A DNA stretch of 64,000 nucleotides from an uncultured Nitrospirales bacterium (GTDB lineage Bacteria; UBA10199; JADGCS01), in assembly GCA_964526915.1 (NCBI GenBank), contig CAZGMS010000072.1, positions 7,341 through 71,340 on the forward strand, given 5' to 3'. The translations under genes were made by a program, and so were the position numbers. Below the pieces are notes generated by a model. The model saw only the letters and a list, made by a program, of their open reading frames with translations, had not been told where the DNA came from and searched no databases. Each line of letters opens with the position of its first letter. The stretch's first letter is position 1. This document shows positions 1 through 64,000 of this stretch, one piece after another.

Positions 1-114
1 AATCCCGTTTGAAACTTTTGCATTGTTATTAAAATAATCTCTCATAAAAACCCTTTCACTTTTTTATCAGTATTTTTCAACTATTACCTTTTGCCTTTGA
101 CCTTACGCCTTTAG

Positions 115-130
115 CCCTGCGCCTTACGCC
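115..130. repeat. direct repeat copy 1 (CCCTGCGCCTTAcGCC), ending at the stop codon of the AAA-ATPase gene
   Basis: 15 of 16 identical to 1413-1428 (CCCTGCGCCTTAgGCC). A shorter CCTTACGCC is also repeated at 101-109 and 122-130. Confidence 0.3.
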
Positions 131-1276
131 CTACACCAACTCTCCAGCCCAAAGCTGATCAAGAAAATTACGCCACGGTAAAACTAGATGCTGCTTACCC
201 ACACGCCGCGGTTCAGACTCTAAACTGACAACAAGTGTTTTTTTTACGGGGCCATCTTCCAGTAATTTGTCCATAGCCAGCAGATCGCCATCATGCACTC
301 TACGACTGGCTTTGATTTCCAGCGCCAGGGCCTTGTCGTTGATGACAAAATCCACTTCGTCTCCATTGCTGGTTCTCCAGAACGTGATCTGCATTTCTGG
401 CTGACGATAGGCGCGATACGCCATCAACTCCATCAATATATAATGTTCAAAAGATTTTCCAAACTCTGGTGTGCCCACTTGGGGTGTACGTCCTGTAAGA
501 AAATTTGCCACACCGATATCAAAAAAATAAAATTTTTCAGTTTCGATCAACCGCCTATTTTTTGATTTGGTCCACGGTGGCACGCGATAACCCAAATACG
601 TATCCTCCAACACATCAAAATACGATCTCACCACTTTGGGCGACACACCAGTTTCGCGCCCAACATTGGCATAATTGATAAGTTCACTGCTTGTCAGTGC
701 TGCCACCTGCAAAAATTCATGAAAAGCGGGCAAGTTTGTTACCAGTGCCTCTGCGGCAATCTCTTCTTTTAAATAATCCGCCAGATAAGCCCTCAGCTCC
801 TCTTTGGGATCTGGTGACAGGTAATGAGGCGGCAGTAGCCCGCTAACCATAATCTTTTCTAAATCAAAACCTGTTACTTCGGTATAGGAAAGTGGCGTCA
901 TGTGCCGGCGCCACGCTCTACCTCCCAGCAAATTAGCCGCCCCGTGTTTCAGTTTGCGCGCGCTGGATCCTGTCAATAAAAACGACGAGGAACTGTTTTC
1001 TATCAGCCAATGAACTTCGTCCAACAACGCTGGAATTTTTTGCACTTCATCGATAACGACCAAACCTTCACTATCTTTTAAACGCTCGATCAGCAAACCT
1101 GGTCTGGTGGAATAAGAGAGAAACTCTTGCGGCAACAGCAAATCAATCAGACGGCACTGTTTCATATTCTGTTTGATCCAGTAGGACTTGCCTGTTTTTC
1201 TGGGCCCCCACAAGAACGCCGATTTGCCCTTTGGCAGATTCAATTCAAAGATTCTTTTGGAAATTGTCGTTTTCAT
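131..1276 (-). CDS. AAA+ ATPase (AAA_14 / DUF4143-type ATP-binding protein)
   Basis: 381 aa ORF. Walker A GPRKTGKS near the N-terminus, and the overall layout of the ATPase-plus-DUF4143 family. Last gene of the array, separated from the upstream gene by a 165-bp gap. Confidence 0.7.
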   Translation of the reverse strand: MKTTISKRIFELNLPKGKSAFLWGPRKTGKSYWIKQNMKQCRLIDLLLPQEFLSYSTRPGLLIERLKDSEGLVVIDEVQKIPALLDEVHWLIENSSSSFLLTGSSARKLKHGAANLLGGRAWRRHMTPLSYTEVTGFDLEKIMVSGLLPPHYLSPDPKEELRAYLADYLKEEIAAEALVTNLPAFHEFLQVAALTSSELINYANVGRETGVSPKVVRSYFDVLEDTYLGYRVPPWTKSKNRRLIETEKFYFFDIGVANFLTGRTPQVGTPEFGKSFEHYILMELMAYRAYRQPEMQITFWRTSNGDEVDFVINDKALALEIKASRRVHDGDLLAMDKLLEDGPVKKTLVVSLESEPRRVGKQHLVLPWRNFLDQLWAGELV

Positions 1277-1342
1277 TTTCTGTCAGCAGCTTACCACAAA
1301 AATTCCGCATCTTCAAGCATGATTATCTTCCCAAACAGGTGT

Positions 1343-1358
1343 GTTTATCCAGATAAAC
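1343..1358. promoter_or_regulatory. inverted repeat GTTTATC-CA-GATAAAC in the 165-bp gap upstream of the AAA-ATPase gene
   Basis: Read directly from sequence. 7-bp perfect arms with a 2-bp spacer, about 70-80 bp upstream of the ATPase start codon (minus strand). Confidence 0.25.
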
Positions 1359-1412
1359 CTACCTAATTGTGCCGATTATCTTCTTGCCACACCTTGGGCT
1401 TCTCACCTGACA

Positions 1413-1428
1413 CCCTGCGCCTTAGGCC
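1413..1428. repeat. direct repeat copy 2 (CCCTGCGCCTTAgGCC) in the intergenic region upstream of the AAA-ATPase gene
   Basis: See copy 1. Together the two copies bracket the ATPase gene plus its upstream region (about 1.3 kb). Confidence 0.3.
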
Positions 1429-1441
1429 ATTATTCATAAAT

Positions 1442-3328
1442 TCACACATTTTTTTCTTTGATTACCTCATCACACAGCGATGGGGCTAGTTGGTAGGTGG
1501 TCACAACCCGTTTGAGCAATTTATACAATTCGCTCATCTTACCGTCTTGTTTCGAAAGGGCCGCACATTCATTAATGTTTTTCAACAGTGAAGCAGAATC
1601 ATCGATTGATCCAATAGCCATGTTTATTTTTGGATGCTTGGTTGGACAAACTTTTTCTGTTTCATCGTACAGTTCTTCATAAAGTTTTTCACCTGGCCGC
1701 AAACCACAAAACTCAATCTTGATATCTGTGTTTGGCTCAAAACCGCAAAGTCTGATCATATTCACTGCCAAGTCCATGATTTTGACCTGCTTGCCCATAT
1801 CCAAAACAAAAATTTCGCCGCCGTTTCCCAACACACTGGCAAACAAAACGAGTTGCACGGCCTCGGGGATCATCATAAAATAGCGTTTGATGTCTGGGTG
1901 TGTCACCGTAATTGGCCCGCCCTGTTGAATCTGTTTAGTGAAAAGAGGGATCACCGAACCCTGACTGCCAATCACATTGCCAAAGCGCACGGCAATAAAT
2001 TTTGTTTTTGAATTTTCCTGAAAAACCTTGCACAGCAATTCAGCCATCCTCTTGGTCACACCCAAAATATTTGTGGGATTGACAGCCTTATCTGTTGAAA
2101 TAAAAACAAACCGTTCAACACCGTGCTCCTTTGATAACTCCGCCAGCTTTTTTGTGCCTTCAACATTGACAGAAATTGCCTGATAAATATTATCTTCTAA
2201 AATTGGCACATGTTTATAAGCCGCTGCGTGCAAAACGATTTGTGGCTGTGCCTGTTTAAAAAAACGACCCAGCGCCCAGTGATCAGTAATGTCACAAAGC
2301 ATGGGCACAAATTCCACATTGGGAAATTTTACCTGACATTCGCGGAACAAAAAATACAAAGGTGATTCTGCCTGATCTAGCAAATACACAATCGCTGGGC
2401 CCATTTGCGCCACCTGCTTTACCAATTCTTCACCAATGGAGCCTGCGGCCCCAGTCACCAGCACGCGTTTATTAACGTAAGTTTTGCGAACTGATGAGAG
2501 ATCTTCGATGATGGGTTCTCTGGCCAACAAATCTTCCAGTTTAAGATTCCTGATTTCAAACGTAGCAGAATTCTCAGAAAGTTCTGAAAGGCTGGGCATG
2601 ATTTTGACTTGGGCTTTGGCTTCAAAACATTTTTCAGCCAAACTTCTGAGCAGTGCTGGCCCAGCAGAGGGAATGGCAATCACAACCTCGTTCACCTCGT
2701 TGGCTTGGACAATCTCCACTATCTGATGGGTTGCCCCCAAAACCTTGACACCATGAATCTCATGATTTTTCTTCCAAGGATCGTCATCCAAAAAGCCCAC
2801 TACCTCATACTGTGTGGTGTCGTGTTTGACGCGCCGACAGGCAATGTCACCACCGTCACCGGCCCCCACAATCAGTACCCTTTTAAGTGTTGAGGGCACG
2901 GGGCCCACGTTCCTGTACAACCTAACCAATAAACGCAAACCACCAAAACTCAAAACAAACAACATGTGGTCCACCAGCAAAATGCGCAAGGCATCATGCC
3001 CCAAGCCCGTCACGAGCATGCTGACAATATTCAATGCGAAACTGACCGCCGCCACTTTGACGATCAGTATCAGATCGGAAATGCTCGAATACTTCCAAAT
3101 GCCGCGATTGACACCAAAAAGGTAAGCCAGCCCCAACTGGGACGCCACAATGATGAACCCAAAAAGGCCAGAAAACACTACCTTGCCGGGATACACCAGA
3201 TAATCTGAAAGCAGAAGATTGAAGACGATCAAGCCACAAAAGGCAGACAAGACCAATAAAAACCGGCCCCTATTGTTTCTCACAATTCTGTCGGTCAGGG
3301 TTTTAAAAAATAAGATTCGTTTTCTCAT
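1442..3328 (-). CDS. membrane-anchored UDP-N-acetylglucosamine 4,6-dehydratase (PglF / WbpM / CapD family)
   Basis: 628 aa. Hydrophobic N-terminal segment with several TM helices, then two Rossmann motifs (VLIVGAGDGGDIACRRV and VLVTGAAGSIGEEL). This is the typical polysaccharide-biosynthesis CapD architecture. Confidence 0.85.
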   Translation of the reverse strand: MRKRILFFKTLTDRIVRNNRGRFLLVLSAFCGLIVFNLLLSDYLVYPGKVVFSGLFGFIIVASQLGLAYLFGVNRGIWKYSSISDLILIVKVAAVSFALNIVSMLVTGLGHDALRILLVDHMLFVLSFGGLRLLVRLYRNVGPVPSTLKRVLIVGAGDGGDIACRRVKHDTTQYEVVGFLDDDPWKKNHEIHGVKVLGATHQIVEIVQANEVNEVVIAIPSAGPALLRSLAEKCFEAKAQVKIMPSLSELSENSATFEIRNLKLEDLLAREPIIEDLSSVRKTYVNKRVLVTGAAGSIGEELVKQVAQMGPAIVYLLDQAESPLYFLFRECQVKFPNVEFVPMLCDITDHWALGRFFKQAQPQIVLHAAAYKHVPILEDNIYQAISVNVEGTKKLAELSKEHGVERFVFISTDKAVNPTNILGVTKRMAELLCKVFQENSKTKFIAVRFGNVIGSQGSVIPLFTKQIQQGGPITVTHPDIKRYFMMIPEAVQLVLFASVLGNGGEIFVLDMGKQVKIMDLAVNMIRLCGFEPNTDIKIEFCGLRPGEKLYEELYDETEKVCPTKHPKINMAIGSIDDSASLLKNINECAALSKQDGKMSELYKLLKRVVTTYQLAPSLCDEVIKEKNV

Positions 3329-3418
3329 GAGTGCCTCACAGAGCGGGCGGTATAATCATAAGCGAAAAGGGATGCAATCAAAAGATAGATTGGAGCATCA
3401 AATAGTCAGATGCGGTGG

Positions 3419-4546
3419 TTAAGCTTGCTCCAAAGCTTTCATGCGGGTAATGTATTCACGAAAAAAGGCCACAAAAACAGAGATAAACAAGGCCCCCATG
3501 AAAGAAATGATGCAAATCTGCGCTCTTTTGGGTGCAAATTTTTCCTCGGGAGGGATCGCGGGATCAATGACTGTAAACGAAATATCTTCTTTGGCCTCCT
3601 GTATTTTGGCCATTTCGTATTGTCCGGCAAGCGTCATCTGCACCTGCAAGAGCAGTTGGTGTTGTGCCATCAAGTTTTCCAAAAGAACAGATAATGGCAC
3701 CTTACCATTTGACTTTGATTCAGCAATTTTGCGTTCGTTTTCTGCCTTTTCTTTGAGAAGTTTTTCAACATCAACAGCATCAACACCACTCACAGTCTGT
3801 ACTGTCGTAGACACAGCTGGCAATAACGGCAAGACGCCAGTCCCAACGTTTCTTGAAAAATCATTGATCTCCATCCCGTTTTTCAAGCGGTCTTCCTTGT
3901 TTTGCGCCATTTGTTGTTCCAAGAATATCCGGTTTCGCTTGGCAGAAGTGAGTGTCTGTTTTCCCAAGAAAACCTGAAGTTCCCGCAAATAGGCGTTTGC
4001 AATTCTGGCCGAAAGCTGTGGATCCGTGGTTGCAACACTTACAGAAATCGAGCCCTCTTTTATATCCTCTATTACCGAAACCATTCCACTCATTAATAGT
4101 GTCACGGCTTTCTGTAATGTTGGCATTTCTTCTGGCGTTGTGGTCATCCATTGATTGGTCGTGTTATCCCAATAATCCATGAACAACACCTTCATTAGCT
4201 GTTCTTTTTCAATCACGGCCTCCGCGACTGAACGACTTTTTAATATCATTACTAATTTAGTGGTACTACTGGTTCCAGCACTCACCCCTGCAAGAGATGC
4301 CAGGCCACCAAATTGTGCTAAAAGAGAAGAAAAGCCTCCCATGGACTCATTAGCACTTACAGGAAAAATAACCGCTGTCGATCGATATTGTTTGTCCATC
4401 AGGCCACTACCAATAACCGCCACAACAGACACAATGAGAAGGGCAAGAAAGATCATGAGCTTGTTCTTGTTGACTACCCTCAAAATATCCAGGATATTTG
4501 TTTCTCCACTATGCCCCTTGGCAGTTGTACCAACATTTTCTGTCAT
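3419..4546 (-). CDS. Wzz-like polysaccharide chain-length determinant (PCP family)
   Basis: 375 aa. One TM helix near the N-terminus (LMIFLALLIVSVVAVIGSGL) and one near the C-terminus (ICIISFMGALFISVFVAF). The central periplasmic region is predicted coiled-coil-rich. Context is an O-antigen cluster. Confidence 0.55.
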   Translation of the reverse strand: MTENVGTTAKGHSGETNILDILRVVNKNKLMIFLALLIVSVVAVIGSGLMDKQYRSTAVIFPVSANESMGGFSSLLAQFGGLASLAGVSAGTSSTTKLVMILKSRSVAEAVIEKEQLMKVLFMDYWDNTTNQWMTTTPEEMPTLQKAVTLLMSGMVSVIEDIKEGSISVSVATTDPQLSARIANAYLRELQVFLGKQTLTSAKRNRIFLEQQMAQNKEDRLKNGMEINDFSRNVGTGVLPLLPAVSTTVQTVSGVDAVDVEKLLKEKAENERKIAESKSNGKVPLSVLLENLMAQHQLLLQVQMTLAGQYEMAKIQEAKEDISFTVIDPAIPPEEKFAPKRAQICIISFMGALFISVFVAFFREYITRMKALEQA

Positions 4547-4591
4547 AATGATCAGTGCCTCAATTTTAGGATATTAGTCAAACATCAGCCA

Positions 4592-5794
4592 CTAGCGTGT
4601 AGCCTTTGATACAACATCAGTCAATGTAGAACAAGTCCTATGTAACTCATTTTGCGTTAAGGTTGGATGAACAACAAACATCACACTGGTTTCGCCAAGC
4701 TGTTTTGCCAGTGCAAGACGTTTTTCTGGCCGCAGCCCTGTAACGTCAAAAGCTTTTTCCAGATAAATCTCTGAACACGAACCCGTGTAACAGGGAACCC
4801 CCTGCTTGTTGATTTCGGCTACGATACGATCTCGTGACCACCCCGAAGACAATGCTTCGGGCCTCACATACACATAACACTTATACCAAGCATGTTCTAT
4901 ATGAGAAGGAACTTCAGGAACTCTCAATGCAGGACATTGTCTTGCCGCGGCCAAGATTGCCTGTGCATTTGCTCTGCGCGCTAAATGCCACTGATCTAGT
5001 TTTTTTAATTGAATTCTTCCAATCGCCGCCTGCATTTCAATCATGCGCCAGTTGGTACCAATGGAGTGATGCACCCACTTAAAACAATTGCCTTCTTCAC
5101 CATTATTCATCGCTTGATACGATTTCCCATGATCCTTATAAGACCAGGCATAATTCCAAACCTCTCCATCGTTTGTCGTGAGCATCCCTCCCTCACCACC
5201 TGTGGTCATGATTTTATCCTGACAAAACGACCAAGCACCCACATGGCCGATACTTCCCACTTTTTTCCCATTGTACTCTGCCCCATGGGCCTGAGCACAA
5301 TCCTCGATCACAAAAAGCCCGTGGTCTTTCGCAAGTGTTATGATTGCATCCATCTCACAAGGCCAACCAGCAAGATGCACAGGGATAATCGCCCTGGTTT
5401 TTTTTGTTAATACCTTCGCAATTGAATCGGCTGTGATGTTGCCACTATCCGGATCAACATCAGCAAATACAGGCTTCGCACCGACTGTGATCACACAACC
5501 TACGGAGGCAATAAAACTACGAGGCGTCACCACCACCTCATCACCGGGCCCCACTCCCAGTGCCTTAAGTGCAAGTTCCAGGGCCACCGTCCCATTCGCC
5601 AGAGCCACAGCATGCTTTACACCAGTATAGCCAGCAAACTCTTCCTCGAACCTCCTGCACTCTGCTCCAGTCCAATAATTTATTTTGCCAGATCGCAAGA
5701 CCTGCGAAACAACATCAATTTCGCCTTGTTCAAAACATGGCCAACAAGAACTTAAACTGTTATCTGATAACATTATGTTTTGTTTGGTTTTCAT
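4592..5794 (-). CDS. DegT/DnrJ/EryC1/StrS-family PLP-dependent sugar aminotransferase (PglE / WbpE-like)
   Basis: Family motifs throughout, e.g. ALANGTVALELALKALGVGPGDEVVVTPRSFIAS. The ORF track starts at 5833. I prefer the ATG at 5794, which forms an ATGA overlap with the stop of the upstream gene (rc of tcat at 5791-5794). An ATG at 5773 is also possible. Confidence 0.8.
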   Translation of the reverse strand: MKTKQNIMLSDNSLSSCWPCFEQGEIDVVSQVLRSGKINYWTGAECRRFEEEFAGYTGVKHAVALANGTVALELALKALGVGPGDEVVVTPRSFIASVGCVITVGAKPVFADVDPDSGNITADSIAKVLTKKTRAIIPVHLAGWPCEMDAIITLAKDHGLFVIEDCAQAHGAEYNGKKVGSIGHVGAWSFCQDKIMTTGGEGGMLTTNDGEVWNYAWSYKDHGKSYQAMNNGEEGNCFKWVHHSIGTNWRMIEMQAAIGRIQLKKLDQWHLARRANAQAILAAARQCPALRVPEVPSHIEHAWYKCYVYVRPEALSSGWSRDRIVAEINKQGVPCYTGSCSEIYLEKAFDVTGLRPEKRLALAKQLGETSVMFVVHPTLTQNELHRTCSTLTDVVSKATR

Positions 5795-6429
5795 TTGCTT
5801 GTTGCTTTTGTTATTCTGGCTGGCACGCCACATGCTGTAACAGAATCTGGCAGATCAGAAATCACAACGCCCCCCGCTCCAACTATTGAATTCTCACCAA
5901 TGACCAATCCCGGAATCGCCACACTGCCAATTCCCATAAAAACTCTATTACCAACTTTCACATTCCCTGCCAATTTTGCTCCGGGACCGATATGAACATA
6001 ATCACCAATGATACAATCATGGTCAATCACAGCGCCAGTATTAACGATACAATGTTTGCCTACAACAGCACCTGGTTGAATAACTGCTCCCGCAAAGATC
6101 ACAGTGCCACAACCAATTTTAACAGAAGGATGCACATAGGCACTTGGGTGAACAACTGTCACCCAAGTGTTATTCATTAATTCTTTAGCAATTTTTTCTC
6201 GAAATCGATTGTCGCCAAACGCCATGAGCAAAGAACATTCCTTGTTTTTGGCCATTTCACTTAAAGGGCCTACAACATTAACACCTAAAACAGTTTTGTT
6301 TCTCTTTGATTCATCGTCATCATATAGGCATTCAACTTTAAACCCACTATCAAGCAAAGTGGCCACGACAACTTTCGCATGCCCACCTGCACCCAAAATA
6401 TAGACCGGATCATTTTGCTTCATCAACAC
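5791..6429 (-). CDS. hexapeptide-repeat sugar N-acetyltransferase (PglD / NeuD family)
   Basis: 212 aa. N-terminal Rossmann-like YILGAGGHAKVV followed by left-handed beta-helix repeats (IGCGTVIFAGAVIQPGAVVGKHCIVNTGAVIDHDCIIGDYVHIGPGA). Confidence 0.75.
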   Translation of the reverse strand: MLMKQNDPVYILGAGGHAKVVVATLLDSGFKVECLYDDDESKRNKTVLGVNVVGPLSEMAKNKECSLLMAFGDNRFREKIAKELMNNTWVTVVHPSAYVHPSVKIGCGTVIFAGAVIQPGAVVGKHCIVNTGAVIDHDCIIGDYVHIGPGAKLAGNVKVGNRVFMGIGSVAIPGLVIGENSIVGAGGVVISDLPDSVTACGVPARITKATSK

Positions 6430-7042
6430 CCCTCTTGATTGAGCCTGTAAATTTTGGCATGGTCACATGCCCCTCAGCATTGATGCCTTTTCTTTGAAAC
6501 AAACGCACTATGGTGATAAATAATATTTTGATATCCAGCAAAATACTTTGATGATCAACATACCAAACATCCAGCTTGAATCTCTCTTCCCACGAAATGG
6601 CATTACGCCCATTAATCTGCGCCCAGCCAGTGATCCCTGGTTTAACCACATGCCGCCTTGTCTGTTCAGGACTGTAAAGCGGCACATACTCCGGAAGAAG
6701 AGGCCGTGGCCCCACAAAACTCATGTCGCCTTTCAATACATTCCACAACTCTGGCAGTTCGTCTAAACTCATTTTTCGCAAAAAAATACCAACTGCAGTC
6801 AATCTCTCTTCATCTGACAATAAATTGCCCTTCATATCACATTGAGTTTTCATTGTTCTAAACTTATACAACACAAATTTTCTTGTGTTCATGCCAACAC
6901 GTTGTTGTTTGAATAACATGTTACCTGGTAAAGTGACCAGCAAGACAAAGGAAATAAATACCAATAATGGAGCACAAAAAACCAAACCAAAAAAGGAAAG
7001 AAAGAAATCTGACGCTCTCTTAAATTTATAACTCTGTACCAT
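6410..7042 (-). CDS. small initiating phosphoglycosyl transferase (PglC / WbaP-C-terminal 'bacterial sugar transferase' family)
   Basis: 210 aa with a single N-terminal TM helix. Conserved motifs KFRTM, DELPELWNVLKGDMSFVGPRP and GITGWAQ. Confidence 0.85.
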   Translation of the reverse strand: MVQSYKFKRASDFFLSFFGLVFCAPLLVFISFVLLVTLPGNMLFKQQRVGMNTRKFVLYKFRTMKTQCDMKGNLLSDEERLTAVGIFLRKMSLDELPELWNVLKGDMSFVGPRPLLPEYVPLYSPEQTRRHVVKPGITGWAQINGRNAISWEERFKLDVWYVDHQSILLDIKILFITIVRLFQRKGINAEGHVTMPKFTGSIKRGVDEAK

Positions 7043-7152
7043 AGTACCACAAAACAGAAGTTGTTTTATCTAATAAAACACAAGACTATTTTTTCACGCA
7101 ACCTTACGCTAGAAAAAAGTGTGTCAAATAGCAACAAAGTAAGTGACTGGCA

Positions 7153-8406
7153 CTACACTGATATTGACTCAAGCCACTTAACCATTCTTGGGTAAACAAC
7201 ATCTGCTGATAATTCCTTGTTATAAAATGACATGGCTTGCTCAGACATTTTTTTTATCACGTCCGGTTGACTATAAAATTCAAAAAGAACATCGTACAAT
7301 TTATGTTCGTCCTTGTAATCATAGATAACACCACATCTGTTCTGCTGAAGAACATTTCCTATCACGCCATCAATTCCAGCGACTACTGGAAGCCCTGCAG
7401 AAAAATACTCCCCTATTTTATTTGGCAACGACATAAGAAAATCTATTGTCGGTTGATAAGGGGCCAAACCTATGTAAGAATAATTCAATAAATATTGAAT
7501 TTGGGCCCCATCAAGCCTGCCAGGAAACACAATGTTTGAGCAATCTGTAGTTTTTTTTCTTAGCCCCTCCAAAAACTCTCCGTTTCCACACATGACAAAA
7601 TAATAATCAGTTACATTTTTTAATTTTCTGGCAACATTAATGATGGTATCAAAATCAAATTGCCGACTCATTGAACCAATAAAACAAATCACTTTTTTAT
7701 GAAAGCCCGGTCCAACGCCATACCGTGCCCAAAAGTCTCTTGTCTCTTTTGATTCTTGATATTGATATTTTTTACAAGCCAAATAAAAAGGTTGATCGTT
7801 CTTACAGGTTTTTCTTCCTGATAATTTCAAGCCCCAATCTATAACCTGTTGCGTAATCCCTGTCACCGCAGTAGCTGATCTTATGGCTTGTTTTAATTGC
7901 CTATAATAAGGCCACATTATTTTTTTACAAATTGGCCTCAAACCTTTTGAAAAAGATCTTAAAAAAATATCTGGCCATAAATCTCTCAGGTCAAGAACAA
8001 CAGGCACATTGTTCAAGCGCCCATATCTTATAGCTTCTCTAGCCAACTCTATTGTTGGCATGGAACATAAAATTAGATCTGGGGGAGCAAAGAATGAAGC
8101 CATTTTTTTAAATTTTTTGGCAATCAAACAATGATCAAGGAGCCGTCTCACTGAAACACTTTTTGAATATCCCATAGAATTCATCAACACAAGCTGGCAG
8201 CAATCCTTCAAGTTAATCACTTGATCTTTATCAAATCGATGCTTTCTCTGAAAGTGATCAAAATCAGAGGCCCACCAAACCACTTCGTGACCTTGTTCAA
8301 TAAGATAATTTGCCAGCATGCCCATGCGATAAAGCCTAGGATTTTCACCATCAATGGGCAAAACCTCACCAATTTTTATCAACCATACTCTCATACGACT
8401 TTTCAA
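7153..8406 (-). CDS. glycosyltransferase, GT4 family (GT-B fold)
   Basis: 417 aa. The C-terminal half carries the Glycos_transf_1-type E...G.P.V motif region (KIGEYFSAGLPVVAG). Lies in the AT-rich serotype-specific segment. Confidence 0.65.
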   Translation of the reverse strand: MKSRMRVWLIKIGEVLPIDGENPRLYRMGMLANYLIEQGHEVVWWASDFDHFQRKHRFDKDQVINLKDCCQLVLMNSMGYSKSVSVRRLLDHCLIAKKFKKMASFFAPPDLILCSMPTIELAREAIRYGRLNNVPVVLDLRDLWPDIFLRSFSKGLRPICKKIMWPYYRQLKQAIRSATAVTGITQQVIDWGLKLSGRKTCKNDQPFYLACKKYQYQESKETRDFWARYGVGPGFHKKVICFIGSMSRQFDFDTIINVARKLKNVTDYYFVMCGNGEFLEGLRKKTTDCSNIVFPGRLDGAQIQYLLNYSYIGLAPYQPTIDFLMSLPNKIGEYFSAGLPVVAGIDGVIGNVLQQNRCGVIYDYKDEHKLYDVLFEFYSQPDVIKKMSEQAMSFYNKELSADVVYPRMVKWLESISV

Positions 8407-9230
8407 ACAATTTTATAATCATTATCGTTAGCCCGAATCTCTTTTATAGCTTCTTCATATGTACAAAAACAAATGTTTTGATTCTTAATATATTCTATGA
8501 GCCAAACATACCATTTTTTCCACATCATAAAATCAGGGCCAAAATATCTATCATGAAAAATAACGCTCAAAAATGGTTGGTTTTCATTTTCTGCTTTCTC
8601 GATAAGTTGAATGGTTGTTTTCTGTATTGCATTAAAATCTTTTCTCTGCCAACGAGTCCTTTTAGAATTCATCAAATCTGAATCCATGACTTGAACTGGA
8701 AAAGAATAAAAATCACCAATGGCTGTTATTTCACTTCCTCTGACACTCGCCGTGTAGAGATAACCTAATTCAGCAAGCCAGACTAGTGTGTTTGAAGAAT
8801 GCCTCAAGTAATGCATCCGAATCCCAAAATCCTGAAGACCTGATAATTCTGAAAACAATCTGTGCTCATTCTTCATTTGTGTATAATCATCAAAAGCAAT
8901 GCCATGCACACCAACTCGAAAACCCTTATTAAGAACCCTTCTTATCCAATAGACTGCACGTTTATGAGAATAAGACAGTCCCAATCCTTTGGCCACTCCT
9001 ATATAAAATGTGGATGGAATTTTGTGTTTTCGGTCAAATTCCATCAAATCGTCAATGTTATTCCACTGATTACGCATTGAATAATAAAATCTAAGAAAAC
9101 ACTCCTTAATAGAAATTATTCCTAAAACTGTTTCAATGATTGTTCTGATAATAAATTTAGGAATGATCATATCCTTCCAATGCTCCAAAAAACTGATATG
9201 ATCGACGTCATGTGACACAATAACTTTCAT
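8403..9230 (-). CDS. polysaccharide deacetylase-like protein (CE4-like, divergent)
   Basis: 275 aa. N-terminal VSHDVDH (variant of the CE4 TFDDG/HDVD motif), later HGIAFDD and IFHDRYF His/Asp motifs. 4-bp overlaps with both neighbours. Confidence 0.4.
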   Translation of the reverse strand: MKVIVSHDVDHISFLEHWKDMIIPKFIIRTIIETVLGIISIKECFLRFYYSMRNQWNNIDDLMEFDRKHKIPSTFYIGVAKGLGLSYSHKRAVYWIRRVLNKGFRVGVHGIAFDDYTQMKNEHRLFSELSGLQDFGIRMHYLRHSSNTLVWLAELGYLYTASVRGSEITAIGDFYSFPVQVMDSDLMNSKRTRWQRKDFNAIQKTTIQLIEKAENENQPFLSVIFHDRYFGPDFMMWKKWYVWLIEYIKNQNICFCTYEEAIKEIRANDNDYKIV

Positions 9231-10348
9231 TCTGTTATCTGCTCTTGTTTAAATAACTTATCATACAAAGATATGAGTGCTTTCTCCTCATTAGCCCAAT
9301 TATACTTTGCCAGCACTGCCCTTTGTCCATTTTGCCCCATCTGATGAGCCTCTTCTGGATGCTCAATGATCCACTTGATTGCTCGAGCAATTTCTCTCAC
9401 ATCCAAAGGATTAACACAAATTCCACAATGGTGCTCATCAACAATTTTTTTCCACAAAGGAAAATCTGATGCAATAACCGGTAGACCGACTAACATATAC
9501 TCAAACATCTTAACGGGCAAACTGTCTGCATGTTGACCCTGGGGGTGCAAAACAACAAAGCCTGCGCATGAACCACCTAACACTTTCATGACTTCTTCTC
9601 GGCCTAAGAAACCCATATAATTAGTTTTTTTCCATCCAGACATATTCATTACGTTTTTTCTTAATTCTTTTGAATCAAATTTTCCCGCTAAATCAAAACG
9701 TGCATCTGCCATATCGATGGCTTGAATCATCTCAGTAATACCTCGTGCTTTTGTGACAGCCCCCACATAACAAACAGTATTTGCGGATTTTGTTATATCA
9801 CTTTTTTCAACAAGTTTTTTTTCGTCAAGAATGGGATAATTACACACCAAAACAACTTGTGGGTGAAACTTGGCAAACCGCTCTTGAATCGTTTCAGTTG
9901 CACAAACGACAGCATGAAATTTTTTTGCGGCAATATTTTCAAATTTTTCCACACATTTTGCCAACAAGCCACGAACAACCATAGGAATCCACGTTTTAAC
10001 CAACATTTGCCGAGGCAAATCTTCATGCACATCATAAATAATTTTTTTTCCTCTTTTTTTAAGCTTCAAAGCATAAGGGATCATTTCAGGATCGTGAATA
10101 TGGTAACAATGAGCATTGACCTGTATCGCTTGTTTATATACCTGATGCGTTGAAATAAGAAACCGATGCCACCGACTTTTTGGTTTTGTAATCGTAATGA
10201 TTTTAACTTGAGTTCTTGGAACATTTTTGTTTTCTAAAGCAACATATGAAACATGGTACCCTTCGTTGAGTAAGGAACAACACTCTTTATGAAGTATCCT
10301 CACGCTATTTGTGGAATGACCCGAACTTAAGTGACAAACCTTTATCAT
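9227..10348 (-). CDS. glycosyltransferase, GT4 family
   Basis: 373 aa. C-terminal motif LPVKMFEYMLVGLPVIASD typical of GT4 retaining glycosyltransferases. Confidence 0.75.
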   Translation of the reverse strand: MIKVCHLSSGHSTNSVRILHKECCSLLNEGYHVSYVALENKNVPRTQVKIITITKPKSRWHRFLISTHQVYKQAIQVNAHCYHIHDPEMIPYALKLKKRGKKIIYDVHEDLPRQMLVKTWIPMVVRGLLAKCVEKFENIAAKKFHAVVCATETIQERFAKFHPQVVLVCNYPILDEKKLVEKSDITKSANTVCYVGAVTKARGITEMIQAIDMADARFDLAGKFDSKELRKNVMNMSGWKKTNYMGFLGREEVMKVLGGSCAGFVVLHPQGQHADSLPVKMFEYMLVGLPVIASDFPLWKKIVDEHHCGICVNPLDVREIARAIKWIIEHPEEAHQMGQNGQRAVLAKYNWANEEKALISLYDKLFKQEQITE

Positions 10349-10391
10349 GGCAAAATTTCAATGCAAATTTCTAAGAGAGCATCAAAAGCTC

Positions 10392-11753
10392 TCAATTCAA
10401 ACACCCTTCATTGCGAAACAAAACCCTTTTCGTTGGTAATAGAACCAAAAGAATTAAAGCCACAAGAATTCCATGTGTCAACAGAGCCGTCGGCAAATCA
10501 GAGCCGGAAAACATTGCAAAAAAAGGAATGACAATAATTGCTGTCACAATATTTTTATTCCTGTTTTGAGCCAAAGCATCTGTGATACCCAATAATAGGG
10601 AAATCAGACCTGCGTAAAGAGCCATTCCCCAATAACCTGCCTGCATAAATCCTGAGCCAATCCAACCTGTATTGGCACTACAATCAAAATTACCATAATA
10701 ATAATATCCCATCGTAAAAGGTCCGCTGAGACTATATGGCTGTTGTAGCATCCCAAGCGTAAAGGAACTATTTGACCATAACAACTGAGGTGATTGTGAA
10801 AAAAAATCATAATACTGGTAGTTGATCAACGCAGGCACAAAAAACACACGACGCATAAACCAACTTACAAGTACTTCCGCTATTCCTCCTAAAAGAAGAT
10901 GCATTCCTTGTATAAACAATAGCATTCCTATAAAATACAAAAGTAATTTACCTATCACATTTTTTTTGTGAATTAGATGAAATAAAAACATTACAACCCA
11001 AGGATAAAAGAATACTGACTTATGATTGCACAAACCAAACAACATGATACTACTGAACAAAAGGCTGAGAACACACCACCAACGTCTATTGACAATAGCT
11101 AAAATTAATGAAAAAGGTAACACCACCTTTGTTGTGACCGGAATAATGTAAGATAATAAACCGGGCCGAGAAGCACCCGCAGCCCTCCGGGTCTCATAAA
11201 CCAACGATAAATCAAAATTAAAATAGGCCATTCCACCAAAAGCAACAATCAACAGGATTGTTGCAATAACCCAAGCTAACGATATCTGCTGTAGAAACCC
11301 ATAGGACACAGAAAAACCAGTAGCCGAATTAAACAAACGAATTCTACTCAAAATAATTATCGCAATAAATAAAGCGACTATATAAAAAGTAAAGAATCTT
11401 GACAAATCCATAGCCCCATAAAGAACTAACATGGGCAAAATAGGGAAAAAAAATTGTGTGTGAAGCAAAATATCCGATGGTTTTTTGTAACTCTTTGGCA
11501 AAAAGAAAACAACCAACAAAATTGCTACAATACTTTCAAGAAATCTACTTGAATCAGGATACCAATAAAAACCATAATAACGCCAAACATTCGATATATA
11601 GTAATAATATCCATAAACAAATAAAACATAAATCATCAAATAGGCAATCATCATGATAAGCCACTGACTCATCACATGAAGCCTGTGATCTTCGCGATCC
11701 TCTATAACAATAGGAAATATTTTATCTAGAAATTTTACTTTCACGTTTATCAA
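10392..11753 (-). CDS. polytopic membrane protein, putative O-antigen / repeat-unit polymerase (Wzy-like)
   Basis: 453 aa, about 10-12 predicted TM helices. Very AT-rich and Tyr/Phe-rich. Sits next to wzx and glycosyltransferases with no other recognisable motif. Assigned by context. Confidence 0.45.
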   Translation of the reverse strand: MINVKVKFLDKIFPIVIEDREDHRLHVMSQWLIMMIAYLMIYVLFVYGYYYYISNVWRYYGFYWYPDSSRFLESIVAILLVVFFLPKSYKKPSDILLHTQFFFPILPMLVLYGAMDLSRFFTFYIVALFIAIIILSRIRLFNSATGFSVSYGFLQQISLAWVIATILLIVAFGGMAYFNFDLSLVYETRRAAGASRPGLLSYIIPVTTKVVLPFSLILAIVNRRWWCVLSLLFSSIMLFGLCNHKSVFFYPWVVMFLFHLIHKKNVIGKLLLYFIGMLLFIQGMHLLLGGIAEVLVSWFMRRVFFVPALINYQYYDFFSQSPQLLWSNSSFTLGMLQQPYSLSGPFTMGYYYYGNFDCSANTGWIGSGFMQAGYWGMALYAGLISLLLGITDALAQNRNKNIVTAIIVIPFFAMFSGSDLPTALLTHGILVALILLVLLPTKRVLFRNEGCLN

Positions 11754-11868
11754 TTCTCTATCTATTTCAAAGCTCCACCACTTTTATATAACAACCCCAA
11801 TATTGTACATTGAAAAATCTGTTTTATGCCCTAGCAACATAGCTGTTGAATCGTAGATTAATTCGAGA

Positions 11869-13338
11869 TCATCTTTTACAGATTGATTTTAGTAAGAATA
11901 CTATTTTGGATAATCTTGAAGGTAACACGATCTTCAATACAAGATAATATAATGCAAACCAAACAATAATCAAAAATGCCACAACCGCCACCCTCCAATT
12001 TAGTGAGTGGTGAACTCCAATAATATGATAGAGAAAAAAAACTAATGCTGATGGAATACTATTTACAAAAAAAACAACACCTGAAATTTTTATGAATTTA
12101 TAAATAGAAAAAGAATAGTAATGAGTCACCAACAATTGACCAAACAACCTATCAACAAAACCGTAAAGGCCAAAAGACAAGGCCACTCCAGTCAAATGCC
12201 ACATACTCCCAAAGCAAATAAAAGCTGGCATCACCACCACTCTGAATAGATTGAGCACTGTTTTAATGTGAGGTTTTCCGCTACTGAAGACCAAACTACT
12301 GATTATTCCGCCCCCACAAGTTATAAAAATTGAATAAATCGACATCAGACGAACTAACACAGTAATATTTGACCATTTTTGACCAAAAAATAACAAAACA
12401 ATAAAATCTGCAAAAATGATAACCAAAATTGGAAAAGGCAGAGATACTAAAGATGTTATCATCAGGGACTCCCAAAAATTATCTTCAATCTTTGCCTTGT
12501 TATCTTGTGATCTTGAATAAATAGGAAATAACACTTTATCGTACACACCATTGAGTAATGCAGGAAAAAATGTGACCATTCTGTGGGCTAGGTTGAAAGC
12601 ACCAACAGACGACATATCAAGAATTTTTCCAATAAAGAAAGTGTCAAACCTTGCCGACGAGGTAGCAAGAACTCGTCCAACTGATACCCAAATGCCAAAA
12701 GCTAATAGTTGTTTTGCCTCGAGAAATGATCCAAAACTTTTTGGAAGATATCGTGTGAACTGATAGCCAATAATTAGTGACAAGACTGAAGCAACAATTT
12801 TTCCAAAAATAATGCTGTGTGGTCCATAATGTTTCACCGCAAATATCACTGTAACAAATCCATAAACAAGGTGATTGCAAACATTGATAAAAGAAATTTG
12901 TTTAAACTTAAGAGACCTTTGCAATAAACAAGTCTGCAACGATGATAGTCCGATAAACACATAAGTAACAGCTGACCACCTCATCAAACCAAGTAATTGC
13001 TCTGTATTATAGAAACTTGCTAAAAAGGGAGCCAAAAAGAAAATTAGTAACGAAACAAACATTGTAAAAAACACAACGCAACTGAATGCGCTATCAATAA
13101 CAGTATCGTTGATGTCTTTTCTTTGAACAATAGCGATGGAAACTCCAAACTCAGAAAACACCTGCAAAATCACCTGTATGGCCAACACTACCATCACCAC
13201 ACCAAAATCAGCAGGCGTTAACAATCTTGCTAAAACAATACTCAGAATGAGAAGTATACCATTTTGAATTGAAGAACTTGAAAAAAACCAAAAAGCCCCT
13301 TTGACGGCGATTTGTGAATTATTTACTTTCATATACAC
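11869..13338 (-). CDS. wzx: Wzx-type O-unit flippase (MOP / PST family polysaccharide biosynthesis protein)
   Basis: 489 aa, about 12-14 TM helices. N-terminal PST-family pattern (LILSIVLARLLTPADFGVV). Adjacent to the Wzy-like gene. Confidence 0.7.
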   Translation of the reverse strand: MYMKVNNSQIAVKGAFWFFSSSSIQNGILLILSIVLARLLTPADFGVVMVVLAIQVILQVFSEFGVSIAIVQRKDINDTVIDSAFSCVVFFTMFVSLLIFFLAPFLASFYNTEQLLGLMRWSAVTYVFIGLSSLQTCLLQRSLKFKQISFINVCNHLVYGFVTVIFAVKHYGPHSIIFGKIVASVLSLIIGYQFTRYLPKSFGSFLEAKQLLAFGIWVSVGRVLATSSARFDTFFIGKILDMSSVGAFNLAHRMVTFFPALLNGVYDKVLFPIYSRSQDNKAKIEDNFWESLMITSLVSLPFPILVIIFADFIVLLFFGQKWSNITVLVRLMSIYSIFITCGGGIISSLVFSSGKPHIKTVLNLFRVVVMPAFICFGSMWHLTGVALSFGLYGFVDRLFGQLLVTHYYSFSIYKFIKISGVVFFVNSIPSALVFFLYHIIGVHHSLNWRVAVVAFLIIVWFALYYLVLKIVLPSRLSKIVFLLKSICKR

Positions 13339-13512
13339 TCAATATCCTTAGTAATCAGGACTTGTATGGTAAAAGAAATAGCAAGGCAAAACGTGTCTTG
13401 TTCTCTCCCCGCCAGTTTTTGTGAAATACGACATGATGAAAATTGTCTGTTTAGCTCCGAGAAAACGATCCCTTCACCGAAAGTGGCTAAGATCATGGTC
13501 GTGGAGAAATAA

Positions 13513-14706
13513 TCACCTAACGATCTTTTTCAATCCTTTAAAAAGGGGACTTATTATGGAGAAAATGAACGGATAAGGATCGCGCCAAGACATTGGTTCA
13601 ATTGTATAGCCTCGTCCCATCAGGCTTTTTATATAACCAAAAGGTCTCAGATATTCCTTGTTTTTTATAATGGCTATGAGATCACCAGCCAAATACCACC
13701 AGAGAATCTTATCAGGGTATTCCTGTCTGAATTTCGTTAATACAGGCAAGAAACCCTGTAGAGCCTCTTGGTACATCAAATAAGGCAGATTGATGCCACA
13801 TCTAATGGCAAGGCTATTTGACATACTCATGCGTCCATTAATTTCCATGAGTTTGAATTGACCATCGCGGGGATCTAATTTGAACTGAGTTCCCGCATAT
13901 CCATAATAGCCAATTTTACGCACGAGTTTGAGACTATAATCTAATAAGGTATCGTTCCAGGTTGTTTCTACTAAAGTGCCTGATAAAAATTTTCCCTGGG
14001 ATCTCTTTTTGTAATTGATCAATAACCCTGTCGGTTGACTGTTCTTGTTAAGTGTCATTAACACAGTCTCGATCCTCTCAAACTCTCCAGGAATAAGATC
14101 TTGCAGTAGTAATTCTCCACCAAATCCATCAAAGTGCTTATAATTTCCTAGCAATTCTCCTTCATGATTACAGATAACTCCTTTTGTCCCATAATGGCTC
14201 AACAACGTACTGGAATGCTCTGCCTTCATGAATAAAGGATAGCTGAGTTTCTCTTCCTTGGAATTCAGCAGACTTTCCAACTCAGATTGGCAAGTAATAT
14301 AATGTGTTTTTGGTATGGGAACACCTAATTCCTCAGCAATTTTGTAAGTGCGCCTCTTTTCCCGCACCAACTTTACTGTTTCCCAATCGGGAAAAGTTGT
14401 CTTCATTTCAGCTTTTAGTTCATTATGTCTTTTTGCCAAAACATCCAAATAACTGTCATTACCAGCTACAATCAATACAGATTCTACGCCAATTTCTCGA
14501 TCAAACCACTTGTTCAGTTTTTCGATGAAATCGACATCCTTTGAATCCAATTGCAATATTTTTTTTACAAAACGGGATTTTGTACACAAACCTTTACCAT
14601 CTGGAGAAACCATGTAAATTGGAATATCATATTTGCATAGACCTCTTATCGCACCAAAAGCCGAAATATGATCACCAAAGATGATTACGGGGGGTGTGTT
14701 TTTCAT
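13513..14706 (-). CDS. ATP-grasp domain protein (carboxylate-amine ligase type)
   Basis: 397 aa. ATP-grasp signature elements QDLIPGEFERI (E-x-I-x-G type) and FKLMEINGRMS (E-x-N-x-R Mg/ATP motif). 4-bp overlap with the downstream-coordinate TPP enzyme gene. Confidence 0.6.
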   Translation of the reverse strand: MKNTPPVIIFGDHISAFGAIRGLCKYDIPIYMVSPDGKGLCTKSRFVKKILQLDSKDVDFIEKLNKWFDREIGVESVLIVAGNDSYLDVLAKRHNELKAEMKTTFPDWETVKLVREKRRTYKIAEELGVPIPKTHYITCQSELESLLNSKEEKLSYPLFMKAEHSSTLLSHYGTKGVICNHEGELLGNYKHFDGFGGELLLQDLIPGEFERIETVLMTLNKNSQPTGLLINYKKRSQGKFLSGTLVETTWNDTLLDYSLKLVRKIGYYGYAGTQFKLDPRDGQFKLMEINGRMSMSNSLAIRCGINLPYLMYQEALQGFLPVLTKFRQEYPDKILWWYLAGDLIAIIKNKEYLRPFGYIKSLMGRGYTIEPMSWRDPYPFIFSIISPLFKGLKKIVR

Positions 14707-15866
14707 CGAATGCCATCCTCAGTTAATAATTTCATGAATGCTTCCTTTTGTTCCCTAAGGTTGAAGTCCAGTGAACCAAGGTCACTCCGAATGCCTTTTC
14801 TGACGCGAATGTCAATAAAAGCAGAACCTTCAGTTGATAATAACGTTTTGATTGCATCGCGAAGAGCTTGTTCCGTTTCAACCGCCGCACCAACAGTCTT
14901 ATAACCCGAATTGTTGGCAATAGCTGTCAAATTTGCCACAAAACCAGCTGAGGGCTGGCCACCAACAGATTCGTGAGCACCATTATTCAAAACCACATGT
15001 AAAAAGTTCGGCAACTTGAGTTTTCCTGCCGTCGTCAAAGAACCCAAATGCATGATAGCCGCCGCATCTCCATCCAAACAAACAACAAGTCTCTTTTTTT
15101 GTGCCAAGGCAATACCAGAAGCAATTGAGCTGGTATGGCCCATAGCACCCACATTTAGAAAATCCTGATTGTGACCAACCCCGCTCAAGTTGCGTAAGCC
15201 GTAAAGCTCGCGTGTCGCTCTGCCTGTTGTTGCAACAAATATCGCTTCTTTCGGCACACACTGAAGAACACACTCAATCGCATTTTCCCGAGTCATGTTG
15301 TAAATACTATCTGAACCCTCCTCTTCTTTTTTCTTTCCTTTTTCAAACATCCCTTTCTTAGCAAGAAGCGCAACAGGGCCACATATCTTTTGAGCAGTGC
15401 GAACCGCCCACCTGGCGGCATCAAACGACCCCTCACCATCATTCTCTATTATTCTGAAGGGAATATCCATAGCCTCCAGTAATAAGGGCGTCAGTTCGCC
15501 CTGCTTTTTATGCTGTGCATGATCTGTAACGCCTGGATCACCGCGCCAGCCAATCAGCAATATCATTGGTATACCATACACCTCTTTGTTGGTGAGCGAA
15601 AGCAAGGGGTTCATGGCATTGCCTATTCCAGAATTTTGCATATATACCAGGGGCACGGTGCCCGTGGCAAAATGATAACCCGCGGCAAGTGCAACAGCAT
15701 TACCTTCGTTCGCCGCGATGACATGACGCTCACTGGGCAAATGAGCTTCGACATACTTGCAGAATTCATTAAGAAGTGAATCCGGCACGCCTGTTATAAA
15801 CGCAACCCCCTCATTTTGCAGGCACTCATAAAATGCTTTCTGATCGATCATAATCAATGTCCTCAC
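14703..15866 (-). CDS. thiamine-diphosphate-dependent 3-substituted-pyruvate decarboxylase (phosphonopyruvate / sulfopyruvate decarboxylase family, fused alpha-beta type)
   Basis: 387 aa. TPP-binding GDG motif region (VVCLDGDAAAIMHLGSLTT ... NNGAHESVGG). Size and domain order match the Ppd/ComDE family rather than the roughly 550-aa pyruvate-decarboxylase type. No PEP mutase partner is present in the window. Confidence 0.65.
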   Translation of the reverse strand: MRTLIMIDQKAFYECLQNEGVAFITGVPDSLLNEFCKYVEAHLPSERHVIAANEGNAVALAAGYHFATGTVPLVYMQNSGIGNAMNPLLSLTNKEVYGIPMILLIGWRGDPGVTDHAQHKKQGELTPLLLEAMDIPFRIIENDGEGSFDAARWAVRTAQKICGPVALLAKKGMFEKGKKKEEEGSDSIYNMTRENAIECVLQCVPKEAIFVATTGRATRELYGLRNLSGVGHNQDFLNVGAMGHTSSIASGIALAQKKRLVVCLDGDAAAIMHLGSLTTAGKLKLPNFLHVVLNNGAHESVGGQPSAGFVANLTAIANNSGYKTVGAAVETEQALRDAIKTLLSTEGSAFIDIRVRKGIRSDLGSLDFNLREQKEAFMKLLTEDGIR

Positions 15867-17215
15867 AACAAACGAAATAGACTATGGAAGTCTCTTTGTA
15901 CATTCCACACAATCTTTATGATTTCACGGCTTTCTTCCCCGGATTTATTTCCATACGCAGACAACGTGATAAACTTCTCTTTGATTTCATCATCTGAAAG
16001 CGGATTTTCAGGTTCTCCTTTGGGGAAATCAACTCTTTCAGTGTAAGATGCTCCATGACAAGTCTCAATTGTAACGATGGCGGCACGCTTTTGCGGCACT
16101 AGGGCTGTGATTTTCTCATCAGCGCAAACAACTATTCTTTTTGCTAGTGAAATGATCTCCGCATTGTTCACATTTTCTGCTGTAAACTCATCAAGGCCAG
16201 ATTTACCTTTCACAATGGCAACGGCCACACTGTATGGAATGCTCATTTTTGCTGAAGAGATGCCTCTGATTTCCGTGTGATCATGTTTGCCTATAACCCC
16301 TTTGTAAGTGGTCACCTTGATGCTTTTGATGTCAGAGACACAAAGACCATGGTTCAATTTGATCTTCAGTGTGGCTTCTATAGCTGGATGCGTGTGCCGA
16401 CAAGAAGCATATGACTTGAAATAAACTTTTTCGATCGAAAAAGGATCTCTATCATTTCTTTCCAAATGAGCCAAATCATGCTCTTTGGCCATCATCGATA
16501 AAAACCCTGTAGGGCCAGCGAGCACGTCATCAAGCCCCTTAAAACATGCTCTGCCCATGATTGATGATAACAAGCCAACCAGCGCAGCACGGCCTACATT
16601 AAATGGTTTTAAATCAGATCCATCTTCAATCACCTTAAGCATTCCTGATGCAGAAATTGCGGCCGCAGACAAGGCATCTTTCAGTTGAGTTTTGGTAAAA
16701 CTCAACATGGCCCCAATGCCCACGGCTGCCCCAAGGGAACCACAAGTGGCCGTAGGATGATAGCCACAATTGTAATGAGCCGGTTGCATGGCACTGGCAA
16801 TGCTAATTGCAGCTTCATAACCAATAATAACACCTTTAAGTAAAGCAGTGCCCTCGACTTTTTCTTTCTCAGCAACAGGTAACAGAGCCGATATAATGGG
16901 TGAACCTGGATGCAAAACACCAAAACGCACGCCATCGTCTAATTCAGCAATATGAGCACTAAGACCATTCATCAAAACAGCATTGATAAGACTCGCTTTT
17001 CTGTTAAAACCAATCACTGTGGCATCACTTTGAGTGTCATTCAAATATTTTAATAGCTCGTCACCTTTTTCTTTCATCATCCGTGCCCCAGCAAAAGTGG
17101 CACCCAGATAATCCAGCAAACACCTTTTCGCTTGTAACACAACAATATCGGGAAAATCCGTATGGCTCAAATGATAGAGAGTATCGATGAATTTATCAGT
17201 AAGGTTATCGGTCAT
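15863..17215 (-). CDS. MmgE/PrpD family protein (2-methylcitrate dehydratase / cis-aconitate decarboxylase family)
   Basis: 450 aa. N-terminal KRCLLDYLGATFAG, central FKSYASCRHTHPAIEA and C-terminal PKGEPENPLSDDEIKEKF are all characteristic of MmgE/PrpD proteins. Confidence 0.8.
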   Translation of the reverse strand: MTDNLTDKFIDTLYHLSHTDFPDIVVLQAKRCLLDYLGATFAGARMMKEKGDELLKYLNDTQSDATVIGFNRKASLINAVLMNGLSAHIAELDDGVRFGVLHPGSPIISALLPVAEKEKVEGTALLKGVIIGYEAAISIASAMQPAHYNCGYHPTATCGSLGAAVGIGAMLSFTKTQLKDALSAAAISASGMLKVIEDGSDLKPFNVGRAALVGLLSSIMGRACFKGLDDVLAGPTGFLSMMAKEHDLAHLERNDRDPFSIEKVYFKSYASCRHTHPAIEATLKIKLNHGLCVSDIKSIKVTTYKGVIGKHDHTEIRGISSAKMSIPYSVAVAIVKGKSGLDEFTAENVNNAEIISLAKRIVVCADEKITALVPQKRAAIVTIETCHGASYTERVDFPKGEPENPLSDDEIKEKFITLSAYGNKSGEESREIIKIVWNVQRDFHSLFRLL

Positions 17216-17226
17216 GTATTATTATT

Positions 17227-18183
17227 TTATCGGAAATAAAACTGGAAATAGCTGGGGCATTCTGATTTTGTATCTTCCCATGCCGCAGTAAACGCACTCA
17301 CTATTGTTTCAGGTAGAGGTCCTTTTTTGACTGCAAAAAGATTCTGCTTTAACTGGTCCCTATTTGAAGCACCTATTATCATTCCATCACCTTCGCTTTT
17401 GTCAAGGAGTGAATGAAAAGCAAGCCACCGATAGGCCGCTTCAGCGGTCTCTATTCCTGATTTTCGGCATGCTATTGTAAGAACATTGACTGCCTCAAAA
17501 TAGGATTTTTTCCAATACCTGTCACGATAACTCTGAAGTCGCGCAAAGCGACCAGACATGGGCTTTTCGTCAAAATTGATGTGTTTTCCTGACAACATGC
17601 CACCAGCCAGAGGATTGAATGCGTAAAAACGCATGCCCAACTTTCTTAAAGCGGGAAACAACTCGCCCTCAACGTTGCGGGTCAATCCGTTATACATCCC
17701 CTGATACACACTTGGCCTGAGCCAGCCACGTTCTTTGCAAAGATGCCATATGTCCACAACCATCCAGGCGGGAAAATTACTTAATCCCAGTTCCTTAATT
17801 TTCCCCTGTTCATGGAGGTTTGCACACGCTTCCAAGGCCCCCTCAATGGGGGTTTGAGCATCTGGAAAATGAAGATACAAAATATCAACCGAATCACGGC
17901 ACAGGCGGCGCAGTGATTCTTCAAACTGCATGATCACCGCAACACCATCAAGTTTGCCCGTAACCCGGGGATGAACTTTGGTCGCAAGACAAAGAGAATC
18001 TTCCGTAAACTCATTCAGAAAAGTGCCAAGAATTTTTTCGGTTTCGCCTTCGTTATATACGTAAGCCGTGTCCAATTCATGGTAACCTGCTTCAATGAAG
18101 CATTTCACCATGGCACGACTACCCTCGGTATCCACCTGAGGACCAAAAGTCATTGTTCCCAATATCAGTTTCATCATATCCAT
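17227..18183 (-). CDS. aldo/keto reductase family oxidoreductase
   Basis: 318 aa. N-terminal LGTMTFG and the HELDTAYVYNEGETE motif region of AKRs. Confidence 0.8.
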   Translation of the reverse strand: MDMMKLILGTMTFGPQVDTEGSRAMVKCFIEAGYHELDTAYVYNEGETEKILGTFLNEFTEDSLCLATKVHPRVTGKLDGVAVIMQFEESLRRLCRDSVDILYLHFPDAQTPIEGALEACANLHEQGKIKELGLSNFPAWMVVDIWHLCKERGWLRPSVYQGMYNGLTRNVEGELFPALRKLGMRFYAFNPLAGGMLSGKHINFDEKPMSGRFARLQSYRDRYWKKSYFEAVNVLTIACRKSGIETAEAAYRWLAFHSLLDKSEGDGMIIGASNRDQLKQNLFAVKKGPLPETIVSAFTAAWEDTKSECPSYFQFYFR

Positions 18184-18198
18184 TGGAGGTGCCCTTTA

Positions 18199-19089
18199 CT
18201 AAATTGACCCTTTTGCTGAGCACAAAGCATCGCTATCATAACTGTCAATAACTCGTTTGACAAGATTGACCTGCTTGGCTCGCTTTTTTGCCTCAGCCAC
18301 AGTCGTTTCCCAACCATGCGTTTTGGCAACTGAGCCTCCTGTTTTAAGATATATAGGGGAACCCACCCGTATCATTTCTGGCACTTCATAATGGCGAATA
18401 AAACCACCGGACGACGCGGGATTTTCTGTATGAATATCGATCGGGATGCTGATGGCTTGCCTTATAGCGGCAAGCATTTGCAGTTGAATGTCCCTGACCG
18501 GGTTGATCGAATTTGCTCCTACATTTTCCAGAAGTTTGGCGGAACAAGGATTGCCATGACCGCAATGGGCAGATATTTTGAATTTACAATCAGAAGGAAG
18601 CTCACCTTGCTTGCGCATTTCATCTAACACCCACAAAAGTCCTTCATCATAAATCAAAAAACCTCTACACCCCAATTTGCCAGCACGTTTAACATCCTCG
18701 ATGGCACGAACGATTTGTTCCTGCCCACGGAGCCGGAGCCCCATTTTTTGACCTTCCTCCGTGTGAACTGATGCGCTCGTATCGTAAGTTGCCCGCGGAC
18801 CGATGGCCAGCACGAGTTCCACCTGCCATTGTTTTGCCAACGCCACCATTTCATTTATTTCATCATCAGTCAGAATCATGATGCCCTTTGTTTGCGTAAC
18901 GCGGTGGATAACGGCACCAAAGGTATCCAATTCTTCAAGCAAAGCCTTCATTGAGCCGGGTCCCTGTATACCAGGCACCTCAAACCTGTACTGCGCGCCA
19001 TCCGCGAATCGCTTTGCAGACGATGGCAGATCATACGCATCTCCTGATGGTAATCCTATTTTATTAAGAAACAACCTGGTCTCTTTCAT
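18199..19089 (-). CDS. hypothetical protein, possibly an alpha/beta-barrel enzyme (unassigned)
   Basis: 296 aa. Alternating beta/alpha-like pattern and a Cys/His-rich segment KISAHCGHGNPCSAK. I could not match ComA, PEP mutase, HpcH or DRE-TIM motifs. It is tightly packed inside the acid-metabolism cassette. Confidence 0.25.
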   Translation of the reverse strand: MKETRLFLNKIGLPSGDAYDLPSSAKRFADGAQYRFEVPGIQGPGSMKALLEELDTFGAVIHRVTQTKGIMILTDDEINEMVALAKQWQVELVLAIGPRATYDTSASVHTEEGQKMGLRLRGQEQIVRAIEDVKRAGKLGCRGFLIYDEGLLWVLDEMRKQGELPSDCKFKISAHCGHGNPCSAKLLENVGANSINPVRDIQLQMLAAIRQAISIPIDIHTENPASSGGFIRHYEVPEMIRVGSPIYLKTGGSVAKTHGWETTVAEAKKRAKQVNLVKRVIDSYDSDALCSAKGSI

Positions 19090-19129
19090 TTTTTCATCCC
19101 CCTAATGGTTCATCCATCTGTTTTCTTGT

Positions 19130-20005
19130 CTACCCCAGAACAATACTATTTTTTCTTGGATCGTAGCAACATCCCATCCGCAGGCTGACAATGCGCACAC
19201 CGCTTGCCCTTTGTGGCCCAATTTCTACAAATGAATTTAATGCCGTAATGCTACCCCCAATCCCCAGCGGCCCACAAAAAGTATTGTTCAGTGTTGCCGT
19301 AATCAATGCTTCAATCTCGTTTTCGTTTCCAAAAGTCTTGTTTGCCATAGCATCGAGCATGAGGCAAGTCGCTTCATAATGTGTTCTTCCTATCCCAACA
19401 GCAGGAACGCAGGGTGTACATCCAAGCAAACCTACCATTTCTACTGCCCAACCGGCAATTTCCGTGCTGATTCGAGAAGAATCGTGGTGGTGAAATACTC
19501 TATAGGTGCGGGATCGTATTTCCGGCCCCCCTCCAAGCATCATCACAGTCAAACGAAGCTGACTGCCTTTGATTGTTTTCATTCTAATCGGGGCAGATGT
19601 CAACATTCCCGAATCTTCGTAAAGCCCCTTTGTTTGTACGAGCCTTTCCATATCATTGCCACACACAGCCATCGGACGGCCTGGTAAAGCTCGCAAACCT
19701 GCTACAATACCATTATCGACAATTTCTAAAAGTTTTCCAACATTGCCTTCAATGTCAGCCTCATCACCTACCTCAAGCAAAACATGGGGCACCCCTGTAT
19801 CGTTGCATAAAGGTAATTTGTTTTTTTCTGCGACGATCGCATTTTCTAATATCATCTCAAGAATCCACTTCGCTTTCTGCTCTGTTTCCCTCGCAATGGC
19901 ATTCTCATAGGCCAGACGCTGATCATGACGAAAACTTGTGCTCGCTTTTATCAATGCCTCGGCAGACGCTTCTAGAATTTCAGATAGTTTTATTGCCACG
20001 CACAC
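19130..20005 (-). CDS. Fe-S hydro-lyase alpha subunit (class I fumarate hydratase / L(+)-tartrate dehydratase alpha family)
   Basis: 291 aa. CNDTGVP motif (family CQDTG-type cluster ligand region) plus further conserved Cys residues. Its partner beta subunit is immediately downstream. Confidence 0.7.
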   Translation of the reverse strand: MCVAIKLSEILEASAEALIKASTSFRHDQRLAYENAIARETEQKAKWILEMILENAIVAEKNKLPLCNDTGVPHVLLEVGDEADIEGNVGKLLEIVDNGIVAGLRALPGRPMAVCGNDMERLVQTKGLYEDSGMLTSAPIRMKTIKGSQLRLTVMMLGGGPEIRSRTYRVFHHHDSSRISTEIAGWAVEMVGLLGCTPCVPAVGIGRTHYEATCLMLDAMANKTFGNENEIEALITATLNNTFCGPLGIGGSITALNSFVEIGPQRASGVRIVSLRMGCCYDPRKNSIVLG

Positions 20006-20020
20006 CCTTTTTAGTTCTGT

Positions 20021-20551
20021 TCATTTGACATGAAAAATTGATTCCCCGTTGGCCGCGGCTATGATGCCGGGCAAGCCACGAATCGTTAATTCATGCAACG
20101 CTTCCATGCCCTCTTCTTCAAACGCTATCACCCTTTTAGAAATCAATCGACTCTGAAAAAGAGCTGATGTCGGCGGCACAACAATAAAAATGGCCCCATG
20201 TCTGGATATATCTTTGACTGTTTGCTTTTTAAGAACACCTTTTCCGATATGCAACCGAACACCCGCTTCAGACAGAATACCCATCGTTCCTTCGATTTCT
20301 TCTTTATTGCTTGAGGTTGGGCCAAAACCGGCTGGGCTAAAAGCGGCATGCATAAAAGCCGCACCTTCCATGGTAATCGGTAGTTCCGTTATCGTGCCAT
20401 CTTTTATCATTTTAGCAATCTTCGGCAATATGGCATCTCTGGCGGTATAAACCACACCGTGTATTTCCACACGACTACCGACTAGCACATTCGACAAATC
20501 AGTCCTCACAGGTGTTTCAATTTTAAGAAGCAAATTAACACATCCTCTCAT
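20021..20551 (-). CDS. Fe-S hydro-lyase beta subunit (fumarate hydratase C-terminal / TtdB family)
   Basis: 176 aa. GVVYTARDAILPK matches the family G-x-x-YTARDAAH-K motif. Separated from the alpha subunit by a 15-bp gap. Confidence 0.7.
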   Translation of the reverse strand: MRGCVNLLLKIETPVRTDLSNVLVGSRVEIHGVVYTARDAILPKIAKMIKDGTITELPITMEGAAFMHAAFSPAGFGPTSSNKEEIEGTMGILSEAGVRLHIGKGVLKKQTVKDISRHGAIFIVVPPTSALFQSRLISKRVIAFEEEGMEALHELTIRGLPGIIAAANGESIFHVK

Positions 20552-20593
20552 GGCATATTAGGCATCTTGAAAATACAGATTAAAGCACGGCTA

Positions 20594-21736
20594 TTATTTT
20601 AAGATGAGTTTTAAGTAGGTTGCTTCATTTTCAATAACTCCGTATGCTTTTGCCCGACTGATGATTTTTTTCGCCCAGTGTTTGTGTGGGTTTATTTCAT
20701 TCATTTTATTGGCCTTCACACTTTTAACCACACCTCCTGGTGTTTCTAATATTTGTAGGGCATCCTCAAATTCTTCCCTGATCACCGTCTGCATGGCATT
20801 GACATATTTGGCGTGCGAGGGGTGAATGATTGTTTTACCGACAAATCCATTGGCCTTATCAAGAATAACTTCCCTCATCAAGCCATCAACCGCTTCATTT
20901 AAGATCGGACTTCTGGTCAACAAAGAACGATGAATATCATCGGCCAATAAATTATCAAGATTATCCCCTTTGTGCACCAAAAAATACTCCCACACTGGTC
21001 CAGACACCGTGTAGTTATCTTCCTCTCTGCTGAAAAAATTCAACACATCAGACAAACAATCTTTGACTGTCAAGATATCATAAATGGAGTAGTTGATCCC
21101 TCGCCTCACTCCAAACATCGATGAAATATCAGTTCCTCCAATCCTGATATTCAGAACAAGTTTTTTAAAAGGCTCCATCATTGTTCTGATCTGACTCAAC
21201 TCATCAGTTCTCAATTCCTTATACGCTATTGTTTTTCCCTCAAGAATGGGCATGCCATACAAAGAAACTTTTAATTTACTATTCAGAGATTCAAGACAAT
21301 TGAAGTACTCTTGACAATTATGACTACAGAACTTGGGGAACGCAAATCCAGACAAAACGTTAGATTGTTCGCTCGTTAACTTCTCAACAAACCCCTTGAA
21401 TTGCTCTGGATGACGCACGCGCAGAAAGATTAATGGTATTTCATCGTGTGTGATCGCCCCTAAAGCCAAGGCTTCTGCAATTTTGTTCAATTGACTTAAC
21501 ACACTGTTCTCGGCCACTGGCAAGATCATTTCATCAACAGCATCTTCAAAGTCCATGACAATCGATGTTGCCTCAAGCACATCCTTTTTTAATAATTTAT
21601 CAACAATATTTTGCGTGCCCGGCATATAGAGTGTGGCGCCTAGACAATACTGCAACAAATCTTTATCAGTGAATTTGTTAAATTCTATTGGTTCCAAAAA
21701 AAATTGGGTGTTTGGATGATATCTGTGGTGCTTCAT
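20594..21736 (-). CDS. HpcH/HpaI aldolase / citrate lyase beta-subunit (CitE)-like lyase with a C-terminal extension
   Basis: 380 aa. N-terminal ATLYMPGT (cf. CitE SMLFVPG) and DFEDAV (cf. D-L-E-D-A/S-V Mg-binding motif). About 90 aa longer than canonical CitE. Confidence 0.55.
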   Translation of the reverse strand: MKHHRYHPNTQFFLEPIEFNKFTDKDLLQYCLGATLYMPGTQNIVDKLLKKDVLEATSIVMDFEDAVDEMILPVAENSVLSQLNKIAEALALGAITHDEIPLIFLRVRHPEQFKGFVEKLTSEQSNVLSGFAFPKFCSHNCQEYFNCLESLNSKLKVSLYGMPILEGKTIAYKELRTDELSQIRTMMEPFKKLVLNIRIGGTDISSMFGVRRGINYSIYDILTVKDCLSDVLNFFSREEDNYTVSGPVWEYFLVHKGDNLDNLLADDIHRSLLTRSPILNEAVDGLMREVILDKANGFVGKTIIHPSHAKYVNAMQTVIREEFEDALQILETPGGVVKSVKANKMNEINPHKHWAKKIISRAKAYGVIENEATYLKLILK

Positions 21737-21824
21737 TTTTTTATTCCCGTAAAGACCTTGCCAAGACGATAGATTTCGCTTGCCACGCCATATTATTAAT
21801 TTTCAAAACGATGTTCACACAAAA

Positions 21825-22901
21825 TCACAATACAGTGCCATATTTCATGGCTCGATACCTCACACAATAAAAATATAGCGAATAACTGATAAGGATAATG
21901 GTGAAAATAATAATGACTATACTGTTACTAAGTGTTTTAATATAATAAAAAGCCAGTGCGGCCAATATGATAGTCTGCAAATAATAAAAAAGTGTTATCG
22001 ACTTCACCTCCCAACCCATCATGTGAAGCAACTGATACGGATGCATCCTGTGCGCCTGATATATTTTATGCCCCTGACACAGCCGCCAAATGACGGTAAA
22101 CAATGTTTCCATTATAAAATTAGCAAATAAAATGGGCGTGATCAAAAAAGGTGTGTGTGATTGATCATAGTTAGCCGCCAAGATGGCAATGGCACCAAAA
22201 GAAAATCCCAAAAAAGTACTGCCCACATCGCCCATAAATATGGTGCCTTTGGGAAAATTGAATATCAAAAAACCTAAAGCAGCGGCCGCCAACATATAAC
22301 TCACATGAAACACAAAACCACTACCCATCATGAACGTAATCAGTGTAAAACCCAGCCCCACCAGCACAGCCGTACCTGCAGCCAAACCATTGATCCCATC
22401 CATAAAGTTAAAGGCGTTTGTGATGCCCACAATCCATAAAATGGTCAGCGGATAACCCCATATTCCCAACTCTACATTTCCGAAATAAGGAATGGTGAGC
22501 TTTTTGATTGTGAGGCCAAAGGCCATCAGTATGATCACGCCAACAAACTGACTGAGGAACTTATAGGCAAAGGCCTTATTAGTGATGTCATCATACAAAC
22601 TGACAACAGCAATCATGAGAGATGATAAAAACAAACCCCAGTATGGCTTGGCGCCCACAAAATTATCATTCTGCAAAACATAGTAGAGCAAAATGCCTAT
22701 GCAATACGATACGACAATGGCAATTCCTCCACTACGAGGTATAGCACCCGTGTGAGAACTTCTTGCACACGCTGTATCCATGATCCTGACATATTTACGG
22801 CAAAGATATGTAAAGCATGCTGACAAAAATACCAGCATGATAAAAAAAGCGGTATTCGAAACATAAAACATGCTATGATTTTTCAAAAGTTCTGTCAGCA
22901 T
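21825..22901 (-). CDS. polyprenyl-phosphate N-acetylhexosamine-1-phosphate transferase (WecA / WbpL / MraY superfamily)
   Basis: 358 aa polytopic membrane protein with the NAFNFMDGINGLAAG motif and the DDxxN-containing loop (VSLYDDITNK). Confidence 0.85.
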   Translation of the reverse strand: MLTELLKNHSMFYVSNTAFFIMLVFLSACFTYLCRKYVRIMDTACARSSHTGAIPRSGGIAIVVSYCIGILLYYVLQNDNFVGAKPYWGLFLSSLMIAVVSLYDDITNKAFAYKFLSQFVGVIILMAFGLTIKKLTIPYFGNVELGIWGYPLTILWIVGITNAFNFMDGINGLAAGTAVLVGLGFTLITFMMGSGFVFHVSYMLAAAALGFLIFNFPKGTIFMGDVGSTFLGFSFGAIAILAANYDQSHTPFLITPILFANFIMETLFTVIWRLCQGHKIYQAHRMHPYQLLHMMGWEVKSITLFYYLQTIILAALAFYYIKTLSNSIVIIIFTIILISYSLYFYCVRYRAMKYGTVL

Positions 22902-23854
22902 ATCGCCTTATTGTTATACCATGTCACTGTTTCTTTTAGTGCGTCGTTCATAGAGCATGGTGGTTTCCATCCCAACAATCGAGTGGACTTTGATCGGTCA
23001 ATTTCGAGCGAACAACACAATCGTTGATAAAGCCCTTTTTTCCCAAGCAAAAAAGCTCCTCGCCTCACAATCGCCTTATCTATGTTGAAAATACGCGCAG
23101 GTCTGCCCATATTATGAGCAATCATCTTAATCAAGTCGGGAACAGTCACAGATTCCGCATCAGAAGCCAGAAATACATTCCCACCTGCTTTTGCATTTGT
23201 CAGGCAATGCACTATCAAATCGCATAGATTTCCCACACTAATCATGTGGCGCACATTCTGAAAACGCCCCAGAGGAAGCGGAACACCCTTTTGAGCAAGC
23301 CACAACAGCCTGAGAAAATTACCCTTCACACCAGGGCCATAAACCAAAGGTGTACGGATGATCACAACCCCCATTTTCGTTTCGGCCTGAATGCGCAATA
23401 GTGCCTGCTCTGCTTTGAACTTGGACTTGGCATAGGCACCTTCTGGCTTAGGATCATCTTCTTCTGTAAATGGCTTTTCAAAGGTTTCTTCACCATTTAC
23501 TTTTATTGTGCTTAAAAAAACAAACTTTTTTACCCCATGTCCTGCCGCCGCCTGCGCAAATTTTTCTGTAACGACTGCATTAACCAAGTCATATTCATCT
23601 TTATTGTCAGTTTTTTCAATTTCATGAACTTTGGCCGCTAAATGAACAATCACTTCACAGTCTTTTAAATACCGATCCCAGTCATCAACGGCCTGGGCAT
23701 CGGACACTTGGATATAATCCACCACATCGGACAAAGTCGTTTGCCTTTTCGGAAGCCTTCCCATCCCTCTCACCAAAAATCCATTATCAACCAGATGGCG
23801 AGCCAAATGTTGTCCCACAAAACCAGAAATACCTGTCACCAATACCTTTTTCAT
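22895..23854 (-). CDS. NAD-dependent nucleotide-sugar epimerase/dehydratase (SDR, UDP-glucose 4-epimerase-like)
   Basis: Rossmann start MKKVLVTGISGFVGQHL. The ORF track extends to 23989, but that N-terminal extension overlaps the upstream GT4 gene in another frame. The start at 23854 gives a 4-bp ATGA overlap. YAKSK catalytic motif present. Confidence 0.75.
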   Translation of the reverse strand: MKKVLVTGISGFVGQHLARHLVDNGFLVRGMGRLPKRQTTLSDVVDYIQVSDAQAVDDWDRYLKDCEVIVHLAAKVHEIEKTDNKDEYDLVNAVVTEKFAQAAAGHGVKKFVFLSTIKVNGEETFEKPFTEEDDPKPEGAYAKSKFKAEQALLRIQAETKMGVVIIRTPLVYGPGVKGNFLRLLWLAQKGVPLPLGRFQNVRHMISVGNLCDLIVHCLTNAKAGGNVFLASDAESVTVPDLIKMIAHNMGRPARIFNIDKAIVRRGAFLLGKKGLYQRLCCSLEIDRSKSTRLLGWKPPCSMNDALKETVTWYNNKAIC

Positions 23855-25113
23855 TGCTCTACTACTGCCTGAATTCCTTTTTGACCCAGAACCAGCGGTT
23901 CCAACACAGCGACCATTTTTTTTGCCTGTTCTTCTCGTGTGTGTGTCTTGGCCGCCATCAGACTTTGTTTTGCATATTGAAGTCGCCATTCGTTATTTTC
24001 AAATAAACGCACTACAGCGCAACTCAGAGCAACAGCATCTTCAGGCAAAACACAAACACCAACTTTTTCTGAATCTATAATATGACTGAGCTCTCCCTTT
24101 GGCCCTGCAAATAAAATAGGCAACCCCATACCCATGGCTTCAAAAACCTTCGAAGGGATTACTGTTTCAAAAACAGGAGTGTTTTTTAGGCTCACCAACG
24201 CCACATCACATAAGCTCCAGAATCTTGGCATTTCAGATTTGGGTTGGGCCGCAAGAAACGTCACATTGGTCAGTCCCATCTGTGCTGTTTTTTCCTGCAG
24301 TCCTTTCTTTGTAGCACCATCTCCAACGAACAAAAAATGAATAGACGGTTTATCTTCCATCTTTTTGGCTGTCTCTAAAATTGTTTCCAAAGCATGTGCC
24401 AAACCATGTGTACCCAGATAACCTACAATAAATTTTTGGTTTAGTGAATATTGTTTGAGAAGTTCTTTATCTTTTCCTCTGGGAGAATAGCGACTCAAAT
24501 CCACACCATTGATCACCACTGAAATCTTGTTTTCGGGAATTCTCCTTTTAACCAAATCGTCTTTAAAGGCATTTGTCAACGCCACCACAGCCGCCGCTTT
24601 GTGATACAAAAACAACTCAACTTTTTCGATCATCCGTAAAACAAGTCCTTGTTTCATAGCACCCACCGCGGCGATAGAAGCAGGCCACAAATCACCTAAC
24701 TCAAAGACAAAAGGCACTCTTTTGCAGAATGCCGCCGCCCACCCACCCACTGCTGCAAAAAACTGTGGGGATGTAGCAATGATCAAATCTGGTTTTTTTT
24801 GAAATAAAGCCACCCCAAAAGCCATAAACATATACGATATAAAATCCAGAGTTCTTAAAAGAAAACCTTCGTTTGCAGAAATATATGTTTTCACCCGAAT
24901 GACTCTAATACCTGACATCATTTCTGTCTGATACCATTTGTTTTTATAACCAGCATATACTTTTCCCTGCGGAAAATTGGGGGCACACGAAATAACAGTC
25001 ACTTGGTGACCCCAACGCACCCAATAGCAGGCCCGCTCAAAAACACGCGAGGCAGAAGCGTTGACTTCAGGAGGAAAATTGTCTGAAAAGAAAAGAATGT
25101 TCATACGCCACAA
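23851..25113 (-). CDS. glycosyltransferase, GT4 family (WbuB / WbjE-like)
   Basis: 420 aa. C-terminal motif IPSKVFEAMGMGLPILFAG. Gene-order match to a GT in FucNAc-type clusters. Confidence 0.7.
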   Translation of the reverse strand: MWRMNILFFSDNFPPEVNASASRVFERACYWVRWGHQVTVISCAPNFPQGKVYAGYKNKWYQTEMMSGIRVIRVKTYISANEGFLLRTLDFISYMFMAFGVALFQKKPDLIIATSPQFFAAVGGWAAAFCKRVPFVFELGDLWPASIAAVGAMKQGLVLRMIEKVELFLYHKAAAVVALTNAFKDDLVKRRIPENKISVVINGVDLSRYSPRGKDKELLKQYSLNQKFIVGYLGTHGLAHALETILETAKKMEDKPSIHFLFVGDGATKKGLQEKTAQMGLTNVTFLAAQPKSEMPRFWSLCDVALVSLKNTPVFETVIPSKVFEAMGMGLPILFAGPKGELSHIIDSEKVGVCVLPEDAVALSCAVVRLFENNEWRLQYAKQSLMAAKTHTREEQAKKMVAVLEPLVLGQKGIQAVVEQ

Positions 25114-26225
25114 GGCACGCTCACAAAGAGGTGTTTTAGCACATCAACAATGCGTTCTCCAGACTTGCCATCCCACAAATCAGGAATACGGCCTTTTTTC
25201 CACTGCCCAGCGAGTATCTGATCAACGGCATGGATAATACGAGTGGGATCACTCCCCACAATCTCATTGGTCCCCACAGTCACCGTCACAGGGCGCTCAG
25301 TATTCCCTCTCATGGTGATACAGGGAATCCCCAAAACGGTAGTTTCTTCCTGAACACCACCCGAATCAGTCAATACAAATTTGGCGGCCGCGGTGAGCCT
25401 GATCATCTCATGATACGATACAGGCTCCAACTGGTGAATATTTTTCAATTGCTCCCATTGCGGAGCCAAACCAAATTGGTCAATCATCTTGATCGTTCTG
25501 GGATGAACAGGAAAAACAATTTTTATCCGATTCTGAATGTGAGCAAAAGCCTTTAGCAAGCCTTTTAGTACCATGGCATGATCAACATTAGATGGTCTGT
25601 GAAGTGTCATGAGGCAATACTGGCCTTTTTGAATATGGAGTCGTTCCAAAATATCAGATGTTTGGGCCTGAGGAAAATTTCTGAGCAAGGTGTCAATCAT
25701 GACATTGCCCACAAAATATATTTTGTGAGAAGGAACTCCTTCACGTAGCAAATTGTCTTGAGCTTCCTGTTCCGTTACAAAAAAATAATCACTAATGGCA
25801 TCAGTCACCTTGCGATTGATTTCCTCAGGCATTTCATCATCGTAACTCCTGAGCCCCGCTTCGACATGAGCCACTGGAACAGAGAGCTTCTTGGCTGTAA
25901 TTGCACAGGCCATCGTGGAATTAACATCGCCAACAACAAGCACCAAAGCAGGCTTCTGTTTGAGAAGCATCTCTTCAAAACGAACCATGATGTTTGCTGT
26001 CTGTACAGCGTGCGTGCCGGAGCCCACTTCCAGATGAACATCCGGCTGGGGCAGACCCAACTCCTCAAAGAATCGCCCAGACATTCTCTGATCATAGTGC
26101 TGGCCGGTGTGAACCAACAGTGGAGTCATGCCTGTGACGCAAGCTTTCATGGAGGTCACAAGAGAAGCCACTTTCATAAAATTGGGGCGCGCCCCACAAA
26201 CGATCGCAATTTTTTTTGTTATCAC
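25101..26225 (-). CDS. UDP-N-acetylglucosamine 2-epimerase (WecB / FnlC / NeuC family; hydrolysing vs non-hydrolysing not resolvable)
   Basis: 374 aa. N-terminal KIAIVCGARPNFMKVASLV and internal HVEAGLRS motifs of the Epimerase_2 family. Confidence 0.85.
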   Translation of the reverse strand: MITKKIAIVCGARPNFMKVASLVTSMKACVTGMTPLLVHTGQHYDQRMSGRFFEELGLPQPDVHLEVGSGTHAVQTANIMVRFEEMLLKQKPALVLVVGDVNSTMACAITAKKLSVPVAHVEAGLRSYDDEMPEEINRKVTDAISDYFFVTEQEAQDNLLREGVPSHKIYFVGNVMIDTLLRNFPQAQTSDILERLHIQKGQYCLMTLHRPSNVDHAMVLKGLLKAFAHIQNRIKIVFPVHPRTIKMIDQFGLAPQWEQLKNIHQLEPVSYHEMIRLTAAAKFVLTDSGGVQEETTVLGIPCITMRGNTERPVTVTVGTNEIVGSDPTRIIHAVDQILAGQWKKGRIPDLWDGKSGERIVDVLKHLFVSVPCGV

Positions 26226-27625
26226 ACAACCACACCTTTCAAAATAATGTCGCCTGGCTTCCTAAACACTTTATCATATAACCAGACCAAAGCTGCCGCA
26301 TCCAAGATTAAAATAGCAAAATACGCCGCAAACATATAACGTTGCTCGTAATGCGTGGGTAAATGAATGGCTATTTTATACAAATACAATAACAACAGAA
26401 TTGATATTTGTCGAAACTCCTTCCGATAAAAAATCAAAGCCAACATGACCAATAAAAACATAACAATAACAATCGCTGTAAAACAAACATGAATAAAAGC
26501 CTTAGCCGTAAATGATTCTGATGTTGCAGCATCTAACAACATCATTGATACTAATCTTTTAAGCAAAACTTTTGCATAATATTCCGGGTGCGCCTTAACG
26601 ACTTGCATGGCATCGTCCATCAAGAGATCCGATGACTCCTTGACCCACCGTGGGCCATCATATCCCAGCTCATGTAATCTCTTTTGACCGGCATCATCAG
26701 AGTTTTCAAAACCATAGGAATTTGGATACTCACCCAACCCTTCCCAAAAGCCTTCCCCTGTATTGGACCAATAATCATAATGCCCTGTGCTTTTTTGATA
26801 CAAAATTGAAAACGGAGCACCAAAGAAAACCACAACAATAAGAAACATCGATACTGAATTAGCAAAACTAACAAACAATGTTTTCTTTTGAAGCAATAAA
26901 TAGACAAAATACACACCTGGCAAAAATATGATGAATGGTCTAAACCAACAAAAAAATGCAATGGATACGCCTGACAAAACAACCCACACAAGAGATCTTT
27001 CACTATGAAATATTTTTAATGAGAAATAAGTTGCTGTAATCATTCCCCACAATTCAAAAACATCACGACTAGCCACAGAGGACAGTAAAATAAATGGTAC
27101 AAATAATATATACAAGACTGAAGAAAGGTATGCTATGGATGAACGCATAAAAATAAGTTCAGCGATCAAAAACACAAGCACAGCCATAAATGAATCAAAG
27201 ATAATTTGAATAATCTGCAGTGGCAGAAAACTTTTTGGAAATATTTTCCAGAAGATCCCAAGAACAATTGCATAACCTGGAACATCTGTTAGAAGCGGGA
27301 AGGTATAATCACTGTTGGTTTTATTGAGAATTGCCTCCCTTTGAAAATAATCCACATTGATTCTCTTTTCCTTCATATTCAAAAGATTTTTGTAGGCCTG
27401 AGAATCTGGATCTTTAGGGCTCTTCCAATCTAATTCTCCGCCTGACTTAAAACCAATTCCATCGGCAATATTGCTTGCAATAGTATATTGTTCGCCCATA
27501 CGACCAGAATCGAAATAGAGATCATGAAAGACAAATAAACCAACAACCCTTACCGCAAGAGCTATGAGAAACAATATAAGTAATGTATTTTTCATCGTTC
27601 TATACAAAGAAACCGGAAACTCCAT
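26222..27625 (-). CDS. polytopic membrane protein, candidate GT-C fold glycosyltransferase (ArnT / PMT_2-like)
   Basis: 467 aa, about 10 or more TM helices with a soluble segment after the TM block. A first-loop acidic motif (FHDLYFDSGRMGEQY) resembles the GT-C D/E loop. Supported mainly by context: a GtrB/ArnC-like GT2 lies 2.7 kb upstream in the same arm. Confidence 0.35.
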   Translation of the reverse strand: MEFPVSLYRTMKNTLLILFLIALAVRVVGLFVFHDLYFDSGRMGEQYTIASNIADGIGFKSGGELDWKSPKDPDSQAYKNLLNMKEKRINVDYFQREAILNKTNSDYTFPLLTDVPGYAIVLGIFWKIFPKSFLPLQIIQIIFDSFMAVLVFLIAELIFMRSSIAYLSSVLYILFVPFILLSSVASRDVFELWGMITATYFSLKIFHSERSLVWVVLSGVSIAFFCWFRPFIIFLPGVYFVYLLLQKKTLFVSFANSVSMFLIVVVFFGAPFSILYQKSTGHYDYWSNTGEGFWEGLGEYPNSYGFENSDDAGQKRLHELGYDGPRWVKESSDLLMDDAMQVVKAHPEYYAKVLLKRLVSMMLLDAATSESFTAKAFIHVCFTAIVIVMFLLVMLALIFYRKEFRQISILLLLYLYKIAIHLPTHYEQRYMFAAYFAILILDAAALVWLYDKVFRKPGDIILKGVVV

Positions 27626-28727
27626 TGATCACCTGATCTATAAGGGGATCCAAACCTGCCCATAAAGGAAGTCTTAAAATGCGTTCACTTGTATGTTCTG
27701 TGTTCATCATTGTTCCAAAACACCTGGCATATTTAGACCCATAAGGAGAGCTGTGTAATGGCACATAATGTGATACGGCATTGATACCCATTTCTTTGAG
27801 ATGTGACATGATATCTGATCTTGTTCTAGAATCTTCGAGCAACAAATAATACATATGAGCGTTGTGTACACATCTGGCAGAAATCATTGGCCGTCTCAAA
27901 ACACCTTTCTGTTCTAAAACCAAAAAGGCGTCATGATATCGTTGCCAAAGACACATTCGATTATCAGTTATTTTCTTTGCCTCATCAAGCTGTGCATAAA
28001 GAAATGCCGCCACCATTTCACCTGGTAAAAAGGAAGACCCCAAATCCTGCCATGAATATTTATCAACCTCACCTCTTAAGAACTGCTTTCGATTCGTTCC
28101 CTTCTGCCAAATAATTTCCGCTCTCCGCACAAAACGTTCATCATTCATTAACAATGCACCGCCCTCACCGGAAGAAATATTTTTTGTGTCGTGAAAACTG
28201 AGACATCCCATCTGTCCAATCGTTCCAAGATATTGGTTGTTATATTGAGACATGATAGCCTGTGCGGCATCTTCGATAACCAACAGATGATGTCTTTTCG
28301 CTATGGATGTGATGGTTTCCATTTCACAACCAACGCCCGCATAGTGGACGGGAACGATGGCTTTTGTTTTTGGGGTGATCGCATCCTCTATGATCTTTTC
28401 ATCGATGTTCAAGGTGTCTGACCTGATATCAACAAAGACAGGGACTCCACCACGCAGAACAAATGCATTGGCTGTAGAAACAAATGTGAATGAGGGCATG
28501 ATGATCTCATCACCTTGCTGAATATCGGCTAATAAAGCGGCCATTTCCAACGCGCCCGTGCATGAATGCGTCAGCAGAACCTTTTGACATCCAAGTTTTT
28601 TTTCCAACCATTCATGACATTTTTTTGTGAAGAGACCATCACCAGACAAACGCCGATCCTCTAACACCTTTTGAATATACTTGATTTCATGACCTGTAAT
28701 GAATGGCTTATTGAATGGTATTTTCAT
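27600..28727 (-). CDS. DegT-family aminotransferase, WecE-like (dTDP-4-keto-6-deoxyhexose 4-aminotransferase)
   Basis: Strong resemblance, from my recollection of WecE, over IIMPSFTFVSTANAFVLRGG, GEGGALLMND and DKYSWQDLGSS. RmlA/RmlB lie in the same arm. The track ORF starts at 28766; MKIPFNKP at 28727 is the more plausible start. Confidence 0.75.
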   Translation of the reverse strand: MKIPFNKPFITGHEIKYIQKVLEDRRLSGDGLFTKKCHEWLEKKLGCQKVLLTHSCTGALEMAALLADIQQGDEIIMPSFTFVSTANAFVLRGGVPVFVDIRSDTLNIDEKIIEDAITPKTKAIVPVHYAGVGCEMETITSIAKRHHLLVIEDAAQAIMSQYNNQYLGTIGQMGCLSFHDTKNISSGEGGALLMNDERFVRRAEIIWQKGTNRKQFLRGEVDKYSWQDLGSSFLPGEMVAAFLYAQLDEAKKITDNRMCLWQRYHDAFLVLEQKGVLRRPMISARCVHNAHMYYLLLEDSRTRSDIMSHLKEMGINAVSHYVPLHSSPYGSKYARCFGTMMNTEHTSERILRLPLWAGLDPLIDQVINGVSGFFV

Positions 28728-29505
28728 CATTGATTTTTTCGGCCACACAGACCAGGGAACCTCCAAAGGGGAATGACAAACCGTAAGCGATCATCAACAT
28801 TTCAACATCACAAACCCGTTCGAAGATCCAATTGATCCATCGTGCAATTTTGAATTCAGAAAGAATGTCCTGAGTTGAATTCGATTTTAAACTCTTTTTC
28901 AACCAGATTCTAGAAACAAACATGAACGGCAACAAGAGGGCCATGAAAGACGAAACCCAAACCATTCTGAACCCGCTTTTTTTTAGTTTGATGGTAAGTT
29001 CTTCACAAGTGTACCTTCGTTTATGGCAAGCAACCTCATCCTGAGAACTCCACAACCAAGCATGTTGCGGCACAGTCAGAATAAGCCCCCCACCCTTTTT
29101 CAGACCCTGATGAAATTGATTCAAGACACACTCATCTTCCAGAACATGTTCCAGAACATCAAACGCCCCAATAACATCATATTCTTCCCTATACGGCATT
29201 TGCCGCGCGTCCATTTGGAACAGTGACGCATTTTTGAGTCTCTTCTTTGCAAAGCTCAAACCCTCAGAAAACAAATCGCTCCCTGAAATCTGAGTCTCTG
29301 GAAATGACTTTTCGATGGCCGACAAAACAAAGCCAGTTCCACAACCCACCTCAAGAAAAGATTTCATCTGTGGGAAAAATTTTTTAAGAGCCCACAAAAT
29401 CAGGCGGTTTCTTGAACAGAACCAGAAGTTCCGAGATTCTAGTTTCTGGATTTGCCAAAAATAGTCACTATCAAAACCTTGTGAAAGATTAACTGCGCCT
29501 ATCAT
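28708..29505 (-). CDS. class I SAM-dependent methyltransferase
   Basis: 265 aa. Motif I FLEVGCGTGFV and motif II region DVIGAFDVLEHV. Confidence 0.65.
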   Translation of the reverse strand: MIGAVNLSQGFDSDYFWQIQKLESRNFWFCSRNRLILWALKKFFPQMKSFLEVGCGTGFVLSAIEKSFPETQISGSDLFSEGLSFAKKRLKNASLFQMDARQMPYREEYDVIGAFDVLEHVLEDECVLNQFHQGLKKGGGLILTVPQHAWLWSSQDEVACHKRRYTCEELTIKLKKSGFRMVWVSSFMALLLPFMFVSRIWLKKSLKSNSTQDILSEFKIARWINWIFERVCDVEMLMIAYGLSFPFGGSLVCVAEKINDENTIQ

Positions 29506-29523
29506 AAAAAATGTCGAAACGAA

Positions 29524-30321
29524 TTATTGCTTTTCGAAAACAAACAATTTCTGAGTACCATAATCACCCACAGAGGGCATTTGTGCAAACCAGCGATTGA
29601 TTTCCATATTGGGATTGGCAACAAGTTGCTCCAGTTCTGCGCATTTCGCCAATATTGGTTTGATCACTCTAGTACCAACAAAATAAGTGCTGGAAAAATT
29701 TTCTATTTTTTTCAATTTCAAACACGCGGGCAAATGCTTCAGTAGCTCGTTTTCATCAAGATACGTGTTAAAAGCAGGCATTGAAATGGCCTCTAACCCC
29801 CATTCAGCACGGAAACAGTTCAATTTATTCCACCCCTGCTTTGTGGCTTCAGATAGCAAAAGCAAACCTCCGGGCATCAACACCCTTGCGCATTCCTCAA
29901 GTGCTTTCACCTGTTTATTAAGTTCAAGCAGATTAATTAATACCCTAACAACAAAAACCTGATCATATGAGTTATCACATTCTTTTAATTGCGTAATGTC
30001 ACCAACATTAAAAGAAAGTCTTTCTTGTAAACCAGGGTTAAGGGTAGCAACTCTTTTGTTGGCTTCTTCAATCATTTTTGGAATATAATCAATGCCCTTT
30101 ATTACTACCTTTTTTTTCATGGCCACAGAAACTGCTGTGTATCCATTTGCACAGCCTGCATCCAATATCTTGGCACCATCCTTTGTATATTTTAGAAGTT
30201 CCCTGATCTCAATTTCAATAGCCTCCCGATCAGACCATGACACCGATGGCTCTTGGCCATACATATGGGCCTGTTGATTCCAATAATCATAAACCTGTTC
30301 TGCATTAAACTTTTCTTTCAT
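29524..30321 (-). CDS. class I SAM-dependent methyltransferase
   Basis: 265 aa. Motif I ILDAGCANGYT and the downstream acidic loop VIKGIDY. Confidence 0.65.
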   Translation of the reverse strand: MKEKFNAEQVYDYWNQQAHMYGQEPSVSWSDREAIEIEIRELLKYTKDGAKILDAGCANGYTAVSVAMKKKVVIKGIDYIPKMIEEANKRVATLNPGLQERLSFNVGDITQLKECDNSYDQVFVVRVLINLLELNKQVKALEECARVLMPGGLLLLSEATKQGWNKLNCFRAEWGLEAISMPAFNTYLDENELLKHLPACLKLKKIENFSSTYFVGTRVIKPILAKCAELEQLVANPNMEINRWFAQMPSVGDYGTQKLFVFEKQ

Positions 30322-31256
30322 GAATCACCTCTTTGAATTATTCTCATATCTCCCCTGACAACATAAGATGGTTTGCCCATTGTCTTAAAATGAACACGGG
30401 CCAAATACTCACCTATGATACCTAAGGAAAATAATTGCGCCCCAGAAAAAATGGCGATAATTGAAGCTAAGAATGTAAAACCATGCACAGAACTCCCTCG
30501 AATCAAATAGCTAATCAAAATATAACTCAAAATACAGATGCCAAATATTGTAAAAACAAATCCTATCAGACTCGCAATTTGCAACGGAACAACACTATAA
30601 CCAGTTGCCATATTTAACGAGTACGTTACCAACTTCAAAAAAGTGTATTGTGATTTCCCAAATGCCCTTTTTGAATGTTGCACATTCACACTAGAAAATC
30701 TGTTCGTCCCCCACGTTAACAATACATCAATTGACACAAATGGACTGTAATAATTGATAAATGCTTCTAGAATTTCCCTTCTGAAGGCACGAAATGCACT
30801 CACTTTTCTCGCCACATCGTATCCCATCACACTCTGTAAAGTTATGCGAGTAATCTGAGAAGCCAATTTTCTCCATATGTTCTGACTGACTTTTTGGGAC
30901 GTCCCATACACCACATCATAATTTTTGTTCAACGCATGCAATAAACACGGTATCTCTTCAGGTGGGTGTTGCAAATCATCATCCATGGTCACTATAATTT
31001 CATATTGGGCCTGTCTGATACCACAAAGTACAGCGTTGTGCTGACCATAATTTCTTCTCAATTGGATTGCCTTGACCTTGGGATCAAACAGAGCAATCTC
31101 AGAAATGATTTTCCACGAATCATCCGTTCCACAATCTTCAACCAAAATGATTTCATAGTTATCGGCCATCGAAGCCAATTGACAACTCAAACGTTCATAT
31201 AGTGCCCGAATACTCCCCGCACAATTGTATGCCGGTATCACAACTGAAATGCTCAT
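30318..31256 (-). CDS. GT2 polyprenyl-phosphate glycosyltransferase (GtrB / ArnC / DPM1-like)
   Basis: GT-A DxD region (ISVVIPAYN ... ILVEDCGTDDS ... TMDDDLQHPPEEIP) followed by two C-terminal TM helices, the hallmark of the Und-P-sugar-forming GtrB/ArnC class. Start moved to MSISVV (31256). Confidence 0.75.
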   Translation of the reverse strand: MSISVVIPAYNCAGSIRALYERLSCQLASMADNYEIILVEDCGTDDSWKIISEIALFDPKVKAIQLRRNYGQHNAVLCGIRQAQYEIIVTMDDDLQHPPEEIPCLLHALNKNYDVVYGTSQKVSQNIWRKLASQITRITLQSVMGYDVARKVSAFRAFRREILEAFINYYSPFVSIDVLLTWGTNRFSSVNVQHSKRAFGKSQYTFLKLVTYSLNMATGYSVVPLQIASLIGFVFTIFGICILSYILISYLIRGSSVHGFTFLASIIAIFSGAQLFSLGIIGEYLARVHFKTMGKPSYVVRGDMRIIQRGDS

Positions 31257-31266
31257 GTGATGATCT

Positions 31267-32340
31267 TTACCCTCTATTGTACTGCTTGTCATAAAACTCC
31301 AAATATTTTAGATTTCGAACATCATCAGTCCATTTTTTGTGTTCGTGGTACCAACGAACTAATGCGGAAATTTCATTCTCAAAGAGTCGCCTTGGCTTCC
31401 AAAACAACTCTTTTCGAAGCTTTGAGCTGTCCAGAGCATACCGTCTATCATGCCCTGGACGATCAGCGACGTACCGCATGAGTTTTTGTGATGTGCCCAG
31501 AGCTCTTCCCATCAATCGGTCCACGACATCACAAATCGTTGTCACGATATGAATATTACTCCTCTCTGTCTCTCCGGAAATCGCATATGTTTCACCTATC
31601 TTTCCTTGTTCTAAAATGGCCTGCAAAGCCTCACAGTGATCGAGGACATGAATCCAATCACGTACGTAAAGTCCGTCACCATAAACAGGCAGTTCTTTGT
31701 CTTCAAAAGCATTTAAGATCATCAATGGAATCAGTTTCTCTGGAAATTGCCAAGGGCCATAATTGTTCGAACAATTACTGATTATCACTGGCAAGCCATA
31801 GGTCCTGTGCCAAGCCCGCGCCAGATGGTCAGAAGCAGCCTTTGATGCAGAATATGGGCTATTGGGTTTGTAAGGTGAATTTTCGTTAAACGGTGGTGAT
31901 GTAAGATCCAGAGCACCAAAGACTTCATCTGTCGAAACATGCAAAAACAACTTGTCGTCAGAATCTACCCAGAGCTTTTGTGCAGATTCGAGCAACGTGA
32001 ACGTACCCTCAATATTTGTTTTTATGAACGGAGTCGCACCAAGAATGGAGCGATCAACGTGACTTTCGGCCGCAAAATGAACGATCGTGTCAATTTCGTA
32101 TTTAGATAAGATATCGCGAATGTTTGCACCATCACAAATATCGATTTTTTCAAAAAAGTACCTTTTGTCAGCAAATTCTGCATGGACATCTTTCAAATTT
32201 TCAAGATTCCCTGCGTACGTCAGATTGTCAACATTGACAACAAGACCCCGAAAATCCGCCTTCTTGAGAAGAGAACGAATAAAATTGGAGCCGATGAACC
32301 CCGCGCCTCCAGTCACCATGATGTTTTTTAGTTTTCTCAT
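31267..32340 (-). CDS. rmlB: dTDP-glucose 4,6-dehydratase
   Basis: 357 aa. [14 protein letters not shown] Rossmann motif, the [10 protein letters not shown] catalytic motif and RmlB-like length. Adjacent to rmlA with a 4-bp overlap. Confidence 0.9.
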
Positions 32341-33206
32341 GTATTTTCCAAAACCCTCAATAGATATTCACCGTAACCAGATTTTAACAATGGCTGCGCA
32401 AGTTGCCTGAGTTGCTTGGCAGAAATGAATCCCATTCTGTAGGCGATTTCTTCTATGCAGGCAATTTTCAGACCCTGTCGATCTTCAATAGTTTTTATAA
32501 ACATCGCTGCATCGGCCAAAGAAGCATGAGTGCCCGTATCTAACCAGGCAAAACCTCGCCCCAACATGCGCACATTCAGTTTGCCTTGGGCCAAATAGGC
32601 AGTATTGACGTCTGTGATTTCCAGTTCCCCCCGAGGAGAAGGCTTGATTGTTTTTGCAATTTTAGCGGCCACATTGTCATAAAAATACAATCCCACAACG
32701 GCATAATTTGATTTGGGTTGCTCCGGCTTTTCCTGCAAAGAAATGGCTTTCATATTTTTGTCAAATTCAACTACTCCATAGTTCTGAGGATTGTTGACAT
32801 AATAGCCAAATATTGTTGCGCCGTTCACGTTCACTGAAACATTTTTCAGCAATCCCTGAAGCCCATCGCTGTAAAATATGTTATCTCCCAAAATCAGGCA
32901 AACAGAATCACCTGCAATAAAATTTTCACCCAAAATAAGAGCCTCCGCCAAACCACGCGGCTGTTCTTGAACTTTGTAGTTAAAAGAAAGTCCCAATTTA
33001 CTGCCGTCACCAAAAAGCATCTTAAATCGGGGAAGATCTTCTGGTGTGCTGATGATGAGAATTTCACGAATGCCAGCAAGCATAAGTGTGGAAAGAGGGT
33101 AATAGATGAGCGGTTTGTCGTACACCGGTAACAGCTGTTTACACGCTACTTGCGTTATTGGATACAACCTGGTTCCAGAGCCACCTGCTAAGATAATGCC
33201 TTTCAT
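32337..33206 (-). CDS. rmlA: glucose-1-phosphate thymidylyltransferase
   Basis: 289 aa. [18 protein letters not shown] and the LGDNIF motif. Canonical RmlA. Confidence 0.9.
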
Positions 33207-34816
33207 AAATTTTCTCCTCTATATGAAACCTCATACTCAAGCACATCACGAAACTGATATTGTAAAACTTGATTCTTAATTTTTTTTCCAAATTCAGGAC
33301 AATACCAGTTCTGAAGGAACTTCGGAGCACACAGAGAACGGATACAAACCCTCACGCCCTTATAAAAAATATTCACCTCGCTGTCAGCAATAGTAATCTG
33401 AGCCTCGGGCACAGCATGTAGGTATGAGGCGCAACAATATTGGTTAGCTGAAATAACAGCATCTCTAATGACAAGCGCATTTTCATTCATAAGGATCCTT
33501 CTTGTTACCAATGGTTTTCCCAAAAGGTAACAGTACCCCGTATGCGCCGCCTCAATCATAACCGAAGAATTTTCTTCTACAATAGAAGTTTCCAAAGGAT
33601 AACCTCTTCGCCCCACCCTGTGGGCCGCCCATATCTCTGCTTGTTCCTGGTCATCAACAGTCACCGTGTTATGAGCAGAAGTTGATCGGCAATACTGCCG
33701 CATGGCTGATGGTAAATATTCATAGTTGCCACTGTCAACGATCACAGGGACACCATCAATCCACAAACAAAAAGAAAGCATATCACAATGGGCATGACCA
33801 GGCTGATGATCAGGACCAATTTTTCCCACATCTTGAATCAGCGTAAACCTACCTTTTTTGACGACAACATAACCCGAATCCTTTAGCCACGTCACTTCAC
33901 CATCTTCCTCCGGGCAATGCCACCCCAATAGATCCTGTCCATATTCAAACAGGTCATCCGCCTGAGGGGCACCCTCATACCCTGCATCCCCAAACAGAGC
34001 GAATTTTCCATCAACACTCATGTGCCACAACCAATTCAAACCCTTATGTGCCACATCAATCAACTTGCCATAAACGTTTTGCGAAAGGGGACGGTTGCGG
34101 GTCAAATTGAGGATATCAAGAATGCGTTCCAGCAAAATGGCATGATACATTGGCGACAATTCATAATGCCCGCCATCAGCCAAAAACTGTGCATCGATTT
34201 CTTTGACCAACTGATCATAAATAATTTGTTGTTGTGATGTTTTGCAACAGACGTGGCTCACCAAATACAAAGCGAAAAGATTTTCCAATAAGTGATTGCC
34301 CAAAAGATGGTACTCTCGTCGTGCATAAAGAACGGATGCCTGCTGTGCCAGCGACAACCGTATCTTGGCAGAGTCTGAGAGTCGCCCTTGAGCCAACAAC
34401 TTGATCCATGTGACCATACGGAGTGAGATGGGATAAGCCTCCCAGCCATTACCCTTAAATGGAGAGTTGTCATCAATCCATTTGTTTACCCAATCGTCAA
34501 CGGGACAATCGTCCTCCAGTAACCAATCCTGATAGTGCAAACGATAACTCCAGAGCTTGTCATTTTTTACAAAATCCCAATCACGACCCACCAAAGTATT
34601 TTGTTTGTTGTTGAAAAGAAATGCTCCACTGCCAAGATAATGTTTGCGATTAGCCACTGGGAAAGACAACTCCGGTTTTAGAGAACACGATGAAATAATA
34701 AATATCTTCTTTGGACATAATGGCATCACAGCATAATATAGCCTGTAAAATATTTGAGATGCTTTCAAATGTTTCAGTGTTCTAAAATATCTGCTCATGT
34801 AACCAAAACAATTCAT
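33203..34816 (-). CDS. heparinase II/III-like family protein
   Basis: 537 aa. Recognised from the central and C-terminal region ([11 protein letters not shown] ... [11 protein letters not shown] ... HAHCDMLSF), which is typical of the heparinase II/III-like proteins recurrently annotated in EPS / O-antigen clusters. Confidence 0.55.
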
Positions 34817-36966
34817 TGTGTTATTAGTAAAGTTTCTCTGGTTTTGATGGCTTCACTTACCAAAAAAGTCGCCTCTGTTGTGACAAAGATTTCATCAAGA
34901 GGGATAGGGTGTTGGTGCTTGTTGATCACAGCAGAGAAAAAAGCCAAAAACTCCTCCTGAAACCCCTTGCTTTGTTTGCCTTTCAGTTTTTTTCGGCCCA
35001 ATTTCCCAAAACATTCTGTACTCACAAAATCCTTCATTAAACACACAGACTCATCCACAAATATCTCGCCCTGTTCTTTGGGATGGTCACGAGATCCAAA
35101 CGATGTGTAAATAAAATTAGCCAGAGAACCATCTGAATACTCAATATTGATCGAAACATTGTCGGCGGCCTGTCGCTCTGCATTATCACCACCAACAGAG
35201 CAAGCTTGCACTGTCCGCGGCATAGCAGACAAAATATAACTGACAAAATCAATAAAATGACAAACTTCACCAATGATACGCCCTCCCCCCTTAATGGGAT
35301 CATGAACCCAGGAGTCATAAGGAATGTGCCCCGCATTGATGCGATAATTTACCACCGCGGGCGATGTTTTTTTCGCCAAATAGTCTCTCAAAAGCTTGGC
35401 ATGTGGCGAAAAACGCCTGTTAAACCCTACAGTCAATATTCCAGAGTGAATTTGAACAGCTTGTTTGATGGCTTCCAATTCGTCCCTGTTCAACGCAAGG
35501 GGTTTTTCTACAAAAACATTTTTTCCCGCCTCTAGAGCCTTTACAACCAATCCGGCATGAGAATCATGACGGGTCGCAATCACAACGGTATTGATTCGTG
35601 GGTCAGCAAAAAGTTCGGCAGAATCCGTCGTGACGTACTCAAATCCTGTTTTTTTTGCGACTGCCGTGATATCAATTCCTGTTGTGGCACAAAGACATCT
35701 GAGTGAAATGTGATTTTGTTTTTGCAAAGCAGGCAACAACACAGCTTTTGCAAAATTGCCCATGCCAATCATACCCACGACACAATCGGTTACCTGATGG
35801 TTCTGTCCACAAATCACTTTGCGTTCTGGGACTCTCGTCGTTCCGTCAGATTTGCCATAACCAATCACAATACCCAAATACTCACTTTTTTCCCTGCCCA
35901 ACAACAAATCGTAGGCCTTGAGTCCTTCGGCAATATCATACTCATGTGTGATCATCTTGGAAGGAGTCACATGGCCATCGGCAATCAAATCCAAAAAGAA
36001 CTCAATGTTTCGTTGTTCAGTCCAACGCACATAGCCATAAGGATAATCATGCCCCTTTTCTTCATAATTGGTATCATAGCGTCCGGGCCCGTAAGACATG
36101 CTCAGTTTGAAATCCAGTTCCTTTTTGTAAAACACATCCCTGGGTATGTTCATTCCAACCATGCCCGTCACCACCACTTTGCCCTTATGACGCGCAATCT
36201 GGCCTGCCAGCTCAACAGGCTCATTGGAATTCGTTGCCGCTGTGATGAGAACGCCATCAACACCATTTCCCTTTGAAAAAGCATCGCATGTGGCCACAAG
36301 ATTGTCCTTAACCACAGAATCAGCCCCAAGCTCTTGCGCCAATGAACAGCGTCGTGCATCAGGGTCAAAACCCACCACTTTGGCACCACTGGCTTTCAAA
36401 ATTTGTACAGCAAAAAGCCCAAGCAAACCCAATCCCATCACACAAACAGTTTCACCTACCCTCACATCACATTGCCTGACACCCTGCAGGGCAATCGCAC
36501 CCACCGTTGCACAGGACGCATCCCTAAAAGAAACCTTGTCGGGAATTTTGACCAGCAGATTTTTTGGTACATAATTGAACTCCGCATGGTTCGCATAACC
36601 TGCCCCTGCGCAGGCCACACGATCACCATTCACCAACCCCTTGACCCCTTGTCCAACCTCCACCACCACACCAGCACACGAATAGCCCAAAGGAATAGGC
36701 TGATCGAGTTTGGCCTGTACCTTTTCCCAGGTTTCAAACAATCCCTCAGTCTTAATTTTTTGAATCACTTTTTTGACCTGATCAGGCATGGCACAGGCCT
36801 TGCCCAATAAATTTTTCTGGGCAAACGACACCAACATTTTTTCGGTACCTGATGAAATAAACGAATGATGTGTTTCAACCACAACGCCTTCCGGTTTGAG
36901 TATGGGTACAGGCACGTCCGCCAACCAGATTTCTCCTGTTTTGAATGACTGAATAATTTGTTTCAT
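34813..36966 (-). CDS. bi-domain oxidoreductase (N-terminal zinc-type MDR alcohol dehydrogenase + C-terminal Gfo/Idh/MocA NAD(P)-binding domain)
   Basis: N-terminal half is MDR-like (GYSCAGVVVEVG ... VCVMGLGLLGLFAVQILKASGAKVVG). C-terminal half has the Gfo/Idh/MocA Rossmann (VGMIGMGNFAKAVLLPAL ... EKPLAL). Start moved to MKQIIQ at 36966 to avoid a 52-bp overlap. Confidence 0.7.
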   Translation of the reverse strand: MKQIIQSFKTGEIWLADVPVPILKPEGVVVETHHSFISSGTEKMLVSFAQKNLLGKACAMPDQVKKVIQKIKTEGLFETWEKVQAKLDQPIPLGYSCAGVVVEVGQGVKGLVNGDRVACAGAGYANHAEFNYVPKNLLVKIPDKVSFRDASCATVGAIALQGVRQCDVRVGETVCVMGLGLLGLFAVQILKASGAKVVGFDPDARRCSLAQELGADSVVKDNLVATCDAFSKGNGVDGVLITAATNSNEPVELAGQIARHKGKVVVTGMVGMNIPRDVFYKKELDFKLSMSYGPGRYDTNYEEKGHDYPYGYVRWTEQRNIEFFLDLIADGHVTPSKMITHEYDIAEGLKAYDLLLGREKSEYLGIVIGYGKSDGTTRVPERKVICGQNHQVTDCVVGMIGMGNFAKAVLLPALQKQNHISLRCLCATTGIDITAVAKKTGFEYVTTDSAELFADPRINTVVIATRHDSHAGLVVKALEAGKNVFVEKPLALNRDELEAIKQAVQIHSGILTVGFNRRFSPHAKLLRDYLAKKTSPAVVNYRINAGHIPYDSWVHDPIKGGGRIIGEVCHFIDFVSYILSAMPRTVQACSVGGDNAERQAADNVSINIEYSDGSLANFIYTSFGSRDHPKEQGEIFVDESVCLMKDFVSTECFGKLGRKKLKGKQSKGFQEEFLAFFSAVINKHQHPIPLDEIFVTTEATFLVSEAIKTRETLLITQ

Positions 36967-36968
36967 AG

Positions 36969-38132
36969 TCACGATTTCCTTGTCATTACAGGTTGTACAA
37001 ACGACAAACAATCCACCCACCCCTGAACATAAGTGTGAATGTTGTATCTGTTATTAATGATATCCTGAGCATGGCTTTTCAGACGTTGTTTGTACGGCTG
37101 ATCCTCACACATTTTTTTCAAATAACCACACAGGCGTTCTTCATTCAGGTCTTCGTCAAGAACGCCATTATTTTTATTGATCAGATCAACCTCACACCCA
37201 TCTCCCGCCGTTGCAATGACCGGTACCCCATGTAGCAATGCGTCAGATATGGCCAATCCTCCCAATCCAGGCAAAACCATTACATCGGCCTTGAAAAAAT
37301 ATTGTGAAACCCCATCCCTCTGTTCTCCAACAAATTGAATATTCCTGATGTTCCATTCACGCGCCAAAGAGCGTAACCTGGCATCGTCCTCTCCCTTGCC
37401 AACAATCAACAAGCACACTTCTTGAGACACAAATTTTTCCAGTTCCGCAAAGGCCTTCAACAAAACATCCACTTTTTTCTCTTTCGTAAGAACCCCAACA
37501 TACAACACCACAAAATCAAACCGAGAATGAATGTCTCTGTAAAGAAGGGAACGGTCAAAACAAGCCATATCCTTGAGTCGTTGCTCGGTATCCACAACAT
37601 TCAACGCCACAAAGATTTTATGGGAATCAATACCAAGGCGTTCATAATACGCTTTGCCCACAGAACTGTAAGTCAAACAGGCCTCTGAACGACGCTCTAA
37701 AAAGTGAATGATCGGATCCATGACTCTACGATGCCATGATTTTTTGCGCTTGCTGATTTCACCCAGACTCCACTGAACAACTTTGCGTCTGAACAGCCAA
37801 GCATAAAATTGGGCTTGCATGCCATTGAGAAAATTGGAGGCCCCCTTTACAACAACCACATCGGGTGAGAACCTGAGAAGTTCAATAAACACAAACGGAC
37901 TGAATGACGAGTAACCTTTTCCATTTGATGTGCTGATCCGAATGGGTATTGAAAACATTTCTTTTGATGCAAAGCTATGCGATTTTTTTGAATTAACAAG
38001 CTTAGTGCCTTTCACATCACAGCCATGAAATACTTTGATGTGCAAACTTTCAACCTGACTCAAGCGTTCGTAAACTGAGACCCGGTAATCTTGAATGACA
38101 CGAGGCAATATGGCAACACGCATTTTTGTCAT
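36969..38132 (-). CDS. glycosyltransferase, GT4 family
   Basis: 387 aa. C-terminal GT4 motif region (GLGGLAISDALLHGVPVIATAGDG). Confidence 0.7.
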   Translation of the reverse strand: MTKMRVAILPRVIQDYRVSVYERLSQVESLHIKVFHGCDVKGTKLVNSKKSHSFASKEMFSIPIRISTSNGKGYSSFSPFVFIELLRFSPDVVVVKGASNFLNGMQAQFYAWLFRRKVVQWSLGEISKRKKSWHRRVMDPIIHFLERRSEACLTYSSVGKAYYERLGIDSHKIFVALNVVDTEQRLKDMACFDRSLLYRDIHSRFDFVVLYVGVLTKEKKVDVLLKAFAELEKFVSQEVCLLIVGKGEDDARLRSLAREWNIRNIQFVGEQRDGVSQYFFKADVMVLPGLGGLAISDALLHGVPVIATAGDGCEVDLINKNNGVLDEDLNEERLCGYLKKMCEDQPYKQRLKSHAQDIINNRYNIHTYVQGWVDCLSFVQPVMTRKS

Positions 38133-39124
38133 GCAGACACTATCCTTTTAACGTCAGAAAAAGATAATGTCTTTGTTTCCAAAAGCAGGGTTTTTAACGC
38201 CTGATGAGTCTTTGCTGTCCACAACTTGGGATGATGCACCCACACTTGAAATAACCGTTTTTTTTGTCTGCCTTTTTTGAGTTGTTTCATGACCAAATCA
38301 ACACTAGCCAAATCAAGGGTAGATGACCTCAATTCAGACAATAGTAATCGTAAAATTTGTTTTGCCAACGGCTTGGGCTTACGCAATCCCTGACCATCAC
38401 CACAACGAGCGCTCCTGCGCATTTGGAAATAATTTTTTAACAAGGTCCTTCCTGAAATCTTCACCGAAGTCATGGGTACTTCAAAAAACTTACCCAGTTC
38501 TTGTGGCAAACACGGATCATTTTCAAAACGCCAGTAATCTTTTTCCTGCGGTGCTTTTGTAAAATCATATGCTGCTTGCTCGTTATCATTGTTTGCAATC
38601 CCTGGCCGCACACTAAAATCATAGTGCAAACCCTGTGATAACATGTGATTCTTCAGTTCTTGAAACGGCTGAACACACCAGCCACCAGCCCTGAAGGCCT
38701 GCACTTTGTATGCTGGACAAACTTGCTGGACAATCTCTTCAATCATCTCCTTGCCACTTGCAATCAAAGCACCTCTCTCGCGCTCACCCAAGGATTGTAA
38801 CCGGTATCTCTCGTGAGTCTTGAATGTCCACTCGTTACCATTTAGCGGTACAGCATCAAGCCATTGTGGATGCAAATGCAAACCAAAATCATGGCCCGCT
38901 TTTGCCATCTCAATGATTTGTGCCCTGACTTTTTCAAAATCAGGGTGTCGTTGTGCAACAAGATGCAAAAGGTAGCTGGCATCAATAAAGAAGATGCCTG
39001 TCGCATTGTGTTCTTTCAATATCTGTAAAATAGCAGATGTCGGTTCAAGGAGACATTTCTGTGCTGTCCCGCTATGAGCACCCAAAAAAAGCTCATAATC
39101 AAATGTGAGAACAATCTGATTCAT
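38129..39124 (-). CDS. polysaccharide deacetylase family protein (CE4-like, TFDYE subtype)
   Basis: 331 aa. N-terminal LTFDYE motif and His motif GHDFGLHLHP. Confidence 0.5.
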   Translation of the reverse strand: MNQIVLTFDYELFLGAHSGTAQKCLLEPTSAILQILKEHNATGIFFIDASYLLHLVAQRHPDFEKVRAQIIEMAKAGHDFGLHLHPQWLDAVPLNGNEWTFKTHERYRLQSLGERERGALIASGKEMIEEIVQQVCPAYKVQAFRAGGWCVQPFQELKNHMLSQGLHYDFSVRPGIANNDNEQAAYDFTKAPQEKDYWRFENDPCLPQELGKFFEVPMTSVKISGRTLLKNYFQMRRSARCGDGQGLRKPKPLAKQILRLLLSELRSSTLDLASVDLVMKQLKKGRQKKRLFQVWVHHPKLWTAKTHQALKTLLLETKTLSFSDVKRIVSA

Positions 39125-40118
39125 GTGATCGTGCTCTTTCTTGATCGATAATGTCGCCTGTATATTTCAACCCCCTGGCATAGGCATTCAGTTTGGCCGT
39201 GGCTGTGAACAACTTATAGCGCAAGGGTTTCAAAGGGTATTTCCACAAATAGCCCACCTTCAGCTGGCCTCCAAAACGCGATTTGAACCGCTGAATACTT
39301 TCCTGCCTGGAGCCTGGTAGCGGCGACATTCTGGCACCCATAAAATCATACACAAGCACTCCGTGCGCCTTCATGTCCAACATGATCTTCCACTGCAAAT
39401 AATTCATTGCTCCCAAACTTGGTCCTTCAATACTGCCACCATGCAAATAATATGCAGAGCTCCCTGCTTTCCAAATCACAACGGCACAACCCTGACTTTT
39501 ACCATTTTTTTTTGCCACATAAAATGAAACTTGGTCTCCCAACTCGGCGGCCAACCTCATTAATTCACCTTTCCTTGCCCACGGGAGGGATTGTCGTTGC
39601 ATGGTCTGTTGTATCAAACGTGCACATTCATCCAGATATTCAGTCCCTGATACAATTTGCACTCCCTCCGCCATTGCCTTTCTGATGACATTTCTATGTT
39701 TGTGATGGAGCCCGGCAAACAAATCACTTTCCTGTGCTGTCAAATCAACTTGGAATGAACTGAACTGGCAATGAATGGAGTTTTGAGGACACGCACGAAA
39801 AACGGCGGAGGTATGCGGCTGATAGATAAAATCAACATTCAGTTGTTTTGACAACTCAACGACCTCACCTAAAAAGAGTCTCTCCGCCTCTGCTGATACC
39901 GGCTCCACAAACACAGTAGCGGAAGGAAAAACCAGTCTGTTAAAAAAAGCCCTGCGCTCAACAACATAGGGCAGTATCATTTGGTCAGACACAAACCAGC
40001 CGTATTCACCCGATGAACGAGCCTTCAAATAGCCCTCTGTGGCCACAATAGGAAGAGGCGTCAATAAGACAGGTTCTGTTTTTTCAATTTTGATCAACAA
40101 AGTTCTCAACTTTTGCAA
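39099..40118 (-). CDS. FemAB / CelD-like GNAT-fold acyl- or aminoacyl-transferase
   Basis: 339 aa. C-terminal RFKSRFGG motif and the overall length and pattern of FemAB-family (Acetyltransf_6-like) proteins that recur in EPS loci. Confidence 0.5.
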   Translation of the reverse strand: MQKLRTLLIKIEKTEPVLLTPLPIVATEGYLKARSSGEYGWFVSDQMILPYVVERRAFFNRLVFPSATVFVEPVSAEAERLFLGEVVELSKQLNVDFIYQPHTSAVFRACPQNSIHCQFSSFQVDLTAQESDLFAGLHHKHRNVIRKAMAEGVQIVSGTEYLDECARLIQQTMQRQSLPWARKGELMRLAAELGDQVSFYVAKKNGKSQGCAVVIWKAGSSAYYLHGGSIEGPSLGAMNYLQWKIMLDMKAHGVLVYDFMGARMSPLPGSRQESIQRFKSRFGGQLKVGYLWKYPLKPLRYKLFTATAKLNAYARGLKYTGDIIDQERARSHESDCSHI

Positions 40119-41172
40119 ACAAATACTTCATGCGCTCGGAATGGTCTTCGATGGGCAGTTCCACAACACAACCTGATATTTTTTCGGCACACGGAAAATT
40201 TGAAGTGTCTTCGGTCAACAAAGCATAACCCATACCGACATGAATCTGCATGGCCAGCATGTATCTATAAAAACTTTGTGCCACCTGCCTGGTCTCAAAA
40301 CAAAGAACGATTTTATGCGGTGCAGACTGACCCCGAATAGCCTTGATGATTCTGAATTTCTTGCCATCAGAAAATTTGTTCATAAATGCATCGTGATATT
40401 TTTTTCGAAAAGCAAATGCTCCTCCCAACATACCGTGTACAGTCCCTCCCAAAAAACATTCCTCAAAAGAACCAAAACCATCATTGTAAAGAAAATGGGC
40501 GCGTTCCAAAAAAACATTCAATATATTCAGAATCCAAAGACAACAGGACCAATAACTCCAAAAAAAATCTTTTTGCCTTCCATACCTAAACAGCAACCAT
40601 CTCACAAAATGCACCAATGGGTGATGAGTCAGTTTCCAATCATAATCCAAATTATCTGTCCAAAAGAAGCCCCCCATGGCACCGGGAGTGGCCTTGCCGG
40701 GACCAATAGAAAACAATCCTGCATTGCCAAATGTTCCGAGAAAGCGACCATCCAACACAGCACCAAAACTCTGCGCTGAGTCATCAATCAGAAACGCCCC
40801 ATTCCCTTTACAAATCAATTCAATGTCACTCATGCTGGCGGGATTGCCATACAAACTGGGAGCTACCAACGCTGATACATCGTTTTCCTGCAAACATTTT
40901 TTGATGCTTGCCACTGATGGGTTGAGATCCTCCTCGTCGCAATCAAAAAAAATGGGGGTTAATCCCAGACGTCTGAGAGGAACTAATAATGACCCACAAG
41001 CGTACGCGGGCAAAGCAACATTGCCCTTTGCCGAAAAAGACCTCAGAGCATGATAAATACCAGCTTTGCCACTTGCGGCATAATGCCAATCCTTACCCGT
41101 TATCTGATTGAGTTTTGGTAAATCAAGGGGGCACTCATCAACAAAAGGCGGCCTAAACTTGGCTATTTTCAT
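40084..41172 (-). CDS. DegT/DnrJ/EryC1/StrS-family aminotransferase (third copy)
   Basis: 362 aa. Small-domain GKAGIYHAL, large-domain DDSAQSFG, and the putative Schiff-base lysine in FSIGPGKATPG. Confidence 0.6.
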   Translation of the reverse strand: MKIAKFRPPFVDECPLDLPKLNQITGKDWHYAASGKAGIYHALRSFSAKGNVALPAYACGSLLVPLRRLGLTPIFFDCDEEDLNPSVASIKKCLQENDVSALVAPSLYGNPASMSDIELICKGNGAFLIDDSAQSFGAVLDGRFLGTFGNAGLFSIGPGKATPGAMGGFFWTDNLDYDWKLTHHPLVHFVRWLLFRYGRQKDFFWSYWSCCLWILNILNVFLERAHFLYNDGFGSFEECFLGGTVHGMLGGAFAFRKKYHDAFMNKFSDGKKFRIIKAIRGQSAPHKIVLCFETRQVAQSFYRYMLAMQIHVGMGYALLTEDTSNFPCAEKISGCVVELPIEDHSERMKYLFAKVENFVDQN

Positions 41173-42419
41173 AAAAACAGTTCTTCGTACCTTTGAGTCA
41201 AGTGAGGGATATCAAAGTTGTCAAAATCGCATGATGGCATTTTTGCAGACAAATAATCTTCTTTCATTTGTTTGAGGGTCTTAATGATATCATCTACATC
41301 ATAGCGGGCCACATAATGCCCCTTCACCTTCAGCAATTCATACAATTCACCACCATTTGAAATCAGGAATATTTTTCTTCGAGTGGCCATGTAATCAAAG
41401 ACTTTTGTTCCAAAGGCATAGGGATACATTTCGGCATTAATACTCAAACCAAAACTGTAAGTTGGCATATTGGCCGAGATTTGCTTCAAGGGGGTTTCTG
41501 AATAACGGTGAAAATATTTACTGAACACGGCTGAGTCTCTCATTACGCTGTACAGTGCATCCTGGTCTTTGCCAAAGATATCCACCGTAAAATTATTTTG
41601 AAAATATTCATCTTGCATCTTATTCAGGGCAGAACACAAAAGGGTAAATGCGGGTATTCGCGAATCCGGGATATTGCCTATGTAAATCATTTTAAAGTCT
41701 GCCAAGCCCGGGTTTATGATGGCACAGCCATAATCATCAACATCATAACCATTGTGAATACAGACAAACTTTTTTGAAAAAGATCCATAGGTTTTCTTCA
41801 TTCTATGCAAAATGTCATTTGTGGGAAATACGATGACATCCGAATAAATCATCGATACAATTTCCATATAAACTGATTTTTCCTTCTGCCAAAAATAATT
41901 CAATTTTTTTAAATACTGGTAATCAACATCATCGTTCCAGGAATCACGATAATCTTGAATCAAATGAATCTCTGGATTTTCAATTTTAAGAAATGCGCTG
42001 GTATAATGAAGAGAACTCGGAGGCCCTGTGACCACAACGTTTTTAATGTGGTGTTCTTTGATGACGGCCCGGGCACAGGGAATCAGTTTTGAGCCCCATC
42101 TTTGGGCAGGATCCAAGTAGTACATCGTCTTCATGAGAACAAACCGTAAAAATTTTCGAAAATACCTTCCCAAAATATTTTTTGATGATGATGACAACAG
42201 CCACATAGGGTAATTGGCTGAAATCCTGTGAACATGAATATTTTCGTGTTGAACATCTGTTCCCCAATTTACATTCCCTTTTTTTGAACATTTGGTTGTA
42301 ATCACATGGACCACATAGCCCCTTTGGGCCAAATATTTAGAGAATTTTGCCCAACGGCGCGTACCCACACCCCCCATAGGGGGGAATTTAAACGCAATCA
42401 CTAGTAATTGTTTTTTCAT
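41169..42419 (-). CDS. glycosyltransferase, GT4-like (GT-B fold)
   Basis: 416 aa. N-terminal Glyco_trans_4-like segment FKFPPMGGVGTRRWAKFSKYLAQRGYVVHVIT. C-terminal FGTKVFDYMATRRKIFL resembles the GT4 E-x7-E region. Confidence 0.55.
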   Translation of the reverse strand: MKKQLLVIAFKFPPMGGVGTRRWAKFSKYLAQRGYVVHVITTKCSKKGNVNWGTDVQHENIHVHRISANYPMWLLSSSSKNILGRYFRKFLRFVLMKTMYYLDPAQRWGSKLIPCARAVIKEHHIKNVVVTGPPSSLHYTSAFLKIENPEIHLIQDYRDSWNDDVDYQYLKKLNYFWQKEKSVYMEIVSMIYSDVIVFPTNDILHRMKKTYGSFSKKFVCIHNGYDVDDYGCAIINPGLADFKMIYIGNIPDSRIPAFTLLCSALNKMQDEYFQNNFTVDIFGKDQDALYSVMRDSAVFSKYFHRYSETPLKQISANMPTYSFGLSINAEMYPYAFGTKVFDYMATRRKIFLISNGGELYELLKVKGHYVARYDVDDIIKTLKQMKEDYLSAKMPSCDFDNFDIPHLTQRYEELFL

Positions 42420-42430
42420 TTTCCCACGTT

Positions 42431-43795
42431 TTATGTTGCTGTTAAGATATTTTCAAAACATTCCTTCCATCCTGGCCACCCCAAATCTGAAAACATTGTA
42501 TTATGAGAAAGAAGGGTAAAAATCCCCTGGTACTTTTTAACCTGCTCTTTTAACTTGCTAAGACCACCATGCACGACTTCCATATCACGCATACCCTGAT
42601 ATTTGTAAAATGCCCCATCCATTGCTACCAAGGGCAACTCTCTTAAGCGAAGTTTTTTTTGCGATAGGATATTGAAAACTGGGTAATCCTGACACACACC
42701 GCACCTGAACCCAGCCATCTCAGGGTATCCTAACGTGGAATCAACTGCCATCCCATTATCTTCCCAAATCTGCCACGTTGTGGGCACCTCAAATTTCAAA
42801 TAGTGCTGTCTCCCAGATTGAACGCCCTCCCAGCCCTGATTTGCCAAGACTTGATTCAATCTCTGCTTTTCGATTTTCCACTTGTTTCCATCATTACATG
42901 TATCATAGCCCGGGTGAAATCCAATCACATGTTCATTCTCCCTGATTATCCTCAAATTGTGCTCGGCAAACACGGTATCCAATCTATATCCCGAATCACG
43001 CCTGCTTTTGACAGCAGACATGAAATTAAATTGGATGGTCGCATCACATCGCCTTCCCATATCGACCAATTCAGAGTAAAGATCATAGGGATCCTTGTTG
43101 CCAAAATGTCTACAAGACAAACTGCCCACCATACTCTTTGAAGCCGCTCTCAGACTTTTATTAAGAAGAAGATCACCGCCTACTCTACGAATCAGACCCC
43201 AGACATCTTGGGGATAATAGGTCAATATATCCACATCAATACTGGGAGCCATACGATAACGACTGTGCTTTTTCTGTGCCTGCCCATCCAAATGATGAAT
43301 CATCCGAAACAACATTTGAGCATATTCATGCACTATGGGCCGTTCCAAGAAACCCTGTTTGACTGCAAGCGACTGATCTGCAGGAAATCGGCCATGAATA
43401 TCGCGAATGAGATTAACGTGTTCCTCCCACCTCGTCAGCATGAAAAAAGATGACGCAAAGACATCGACACCACAGATGATTCGGTCTGACGACACAGAAC
43501 ACTCATCAGTACCAAAAATAGTGGGCAAAGGAGCCTTATCAACAAACTGGTTATCAACAAATGAGGTGCGAGAAGGGATGTTGCGATTATCCAAATAGGT
43601 AACATCAGAACAAAACTGGTTGAAAAAGTTATCCCTCACTACAATGATTTTTCGATTTTCCAATACAATTTCATAATCCTTGATTGGTCTGGCACAGACA
43701 CAGACATCAATCCCCAATAATTCCCTAAAAAGAACCTCAATAACATATTCCCGTTCGGCTACATGGTTGTCCGGAATGTTGATAACAATACCCAT
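42431..43795 (-). CDS. hypothetical protein; C-terminal half weakly CE4 / deacetylase-like
   Basis: 454 aa. No confident motif in the N-terminal roughly 250 aa. The C-terminal IGFHPGYDT ... HNTMFSD His/Asp pattern is reminiscent of the two CE4-like proteins elsewhere in the locus. Confidence 0.25.
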   Translation of the reverse strand: MGIVINIPDNHVAEREYVIEVLFRELLGIDVCVCARPIKDYEIVLENRKIIVVRDNFFNQFCSDVTYLDNRNIPSRTSFVDNQFVDKAPLPTIFGTDECSVSSDRIICGVDVFASSFFMLTRWEEHVNLIRDIHGRFPADQSLAVKQGFLERPIVHEYAQMLFRMIHHLDGQAQKKHSRYRMAPSIDVDILTYYPQDVWGLIRRVGGDLLLNKSLRAASKSMVGSLSCRHFGNKDPYDLYSELVDMGRRCDATIQFNFMSAVKSRRDSGYRLDTVFAEHNLRIIRENEHVIGFHPGYDTCNDGNKWKIEKQRLNQVLANQGWEGVQSGRQHYLKFEVPTTWQIWEDNGMAVDSTLGYPEMAGFRCGVCQDYPVFNILSQKKLRLRELPLVAMDGAFYKYQGMRDMEVVHGGLSKLKEQVKKYQGIFTLLSHNTMFSDLGWPGWKECFENILTAT

Positions 43796-43796
43796 T

Positions 43797-44522
43797 CTAA
43801 ATTCTTTCTCTCCTAGAACCCGATAACCAACGACTTAGTAGTAACCGACTTTGTCTGGCTATTTTGATACAAGTTCTTCTTTTGATGGCCTTGATCAATT
43901 GTGATTTATCAATATCACTCATCAATGTTTTTTTTGATTTGATCATGACCATACCGCCCGTTTTCACTGCACTCAGAAACTCGCCGTGTTGATTCAAAAC
44001 AACAATGCAATTTTCCAACTCATTCAAAGAATGAGCATCACCCGCATAACACATACCCTTGCCGTGTTTTTTGGCCAAATCCATTGCCCGTATATTGTCG
44101 ACATTTCGACATCTTGCATTAAACACCTCAATCATATCCACATCTTCCGCAAGCTGATTGATATTTTTATGACCTACATACGGGTGTGGCAACAACAATA
44201 ACCCTCCTTGCTCCCGAACTTCTCGAACAAATGCAGCATATTTGCGAGACTCAATTTCTTTATGAATTCCCATGGCAATCACATCACCATATTCTGTTTG
44301 ATATTCGGCAGAAAGAGGCACTTCAATATTGAGATGATTTTCATTGCAATGCTTCTTGAGTGCCAGCGAACCTTGGATGCTGTCGTGATCCGTCAATACT
44401 AAGAAATCGAGTTTCTGCGCATTGGCCCAGCGAGCCAACCGGGGAATCGACATCACAGAATCATACGAATAGGCTGAATGACAATGAAAAATACCCTTAC
44501 GATTCATACTGGCCATGCACAC
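43797..44522 (-). CDS. PHP-domain metal-dependent phosphoesterase
   Basis: 241 aa. HCHSAYSYD and LTDHD motifs typical of PHP (polymerase/histidinol-phosphatase) domain proteins such as CpsB-type phosphatases. Confidence 0.5.
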   Translation of the reverse strand: MCMASMNRKGIFHCHSAYSYDSVMSIPRLARWANAQKLDFLVLTDHDSIQGSLALKKHCNENHLNIEVPLSAEYQTEYGDVIAMGIHKEIESRKYAAFVREVREQGGLLLLPHPYVGHKNINQLAEDVDMIEVFNARCRNVDNIRAMDLAKKHGKGMCYAGDAHSLNELENCIVVLNQHGEFLSAVKTGGMVMIKSKKTLMSDIDKSQLIKAIKRRTCIKIARQSRLLLSRWLSGSRRERI

Positions 44523-45645
44523 AATACTTCACAAATGTTTTGGCAAAGTGCCCTGCCATTTTTATAGTGGGGCGAATATCCGACAGTTGACAGTTATTTT
44601 TTACACGCAAACACAGAGTATCTTTGATCACCCCACACATGGCCTTTGGTCTGAGCATACCGTACATGATGTCGCCATTGAATGGCCAAGTGTACCTGAG
44701 TTTGGATTTTCTGCAAACATCGATCGCAGGTTGCTTACCCAAATGCAGATCCACCATCATTTGCGGGAAATTCACCCCCGCAGAAATGGCAAGCTCAATA
44801 GATCCCCAGAGTTTGGCGTTAATTTCCATCAAAAAGGGACGACCTGATTCATCGACCTTGAATTCGACCATGGCCAAACCATGCCACTGCAAAGCATCCA
44901 AAATTTGTTTTCCGTACTCTGCCACCAATGGATTGAAACCAGTTTCAGCCGCCACACTGCGGCCTCCGCTGGGTGGCATTTCACGAATTCTGCGGTGCTG
45001 AAATGTCACACAACATTTGCCATGATCATACAACGCAAAAAAACCACACCCGTATCCCTTTATGTATTCCTGTAACATCGGTAACAAAGACCCTTCCAAG
45101 TTGTGCTTTTCACACAGCGCATGATACTTGCCCAAAAGATCCCTGTGATGCTCAACATAATCGATCACGTTAACACCCGCTTCCTGCTTTCCCTTGATCA
45201 CAAGGGGGAATTTCAGGGTAGCTCCCAATACTGAGATTTCTTCCCTGTTAAGCGGGTAAAAGGTTTTGGGATAAGGAACACCTATCTTTTCAGCAAGCGC
45301 GTACGTTTTTTCTTTTGACATGGCAACATCGATCTTTGATGCTTCAGCAATCACAATGTCAGAACACAGCCTGATCTCATCCTGCAATTCACTCATGATA
45401 CTGTTGGCCTTGGCACCAACAGGCATGACCATGTCTATCTGATATTGTTTTAAAATATCCAGAAAGGTTTGGTTAAACTCCGGCAGTTCATATTTGGGGA
45501 CAATAATTTCATCAGCGCAATATTTTGACAACGCCGCCAATGAACCGGGCCTATGACTCATCACATAGACTGTGTGGCATTCCTTACCCAAAGCCCTCAC
45601 CACGCCGAGCGTGTGTGTGTAGTTTCCATCTGAAACCAATATTTT
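44497..45645 (-). CDS. ATP-grasp domain protein (second copy)
   Basis: LQEYIKGYGCG and FLMEINAKLWGS ATP-grasp motifs. Start moved to MKILVSDG (45645), which abuts the upstream methyltransferase gene. Confidence 0.6.
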   Translation of the reverse strand, partial: KILVSDGNYTHTLGVVRALGKECHTVYVMSHRPGSLAALSKYCADEIIVPKYELPEFNQTFLDILKQYQIDMVMPVGAKANSIMSELQDEIRLCSDIVIAEASKIDVAMSKEKTYALAEKIGVPYPKTFYPLNREEISVLGATLKFPLVIKGKQEAGVNVIDYVEHHRDLLGKYHALCEKHNLEGSLLPMLQEYIKGYGCGFFALYDHGKCCVTFQHRRIREMPPSGGRSVAAETGFNPLVAEYGKQILDALQWHGLAMVEFKVDESGRPFLMEINAKLWGSIELAISAGVNFPQMMVDLHLGKQPAIDVCRKSKLRYTWPFNGDIMYGMLRPKAMCGVIKDTLCLRVKNNCQLSDIRPTIKMAGHFAKTFVKYCVHGQYES

Positions 45646-46406
45646 CATTTGTGAAGAATAAGAAAATAAAATGCTGAACAACGTGGAATCGCAGTTGCCA
45701 AAAATCTGTCCAGCTTATTGAATAGTGCAAATAAGCCACAACGACCTAACACGCGCAACACAGTACTCCAACACAAAAACAGACAAGTGCCATTTGTTTC
45801 CATAATCTTGAAACCCGCATTGCTTACAAGATTTTCGATATCGTGTGCTGAAAACTGCCAATGACAGAATGATTCCGGAGACACCTCTTTGCGATGTAGC
45901 TGTTTTTCGCGTCTCCAATATAAACTATTTTTATTGGGCATGGAAAAAATGATCTTACCATCATTTTTTAGGACACGGCGCAACTCATCTAAAGCCTTGG
46001 GTCTGTTTTCCACATGTTCAATCACTTCACTGCATATGATCAAGTCAACACTATCGCTCTCCAAAGGAATTTCTGTCAAATCTGCTATGACAATTTCTAT
46101 TTTATCCAAGAGTTCTGGATACTTTTCAAAATTCTTTCTCATCCGCACCACTTCTTCCCTTGAAGATTCAAGGGCCACAACACGAACAGCCACTTTACTT
46201 GCCAAATAAGTATTTGGCCCTTTTCCTGCCCCCGCATCCAGAACTGTCCTGGCAGGATATGTTTTCAGATACTGATTGATCAATGTGACCCGTTGACGAT
46301 GTTGATAGCGCCAAACGGAAAACTGATCACCGTAATCATGAAAATCATCCATGAAAGGCAACGGATAGGCATTGGCAATATCGTCAGATTGTGCAACATT
46401 CCACAT
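45645..46406 (-). CDS. class I SAM-dependent methyltransferase
   Basis: 253 aa. Motif I VLDAGAGKGPN and motif II DLIICSEVIEHV. Confidence 0.7.
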   Translation of the reverse strand: MWNVAQSDDIANAYPLPFMDDFHDYGDQFSVWRYQHRQRVTLINQYLKTYPARTVLDAGAGKGPNTYLASKVAVRVVALESSREEVVRMRKNFEKYPELLDKIEIVIADLTEIPLESDSVDLIICSEVIEHVENRPKALDELRRVLKNDGKIIFSMPNKNSLYWRREKQLHRKEVSPESFCHWQFSAHDIENLVSNAGFKIMETNGTCLFLCWSTVLRVLGRCGLFALFNKLDRFLATAIPRCSAFYFLILHK

Positions 46407-46414
46407 GGACTCTG

Positions 46415-47155
46415 TTATTCCCTTTTGATGATGATGGCGTGTCCATTCAAATTATGAATGACCACGCGATCATTTTTTTGCATCTGCTCATTCACATACT
46501 GTGTGATCCCCGAGCATCCACTAAAACCAAAATCATCGTAAACGATCATGCCACCGGGAACCAATCTGTCCCAGATCCAATCTACAACCCCTTTTGCTGA
46601 TTCGTACACATCAACATCTATGTGGCACAATCTAAATTTTTCATCTGCCACAAGAACTCCTGTCTGGTCCGGAAAAATTCCTTGAAGAACTTTTACATTG
46701 GCGTAGGAAGCCACCTTCTTTAATAAACATGTCACTAGTTCCTTCGATGTATCTGCATGCTCGCCACCTTTGTATGTGGTGTCATGGACCCCCGCTTTGA
46801 CCACACCGGAGAATGTATCACACAAATACACTTTTTCCCTGATGCCACAATCGGAGGCCCGTCTGGCCAAAAGAGCACCGGTCCCTCCACGCCACACACC
46901 AATCTCTATGATGCTTCCCCCACTCAATTTGGCACACTGGGCCACCAACGCGTACAATTCAAAACACCTATATTTGTCCACCAATGTGTGATCTTTGATC
47001 TGGCCATACAGTGTGATGAATTGTTGATCAGTATTCCAAGGGGCATAGGTAGCCTTGGGGATGATCGTTTCGTATTGGGCATCGCTGGTAGTCACAGTAC
47101 GAAGCATTCGAAATCCAAAATGATTTAGAATATTCTTAATGTGTGTTTTGAACAT
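46415..47155 (-). CDS. TylF / MycF-family (macrocin O-methyltransferase-like) SAM-dependent methyltransferase
   Basis: 246 aa. GSIIEIGVWRGGTG glycine-rich loop and the DxDxY-type metal-binding segment (HIDVDVYES) characteristic of this family. Confidence 0.65.
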   Translation of the reverse strand: MFKTHIKNILNHFGFRMLRTVTTSDAQYETIIPKATYAPWNTDQQFITLYGQIKDHTLVDKYRCFELYALVAQCAKLSGGSIIEIGVWRGGTGALLARRASDCGIREKVYLCDTFSGVVKAGVHDTTYKGGEHADTSKELVTCLLKKVASYANVKVLQGIFPDQTGVLVADEKFRLCHIDVDVYESAKGVVDWIWDRLVPGGMIVYDDFGFSGCSGITQYVNEQMQKNDRVVIHNLNGHAIIIKRE

Positions 47156-47159
47156 GTCA

Positions 47160-49046
47160 TTACTCGCTAACAGACCAGACCTTTTTCCACAAATAAAGAG
47201 AATACAAACGGCTTACCAAAGACCAATCCTTGATCTTGTTTTGCGTATATTTTTGATAATATGCATATATTTTTTTATGATTCAAAAAAGAAAACAAGCC
47301 ATTCAGATGAATATCATTAAACACACTATCAAAATTCTCTTTCAAACCCGTTTTTTGCCACAGAATTTCTGGCAATTCAAAACCAGTTTTATCGCTTCTA
47401 TTTAGAATACTCTCAGGCACCTTGCCTTGTGCTATGGTTCTCAATATTTTTTTGGAAACACCTTCATGAATTTTTTTGTCATCACCAAGGGAAAATGCTT
47501 TCTCCACCAGACGATAGTCCAAAAAAGGCAGGCGACTTTCCAAGGAAAATCGCATGGAGTTGCGATCTTCGTATCTCAAGTATTCTCTCAAGGCTGACAC
47601 CACAAGGTTGTTCCATTGCTGATTCTTTAATCTGCTGGTATATTTTTTTTGCGTCTTGACACTCTCATAATTCGTAACAAAAATATCATGCTTGTTTTTT
47701 GGTCTATAAATATCTGACAAAATCTTCGTGAAGACATTCGCACAAGTACGCAGGCAAGATAGATTTCTTGTCGTGCAGTAGGCACGCAGTTCTCTCACAA
47801 AACTCCCAAACTTTAACCTCAAAAGCAAGTCTGACAAGTAGGTATAATGATATTCCGTATAGCCCGTAAAAATTTCATCAGCACCCTGTCCATTCAACAA
47901 GACTTTTACATGACTGTTCTTTTTAATGTATTCATAAATCAGATATTGGGAATAAACAGCCAGGCCTCTCCACGGCTCTTCATGCACATACACCAGTTCA
48001 TTTAATTTTTCGATCAAACCTTCCGTTTGTGGATAAACAAAATGTTTTTCCAATTTGATGTTTCTTGTTTGAAACTCATCAATGTATTTTTTTTCACTAA
48101 AAGCCTCGTCGTCAAACACAACTGAAAATGTTTTAAATGCTCCAACATATTGTTCTGCATCAATCAGTCCCAAAATGGTGCTGGAATCAATGCCACCACT
48201 CAATAGTGAACCCACTTCCACATCTGACCGCAAACGCAATCGAATAGAATCTTTGAGAATGTTTTCTATTTCTAGTTGGGTGGCTTGAGGATGATCATGC
48301 ATTTTCCAATAGCTGTAAGTTGTTAATCCTGCTCTTGAAAACTCACAATATGTGCCTGGCTCAATTTGCAAAACATCCCTAAACATCGTCTGCTGAGTGT
48401 GATCCGAATAGCTGTACCTCAAATACTGACACACCATCTCACGATTGACATATAGTTTATCGAAAAACGACGATATAAACTTGATTTCACTTCCAAAGAT
48501 CAGATTATCATCAACAAAGGAATAATAAAGCGGCTTTATTCCAAATCTATCACGCGTAAGTGTGAGTTGATCTTTTTGGCTATCGTAAATAGCGGCCGCC
48601 CACATCCCGTTGAACCTGCAAAAAGCCTCCGTACCCCAACAATGAAAGGCCTTCAGGAACACCTCTGAATCAGCACTGGTGGTGAAACAATAACCTTGGG
48701 ATTTAAGCACTTCCCTGATTTCAATGTAGTTATATATCTCTCCATTATACACAAGACACAACCCTTCATAGCGATAAGGTTGGTGCCCCAAAGGAGTCAG
48801 ATCAATGATACTCAGCCTCCTGTGTCCCATAATGAGTCCGGACTTGTCTTTGTTAACAATGTGTTCATAACCAGCAAGTTCTTTGACGGTATCATCCCCT
48901 CTTAAGGCCTCAATAGTCTTATCATAGTTTTGATAAACAAATCCTTCATCATCAGGTCCCCTGTGTTTTAGTTTTAGGTGTGCCTGATAGAACCGTTTGG
49001 GATCAACTGTATTTTGATATGAAAAAAAACCAGATACGCCACACAT
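47160..49046 (-). CDS. asparagine synthase (glutamine-hydrolysing)-type amidotransferase (AsnB / WbpS-like)
   Basis: 628 aa. N-terminal MCGVSGFF (Cys2 class II glutaminase nucleophile), and the central SGGIDSS PP-loop ATP pyrophosphatase motif. Confidence 0.85.
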   Translation of the reverse strand: MCGVSGFFSYQNTVDPKRFYQAHLKLKHRGPDDEGFVYQNYDKTIEALRGDDTVKELAGYEHIVNKDKSGLIMGHRRLSIIDLTPLGHQPYRYEGLCLVYNGEIYNYIEIREVLKSQGYCFTTSADSEVFLKAFHCWGTEAFCRFNGMWAAAIYDSQKDQLTLTRDRFGIKPLYYSFVDDNLIFGSEIKFISSFFDKLYVNREMVCQYLRYSYSDHTQQTMFRDVLQIEPGTYCEFSRAGLTTYSYWKMHDHPQATQLEIENILKDSIRLRLRSDVEVGSLLSGGIDSSTILGLIDAEQYVGAFKTFSVVFDDEAFSEKKYIDEFQTRNIKLEKHFVYPQTEGLIEKLNELVYVHEEPWRGLAVYSQYLIYEYIKKNSHVKVLLNGQGADEIFTGYTEYHYTYLSDLLLRLKFGSFVRELRAYCTTRNLSCLRTCANVFTKILSDIYRPKNKHDIFVTNYESVKTQKKYTSRLKNQQWNNLVVSALREYLRYEDRNSMRFSLESRLPFLDYRLVEKAFSLGDDKKIHEGVSKKILRTIAQGKVPESILNRSDKTGFELPEILWQKTGLKENFDSVFNDIHLNGLFSFLNHKKIYAYYQKYTQNKIKDWSLVSRLYSLYLWKKVWSVSE

Positions 49047-49114
49047 AAATATTAACCGTCATTCCTTACCATAATGCATGTCATCGAAGAATTACTGTGC
49101 CGTTGTTACGCATC

Positions 49115-50425
49115 TTAGGCACAAAACAGACCCAGATTCACCATAAATATCAATAAGTACACAGAAAATACTGTCACTCTGTACCTACAACTCATATATT
49201 GTGCTGCTACGGATTGCATGATTAACGAATAAATAAAAAGTCCTGCGAAGCTTGCAAAGGCGGATCCAACAACACCATAGGGGAGTATCAAATACCAATT
49301 TAATAAAGCATTAACCCCAAAGGAAACAAAAGCTATCACAGGATAAATCCAAACTCTCTTATGATAACCCAATACAAGAGCAGGAATTTTATAAAAACCG
49401 CCCATCATAAATCCAGCCATAACAAATGGCATCACTGTTGCAGATTCAGAATATTTTTCATTTGAAATAAGTGCGACCAAAACAGGACTTAAAAATGAAA
49501 CAATAATTGTTATGACAATGAGCCCTGCATAATACAAGTAAGAAAATTTTTCTAATTCTGCCTTGGCTTTTACATAATCACTGATCATGTCATTAAATAC
49601 TTTTGGCAACATGGCCTGCGATACTGACTCATACACAATGGATAGACCTCTGCCGAGCATATATCCCAATGTGTAAATACCAACCGCTGTATTGCCGATG
49701 TAATGTTTCAGAAAAATTCTATCAAGGTACAGGAATGCAATGCCCTGTGTCATAGAAATCATCCCAGGCAACGACAACAAAAAAGTTTCCTTTGCCATCA
49801 ACCTGTTAAAAACCAATCTTATTTTAAATAAATTATTTTTTGCAAACTCTTTTAACAAAGAATAAATATTTACACCGTAACCAATGCCCTGCCCGCTTAT
49901 TCTGCCAAGGATACCTAAATTGAATACTGATATTAAAATAAATGATGTCGCATGATTAACAAGCGTTTGAAATATTGAATGCTTAAGAACAGATGTGGAC
50001 TTGTGTTCATTGTATAAAATTCTTGTAAAAAATGAAACATACACTGAGGCAATGCCAGTACCCAATGTCACCATATAAATTGTACGGGTTTTTATGGCTA
50101 TCCAATCAGAGATCAAGGGCATAAAAATCAATCCAATTATCAGTACCAATGCTGCTTGAAATGTGAGAAACCATAAAATCGTACTTAAATATTCATCGCG
50201 ATGCGTTTTTCTATAGTCAAAATAAAATCGGGTAGCACTGCTATCAAGATTCAACGATGCCAAGGTCTTGATGTACTCAAACATAACCAGGTACATCGCC
50301 AACACACCATAGTCGGCTGGTGTGAAAACGAACGTATAATATTTTGTCATGAGCACCGTGGCAACCGCCGCAATGAGTGATCCTGTAAAAAATTTTGGTG
50401 CGTGTTGAAAAACAACTTTGAACAT
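49115..50425 (-). CDS. Wzx-like oligosaccharide flippase (MOP superfamily, second copy)
   Basis: 436 aa with about 12 TM helices. N-terminal TPADYGVLAMYL mirrors the PST-family pattern seen in the first wzx. Confidence 0.6.
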   Translation of the reverse strand: MFKVVFQHAPKFFTGSLIAAVATVLMTKYYTFVFTPADYGVLAMYLVMFEYIKTLASLNLDSSATRFYFDYRKTHRDEYLSTILWFLTFQAALVLIIGLIFMPLISDWIAIKTRTIYMVTLGTGIASVYVSFFTRILYNEHKSTSVLKHSIFQTLVNHATSFILISVFNLGILGRISGQGIGYGVNIYSLLKEFAKNNLFKIRLVFNRLMAKETFLLSLPGMISMTQGIAFLYLDRIFLKHYIGNTAVGIYTLGYMLGRGLSIVYESVSQAMLPKVFNDMISDYVKAKAELEKFSYLYYAGLIVITIIVSFLSPVLVALISNEKYSESATVMPFVMAGFMMGGFYKIPALVLGYHKRVWIYPVIAFVSFGVNALLNWYLILPYGVVGSAFASFAGLFIYSLIMQSVAAQYMSCRYRVTVFSVYLLIFMVNLGLFCA

Positions 50426-50595
50426 TATTATTCTGAGATACCTTTATAGAATATCTTCGTGTCTTATTCCATCATAGACATATCCCTGATCGTCAATACT
50501 TAGAAATCCAAAATCCCAACATTCACTTCCTATAAATTTAAGAAATCATTTAAAAACCTTGTCTTTACCCTCTAAAATTTTTCACTAATAACTTT

Positions 50596-51675
50596 TTACT
50601 TGAAAGCCGTCGCTCGCACACCTCCAACACCCCAGGTTCTTATTGAACTAAATGCTGCTTCACTGGCCCATAATTCAATTTGTTGATGATTTGCCCCATT
50701 AACATATTGAGGCGTTATACAATCAAACGTATTGATAATGACATACTTCATCAGCAATTTCTTGTCGTGTGTACTTTCCCATAATTTACCATGGGGGTAA
50801 TCGCCAGCGTAGCCTTCCCTTGCATTAAAAAAGATATTCCTAGGATCAATTGGCTCAGTTGTTTTTCGTATTACTTTTGCCATAAAAGGCATTTTGAATT
50901 TGTAGAAAACCTTTTGTAAGCCATATTTCAAAGGAATAAAAACAGGTACAAACCAATTAATAAGTTTCCAGGATGTCTGTGGATGAATCCTTTGAATAAT
51001 CGGCAGAAACCAAGGTTTATAAACAGCAGCATAGGAGGTAAAAGCAATTTCACCATTCTTTTTGAGAAGTCGATACATTGTTTTCAAGGTATCCACGGGA
51101 CTTGGCGTGTGCTGCAACACCTGAAAAAGCCAAATCTTATCAAAAATTCCATTTTCGAAGATGGGTTTATTGATATCCCCCTGAACCACGTCAATGTTGG
51201 GCATCGTCAAAATATCTTCTGAGAAGGTATCGATTGCATTCGACATGTCTATTGATACCAAATGTGCCCCTGTCTTGATCAAATGCTCTGTACAACACCC
51301 TGTTCCTGGTCCCACTTCAAGAATCAACTGCCCTCGCAAATCTTTTGGCCATTCAAAACCAAAAGGACTATATCCATCTCTACCCTGCCCGTCTTGGCTG
51401 TACTTGCCATGTATAACATCATGGTAAAACGGAATGCCTGTATAACTGTCTAAAACAACTTGGCCTGTTTCCCGCCACAATTTTCCCCAGGAGTCAGAGT
51501 AATTGTAACCATCGATAAGCCTCGGGATATAATTGACAACGCGATACTCTGCCAAGCACAATGAGCAAAAAAGAATCGCAGAATATATTTCATCCTTTTT
51601 TTCGACACGTTCTTTGACGTTAAAATGACTGCCACACTTTGGACAGTGGATAAGATCGAGAACTCTTTCTTTCAT
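50596..51675 (-). CDS. SAM-dependent methyltransferase with N-terminal zinc-ribbon (Trm112-like) segment
   Basis: 359 aa. N-terminal CPKCGS...CSLC Cys4 and motif I ILEVGPGTGCCTEHL. Confidence 0.5.
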   Translation of the reverse strand: MKERVLDLIHCPKCGSHFNVKERVEKKDEIYSAILFCSLCLAEYRVVNYIPRLIDGYNYSDSWGKLWRETGQVVLDSYTGIPFYHDVIHGKYSQDGQGRDGYSPFGFEWPKDLRGQLILEVGPGTGCCTEHLIKTGAHLVSIDMSNAIDTFSEDILTMPNIDVVQGDINKPIFENGIFDKIWLFQVLQHTPSPVDTLKTMYRLLKKNGEIAFTSYAAVYKPWFLPIIQRIHPQTSWKLINWFVPVFIPLKYGLQKVFYKFKMPFMAKVIRKTTEPIDPRNIFFNAREGYAGDYPHGKLWESTHDKKLLMKYVIINTFDCITPQYVNGANHQQIELWASEAAFSSIRTWGVGGVRATAFK

Positions 51676-51795
51676 AAACTCTCCCTACAATATTACATAC
51701 ATTTGTTTCGGTTGACTTATTAAAAAAACACGAGCGTCGACACACAACTATGAAATCACTTCGTCATTCTAAAGAAATTTCGCAAGACCCTCGTT

Positions 51796-51810
51796 TCTCA
51801 TAATATGAGA
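51796..51810. promoter_or_regulatory. 15-bp perfect palindrome TCTCATA-A-TATGAGA in the largest intergenic gap (239 bp), with a further TATGAGA half-site at 51868-51874
   Basis: Read directly from sequence. Lies about 120 bp upstream (minus strand) of the methyltransferase gene starting at 51675. Candidate operator for an internal promoter. Confidence 0.3.
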
Positions 51811-51914
51811 ATTGTACTGGAATATTTCTGGGTGCTCCATAGAAAACATCATTTTTTGTTAATTTTTTATGAGACAACGTCACCCTGTTTAGAAGTTGTT
51901 TCTGTAACAATTAT

Positions 51915-53186
51915 TTAATGCAATTCATCTCTATAGTATTGGTCCAAAGTTTTTTGATATTCAATATACTGTCGGGTAAAAGCTTCGGGCTGATAATGGT
52001 CCCTCATTTGCGAACAACGCTTATTGTGCGAAAAAAAAGAAAAATGGTAAAAAAATCGGTTCACAAGCCCTCTGAAAAACAAATTCAGTGATACGCCGCA
52101 TTGCACAGATTTTTTTTCATCAAGATGCCGACTTATGTGTTCAGCAATAATTTTTGATGGGCTTTGATTTTGATTTCCAAAACAGGCTGTAATCAGCCTT
52201 TCTCTTTGCTCTCTCTTGGCTTCGAATTCTTTGATTGTTTTTGAAACAAACAACTCATCTAAATAATCCAGCAGTTGTTTGTTTGTTTGTGCAGAAATGG
52301 AAGACTCCCAAATTTCAACATATTCAGGATGATCCTGACATAGATGAATGGTTGTCTTGCCCTCCAACCACGCATCAACAGCCATTGTGGATTCATAAAC
52401 CAAAACAACATCTGCTAAGGCAATCAATTGATAAACGGGCATCTCATCATGAAGAATCAGCACATTATTGTATTGATCAAAATGATGAGAAATCTCCGTC
52501 TTTTCCTCATTTTCAGTAGCCGGATGGTATTTAAGAATCAAAAGTTTGTTGGGATACTGTTTTGCAACGGACTGCAAATAGTGTATGGTGGTTTCTTTTT
52601 GTTTGAGCAGGGCATCTCCCCGTACCCCTTGTTCATGTTGTCGTGCAACAATATCAAATGACCAACCTACATAAAAAATGATTCCATCGTATTGATCTCC
52701 AAGCAATTTACTACGATCAAACAAAACATTTTTAAAAATGTGGTATTTTTCGTGACCAGCACTACCCGAAACGCTCAGGATGTCCTTCAGATAAGGAAAC
52801 CGTTCCAAAGACCAGCGATACGAATCTTCATTCCATAGAAACCATTTGTCCACCGTAGGCTTTCGTTCACGATTATTACCCCAAAGATACAAGTCAGTTA
52901 ACTCTTTGCGAAATACTCCTTCTGCATGCAAGGCCACAGCATAAATACCGCGCTGTTGCGCATATTTTGTTACTTTGTAAATTGCATAGGCACCCGTACA
53001 ACAATTTGTTAGCAATACTTTCGGTTTCAACAAATCAATCGCTGTGTAATCAAAAATACTCCGCACTTCTACATGCAACTTGAATTTTTGACGTAACAAA
53101 TAGATGGTAGGAATCAGGGCTTGTACATCACGCCCGACCATCCCCCAGATCATCACCAACACATCACATTTGTTGATTTTTGCCAT
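51915..53186 (-). CDS. hypothetical protein, possibly GT-B-fold glycosyl/phosphotransferase-like (TagF / KpsC / sialyltransferase-like)
   Basis: 423 aa. C-terminal LILKYHPATE ... ADVVLVYESTMAVDAWLEGKTTI resembles the HP...E/G-rich C-domain of GT-B transferases. No confident family call. Confidence 0.25.
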   Translation of the reverse strand: MAKINKCDVLVMIWGMVGRDVQALIPTIYLLRQKFKLHVEVRSIFDYTAIDLLKPKVLLTNCCTGAYAIYKVTKYAQQRGIYAVALHAEGVFRKELTDLYLWGNNRERKPTVDKWFLWNEDSYRWSLERFPYLKDILSVSGSAGHEKYHIFKNVLFDRSKLLGDQYDGIIFYVGWSFDIVARQHEQGVRGDALLKQKETTIHYLQSVAKQYPNKLLILKYHPATENEEKTEISHHFDQYNNVLILHDEMPVYQLIALADVVLVYESTMAVDAWLEGKTTIHLCQDHPEYVEIWESSISAQTNKQLLDYLDELFVSKTIKEFEAKREQRERLITACFGNQNQSPSKIIAEHISRHLDEKKSVQCGVSLNLFFRGLVNRFFYHFSFFSHNKRCSQMRDHYQPEAFTRQYIEYQKTLDQYYRDELH

Positions 53187-53204
53187 CCGCTTTATACAAA
53201 ACGA

Positions 53205-54461
53205 TCACTTAGAATAGAAATGAGAAACCTTGAATAAGGCCTCTGCAATATCAGCAATGTCCTTTTCAGAATAGTTTTCGTGAATATTTAAATTGAAATG
53301 CGTATCAGTCACTTGTGTAATGTTATCAAATTTGAATACTGGTTGACGCTCACCATGATAATCTTTACACTGCCAAGGAAAACCACTTTTCCCAAACACA
53401 CTTTGATTTTTGAACCATGGATTTTCGCACGGAACATACCGATAAGTTTCTGTTACCGGCAACCCTTCGGCCTTGAGTGCCAAAGCAAATTCTTTTTTGG
53501 AACCATTTAGATTCTCAATGGGGACTTTCATGCGAAAAAACCAGAAGCTGGGTTCTACATCAACTTCAAATTGTCCAAAACACACAGAACCACAGCCTTG
53601 AAGTCTTTTATTAAGAGAATCTGCAAGCTGGCGTCTTTGCATGATGTGATAACTAAGTTTTTCCAGTTGAACAAACCCAATCGACGCCGGCAATTCACTT
53701 AAATTACAATTCAGACCAGCAACAGCATTGTGAACACCATCAATTTTACCTGTCTGATTAAAGGGTTTACCACGATCTGCAAATCGTTTTACTTTCCAAT
53801 ACAGTTCTTCATCTTTTGTATAGACGACCCCGCCCTGCCCCCCTGTGCAATGAAGCTTTGAAAACATTGTAGAAAATATTGCAATATCACCAAACGTCCC
53901 AACCTTTTGCCCTTGATACAAAGCACCATGAGATTGTGAACAATCTTCAATAACGTATAATCCATGTTTGTTAGCCACAGCCATCACAGGCTCCATATTC
54001 ACTGGTTCACCACCAATGTGTGCAACAATAATAGCCTTTACCCGCGGTGTGATCACACGCTCAATTTCTTCTGCGCACGTATTGTACGAATAAGTTGTGC
54101 TGTCTGCCATGATGGGGACACATCCTGCAAATAACACTGGCATCACTCCACCAGCATCAGTGATGGGTGGAACAATCACTTCGGATAACGCATCAAGTTC
54201 CAACGCTCCCAAAGCAACAAACAACGCATTTGTCCCTGAATTTACCCCATCGGCAAAGCCTCCACCCATCCACTCTGCAAAGGCTTTCTCGTAACGTTGC
54301 TCCCATTTCCCATTATAGCCAAATGCATCGCCCGATGTGATGGCTTCATCCAACACCTTAAGAACGACTTGTTTTTCCTTTTCAGTCATCAGATTCCTTT
54401 TGGGGAACGGCATTTTGCGGACAGGCTCACCACCATGAACAGCTAGTTTCATAATACTCAT
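53205..54461 (-). CDS. DegT/DnrJ/EryC1/StrS-family aminotransferase (fourth copy)
   Basis: 418 aa. GVNSGTNALFVAL, EDCSQSHG and the lysine in FSTMFSKLHCTGGQGG. Confidence 0.75.
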   Translation of the reverse strand: MSIMKLAVHGGEPVRKMPFPKRNLMTEKEKQVVLKVLDEAITSGDAFGYNGKWEQRYEKAFAEWMGGGFADGVNSGTNALFVALGALELDALSEVIVPPITDAGGVMPVLFAGCVPIMADSTTYSYNTCAEEIERVITPRVKAIIVAHIGGEPVNMEPVMAVANKHGLYVIEDCSQSHGALYQGQKVGTFGDIAIFSTMFSKLHCTGGQGGVVYTKDEELYWKVKRFADRGKPFNQTGKIDGVHNAVAGLNCNLSELPASIGFVQLEKLSYHIMQRRQLADSLNKRLQGCGSVCFGQFEVDVEPSFWFFRMKVPIENLNGSKKEFALALKAEGLPVTETYRYVPCENPWFKNQSVFGKSGFPWQCKDYHGERQPVFKFDNITQVTDTHFNLNIHENYSEKDIADIAEALFKVSHFYSK

Positions 54462-55393
54462 ATTGATTTCTTTGAGTTGAAGTTATGTAGAACACTTTTT
54501 ATTTTCCAAAAAAATGGTACTTTTGGAAGGTTGCCATACCCAACATAATCACATACCCGACATAAATCGCTACAATTTCGATTTTGTCGAGACAGTTCTC
54601 TTCTCATTTTTTGAAACTTTGTCCCAAACCAGACTTCAAACAATGAAGCCTTGTTAAGATCTCCCATTTCATTCATATTATAAAAGTCATTGATACAAGA
54701 ACAAACCATTCCGCTAGGTTTAATATACATTATCTCATACACTTGATCACAGGGTGCTTGGCAGACCTCTTTATAAAATTGCTTTACATTCCCAGCGCGA
54801 CTCGTCCACGTTTCCTGATAGGTTCTATTGATATGTGTAATTTTCTTTACCAAACTATCATCCAATTGGGATAACATATTCAAGTTTCGCTCACAGGCCT
54901 TGTCATCATATGAATTTAAATATATATGATTCAAACCATCATGAAACAACTGAGAAACTCTGTGTGTTGTTAATAAATCACCATTTGTTGTAATAAATAT
55001 CCAAGCCCTGGGAAGTTTTTTTCGGGCATATTTTAAAAATTCATTAAATCGTTTATCGGTTAATGGCTCATTAATCTCATATAAGCTCAAAATCCCCGAA
55101 TATGAAATTGAAGCCAATTCATTAATAATACGTTTAAATAACTTCTCATTGATATTCTGCTTGACTGGCGACCTTTCCAGCCCATAATGACAAAAAGAAC
55201 ACTTTCGTGTGCACATATAATTGGTCTGAATTTTAATGTGCTTAAAAAGATCTTTGTCGGCTAATCCTTGTTTGCGCCTAAAAGACTGATAGGGATTCCG
55301 AATATTCCTAATATACCAATCTCTCAAAAAGACTTTCGTCCTGATACGTAAAGGAATATTATTTTTCCAATCATCACTCATAATAAGAAACAT
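54458..55393 (-). CDS. radical SAM protein with C-terminal SPASM/twitch-like Cys cluster
   Basis: 311 aa. CTRKCSFC (CX3CX2C) radical-SAM cluster motif, then C-terminal CSCINDF and CSDLCRVCD cysteine clusters. Confidence 0.65.
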   Translation of the reverse strand: MFLIMSDDWKNNIPLRIRTKVFLRDWYIRNIRNPYQSFRRKQGLADKDLFKHIKIQTNYMCTRKCSFCHYGLERSPVKQNINEKLFKRIINELASISYSGILSLYEINEPLTDKRFNEFLKYARKKLPRAWIFITTNGDLLTTHRVSQLFHDGLNHIYLNSYDDKACERNLNMLSQLDDSLVKKITHINRTYQETWTSRAGNVKQFYKEVCQAPCDQVYEIMYIKPSGMVCSCINDFYNMNEMGDLNKASLFEVWFGTKFQKMRRELSRQNRNCSDLCRVCDYVGYGNLPKVPFFWKIKSVLHNFNSKKSI

Positions 55394-55394
55394 T

Positions 55395-56645
55395 CTATCT
55401 CTTGATTACACTCGAAACCCAAAAATCATTGCCAAAATGATAATTATTGTTTTGTAAAAAAGAAACTTTTTGTGGAATATATTCGCTGGCTATCATAATA
55501 TACGGTTTAGAAGGAAACTCACTTCTATCCCGCAGTTGTTCTTGCAAATAACAACTTTTATTTAACAGTGTACATTTTTTTTCGGTCCGCTCACACTCTA
55601 TAAATCCAGAAACCTGAATACCACTTTTAACTAAGCGATCATAGAGAACAGTTGCCATTTTTTCTGTGCCCCATATCAACAAAGGTCTATCGGGATCATA
55701 AAAATCCATTTTAACATCCAAAATATCCATAATTTTCGGATAGGGTCGGTTGTTTATGAGATAGGGAATAGCCTGTTGCATACATTCTTTACAAAACGAC
55801 TGACATTTTTTTGCCTTCTTCATTTCCTCATAAGAGTAATCATAAAGATCACCAAAGGCATAACCCGACATCTCCTTTGTCATCATGCAACAGGTGAGCA
55901 GTCTGCTTTTCTCATCGATAAACAAAACCTCATGATAAGGACATGTGTATGATGGTGGCACTTGTTTTTTGACTTGCTCGGGATAATAGAATATCAGGTC
56001 CTGTGACAACTTTTTCAATTCATCATAGGGCATTTCATTTGCCAGATATGCCTTCAACCTCCTCAAATCGGCTATACCAGCGTATGTAGGAGAAACACAC
56101 AAATTCTGTTCCTTGGCAAAGGCCAGCATATCTGGTATCTCATCAATATTAAATTGATAGACATGATATCTGATTTCTGCTTTTCCACGAAAACCACAAC
56201 GCCGATAATTATCCAGCATCTGAACAATATTATCTTTTATTTTATGAAAACTGAATCCATGTATTCTGTCATAGGAGTTTTGAGAAAAACCTGACATGGA
56301 AAAAACCAAAGCCCTTAAATTTCTTAAAGCCTGTTCATTTTCAAAATACAGTGGGCGTGAGGCATTAGTGCTCACAATGTATTCGTGACCTTCATCATTT
56401 AAAAATGCTGCTATCTCTCCAAATTGTGGATTCAACATTGGTTCACCCCAATTGTACAAGAAAAAGTAGGCATCAGCAGTGATGACATTATTTTTTTTTA
56501 GATAAAAAACAGCTTTTTTAAATTCATCACAAGTAATATACTGCTTTGATGTATTGCTATTATCATGAGATTCAATCCCTGTCGCACACCAGGGGCAGAG
56601 GGCATTACATTTACCTGATATTTCAAAAACAACATGATTATACAT
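55395..56645 (-). CDS. radical SAM protein with SPASM-like auxiliary cluster domain and extra C-terminal domain
   Basis: 416 aa. CNALCPWC (CX3CX2C), later TCCMM and CQSFCKEC Cys clusters, then a roughly 110-aa C-terminal extension. Confidence 0.65.
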   Translation of the reverse strand: MYNHVVFEISGKCNALCPWCATGIESHDNSNTSKQYITCDEFKKAVFYLKKNNVITADAYFFLYNWGEPMLNPQFGEIAAFLNDEGHEYIVSTNASRPLYFENEQALRNLRALVFSMSGFSQNSYDRIHGFSFHKIKDNIVQMLDNYRRCGFRGKAEIRYHVYQFNIDEIPDMLAFAKEQNLCVSPTYAGIADLRRLKAYLANEMPYDELKKLSQDLIFYYPEQVKKQVPPSYTCPYHEVLFIDEKSRLLTCCMMTKEMSGYAFGDLYDYSYEEMKKAKKCQSFCKECMQQAIPYLINNRPYPKIMDILDVKMDFYDPDRPLLIWGTEKMATVLYDRLVKSGIQVSGFIECERTEKKCTLLNKSCYLQEQLRDRSEFPSKPYIMIASEYIPQKVSFLQNNNYHFGNDFWVSSVIKR

Positions 56646-56667
56646 GGTAGCTTCCTCCTATGATGAT

Positions 56668-57489
56668 TTATCTCACCTTTCTCATCCGGGCCATGGCACA
56701 TCCATTTGACTGAGACAAGTTACTGGCAGATACATTTGATAATTTTTCAAATCCCGAAACTTCTTCCCAAAATTCGTGCTCGGTAAATTGGAAATATCTT
56801 TCTTCAACCAATTCAAAATCCTTATGCCTGATGATGTTCATCCAACTCTCTTGCTCATACTCCCACTGGACACAATAGTAGCCAAGACTATCCTGTATGA
56901 CAACAGGTCCGCCCTTACCCATAGGAACCGTGATAAATAATTCTCCCTGCTTTTTAAGGATTTGACTGGTCTTATCCATAACAAGTCTATCTGTATGGGG
57001 CGCGCGATCTGTACACACGTCTTGAATATTTTTCTTTCTGACAAATACGCTTTTGTCATCACCCTGGGACGAGACATCATAACCAATGTGTTCTATCACA
57101 GATATACAGGTAACCACGTCAAAATTATTTTTTGGCAATTGATAATATCGATAATCACCACAATATTGATTCAGAGCCATCACTGAGGGCCACCACTCTT
57201 GCGGATATCTGGATTTAACGGCATCAAGTTTCACAATATCTATGAAGTGCAAATCAAGCCCCAATATTTCTTTTGTAGCCAACAAAGTCCCCATATAGTC
57301 CAAACTGGATAACGCTGTGCCAATATCCAGCAACCGACAGCCCTGAAAATCTACCAGATGTGAGGTTAACCAAGGGACTTCTATGCATCTGGCTGAATGT
57401 GACTGTCTGATGTCTGTTTTCCCCCAGCACTGCTCTCGTCGTATGATGGCCACGCAATAATCTAATATTCGCTTTGTCGTTGTGTCCAC
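56668..57489 (-). CDS. methyltransferase-like protein (class I SAM-MTase fold, divergent)
   Basis: 273 aa. Motif I-like LLDIGTALSS and motif II-like FDVVTCISVIEHIG. Confidence 0.45.
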   Translation of the reverse strand: MDTTTKRILDYCVAIIRREQCWGKTDIRQSHSARCIEVPWLTSHLVDFQGCRLLDIGTALSSLDYMGTLLATKEILGLDLHFIDIVKLDAVKSRYPQEWWPSVMALNQYCGDYRYYQLPKNNFDVVTCISVIEHIGYDVSSQGDDKSVFVRKKNIQDVCTDRAPHTDRLVMDKTSQILKKQGELFITVPMGKGGPVVIQDSLGYYCVQWEYEQESWMNIIRHKDFELVEERYFQFTEHEFWEEVSGFEKLSNVSASNLSQSNGCAMARMRKVR

Positions 57490-57518
57490 AGTTTACCTCT
57501 CCACTCTGATAGGGTTAA

Positions 57519-59147
57519 TCATTGAGAATAGCTTTCCATATCCACATGAAGTGTTTCCAAATAATAACGCCATTGAAACGAACCCTTTTCCAAGACCTTC
57601 TTCGCCCTTTGTACCAATTGTTGACAATCTTCTGTCAGGTTTCGAGTTTTCATGATTTGAGCAAGAGCCAATAGAGCAAATACATGGTCTGGCACCATAT
57701 CCAATACATATCGAAAATCGCGCTCTGCCTGTGCCAAAGATTCTTTTGTGTTCTGTTTCAGATTTCGATTGTTGATAAAATTATTTTTGAGGTTGGCCAT
57801 GTAACTTAAGTCACCAAGTTGCTTACTCGAATAATCAATGTGATCAAACTCCTGGGCAAAATAAAACTCTCCCGCCCCCTCGCTAAAACCATCTATCAGC
57901 CGCTGTTCAATACAGTCATCAAAGAGAGCTGCCCCGGGAAGAGGCTTAAAACAATAAAATCCCTTCCAGTCCGTATCGAGTGTTTCCGCAAAAGCCAGGG
58001 TGTTCTTAACACTCTTGAGATCCTCGAAGGGAAAACCGGTAATGAAAAAGGCATTTATAAATGCTGACCCGTTTTTCCTGATCAGTTTGACCACATTTAG
58101 TGTTTCTTCAACCGTGAGAGGCTTACGAATCTTCTTCAGTATTTCATTGGATCCAGACTCCGCCGCCAAATTAAAAAACGCAATCTTGCTGGCATACATT
58201 TTTTTTATTATCCGCTCATCATTGAGTGTGCGAATGGACAAGCCACCACTGGACAGCCAACTGACATCCAGTGTAGCAAGGGCATCCAGCAACTGTTCAA
58301 ACCATTTTTTGTCGACACTGATATTCTCATCATTAAAGATGATAATATTTACGTCGTAATTGTCTTTGAGGTATTGAATTTCATATACGATATTTTCTAC
58401 GTGACGTTTGCGCCATCTTCTACTCCAGAAACTGGGAGATGTACAAAAGGTGCATGCATTGGGACAGCCACGAGAAGCTGTAATCGATGCAGGTCTCCAC
58501 TCATGCTTATCCTTCAAACGGTACAACAAATTGCGACCTTCCCGAAAATAATATTTGAAATGAGTGTCTTCCCAGGGCAGTCGTTTGACATCACAATATC
58601 CGTCCCAGAATTTCTTACGTGGATTACGAATCACCTGATTCCCTTCGCGATGAACAATGCCTTCTATGTCACTCATCTGCCCGTTTGAATTCATAGCATC
58701 AATGAGATCAGACAAACCCAATTCACCTTCCGACAAGATGATATAGTCAACCAACTCATCTTCCATACATTTGGCTGTGAGATGATGAGGATAATGCCCG
58801 CCAAAAACTAGGACGATTTTCGGGTTAATCTTTTTTATCAACGAGGCCATTTTGTGAAAAACAGGTATGCCCTGATAATACAATGTGGCCATGGCTATCA
58901 TATCGGGCTGATATTCTAAAATGTACCTCTTCAGGATATCCTCAAGGGAGTCTCCTGTTAAGAATTTCATTTCAATATTGAGATCGACAAACAGGACACC
59001 AACATCCTGACGTTTCTTGATATAATCATACACGTACAGCAAGCCCAGTGGAGGCTCAAAATAGGCATATCCTGATTGTCTTCCCAATTTTAATACGGAA
59101 GGATCCGGCGGATTCAGAAACAAGATTTTATTGATAATTTTATTCAT
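57519..59147 (-). CDS. B12-binding domain radical SAM protein (class B radical SAM, candidate C-methyltransferase)
   Basis: 542 aa. N-terminal B12-binding Rossmann-like region (IAMATLYYQG ... VLVFGGHYPHHL), CPNACTFC radical-SAM motif, and a helical C-terminal extension. Confidence 0.75.
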   Translation of the reverse strand: MNKIINKILFLNPPDPSVLKLGRQSGYAYFEPPLGLLYVYDYIKKRQDVGVLFVDLNIEMKFLTGDSLEDILKRYILEYQPDMIAMATLYYQGIPVFHKMASLIKKINPKIVLVFGGHYPHHLTAKCMEDELVDYIILSEGELGLSDLIDAMNSNGQMSDIEGIVHREGNQVIRNPRKKFWDGYCDVKRLPWEDTHFKYYFREGRNLLYRLKDKHEWRPASITASRGCPNACTFCTSPSFWSRRWRKRHVENIVYEIQYLKDNYDVNIIIFNDENISVDKKWFEQLLDALATLDVSWLSSGGLSIRTLNDERIIKKMYASKIAFFNLAAESGSNEILKKIRKPLTVEETLNVVKLIRKNGSAFINAFFITGFPFEDLKSVKNTLAFAETLDTDWKGFYCFKPLPGAALFDDCIEQRLIDGFSEGAGEFYFAQEFDHIDYSSKQLGDLSYMANLKNNFINNRNLKQNTKESLAQAERDFRYVLDMVPDHVFALLALAQIMKTRNLTEDCQQLVQRAKKVLEKGSFQWRYYLETLHVDMESYSQ

Positions 59148-59187
59148 CTTTTAACCACAATATTTATCAGTTATCCTGACAAGGAAA

Positions 59188-60594
59188 TCAGACAACCTGT
59201 GTTTTGAGATAATTTTTTAGCAAGACAATTTTCGACAATCTTTTTTCATACTCAAAACTGCGCACCAATAAATGCAAGTTCTTCAAGAAGAGAAATATTT
59301 TGTTGGGTGGCAATTTTAACAGCCAGAAAATCATTCTCTCAAAATAGGGATATTTAATGAGATAAAAGAACAATTTATCCAGATTAATAAATATTTTTTT
59401 CTCTTTAGACATGAGAAGTGAATCATTAAAATTCAATAAATGAATTTCTTCCAGTGTAGGTATCTTTTTGATATAACCCTTTTCAAAAGCGTAATGAGTC
59501 ACTCTGAGGCCAGGATAAAAAACCAGTACATTGGATGAATAGGAATCAGCCTTAATTTCACGGCACAGTCTTATGGTGTCCATGGCTTCTTCAAAGGTTT
59601 CACCTGGCCAGCCAAAAATGATATCAATACCAATCCGAATACCCTGCTCTTGAATCAGGCGACAGGCCCTAATAATCTGTTCGTTTGTGGTGAGGCGACC
59701 GGCGACTTCATGTCGCACACGATCATTTCCCGATTGAATACCAAAAGTGATCCGGTCGCATCCTGCTTTTTTTAAAAGCACGGCGGTTTCCGCATCAATA
59801 TTTTCAACCCGCAAATTACATAGAAACCCTGGCAGTCTGGCTTGCGCATAATCACGTAAAAACTCCTTAAACCACCTCTTATCCGCGTTGAGTGTTCCAT
59901 CCTGAAAATGAACCCATTCTATTCCATAAGTATTTTTTACGTATTTTATTTCCTCCAGCGTTTCCTGAATGGAACGCAATCGCCAGTATTTCTTTTTGAA
60001 ATGACGTGATAATTCTTTGTTGTAACAAAATGTACAACCATAGGGACAACCACGAGAGGCAATGAAGATTTTCACGGGACTTTCTTGAAGAACTTTATAT
60101 TTATAATACACGTCCCGATTGGGGAAACAATTTTCACTCACATCCACAAGATCACATTCTTCATTCTTATGTGCCTGGGCATGCGCATCTAAATAACACA
60201 GTCCCTTTATGGAATCTAACCCTTCACCCCTTTGGTGTTTTAAAATAAATTCTGGTAAGGATTTTTCTCCATCACCTCTAAAAACATAATCCACTGCTGG
60301 CCTGCTGATAATTTCTGGATATATCAGGGCAAAGGGCCCGCCCACCAACGTTACAGACTCTGGTAATACGGTTTTGATTTTCTTCAAATATTCAAAGGCA
60401 AAATTCTCTTCGCCAATAAATAAACTGTAGACAACATAATCGGGTTTGTAGGCTACAATTTTGACATAGAAATCTTTTTCTAGGTCATGAATAAAAACTT
60501 CACAGTGAATGTCTTTTTCCTTTAAACTCCCTGCCAAAAAATGAACACTGAGTTTTTCGTAGGCTTCTTTTTGTACGAAAGCGACTTTTACCAT
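59188..60594 (-). CDS. B12-binding domain radical SAM protein (class B radical SAM)
   Basis: 468 aa. B12-binding region (VVYSLFIGEE ... VTLVGGPFALIYPE), CPYGCTFC radical-SAM motif and GIQSGNDRV (the G-x-E/Q-S-G radical-SAM motif). Confidence 0.75.
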   Translation of the reverse strand: MVKVAFVQKEAYEKLSVHFLAGSLKEKDIHCEVFIHDLEKDFYVKIVAYKPDYVVYSLFIGEENFAFEYLKKIKTVLPESVTLVGGPFALIYPEIISRPAVDYVFRGDGEKSLPEFILKHQRGEGLDSIKGLCYLDAHAQAHKNEECDLVDVSENCFPNRDVYYKYKVLQESPVKIFIASRGCPYGCTFCYNKELSRHFKKKYWRLRSIQETLEEIKYVKNTYGIEWVHFQDGTLNADKRWFKEFLRDYAQARLPGFLCNLRVENIDAETAVLLKKAGCDRITFGIQSGNDRVRHEVAGRLTTNEQIIRACRLIQEQGIRIGIDIIFGWPGETFEEAMDTIRLCREIKADSYSSNVLVFYPGLRVTHYAFEKGYIKKIPTLEEIHLLNFNDSLLMSKEKKIFINLDKLFFYLIKYPYFERMIFWLLKLPPNKIFLFLKNLHLLVRSFEYEKRLSKIVLLKNYLKTQVV

Positions 60595-60605
60595 AGTAAC
60601 ATCAG

Positions 60606-61508
60606 TTATCTTGTTTGATGTGGTACCGGTCTGTAAGCATCCAGTTTACGTGTCCCCCAGAGACTTGATACCACCAAACCACATAACCGTACCCAACCAT
60701 GAAGCACAAAATAAGGCACATATTTTACTTGATATTTCAATCCACAATAGACAGCTCTTTTGATAGGGTATGTATAAATCAAATGTTGTATCACGGCCCA
60801 GCGTCTCTCAGGATGTGCCATGATGAACTTGTAGTCCCCCGCCCCATAAGAAAGCCAACGACTAACCAATTCACCAAAATTATCTATGTATTTACGGTAT
60901 GTTTTACCTGTCCCCACGACAAAATGGCCGCCCTGTCTTTTCAGTCGATAGGCCAGATCAGAATCTTCAGAAGCGGAACCATAACGAACATCATTGTTTT
61001 TCATGGCTTCTATGAGGGCCCGTTTTTGATATAAAGCGGGCCGACCAACCATTTGAATATTTTGTTCTTTCTGCTTCTTATCCAAATCACGAATCACCTG
61101 CATGCTCATCCAAAAAGCCTGTTCCCAGTATTTTGATTTTTTTCCTGTTTTTTCCGATAAATCACAATGCCTGGCCTGTGTCGCCACGGCACCTGATCTT
61201 TCCAAATCCAGCATCAGGTCACGCAAACACCACCGATCCAACTGATCATCAGCATCAACAATGGCAACGTAAGAAGCCTCAGAAGAGGCGGCATAAACTC
61301 CTGTATTTCGTTGTATAACCAAACCTTTCTCTGATTCAATGACCTTAATAGCAGTAAACTCTCTGGCCAATAAGGTGGTGCGATCGACTGAACCACCATC
61401 GACTACAATGATCTCTAATGGGTCATTATCCAAACAAGACTGAATACAAGCAGAAATATTCTTTTCTTCGTTAACAGTGCGAATAATAACCGTAATCGGT
61501 AGAGACAT
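60606..61508 (-). CDS. glycosyltransferase, GT2 family (GT-A fold)
   Basis: 300 aa. ITVIIRTVNEE ... IIVVDGGSVDRT ... VDADD DxD-type motifs. Confidence 0.75.
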   Translation of the reverse strand: MSLPITVIIRTVNEEKNISACIQSCLDNDPLEIIVVDGGSVDRTTLLAREFTAIKVIESEKGLVIQRNTGVYAASSEASYVAIVDADDQLDRWCLRDLMLDLERSGAVATQARHCDLSEKTGKKSKYWEQAFWMSMQVIRDLDKKQKEQNIQMVGRPALYQKRALIEAMKNNDVRYGSASEDSDLAYRLKRQGGHFVVGTGKTYRKYIDNFGELVSRWLSYGAGDYKFIMAHPERRWAVIQHLIYTYPIKRAVYCGLKYQVKYVPYFVLHGWVRLCGLVVSSLWGTRKLDAYRPVPHQTR

Positions 61509-62044
61509 TATGAATGGCTCCCGTGATCAGACAATATCGATAATATCCGCGAATCCCACCACCTGCCATCATAAAAATAATTATCTCTGAGCAACCCATC
61601 CAGTTTAAATCCCAACTGAGTATACAATTCATATTTCTTCACATCGAACTCGTATATTTCTGTCCAGATTTTGTGTAGATTTAACTCACCAAAGGCATAC
61701 TGGAACAGAACTTGGCAAGCATCTTCTGCAAAACCGGCATCATCAATATAGGAATTTTGCCAGCCAATGTAGAGCGATAAATCGGCATGACGATGCACCC
61801 AATTGATGTAACACAAACCACACACTCCAACCAGTTCATTGGTCTCAAGATCACGGACAGCAAACATCAAGGTCCGATCATCTGCCAACACTTTTTCGCG
61901 GTACCATTTATCCTGACTTTCGCGGTCCAACTCACGGTATTCCCTAAAATGCTTTCGAAACTCTTCGTTATTGCGCCACAGACGCATGGTCTCTAGATCC
62001 TCTTTTTCAACGGTGGTCAACGCCACTTTTTTTCCCTTTAACAT
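61508..62044 (-). CDS. GNAT family N-acetyltransferase (PseH / RimL-like)
   Basis: 178 aa. GNAT motif A region LVGVCGLCYINWVHRHADLSLYI ... QLGF. Lies directly downstream of the NeuB-like synthase, the arrangement seen for pseH-pseI. Confidence 0.65.
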   Translation of the reverse strand: MLKGKKVALTTVEKEDLETMRLWRNNEEFRKHFREYRELDRESQDKWYREKVLADDRTLMFAVRDLETNELVGVCGLCYINWVHRHADLSLYIGWQNSYIDDAGFAEDACQVLFQYAFGELNLHKIWTEIYEFDVKKYELYTQLGFKLDGLLRDNYFYDGRWWDSRILSILSDHGSHS

Positions 62045-63111
62045 AACTCAATATCTCCCACCATGACGGCCTCATCCTCCGCGACATCCCTTTTCAGCAC
62101 TTTGCCAATAAGTGTGTGGACGGCAAACGGTTGAACCCCTCCCTGCGTAAATGGTCGCAGTGGAAACAAATTTTCTTTCGTCAACACATGTCCTTTTTTC
62201 AGATCGCGCACATATCTTAGACCCCGTCTTTGCAAACAAACAGTATCATTCTCATTGGCCTCAACCCTTTTAACACCATCACCCAAGGCCAAATAGACTT
62301 CTTGAGCACGACAAACCATTTCCCTCCACGATTTGGGATTCATGGCAAACCTGTGATCGGGCCCTTCGCGCGAGTTATCATCAGTAAAATGTTTTTCAAA
62401 AACCACAGCTCCCAAAGCGACAGCACCCAACACAGTCGCGTGACCATGAGTGTGATCCGAAAGCCCCAACAAGACATTGGGATATCTTTTTTTGTAATCT
62501 TTCAAAACATTCAAATTGATGCATTTGAAATTTTCAGGACTTGCTGTATAATTTGTATTGCACTGCATGAGCACAATATCCTGAGTGTGCTTAAATAAAC
62601 AATGCATGGCTCTTTCCACATCTTCAATTGTGGAAGCCCCTGTCGCCAGCATCACAGGTTTACCTTTTTTGGCTATATACTCAATCATTTCCAACCAGGT
62701 TATATCTCCAGAACCGATCTTATAGACTGAAACATAGGGATCCACATGATCGACCGTTTCAAAGTCATAGGGACTTGTAAAATATTCTATCCCCACTTCA
62801 TCGCATTTATGTTTTAATTTTGCTGTCCATTCCCGGGGTAGACTCGCGTCTTGATACACCTCATAAACTGGCTTTTTCCATTTTGCTTGATGAGATAATT
62901 GACCACCCAATGACTCAAAACCATTCCGACTCACAATTTTTCTCGCAACAAAATTTTGAAATTTGGCCGCATCAGCCCCAGCTTCTTTGGCCAATTCAAT
63001 CAATTTGAGTGCCCGTTGCAAATCACCATCATGGTTCGCCGCAATATCGGCAATAAAATACAGATTTTCTCCTTCTCCAATTTTTCTTTTGCCTACAGTG
63101 ATCGTTTTCAT
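62038..63111 (-). CDS. N-acetylneuraminate / nonulosonic acid synthase family protein (NeuB / PseI / LegI-like)
   Basis: 357 aa. YFIADIAANHDGDL, GADAAKFQ and the HTHGHATV metal-binding region, followed by a C-terminal SAF/antifreeze-like domain. Confidence 0.85.
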   Translation of the reverse strand: MKTITVGKRKIGEGENLYFIADIAANHDGDLQRALKLIELAKEAGADAAKFQNFVARKIVSRNGFESLGGQLSHQAKWKKPVYEVYQDASLPREWTAKLKHKCDEVGIEYFTSPYDFETVDHVDPYVSVYKIGSGDITWLEMIEYIAKKGKPVMLATGASTIEDVERAMHCLFKHTQDIVLMQCNTNYTASPENFKCINLNVLKDYKKRYPNVLLGLSDHTHGHATVLGAVALGAVVFEKHFTDDNSREGPDHRFAMNPKSWREMVCRAQEVYLALGDGVKRVEANENDTVCLQRRGLRYVRDLKKGHVLTKENLFPLRPFTQGGVQPFAVHTLIGKVLKRDVAEDEAVMVGDIELC

Positions 63112-64000
63112 GCAAATACCTTCCTGTAATCCTCAACAAGCGCCTTGATCCCTTCCTCAATAACGGGCACTGAGGTCACAAGAGACGTGAATTTGCTAAC
63201 ATCGAGCGTGGTATCACGAGGCCTTTTTGCCTTAAACAGCATGTGTTCACTGGTGGTCGAACGAATAAGAGATGTTGGCCTCATGCACTCACGGGCCAAC
63301 TTGATCAGAAAATCGTACTTGCTAAAATGATCCTGACTACCCACATGCAAAACTCCACGACAATCAGAAGACAATAACTGTTTAATGGTCCCAGCCAACT
63401 GCCTAATGTATAGGGCATTAAACATCACATCAGTGAACCCTCCAATGGATTCCCCTTTTAATAAATGCGTCAAAGCCCATTCCGCCAAGGATCCTCCGGG
63501 AGGGTTTTTGAAACCATAAATGTTTGTTCTTAAGACCAGTGGTTTTCGTGATTCCTGCAAAACCACTTGCTCCCCTGCCAACTTGGTGCGGGCGTAAACA
63601 TTGAGAGGCTTTGGCTCATCAGTTTCAGAATAATTACCCTGCTCCCCATCAAACACGGAATCTGTGGAGATGTAAACAAAGCTTGTTTGGGGACAATGAT
63701 GCGCCAACGTATATGTTATTCCCTCATGGACATCACCAGCAACCTGCGGGTGTGTTTCGCAATATTCAAGATCAACCAAAGCCAAACAGTGGATGATGAT
63801 GTCCGGTTCTATTCGATCCAAATACATTTTTAGCTGGTCGCTGTCTGTGAGATCAAAATGTTTTTGATGGGTCGCGTCTGCCCACAACGTCTGCAGGCGA
63901 TCACACGCATAGACTTCATAGTTCAAATCTTCCTGTAATATGGGCCCAACCGCGTTGGCCAGCATCCCGGCAGAACCCGTGATCAAAATGCGTTTTACAC
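63108..64000 (-). CDS. SDR-family nucleotide-sugar reductase/epimerase (RmlD-like), 5' end cut by the window edge
   Basis: The reading frame stays open to the window edge: the reverse complement of 63961-64000 encodes ...KRILITGSAGMLA, a Rossmann motif. The M in the ORF track is therefore an internal TTG/Leu. YARTK catalytic motif present. Confidence 0.55.
   Translation of the reverse strand, partial: VKRILITGSAGMLANAVGPILQEDLNYEVYACDRLQTLWADATHQKHFDLTDSDQLKMYLDRIEPDIIIHCLALVDLEYCETHPQVAGDVHEGITYTLAHHCPQTSFVYISTDSVFDGEQGNYSETDEPKPLNVYARTKLAGEQVVLQESRKPLVLRTNIYGFKNPPGGSLAEWALTHLLKGESIGGFTDVMFNALYIRQLAGTIKQLLSSDCRGVLHVGSQDHFSKYDFLIKLARECMRPTSLIRSTTSEHMLFKAKRPRDTTLDVSKFTSLVTSVPVIEEGIKALVEDYRKVFA

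Follow-up and report, generated by a model that had tools for sequence, protein, structure and literature searches.

The window, the whole 64-kb stretch of DNA that was analysed, carries a giant surface-polysaccharide locus. Positions 39099–49046 are filled by nine co-directional minus-strand ORFs, all of which pass the Pfam gathering cut-offs. By these cut-offs, every enzyme family that the initial annotation had named for this block is present at its place. Full-length homologs at 40–55% identity exist for each of the block's proteins; the genes are thus real and intact rather than chance ORFs. They are listed here together with the gene on either side.

49115..50425, minus strand: Wzx-type flippase, 436 aa (Pfam Polysacc_synt 59.9 bits); first gene of the backbone
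47160..49046, minus strand: AsnB-type glutamine-dependent amidotransferase, 628 aa (Asn_synthase 210 bits, GATase_7 131 bits)
46415..47155, minus strand: TylF-family SAM methyltransferase, 246 aa (PF05711 TylF 69.4 bits, also Methyltransf_24); first gene of the insertion
45645..46406, minus strand: class-I SAM methyltransferase, 253 aa (Methyltransf_11 75 bits, also Methyltransf_23, _25 and _31)
44497..45648, minus strand: ATP-grasp carboxylate–amine ligase, 383 aa from the gene caller's start, within ORF 44497–45681 (ATPgrasp_Ter 44.9 bits); cassette A, gene 1
43797..44507, minus strand: PHP-domain metal-dependent phosphoesterase, 236 aa as called, within ORF 43797–44522 (PF02811 34.9 bits); cassette A, gene 2
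42431..43795, minus strand: VimE-like putative sugar N-deacetylase, 454 aa (DUF7033 95.7 bits); cassette A, gene 3
41169..42419, minus strand: GT4-like putative glycosyltransferase, 416 aa (Glyco_transf_4 31.2 bits, cut-off 28.5)
40084..41172, minus strand: divergent DegT-family PLP enzyme, 362 aa (PF01041 77 bits); cassette B, gene 1
39099..40097, minus strand: FemAB-family transferase, 332 aa as called, within ORF 39099–40118 (FemAB 46.5 bits, Acetyltransf_6 38.4 bits); cassette B, gene 2
38129..39124, minus strand: CE4-type deacetylase, 331 aa, cytoplasmic (Polysacc_deac_1 24.9 bits, cut-off 23.1); cassette B, gene 3

Backbone and insertion

The block is a composite of a backbone (cassette B) and a five-gene insertion carrying cassette A. 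The backbone runs in the order Wzx–AsnB–GT4-like–DegT-like–FemAB-like–CE4 deacetylase and is contiguous in related metagenome loci; in locus L111 the series is uninterrupted, with AsnB abutting the GT4-like gene. The Wzx is 59–64% identical to those of L103, L106, L108, L110 and L111, each of which heads the same gene series. AsnB is 56–57% identical to its counterparts in L110 and L111, and the GT4-like protein is 40–41% identical to the protein encoded between AsnB and DegT-like in the same two loci. The insertion has the order TylF methyltransferase–class-I methyltransferase–ATP-grasp–PHP–VimE-like, the last three genes being cassette A. It is missing from the nearest relatives, the TylF gene being absent from L111, and each cassette is found alone in other genomes. 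The functional unit starts upstream with the Wzx gene at 49115–50425 and ends downstream at 38129. The initial limits of 39099 and 49046 enclosed genes that belong to the unit and left outside the CE4 gene at 38129–39124, the constant partner of the FemAB-like gene. What had been taken as one unit is instead two separable cassettes plus an insertion.

From the gene content, we consider it fairly probable that the block consists of two modules for tailoring glycans in the cytoplasm, each of which would first de-N-acetylate a precursor acetamido sugar and then attach a different N-acyl group. A somewhat unlikely alternative is that the block has no common product, its tailoring genes serving different sugars or glycans in a multi-glycan array of 64 kb and being joined only by modular shuffling. 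The window does contain two flippases of the Wzx type and two initiating transferases alongside many distinct sugar pathways, and both the single occurrence of the cassettes and the absence of the insertion from relatives would fit such shuffling. However, the genes share one strand and are closely spaced, with stops that overlap the next start, and terminator signals among them do not exceed chance. Moreover, at least 10 distant loci among the 80 ATP-grasp loci compared unite FemAB, DegT, deacetylase, ATP-grasp and PHP genes in FemAB–DegT–deacetylase–ATP-grasp(–PHP) operons, which suggests that both activities cooperate on one product. These operons also qualify the initial statement that a FemAB-like and an ATP-grasp enzyme in one locus is not a standard O-antigen feature: it holds for the exact subfamilies, which by tblastn co-occur in none of the 160 related loci, but not for the wider combination. 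The lack of a common product would bear only on what the modules share, leaving the chemistry proposed for each unaffected.

Cassette A and the orientation of ligation

The 454-aa protein, initially called hypothetical, is encoded by the key gene of the block. Domain analysis of 42431–43795 finds an N-terminal DUF7033 followed by a C-terminal CE4-type barrel; by sequence and by its predicted structure, the protein is a VimE-like cytoplasmic sugar N-deacetylase. The NCBIfam model for VimE (NF053580) matches it over the full length with E=1.7e-42 and 145 bits, the cut-off of 440 lying far above this score. Its AF2 model (pLDDT 91.2) has as best Foldseek matches polysaccharide deacetylases (3rxz, 3s6o), PuuE, the NDST1 N-deacetylase domain and chitin deacetylase. 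Across the family, residues D187, D189, H289, H294, H331, D352 and H431 do not vary, and the protein has no signal peptide. VimE belongs to the Wbp/Vim pathway of P. gingivalis and T. forsythia, whose genes are WbpA/B/E/D, VimE, VimA, WbpS and VimF (PMC7468200) and in which VimE (CE4), VimA (FemAB-like) and WbpS (AsnB) lead to 2-N-seryl-3-N-acetylglucuronamide (Veith et al. 2020, PMC7468200). In Niallia, Sulfurovum and C. blaseri, DUF7033 deacetylases adjoin FemAB-like genes, and all or part of the Wbp set is present as well.

The AF2 model of the ATP-grasp protein (pLDDT 91.7) matches ATP-grasp enzymes in Foldseek (2pn1, biotin carboxylases, PurK, RizA), generic neighbours that give no clue to the substrate. 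Of the 80 genome loci, 42 have PHP immediately after ATP-grasp, and ATP-grasp has a DUF7033-type deacetylase as neighbour in 41 by ORF clustering and in 29 by tblastn. The three-gene cassette is conserved across many bacterial phyla, and the ATP-grasp–PHP pair extends to archaea; thus a ligase–phosphatase–deacetylase cassette is widespread, yet without prior study. PHP residues H8, H10, D16, H41, E68, H108, H113, D157 and H159 are conserved across homologs, and a TylF gene lies near the pair also in L008.

Relatives of the ATP-grasp protein occur as domain fusions: with DSPc in six of six tested proteins of the 541–573-aa class and in P0197 and P0202, with PHP in P0391 and P0490, with LMWPc in P0484, and with GT4 plus Polysacc_deac_1 in P0474. 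The fused phosphatases represent three unrelated folds, and a fused DSPc or LMWPc domain replaces PHP; the gene order in L173 is [ATP-grasp::DSPc]–DUF7033–GT4. Fusion to three phosphatase folds, and in one case to GT4 and CE4 domains, indicates that these activities form one pathway. In Xenorhabdus budapestensis a DUF7033 deacetylase adjoins ATP-grasp–PHP in a locus with the full Wbp set, and the FemAB-like gene is absent from that locus, indicating that ATP-grasp–PHP occupies the place of VimA. Of 47 long loci with the ATP-grasp cassette, only 3 also contain the complete Wbp set.

The pair might instead act in the orientation of C. jejuni, where serinol-P or ethanolamine-P is attached by Cj1438C and then dephosphorylated by Cj1435 (PMC11800379). 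The ligase would in that case activate a uronic acid at its C6 carboxylate and attach a phosphorylated amine (ethanolamine-P, serinol-P or phosphoserine), PHP would dephosphorylate the product, the VimE-like protein would pair with the FemAB-like one just as VimE does with VimA, and the 331-aa CE4 would serve another sugar. The only characterised glycan ATP-grasp and phosphatase pair works in this way (PMC11800379), the window has both the VimE-like and the FemAB-like gene, and AsnB is often near cassette A (12 of 80 loci; 5 of 18 long loci with all three cassette-A genes). We nonetheless hold this orientation to be unlikely. Cj1438C is a TupA-like ATP-grasp and Cj1435 a HAD phosphatase, neither homologous to the window proteins, and only 2 of the 18 long three-gene loci have a neighbouring UDP-sugar 6-dehydrogenase gene. 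The ATP-grasp is tied to a deacetylase, by the P0474 fusion and by the DUF7033 adjacency, and not to a dehydrogenase; the X. budapestensis locus lacks a FemAB-like gene whose product could act on an amine freed by DUF7033. The FemAB-like gene itself has the other CE4 deacetylase directly downstream in 68 of the 80 FemAB loci and a VimE-like partner in one. With an N-deacetylase as the conserved third partner, ligation at the sugar amine, not at a uronate carboxyl as in C. jejuni, is the orientation that the cassette points to.

Cassette B and the proposed pathway

Alignments show that the Phe-Lys motif of those Fem transferases that depend on aminoacyl-tRNA is retained in the FemAB-like protein. 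This protein has a double-GNAT fold, and its family profile matches S. aureus FemX (6snr, E=2.5e-11), the aminoacyl-tRNA-dependent peptide synthase 9wqy (E=4e-10) and W. viridescens FemX (1ne9, 2.5e-5). The invariant QRFKxRFG motif of the family aligns with the F-K of 6snr; the counterpart of this lysine, Lys305 of FemX(Wv), is the key residue (PMC12945691). The VimA-like protein beside DUF7033 in Sulfurovum is recognised by hhalign (probability 97.4%, E=1e-11), identity to VimA-like proteins being only 24%, and the window's FemAB-like gene is not adjacent to the VimE-like gene. It is quite improbable that the protein is an acyl-CoA-dependent GNAT acyltransferase (CelD/BioF2-like, Acetyltransf_6) adding a short acyl group and not an amino acid: the Acetyltransf_6 match (38 bits), the earlier designation of VimA as a putative acetyl-CoA transferase (as cited in a passage of PMC7468200), the missing F-K motif in VimA-like proteins beside DUF7033 and the fact that tRNA dependence has so far been demonstrated for no VimA-type enzyme would agree with it, but the closest PDB relatives (6snr, 9wqy, 1ne9) are tRNA-dependent, the invariant RFKxRFG aligns with the F-K of FemX, and replacing VimA by its counterpart from another species changes the incorporated residue from serine to glycine (PMC7468200; PMC13086638).

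The DegT-like gene lies upstream of FemAB-like in 35 of the 80 FemAB loci, usually immediately. Its PF01041 match is confined to residues 33–174; its alignment with two sugar aminotransferases, 7b0m and 1o61, extends through the PLP lysine, and 27 homologs all share K160, D130/D131 and Q134. In the 331-aa CE4 family, all 13 tested members match Polysacc_deac_1 and T7, D9, E11, H83, H85, D169 and H298 are invariant; no similarity between this deacetylase and the VimE-like protein was detectable.

AsnB has the N-terminal Cys2 (MCGVSG) and the SGGIDSS PP-loop, as read from the translation, and passes TIGR01536 with 409 bits (cut-off 267). Against TIGR03108, to which WbpS, WbqG and PGN_1234 are assigned (PMC7468200), it reaches 297 bits, below the cut-off of 817. 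Gene context makes it a candidate for a WbpS-type (uronamide) role. For the class-I methyltransferase no NCBIfam model scored above its cut-off. The GT4-like protein is the weakest assignment of the block: it has no significant PDB sequence match, is 30% identical to the product of the gene after DUF7033 in L006, and its gene is placed relative to VimE-like as VimF is to VimE. The gene at 41169–42419 did not appear in the initial title of the block.

Going beyond the observed family memberships, intact catalytic motifs, conserved cassettes and domain fusions, we infer the following substrates, acyl or aminoacyl donors, ligation orientation and order of steps. In module B, the CE4 enzyme would expose a sugar amine, on which the FemAB-like protein would put an amino acid, probably from aminoacyl-tRNA, mirroring VimE/VimA; AsnB with glutamine would amidate a carboxyl group to give a uronamide, or possibly turn an acetamido group into an amidine. 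In module A, the VimE-like deacetylase would expose an amine, the ATP-grasp ligase would couple a phosphorylated building block through an amide bond, PHP would strip the phosphate after ligation, and the TylF and class-I methyltransferases would supply methyl groups. The GT4-like protein would next transfer a tailored sugar, and Wzx would flip the finished unit. The uronamide and aminoacyl-substituted amino group predicted initially agree with the Wbp/Vim precedent (PMC7468200), which went unnamed there. WbpA (UDP-GlcNAc 6-dehydrogenase), WbpB homologs and a uronic-acid dehydrogenase were not found in the 64-kb window, so synthesis within it of VimE's di-N-acetyl uronic acid substrate lacks support; at least three of WbpA/B/D/E are present in none of 26 long FemAB loci.

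Comparison with known systems

One cassette resembles the published Porphyromonas pathway. Like it, the window has a DUF7033/CE4 VimE-family deacetylase, a FemAB-like transferase and an AsnB amidotransferase, with a GT4-like gene right after the deacetylase and all enzymes cytoplasmic, and the shared logic of de-acetylation followed by aminoacylation predicts an N-aminoacyl (uron)amide sugar. Unlike it, the window has neither WbpA nor WbpB genes, nor evidence of T9SS or sortase-type protein anchoring. The VimE-like protein scores well below the VimE equivalog cut-off and its gene is partnered with ATP-grasp–PHP; the FemAB-like protein is of a different subfamily, with the F-K motif retained, 24% identity to VimA-like proteins and another CE4 partner.

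The trio of XrtA/PEP-CTERM EPS loci (FemAB TIGR03019, deacetylase TIGR03006, amidotransferase TIGR03108) brings the same three enzyme types into one glycan locus, and its models are the best or second-best NCBIfam matches of the window proteins. However, the scores are far below the cut-offs (44 vs 260, 25 vs 276 and 297 vs 817, respectively), and no exosortase or PEP-CTERM gene lies in the window.

The C. jejuni HS:2 capsule amidation system (Cj1438C, Cj1435, Cj1436/Cj1437) likewise combines, within a glycan locus, a PLP enzyme with a phosphatase and an amide ligase of the ATP-grasp type, and ligation of a phosphorylated building block followed by dephosphorylation is what we propose here. 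The enzymes are non-homologous: TupA-like there and ATPgrasp_Ter/CPS-like here, HAD there and PHP here.

With the FemABX enzymes (FemX of W. viridescens, FemX/FmhB of S. aureus, DhpH-C, PacB) the FemAB-like protein shares sequence homology (E=2.5e-11 to 6snr), the size of a double GNAT and the conserved Phe-Lys catalytic motif. Its likely acceptor differs, being the amine of a de-acetylated sugar within a polysaccharide precursor instead of a peptidoglycan stem peptide.

Organization of the block and its neighbours

The entire 64-kb window is a single co-directional array of glycan genes on the minus strand. Nine tightly packed ORFs lie between 39099 and 49046, every one above Pfam gathering cut-offs, and full-length homologs with 40–55% identity were found for all nine proteins. 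The families that the initial annotation had named from the sequence alone are therefore all present. A promoter/terminator scan gave nothing above shuffled controls.

Genes of the block, identified by Pfam
47160–49046, minus strand: AsnB
46415–47155, minus strand: TylF methyltransferase
45645–46406, minus strand: class-I methyltransferase
44497–45648 as called, minus strand: ATP-grasp
43797–44507 as called, minus strand: PHP
42431–43795, minus strand: 454-aa DUF7033 protein
41169–42419, minus strand: weak GT4-like protein
40084–41172, minus strand: DegT-like, match to residues 33–174 only
39099–40097 as called, minus strand: FemAB/Acetyltransf_6 protein

AsnB contains Cys2 and the PP-loop. 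It scores 409 bits against 267 for TIGR01536, and 297 bits for TIGR03108, which is below the cut-off of 817. The enzyme probably makes a uronamide by acting on a carboxyl; action on an acetamido group, in an amidine-forming role, is a conceivable alternative. The TylF methyltransferase matches PF05711 with 69.4 bits (cut-off 23). The GT4-like assignment is weak. PDB sequence searches with the GT4-like, PHP and 454-aa proteins, singly or as profiles, returned nothing significant.

Several complete sets of glycan machinery are located elsewhere in the array (1442–7042, 11869–13338, 21825–22901, 26222–27625, 49115–50425 and 62038–63111). They include two Wzx flippases, one Wzz, a PMT_2 GT-C enzyme, NeuB, a Bac_transf/PglD-like/DegT/Polysacc_synt_2 starter set and a WecA-like GT4 initiating transferase. 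The window probably encodes more than one glycan unit in tandem.

An organic-acid-type pathway is embedded within the glycan locus at 13513–21736. Its genes encode a second ATPgrasp_Ter paralog (13513–14706, 23% identical to the ATP-grasp of the block), a TPP enzyme, PrpD/MmgE, an aldo-keto reductase, a 296-aa protein without family, fumarase α/β-like subunits and a PF15617 C-C_Bond_Lyase (E=1e-108). The pathway may supply an uncommon acid for amide linkage to an amino sugar.

Upstream of the block, 53205–60594 encodes four radical-SAM enzymes, two with B12-binding domains and one with a SPASM domain, together with a DegT and a methyltransferase; the set suggests sugar C-methylation or other radical chemistry. 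ATP-grasp–PHP is likewise paired with B12-radical-SAM and TylF genes in the related locus L008. Downstream of the FemAB-like and CE4 genes, 33203–37020 encodes a GT1, a 735-aa ADH_zinc_N and GFO/IDH/MocA bi-domain oxidoreductase and a heparinase II/III-like protein. This trio is syntenic in the related locus L106 (12028–17421), and the GT1 and heparinase II/III-like genes recur in another, L093.

The VimE-like putative deacetylase and the ATP-grasp–PHP pair

The initial annotation left the 454-aa protein as hypothetical and proposed a domain analysis, which now identifies DUF7033 (Pfam, 95.7 bits) and a CE4-type barrel. The protein matches NCBIfam NF053580 ('UDP-2,3-diacetamido-2,3-dideoxy-α-D-glucuronate deacetylase VimE') over its full length with E=1.7e-42. 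Its score is 145 bits against an equivalog cut-off of 440, and it is thus a VimE member at the family level only. The best solved Foldseek neighbours of its AlphaFold2 model (pLDDT 91.2) are CE4-type enzymes, among them the putative polysaccharide deacetylases 3rxz and 3s6o, PuuE, IcaB, a chitin deacetylase from an insect, a CE4 esterase and the human NDST1 N-deacetylase domain. Throughout the family, residues D187, D189, H289, H294, H331, D352 and H431 do not vary. From profile and model, the protein is predicted to be a VimE-like N-deacetylase. It carries no signal peptide and should therefore act on cytoplasmic precursors.

DUF7033 homologs of about 40% identity from Niallia, Sulfurovum and C. 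blaseri are encoded within FemAB-like–DUF7033–GT4-like triads, which adjoin complete or near-complete WbpA/B/D/E sets. The closest homolog, 43% identical, is in the related locus L006 (7956–11359). There a 590-aa family-less protein and a PP-binding carrier protein are encoded directly upstream of DUF7033, at the position held by ATP-grasp–PHP in the window. The arrangement may be a third, carrier-protein-based route of acyl supply.

The ATP-grasp protein belongs to the ATPgrasp_Ter / CPS-like clade (PF15632, 44.9 bits, cut-off 29.1). The top 50 Foldseek matches listed for its AF2 model (pLDDT 91.7) are all ATP-grasp enzymes with probability 1.00. As a clue to the substrate, the search gave generic ATP-grasp neighbours only, with 2pn1, of unknown function, on top. 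PHP matches PF02811 with 34.9 bits (cut-off 26.4) and conserves the full set of metal ligands, H8, H10, D16, H41, E68, H108, H113, D157 and H159. Its predicted phosphatase activity is supported by the DSPc and LMWPc domains that take its place in relatives.

Our survey covered 80 species genomes, each with a relative of the ATP-grasp. PHP lies immediately downstream of ATP-grasp in 42 of them. ORF clustering places a DUF7033-type deacetylase next to ATP-grasp in 41, and tblastn does so in 29. The cassette is widespread in bacteria, loci with all three genes being spread over many phyla, and the ATP-grasp–PHP pair is present in methanogenic archaea too. A complete Wbp set stands beside the cassette in only 3 of 47 long loci. 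No description of the cassette came up in literature searches on DUF7033 or on the combination of ATP-grasp, PHP domain and polysaccharide deacetylase.

The ATP-grasp clade comprises 829 representatives (50%-identity clusters) at E≤1e-30 in a HMMER search of 1.84 billion representatives; the fusions that follow are among the best 150 of these. The fused relatives are P0197, P0202, P0391, P0394, P0404, P0406, P0414, P0431, P0445, P0474, P0484 and P0490. At least 23 of the best 150 are 541–573 aa long, and a C-terminal DSPc (PTP-type) phosphatase domain is present in all six tested from this length class as well as in P0197 and P0202. P0391 and P0490 are ATP-grasp::PHP fusions, P0484 has an LMW-PTP (LMWPc) phosphatase domain fused to ATP-grasp, and P0474 is ATP-grasp::GT4::Polysacc_deac_1. 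One of the related loci, L173 (3693–8157), has the order Wzx–two sulfotransferases–[ATP-grasp::DSPc]–DUF7033–GT4. The finding of three unrelated phosphatase folds at the same position argues for a phosphomonoesterase step as the ligase's obligatory partner.

The cassette is also found in Xenorhabdus budapestensis DSM 16342, a culture-collection strain (L013, 4699–18546), in the order WbpA–WbpB–WbpD–WbpE–Wzx–ATP-grasp–PHP–DUF7033–Wzy–unknown–GT–AsnB-like. In Ca. Arsenophonus nilaparvatae (L012) it similarly lies in a compact WbpA/B/D/E O-antigen-like cluster. A check of the X. budapestensis cluster found no FemAB-like gene, and ATP-grasp–PHP thus occupies the place that VimA holds elsewhere. 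The same check ruled out the 342-aa gene of this locus as FemAB-like; its protein has two short collinear motifs, and no more, in common with the GT4-like protein of the window.

The FemAB-like cassette and its meeting with the ATP-grasp genes

The second cassette consists of the DegT-like and FemAB-like genes and a gene for a 331-aa CE4 protein (38129–39124), which lies outside the coordinates of the initial annotation. Among 80 metagenome loci holding a FemAB-like relative, a homolog of the 331-aa CE4 directly follows FemAB-like in 68, and DegT-like is upstream of it in 35, mostly immediately so. UDP-GlcNAc 2-epimerase accompanies the cassette in 21 of the 80 loci. A VimE-like gene is found in one and ATP-grasp or PHP in none of the 80, and none of the 26 long loci has three or more of WbpA/B/D/E.

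The FemAB-like protein matches PF02388 with 46.5 bits (cut-off 24). Its family profile identifies in the PDB S. aureus FemX (6snr, E=2.5e-11), an 'aminoacyl-tRNA-dependent peptide synthase' (9wqy, 4e-10) and W. viridescens FemX (1ne9, 2.5e-5). Neither F271 nor K272 varies among 14 family members, and the family's invariant RFKxRFG motif can be aligned to the F-K of S. aureus FemX; the alignment with FemX(Wv) stopped short of the region. The counterpart of this lysine in FemX(Wv), Lys305, is the key residue of that enzyme (PMC12945691).

The FemAB-like gene is two genes away from the VimE-like gene and of a different subfamily from the VimA type, and its constant neighbour is the other CE4 deacetylase. 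An hhalign comparison with the VimA-like protein of Sulfurovum (L004:9039–10004, beside DUF7033) gave a probability of 97.4% at 24% identity. The Sulfurovum protein has RRSFG in place of RFKxRFG, the motif common to the window's subfamily (39099–40097) and true Fem transferases. The two subfamilies may use different donors.

The 331-aa CE4 matches Polysacc_deac_1 with 24.9 bits (cut-off 23.1), as do 13 of 13 tested homologs, and its family has invariant TxDxE and HxH motifs. A PDB sequence search, singly or as a profile, gave no match, so the CE4 assignment is moderate. No sequence similarity was found between this protein and the VimE-like one. DegT-like conserves the PLP lysine K160 and an Asp that align with 7b0m; its Pfam match (residues 33–174) covers the large N-terminal domain only, the C-terminal half being divergent. 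It was considered that DegT-like and FemAB-like make an aminoacylated 4-amino-6-deoxyhexose from nearby RmlA/RmlB, a product that would resemble the Qui4N(Gly-Ac) sugar in E. coli O121. Only 2 of 80 loci have RmlA/RmlB together with this cassette, and the idea was therefore rejected as a general explanation.

The related locus L111 (4509–12998) contains a contiguous series of Wzx (62% identical), AsnB (56%), GT4-like (41%), DegT-like, FemAB-like and CE4; L110 has the same series without a DegT-like match. Compared with L111, the window has five extra genes between AsnB and GT4-like, namely TylF methyltransferase–class-I methyltransferase–ATP-grasp–PHP–VimE-like. The insertion (42431–47155) is scarless and without GC anomaly.

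A tblastn search in which the cassettes co-occurred in 0 of 160 loci at first suggested that they never meet. This was revised after ORF clustering around ATP-grasp relatives showed operons of FemAB-like–DegT–Polysacc_deac_1–ATP-grasp(–PHP). The combined operons belong to lineages further removed, namely Deltaproteobacteria, Zixibacteria, Steroidobacter, Nitrospira and Thiodiazotropha, which indicates that the five enzyme types form a recurrent toolkit. The view of the initial annotation that a FemAB-like and an ATP-grasp enzyme in one locus is unusual thus holds for these exact subfamilies, and not in general.

Proposed chemistry and comparison with known systems

In the ATP-grasp cassette, the VimE-like protein would free a sugar amine, ATP-grasp would form an amide with a phosphorylated building block, and PHP would then take off the phosphate. 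The identity of the donor is purely conjectural; O-phosphoserine and phosphoglycerate are examples only. A phosphatase of any of the three unrelated folds would unmask the hydroxyl. In the FemAB-like cassette, the 331-aa CE4 would free an amine, which the FemAB-like protein would aminoacylate.

The ligation might also run in the opposite orientation, joining a uronate carboxyl to a phospho-amine, and this is a live rival with a precedent in the C. jejuni capsule. There glucuronate is joined to serinol-P or ethanolamine-P by the ATP-grasp domain of Cj1438C, after which Cj1435 takes the phosphate away (PMC11800379). Three points favour the sugar amine as the ligation site. The partner that is conserved beside the ligase, and also fused to it, is an N-deacetylase; a UDP-sugar dehydrogenase adjoins in only 2 of 18 long loci with all three genes; and in X. 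budapestensis no further enzyme is present that could act on the freed amine. With ligation at the amine, the ATP-grasp–phosphatase–DUF7033 cassette would be an unrecognised, tRNA-independent system for N-acyl diversification of amino sugars, through deacetylation, ligation of a phosphorylated metabolite and dephosphorylation; we offer this tentatively, as a possibility still on the doubtful side. Together with the FemAB-type transferase in the window, the cassette could equip a surface glycan with an N-substituent that is doubly tailored or resembles a peptide.

N-acyl and amide decorations of surface glycans set serotype, phage and immune recognition, and P. gingivalis anchors secreted virulence proteins covalently through a sugar of this kind. 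The present loci suggest that the Wbp/Vim logic extends well beyond Bacteroidota, with at least two pairings of deacetylase and acyl installer. The ATP-grasp–phosphatase–deacetylase cassette, large and still to be characterised, has a testable mechanism in view of its fusions to three unrelated phosphatase folds, GT4 and CE4. Experimental work would best begin with the cultured X. budapestensis DSM 16342, whose minimal O-antigen cluster includes the cassette.

Membership in the XrtA/PEP-CTERM trio (TIGR03019, TIGR03006 and TIGR03108) was rejected, as the window scores 44 against 260, 25 against 276 and 297 against 817 bits, all below the curated cut-offs, and no exosortase appeared in any Pfam scan of the window. 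The Cj1438C/Cj1435 pair, the sole characterised parallel, consists of a TupA-like ATP-grasp and a HAD phosphatase. It is not homologous to the ATPgrasp_Ter and PHP of the window, and the resemblance is functional only. With the FemABX family the window's FemAB-like protein shares the Pfam match, homology to solved Fem transferases and the F-K motif, from which aminoacyl-tRNA use is predicted.

P. gingivalis makes 2-N-seryl-3-N-acetylglucuronamide, for which WbpA/B/E/D build the di-N-acetyl uronic acid (Veith et al., PMC7468200). VimE, a CE4 protein, is the proposed remover of the 2-N-acetyl group, VimA (FemAB/TIGR03019-like) adds serine, or glycine in T. forsythia, and WbpS (AsnB) makes the uronamide (PMC7468200). 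VimF is the likely transferase (PMC13086638). The product of that pathway anchors secreted proteins. The window has no T9SS or sortase genes. In a tblastn search with X. budapestensis WbpA, WbpB, WbpD and WbpE, no WbpA or WbpB homolog was found in the window, which gave only generic DegT and hexapeptide-transferase matches; the VimE substrate may thus be a different one in this case, or its synthesis may be encoded elsewhere in the genome, of which the contig covers 73.5 kb. A VimE-type deacetylase with DUF7033 and a CE4 barrel is common to both systems at the family level. The amidated, N-substituted and O-methylated glycan of the initial annotation is partly supported. The uronamide and the aminoacylated amino group that it predicted match the P. 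gingivalis pathway (PMC7468200). As judged from its genes, the block is a putative variant of Wbp/Vim-type tailoring, which would set the N-acyl and amide groups of a surface glycan.

Follow-up and report, generated by a model that had tools for sequence, protein, structure and literature searches.

The five consecutive genes designated A to E herein, which lie within a window of 64 kb (the whole stretch of DNA analyzed), probably constitute a tailoring block in a sub-operon that would build a pseudaminic-acid-like nonulosonic acid (NulO), modify and CMP-activate it, and transfer it to a Wzx-dependent surface polysaccharide; the individual roles of the five enzymes we infer below. In unrelated lineages, B, C, D, and E recur in synteny with genes for NeuB, the cytidylyltransferase CTP_transf_3, a class-III aminotransferase, an RmlD-like reductase, and a dehydratase of the PseB type, and because of this conservation the arrangement is not due to chance. 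The recurrent pairing of radical-SAM enzymes with NulO genes in mostly anaerobic bacteria points to an undescribed, oxygen-independent decoration of such sugars, and our literature search found no paper linking radical SAM to NulO synthesis. The genes concerned are as follows.

63108-64000, minus strand: RmlD-like NAD(P)-dependent sugar reductase (Pfam RmlD_sub_bind, 151.3 bits; NCBIfam rmlD, 153.6, below the cut-off of 224)
62038-63111, minus strand: NeuB-family nonulosonic-acid synthase (PEP condensation; Pfam NeuB, 247.7 bits, and SAF)
61508-62044, minus strand: PseH-like GNAT acetyltransferase (Pfam Acetyltransf_3 and Acetyltransf_4; NCBIfam PseH, 63.4 bits, below the cut-off of 93.1)
60606-61508, minus strand: soluble GT2-fold protein, GT2x (Pfam Glycos_transf_2, 81.7 bits)
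59188-60594, minus strand: A, class B (B12-binding) radical-SAM protein, CPYGCTFC motif, 468 aa
57519-59147, minus strand: B, class B (B12-binding) radical-SAM protein, CPNACTFC motif, 542 aa
56668-57489, minus strand: C, class-I methyltransferase-fold protein with a degenerate SAM motif I, 273 aa, GTG start
55395-56645, minus strand: D, radical-SAM protein (CNALCPWC), 416 aa, with a four-Cys auxiliary-cluster region and a C-terminal PglD_N/CoA-binding-like Rossmann domain
54458-55393, minus strand: E, BtrN-like twitch/SPASM radical-SAM protein (CTRKCSFC), predicted alcohol dehydrogenase, 311 aa
53205-54461, minus strand: DegT-family aminotransferase (Pfam DegT, 229.9 bits), translationally coupled to E
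51915-53186, minus strand: NulO-derivative transferase, BFO_1060 family (NCBIfam NF046086, 224.8 bits, above the cut-off of 200)
50596-51675, 46415-47155, 45645-46406, 29524-30321, and 28708-29505: five further class-I methyltransferases (Pfam)

As an earlier note on this DNA had stated, open reading frames for A to E filled exactly 54458-60594, all on the minus strand, the four Cys motifs were all present in the translations, and the DegT, GT2, GNAT, and NeuB genes were confirmed on the flanks; the gene calls for A to E were identical on an independent assembly (L001). The genes were separated by 11 bp (GT2x-A), 40 bp (A-B), 29 bp (B-C), 22 bp (C-D), and 1 bp (D-E), E and the DegT gene overlapped by 4 bp, and further overlaps were found between the RmlD and NeuB, NeuB and GNAT, and GNAT and GT2x frames. 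Terminator-like sites showed no excess in the operon. Since no intergenic gap exceeded 40 bp, no RiPP precursor gene fits, and the sugar rather than peptide substrate that the note had favored was borne out by homologues lying consistently among glycan, specifically NulO, genes. In the homologous loci inspected, no peptide, tetrapyrrole, or hopanoid context was found, all being sugar-nucleotide contexts. Weak NCBIfam similarity to PqqE, sactipeptide maturases, BchE, HpnJ, and RiPP C-methyltransferases could be taken to mean that A to E mature a RiPP, cofactor, or lipid like BchE, HpnJ, PqqE, or sactisynthase-like enzymes, but these scores were several-fold below the cut-offs; together with the small gaps and the sugar-nucleotide contexts, this effectively refuted such a function, whose probability we consider close to nil.

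A to E were found to belong specifically to the NeuB/cytidylyltransferase/NulO-transferase module rather than to the glycan locus at large, a point that the earlier note had missed. The reductase gene, whose start lies just past the window end, encodes 299 aa in full, and it is preceded in the same operon, outside the window, by genes for CTP_transf_3 and the class-III aminotransferase; in L088 the order was CTP_transf_3 (253 aa), Aminotran_3 (436 aa), the 299-aa reductase, and NeuB. PseB was not seen within the window, past the end of which the operon continues. The best PDB matches of the NeuB protein were pseudaminic acid synthase 8h2c (5e-46) and NmeNeuB (2e-44), and its NCBIfam scores were 274.5 for NeuB (cut-off 400) and 244.7 for PseI (cut-off 340). 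The DegT protein scored about 150 bits with the LegC, PseC, and RfbH models of NCBIfam, all far below cut-off, and had perosamine synthase, the Kdo8N transaminase 5k8b (4.5e-39), and 2-DOI aminotransferases as PDB neighbors. Because none of the NulO enzymes reached its canonical NCBIfam cut-off (PseC 149 vs 424 and PseF 28 vs 206, for example) and no PseG was found, the sugar is not textbook Pse, Leg, or Neu. Judged by its family-model score, the gene downstream of the DegT gene belongs to a NulO-transferase family, BFO_1060 being a homologue of the Pse/Leg-derivative transferases of Tannerella forsythia (PMC5420450). No hydrophobic segment was found in GT2x, which may act as a glycosyltransferase or else hydrolyze nucleotide sugars.

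The window as a whole is a mosaic of sugar pathways, with a PglF/E/D/C-type set, RmlA/RmlB, and WecB, and it also holds two each of flippases and ATP-grasp proteins, along with a FemAB-like protein and a sub-cluster for organic acids. Of the six further class-I methyltransferases counted earlier, Pfam supported five, and that the locus makes heavily C- and O-methylated sugars, as the earlier note had suggested, we can only infer. This mosaic nature would agree with radical-SAM enzymes that act on another component of the polysaccharide (a different hexose, say, or a substituent of the acyl, amino-acid, or organic-acid type) and whose genes only happen to lie beside those for the NulO, as would the wider D family (30-46% identity; 510 matches in species genomes), in which NeuB was detected in only five of 60 loci, so that D-type enzymes as such are not NulO-specific. 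We nevertheless consider this reading quite improbable, given that A to E are translationally packed between NeuB/GNAT/GT2x and DegT/NulO-transferase genes, that relatives of B (38-55% identity) had NeuB and CTP_transf_3 within 10 kb in all eight contexts, and that C accompanied NeuB in 15 of 19 non-redundant loci, each at least 9 kb long, from lineages differing in the surrounding glycan genes. In the same 19 loci, CTP_transf_3 occurred in 15 and GT2x, which belongs with C to the core of the cassette, in 16. C, called a divergent class-I methyltransferase in the earlier note, gave marginal Pfam matches only (Methyltransf_11 at 21.2, equal to the cut-off; Methyltransf_23 at 22.3, below 27) and had a degenerate SAM motif I; it might transfer a methyl group from SAM to O or N, or use the methyltransferase fold for a different reaction, and both C and GT2x would act in the core pathway.

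Both A and B passed the Pfam models for B12-binding (37.2 bits against a cut-off of 32.1, and 53.0, respectively) and Radical_SAM (91.3 and 72.9), and the N-terminal B12-binding domain followed by a CX3CX2C radical-SAM core gave them the class B architecture ascribed to them earlier. The two are unrelated, sharing only 24% identity. A had orthologues (56% identity) in L006 and L093, its sole other contexts, and only about eight close 50%-identity clusters among 1.84e9 representatives, while the B orthologues formed a tight group (45-62% identity) found only in NulO clusters. The contexts of B relatives included Desulfarculus baarsii and candidate-phyla-radiation (CPR) bacteria. Most probably, A and B would methylate unactivated carbons of the sugar or its N-acyl groups; to our knowledge, no C-methylated NulO has been described. 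Neither protein reached any family cut-off in NCBIfam, those of the methylases included, the best matches being TIGR04013 for A (121 vs 251) and Sden_1168 (145 vs 575) and the cyclase BchE (141 vs 481) for B, with HpnJ also among the top matches of B, and the PDB matches of A (QCMT 9ccb, 2e-12) extended to the ring-contracting OxsB (4e-11) and the dehydratase AprD4 (1e-9). These matches, and the several non-methylating class B enzymes named in a 2026 review (PMC12931638), are in favor of another cobalamin-dependent radical reaction for A and/or B, such as ring contraction or rearrangement, C-C or C-S bond formation, or cyclization, which would alter the carbon skeleton. Such a reaction is possible though unlikely, since characterized class B enzymes are mostly methylases and the closest solved relative of both A and B was the C-methylase QCMT 9ccb. 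Furthermore, homologous cassettes free of radical-SAM genes carried a GFO-type NAD dehydrogenase, a TylC3-like C-methyltransferase, and an SDR in the place of D; the presence of a conventional sugar C-methyltransferase there suggests that C-methylation is part of the pathway family, in line with the methylation proposed for A and B.

As to the two SPASM/twitch-type proteins announced in the earlier note, E passed both Pfam models (Radical_SAM 29.6; SPASM 35.9 bits, cut-off 21.5), whereas D passed Radical_SAM (34.3, cut-off 29.5) and gave no Pfam SPASM match, so that its auxiliary cluster is assigned from four family-invariant Cys (C235, C252, C285, and C288) and from the fold. The closest folds were those of SPASM/twitch enzymes, among them BlsE and DesII, which work on nucleoside and nucleotide sugars, and the extra domain resembled the N-terminal domains of PglD and WbpM. 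The Rossmann domain may bind the nucleotide moiety of an intermediate linked to UDP or CMP, whose sugar D would oxidize or epimerize by radical chemistry. Close orthologues of D (41-52% identity) were found in D. baarsii, Desulfovibrionaceae, and metagenomes, in loci that also carry PseB, an aldo-keto reductase (AKR), CTP_transf_3, Aminotran_3, the RmlD-like reductase, NeuB, GT2x, and C; the PseB beside D in D. baarsii scored 482.7 bits (cut-off 407.75). D and the TylC3-like C-methyltransferase module never occurred together in the loci examined, an exclusivity of D toward the C-methyltransferase and GFO that, with five to seven loci per class, is not statistically significant.

The proposed analogy with BtrN holds for E, which by alignment is a homologue of BtrN (PDB 4m7t; E = 7e-24 over residues 47-285), the cluster Cys of both proteins lining up wherever they could be placed in the printed alignment. 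DegT genes of the partner type were seen only where E occurs (the window, L004/L007, and L089) and were missing in the other 17 of the 19 C loci; E and the adjacent DegT thus behave as a pair gained and lost together, which had escaped the earlier note. E would abstract the hydrogen atom of a carbinol and so oxidize a secondary alcohol to the ketone, either on the NulO or on the 6-deoxy-hexosamine from which it is made, with the auxiliary cluster accepting the second electron as in BtrN; the coupled DegT would then transaminate the ketone, so that the pair might turn a hydroxyl into an amine without O2 or NAD. In addition, NCBIfam TIGR04321 describes a fusion of cytidylyltransferase-like and radical-SAM/SPASM domains, whose halves are matched by CTP_transf_3 of the operon and by E or D, a Rosetta-stone hint in support of the NulO reading.

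Relatives of the A to E genes came mostly from anaerobes, which would agree with the anaerobic host suggested in the earlier note, but the sole taxonomic label obtained was that of a Bdellovibrionales MAG. Four radical-SAM genes, which the note had called unusual for an O-antigen or capsule locus, proved not to be unique to this one, three or four being present in NulO loci L006, L172, and L173. In the 2-deoxystreptamine pathway of butirosin, the twitch dehydrogenase BtrN is followed by a DegT-family aminotransferase (BtrS/BtrR). E resembles BtrN across the core and auxiliary-cluster domain and is likewise coupled to a DegT protein with 2-DOI aminotransferases among its PDB neighbors, but it has additional Cys residues and a full-length Pfam SPASM match, and the locus carries NulO genes instead of a 2-deoxy-scyllo-inosose synthase or other aminoglycoside gene; its substrate is presumably a NulO or 6-deoxy-hexosamine, not an aminocyclitol. 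A similar oxidize-then-transaminate logic is known from Shewanella, in which KdnB and KdnA make 8-amino-Kdo by oxidation of an ulosonic-acid hydroxyl and DegT-family transamination. KdnA (5k8b) ranked among the top solved structures matched by the DegT protein, although KdnB is a metal-dependent alcohol dehydrogenase, whereas the oxidant here would be a radical-SAM enzyme.

Class B C-methyltransferases (GenK, GenD1, Fom3, and MoeK5, and the solved QCMT/MgmA, TokK, TsrM, and OxsB) share the order of B12-binding and radical-SAM domains with A and B, yet the curated family models scored both far below cut-off, and B sets itself apart as a tight family confined to NulO clusters; the 2026 review lists no class B enzyme with a polysaccharide or NulO substrate (PMC12931638). 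The corresponding slot of the homologous cassettes L090, L095, L099, L113, and L116 was occupied by TylC3-type C-methyltransferases (Methyltransf_13/Methyltransf_14) with GFO and SDR, which, unlike D, use polar keto-sugar chemistry with NAD, and this suggests that the pathway family regularly allows for a step of C-branching or redox chemistry. The gene at 51915-53186, placed by its score with the T. forsythia transferases (Tanf_01245, TFUB4_00887, and BFO_1060), sits in a Wzx/Wzz polysaccharide locus, whereas the latter serve protein O-glycosylation. Compared with the canonical CMP-pseudaminic acid pathway (PseB, PseC, PseH, PseG, PseI, and PseF), the matches to PseC, PseH, PseI, and PseF fell below cut-off and no PseG was found, while the operon shares the NeuB/PseI-family synthase, the PseH-like GNAT, and CTP_transf_3, the orthologous D. 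baarsii locus carries PseB, and the RmlD-like reductase, class-III aminotransferase, GT2x, C, and up to four radical-SAM enzymes are added.

According to the Pfam annotation, the 64-kb window is a single co-directional surface-polysaccharide region that encodes two Wzx-type flippases, one Wzz, WecA-like and PglC-like initiating transferases, a PglF/E/D-type set, RmlA/RmlB, WecB, and numerous glycosyltransferases, and it includes several sub-clusters of unusual content. ORF translation and Pfam searches of this region recovered the five minus-strand ORFs described in the earlier note, here designated A to E, and identical five gene calls were obtained on an independent assembly (L001):

59188-60594, minus strand: A, 468 aa, B12-binding and Radical_SAM domains (Pfam)
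57519-59147, minus strand: B, 542 aa, B12-binding and Radical_SAM domains (Pfam)
56668-57489, minus strand: C, 273 aa with a GTG start, marginal methyltransferase matches (Pfam)
55395-56645, minus strand: D, 416 aa, Radical_SAM domain (Pfam)
54458-55393, minus strand: E, 311 aa, Radical_SAM and SPASM domains (Pfam)

The four Cys motifs quoted for the radical-SAM proteins were likewise found in the translations, and the flanking DegT, GT2, GNAT, and NeuB genes were as claimed (Pfam/NCBIfam); of the six further class-I methyltransferases claimed, Pfam gave five in the window. The genes are tightly packed: A is separated by 11 bp from the gene for the GT2-fold protein GT2x, the subsequent gaps are 40, 29, 22, and 1 bp, and E overlaps the DegT gene by 4 bp. 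As had been proposed, gaps of 1-40 bp leave no room for a precursor-peptide gene, and none was present adjacently. Since, in addition, no peptide context was seen at any homologous locus inspected, all of which displayed sugar contexts, the possibility that these enzymes serve in the maturation of a RiPP, a cofactor, or a lipid was considered negligible.

The genes surrounding the block point to its pathway. Just past the window end (locus L088), and thus upstream in transcription, a CTP_transf_3 cytidylyltransferase and a class-III aminotransferase were found; within the window, the order of transcription is an RmlD-like reductase, NeuB, a PseH-like GNAT, GT2x, A to E, DegT, and the gene at 51915-53186, downstream of which come a methyltransferase and then a flippase. 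The product of the gene at 51915-53186 scored above the cut-off of NCBIfam NF046086 (BFO_1060 family glycosyltransferase; 224.8 versus 200), and BFO_1060 itself is homologous to the transferases for pseudaminic/legionaminic-acid derivatives of Tannerella forsythia (PMC5420450). By its gene content, the stretch from CTP_transf_3 to the BFO_1060-family gene is a unit that would make, tailor, activate, and transfer a nonulosonic acid (NulO). The previously proposed glycan substrate was thereby supported in part and narrowed to the NulO unit: we regard it as probable that the enzymes of the radical-SAM block tailor a NulO or its direct precursor, and as rather improbable that they act on another component of the polysaccharide. 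The class-III aminotransferase was matched equally well by gentamicin C-6' aminotransferases and GSA aminomutases, scores compatible with a sugar-carbonyl substrate. GT2x lacks any hydrophobic or membrane segment, by which an ArnC-type membrane polyprenyl-phosphate glycosyltransferase was ruled out. A flagellin-glycosylation island was also rejected, as the window contains no flagellin motif and instead carries Wzx, Wzz, and initiating transferases; among the 86 D-family loci screened (L001-L086), a flagellin gene occurred within 10 kb in three, namely those of Hungatella, Roseburia, and Clostridium tertium.

Several other features of the window, all on the minus strand, deserve description. 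An organic-acid-building sub-cluster (13513-21736) comprises ATPgrasp_Ter, a 387-aa TPP enzyme, MmgE/PrpD, an aldo-keto reductase, a 296-aa protein having no Pfam match, the alpha and beta parts of a class-I fumarase/tartrate dehydratase, and a PF15617 C-C bond lyase, and its product may be an unusual acyl or carboxylate substituent. The genes at 38129-45681 (polysaccharide deacetylase, FemAB-like transferase, DegT, GT4, DUF7033, a PHP-domain protein, and a second ATPgrasp_Ter) look like an amino-acid or peptide decoration system for a sugar. Mid-locus (33203-37020) lie genes for a heparinase II/III-like protein and for a 735-aa protein in which a zinc-type alcohol dehydrogenase is fused to a GFO/IDH/MocA oxidoreductase. 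The co-directional array ends downstream with an AAA_14/DUF4143 ATPase (131-1276), the probable boundary of the polysaccharide region. No Pfam match at E ≤ 0.01 was obtained for three ORFs of 275-453 aa (8403-9230, 10392-11753, and 18199-19089); the 453-aa ORF, which adjoins a flippase, could be a Wzy-type polymerase.

The window NeuB protein was identified as a NeuB-family synthase by its NeuB domain (PF03102, 247.7 bits) and C-terminal SAF domain (36 bits), and neither NCBIfam nor PDB matches discriminated among Pse, Leg, and Neu synthases. At the equivalog level of NCBIfam, the canonical CMP-pseudaminic acid pathway was not recovered, with scores of 244.7 versus 340.25 for PseI, 63.4 versus 93.1 for PseH, 148.6 versus 423.5 for PseC, and 28.2 versus 205.7 for PseF, and no PseG was found. 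Given that no NulO enzyme here reached its equivalog cut-off and that PseG was missing, the product would not be textbook Pse, Leg, or Neu. No PseB was seen within the 64-kb window; the PseB equivalog level was reached only at the orthologous locus of Desulfarculus baarsii (482.7 versus 407.75), by analogy with which PseB and an aldo-keto reductase are presumed to lie upstream of the window. Were they absent there, the PglF-like dehydratase encoded at 1442-3328 would be the candidate for the first step.

All four radical-SAM proteins bear the CX3CX2C motif in their translations and match Radical_SAM (PF04055; cut-off 29.5 bits) with 91.3 bits for A, 72.9 for B, 34.3 for D, and 29.6 for E. In A and B, a B12-binding domain (PF02310; 37.2 and 53.0 bits versus 32.1) precedes the radical-SAM core at residues 14-116 and 29-148, respectively; by sequence, both thus have the architecture of class B (cobalamin-dependent) radical-SAM enzymes. 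Despite this common architecture, A and B share 24% identity, and none of the named class B families tested in NCBIfam (Sden_1168, PhpK, BchE, HpnJ, HpnR, QCMT/MJ_0865, KedN5, and TsrM) was reached, the best scores being 145 versus a cut-off of 575 for B and 121 versus 251 for A, with all others lower. Membership in the BchE, HpnJ, and PqqE families was ruled out by NCBIfam scores several-fold under the cut-off. An Rfam scan of the window detected neither a cobalamin riboswitch nor any other Rfam match. The best solved relative of both A and B was the glutamine C-methyltransferase QCMT (9ccb), which makes methylation of an unactivated carbon their most probable reaction; from sequence, we put this prediction at about an even chance. 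Chemistry other than methylation is also known among class B enzymes, and A and B might instead perform a rearrangement or bond formation at this step, although with QCMT as the closest solved structure we consider this unlikely and retain methylation as the working assignment.

The orthologues of B form a tight group of 45-62% identity, below which identity drops steeply. In all eight inspectable contexts of B relatives (the window, D. baarsii, L006, L098, L172, Candidatus Staskawiczbacteria L173, L174, and L175, the last a 38%-identity relative), NeuB and a cytidylyltransferase were encoded within 10 kb. Several of these loci contain three or four radical-SAM genes, so that the quartet, which had been thought unusual for a single glycan locus, proves to be a recurrent arrangement and no isolated case. 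A is rarer than B, with orthologues (56% identity) in L006 and L093 and only about eight close clusters among 1.84 billion representatives. The Pse-like clusters of L172 and L173 (Candidatus Staskawiczbacteria) encode, besides the B orthologue, a 331-aa SPASM radical-SAM protein and a 608-aa B12 radical-SAM protein, together with NeuB-cupin (503 aa) and CTP_transf_3-DUF218 fusions; L172 carries an additional radical-SAM gene beyond the set common to L173.

D belongs to a small family (72 clusters among 5.8 billion proteins), close full-length members of which (41-52% identity) were found in Desulfarculus baarsii DSM 2075, Desulfovibrionaceae, and metagenomes. Their genes neighbor those for a true PseB (482.7 versus 407.75), an aldo-keto reductase (co-occurring with D in four of five loci), CTP_transf_3, the class-III aminotransferase, the RmlD-like reductase, NeuB, GT2x, and C. 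The AF2 model of D was confident (pLDDT 93.4), and its nearest folds were the SPASM/twitch proteins SuiB, MoaA, BlsE, anSME, viperin, SkfB, DesII, and BtrN. As to the earlier assignment of D to the SPASM/twitch type, Pfam gave no SPASM match, and an auxiliary cluster is suggested by four family-invariant Cys residues together with the fold. Over its final 100 residues, D is similar to the Rossmann domain found at the N terminus of WbpM-type and PglD-type nucleotide-sugar enzymes; the Firmicutes relatives have this domain at their N terminus and not at the C terminus. With a putative four-Cys auxiliary cluster and a domain of the nucleotide-binding type, D could be a radical dehydrogenase or epimerase whose substrate is a UDP- or CMP-linked sugar, a prediction that we advance only tentatively. 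The wider family extends over 510 stretches in GTDB species genomes, mostly of anaerobes, where NeuB was detected in 5 of 60 loci, which counts against the NulO reading; many of the loci without a detected NeuB carry SDR, DegT, methyltransferase, or glycosyltransferase genes. Some genomes hold two or three D-family copies in one locus.

C was found to possess the Rossmann-like fold of class I methyltransferases, and its Pfam scores were marginal (Methyltransf_11, 21.2, equal to the cut-off; Methyltransf_23, 22.3, under the cut-off of 27). Its motif I reads LDIGTALSS, and the consensus of its small family (58 clusters) is LDIGFxLSS, as opposed to the expected E/DxGxGxG; the acidic D84 is invariant. 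A metagenome scan with the C alignment yielded 19 non-redundant loci of at least 9 kb, in which the partners of C were GT2x (16/19), NeuB (15/19), CTP_transf_3 (15/19), the RmlD-like reductase (13/19), PseB (10/19), and the class-III aminotransferase (10/19). The cassette containing C occurs in three forms: as the bare core (L122, L131, L134, and L136); with a TylC3-like sugar C-methyltransferase and a GMD-like SDR, a form often accompanied by a GFO dehydrogenase (L090, L095, L099, L113, and L116); and in the radical-SAM form, where D is accompanied by B, A and/or E with DegT (the window, L002, L004/L007, L006, L089, and L098). No locus combined D with the TylC3-like module, an exclusivity that, like that of D and GFO, is statistically non-significant with so few loci.

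E matched BtrN (4m7t) with an E-value of 7e-24 over residues 47-285, which include both the core and the auxiliary domain, and it matched SPASM (PF13186) over the complete model (positions 1-67 of 67; 35.9 versus 21.5 bits). The cluster Cys residues that could be placed in the printed alignment of E and BtrN coincided, the auxiliary-cluster ligands of BtrN being those of its known structure. The BtrN-type homology proposed for E was thus borne out. In the Pfam annotation of the whole window, neither a 2-DOI synthase nor other aminoglycoside genes were present; E would therefore be BtrN-like in its action and not a BtrN orthologue. The adjacent DegT is divergent, scoring about 150 bits against each of the LegC, PseC, and RfbH models, far under their cut-offs; among its solved neighbors in the PDB are the Kdo8N transaminase KdnA and the 2-DOI aminotransferases. 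A DegT of this type was encountered only where E exists (the window, L004/L007, and L089); the remaining 17 of the 19 counted loci lacked it. We slightly favor the prediction that E and DegT form an oxidation-transamination couple, in which the hydroxyl to ketone to amine logic of BtrN/BtrS would be placed into a NulO pathway. As to the link of E and D with the cytidylyltransferase, NCBIfam TIGR04321 ("spiro-SPASM protein", 510 positions) describes a cytidylyltransferase-like domain fused to a radical-SAM/SPASM domain. Its positions 20-225 matched the operon cytidylyltransferase (L088:60-821), and positions of about 232-332 matched E and D (54458-56645), indicating that both domain types are naturally fused elsewhere, a Rosetta-stone clue that hints at a tie between the cytidylyltransferase and E/D.

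Taken together, the following route can be proposed. A PseB-type dehydratase and the RmlD-like reductase would provide a 6-deoxy-hexosamine, which NeuB would join with PEP, and the GNAT, the class-III aminotransferase, C, and GT2x would finish a non-canonical Pse-like NulO. E and DegT would convert a hydroxyl to an amine with neither O2 nor NAD, A and B would put methyl groups on unactivated carbons, and D would carry out a radical oxidation or epimerization of a nucleotide-linked intermediate. The tailored product would then be activated by the cytidylyltransferase and placed onto the repeat unit by the BFO_1060-family enzyme, and the neighboring flippase would export it. The full reading, that these loci specify a novel class of radical-modified NulO made free of O2, which is C-methylated or C-alkylated by two new cobalamin radical-SAM families, late-aminated by the BtrN-like/DegT couple, and processed by the new family D with its own nucleotide-binding domain, is possible, somewhat short of an even chance.

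Among the major determinants of the bacterial surface are the NulOs (sialic, pseudaminic, and legionaminic acids), which affect immune recognition, flagellar assembly, and phage adsorption, and to our knowledge their biosynthesis and tailoring proceed entirely by polar NAD, PLP, and acyl-CoA chemistry. In the open literature that was searched, no publication combining radical SAM with nonulosonic acid was found, and searches for radical SAM with pseudaminic acid, legionaminic acid, or NeuB returned nothing relevant. The only near-mention is found in a catalogue of phase-variable genes of Campylobacter fetus subsp. testudinum (PMC6321876), where two radical-SAM genes are listed alongside those for methyltransferases, formyltransferases, and dehydrogenases; the words "sugar", "polysaccharide", and "sialic" are absent from a 2026 review of B12-dependent radical-SAM enzymes (PMC12931638). 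The recurrent link of radical-SAM/B12 enzymes to NulO biosynthesis thus appears to be undescribed.

The relatives came overwhelmingly from anaerobes (Desulfobacterota, Clostridia, Dehalococcoidia, methanogens, rumen Opitutales, and bacteria of the candidate phyla radiation, CPR), and the radical-SAM-free form of the cassette includes a soil-metagenome member. The window's own D is 100% identical to a partial protein of the MAG "Bdellovibrionales bacterium RIFOXYB2_FULL_36_6". If the proposal is true, NulO biosynthesis would here show its first known radical-SAM and first known B12-dependent steps, in a chemistry spanning Desulfobacterota, Bdellovibrionota, and CPR bacteria. Through the module, radical-SAM and cobalamin chemistry would reach substrates of a new class, novel NulO structures would be expected from anaerobes and from uncultured lineages, CPR bacteria among them, and glyco-engineers would gain new tailoring enzymes. 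The prediction is directly testable in D. baarsii DSM 2075, a cultured organism with a complete genome sequence that contains B, C, and D. Among known systems, the module would be to NAD-dependent sugar oxidation and C-branching what BtrN is to NeoA, namely an anaerobic counterpart, and its working would be similar to that of the aminoglycoside radical-SAM toolbox, with BtrN and BtrS, GenK-type methylases, and GenB-type aminotransferases, here applied to a Pse-like NulO pathway.
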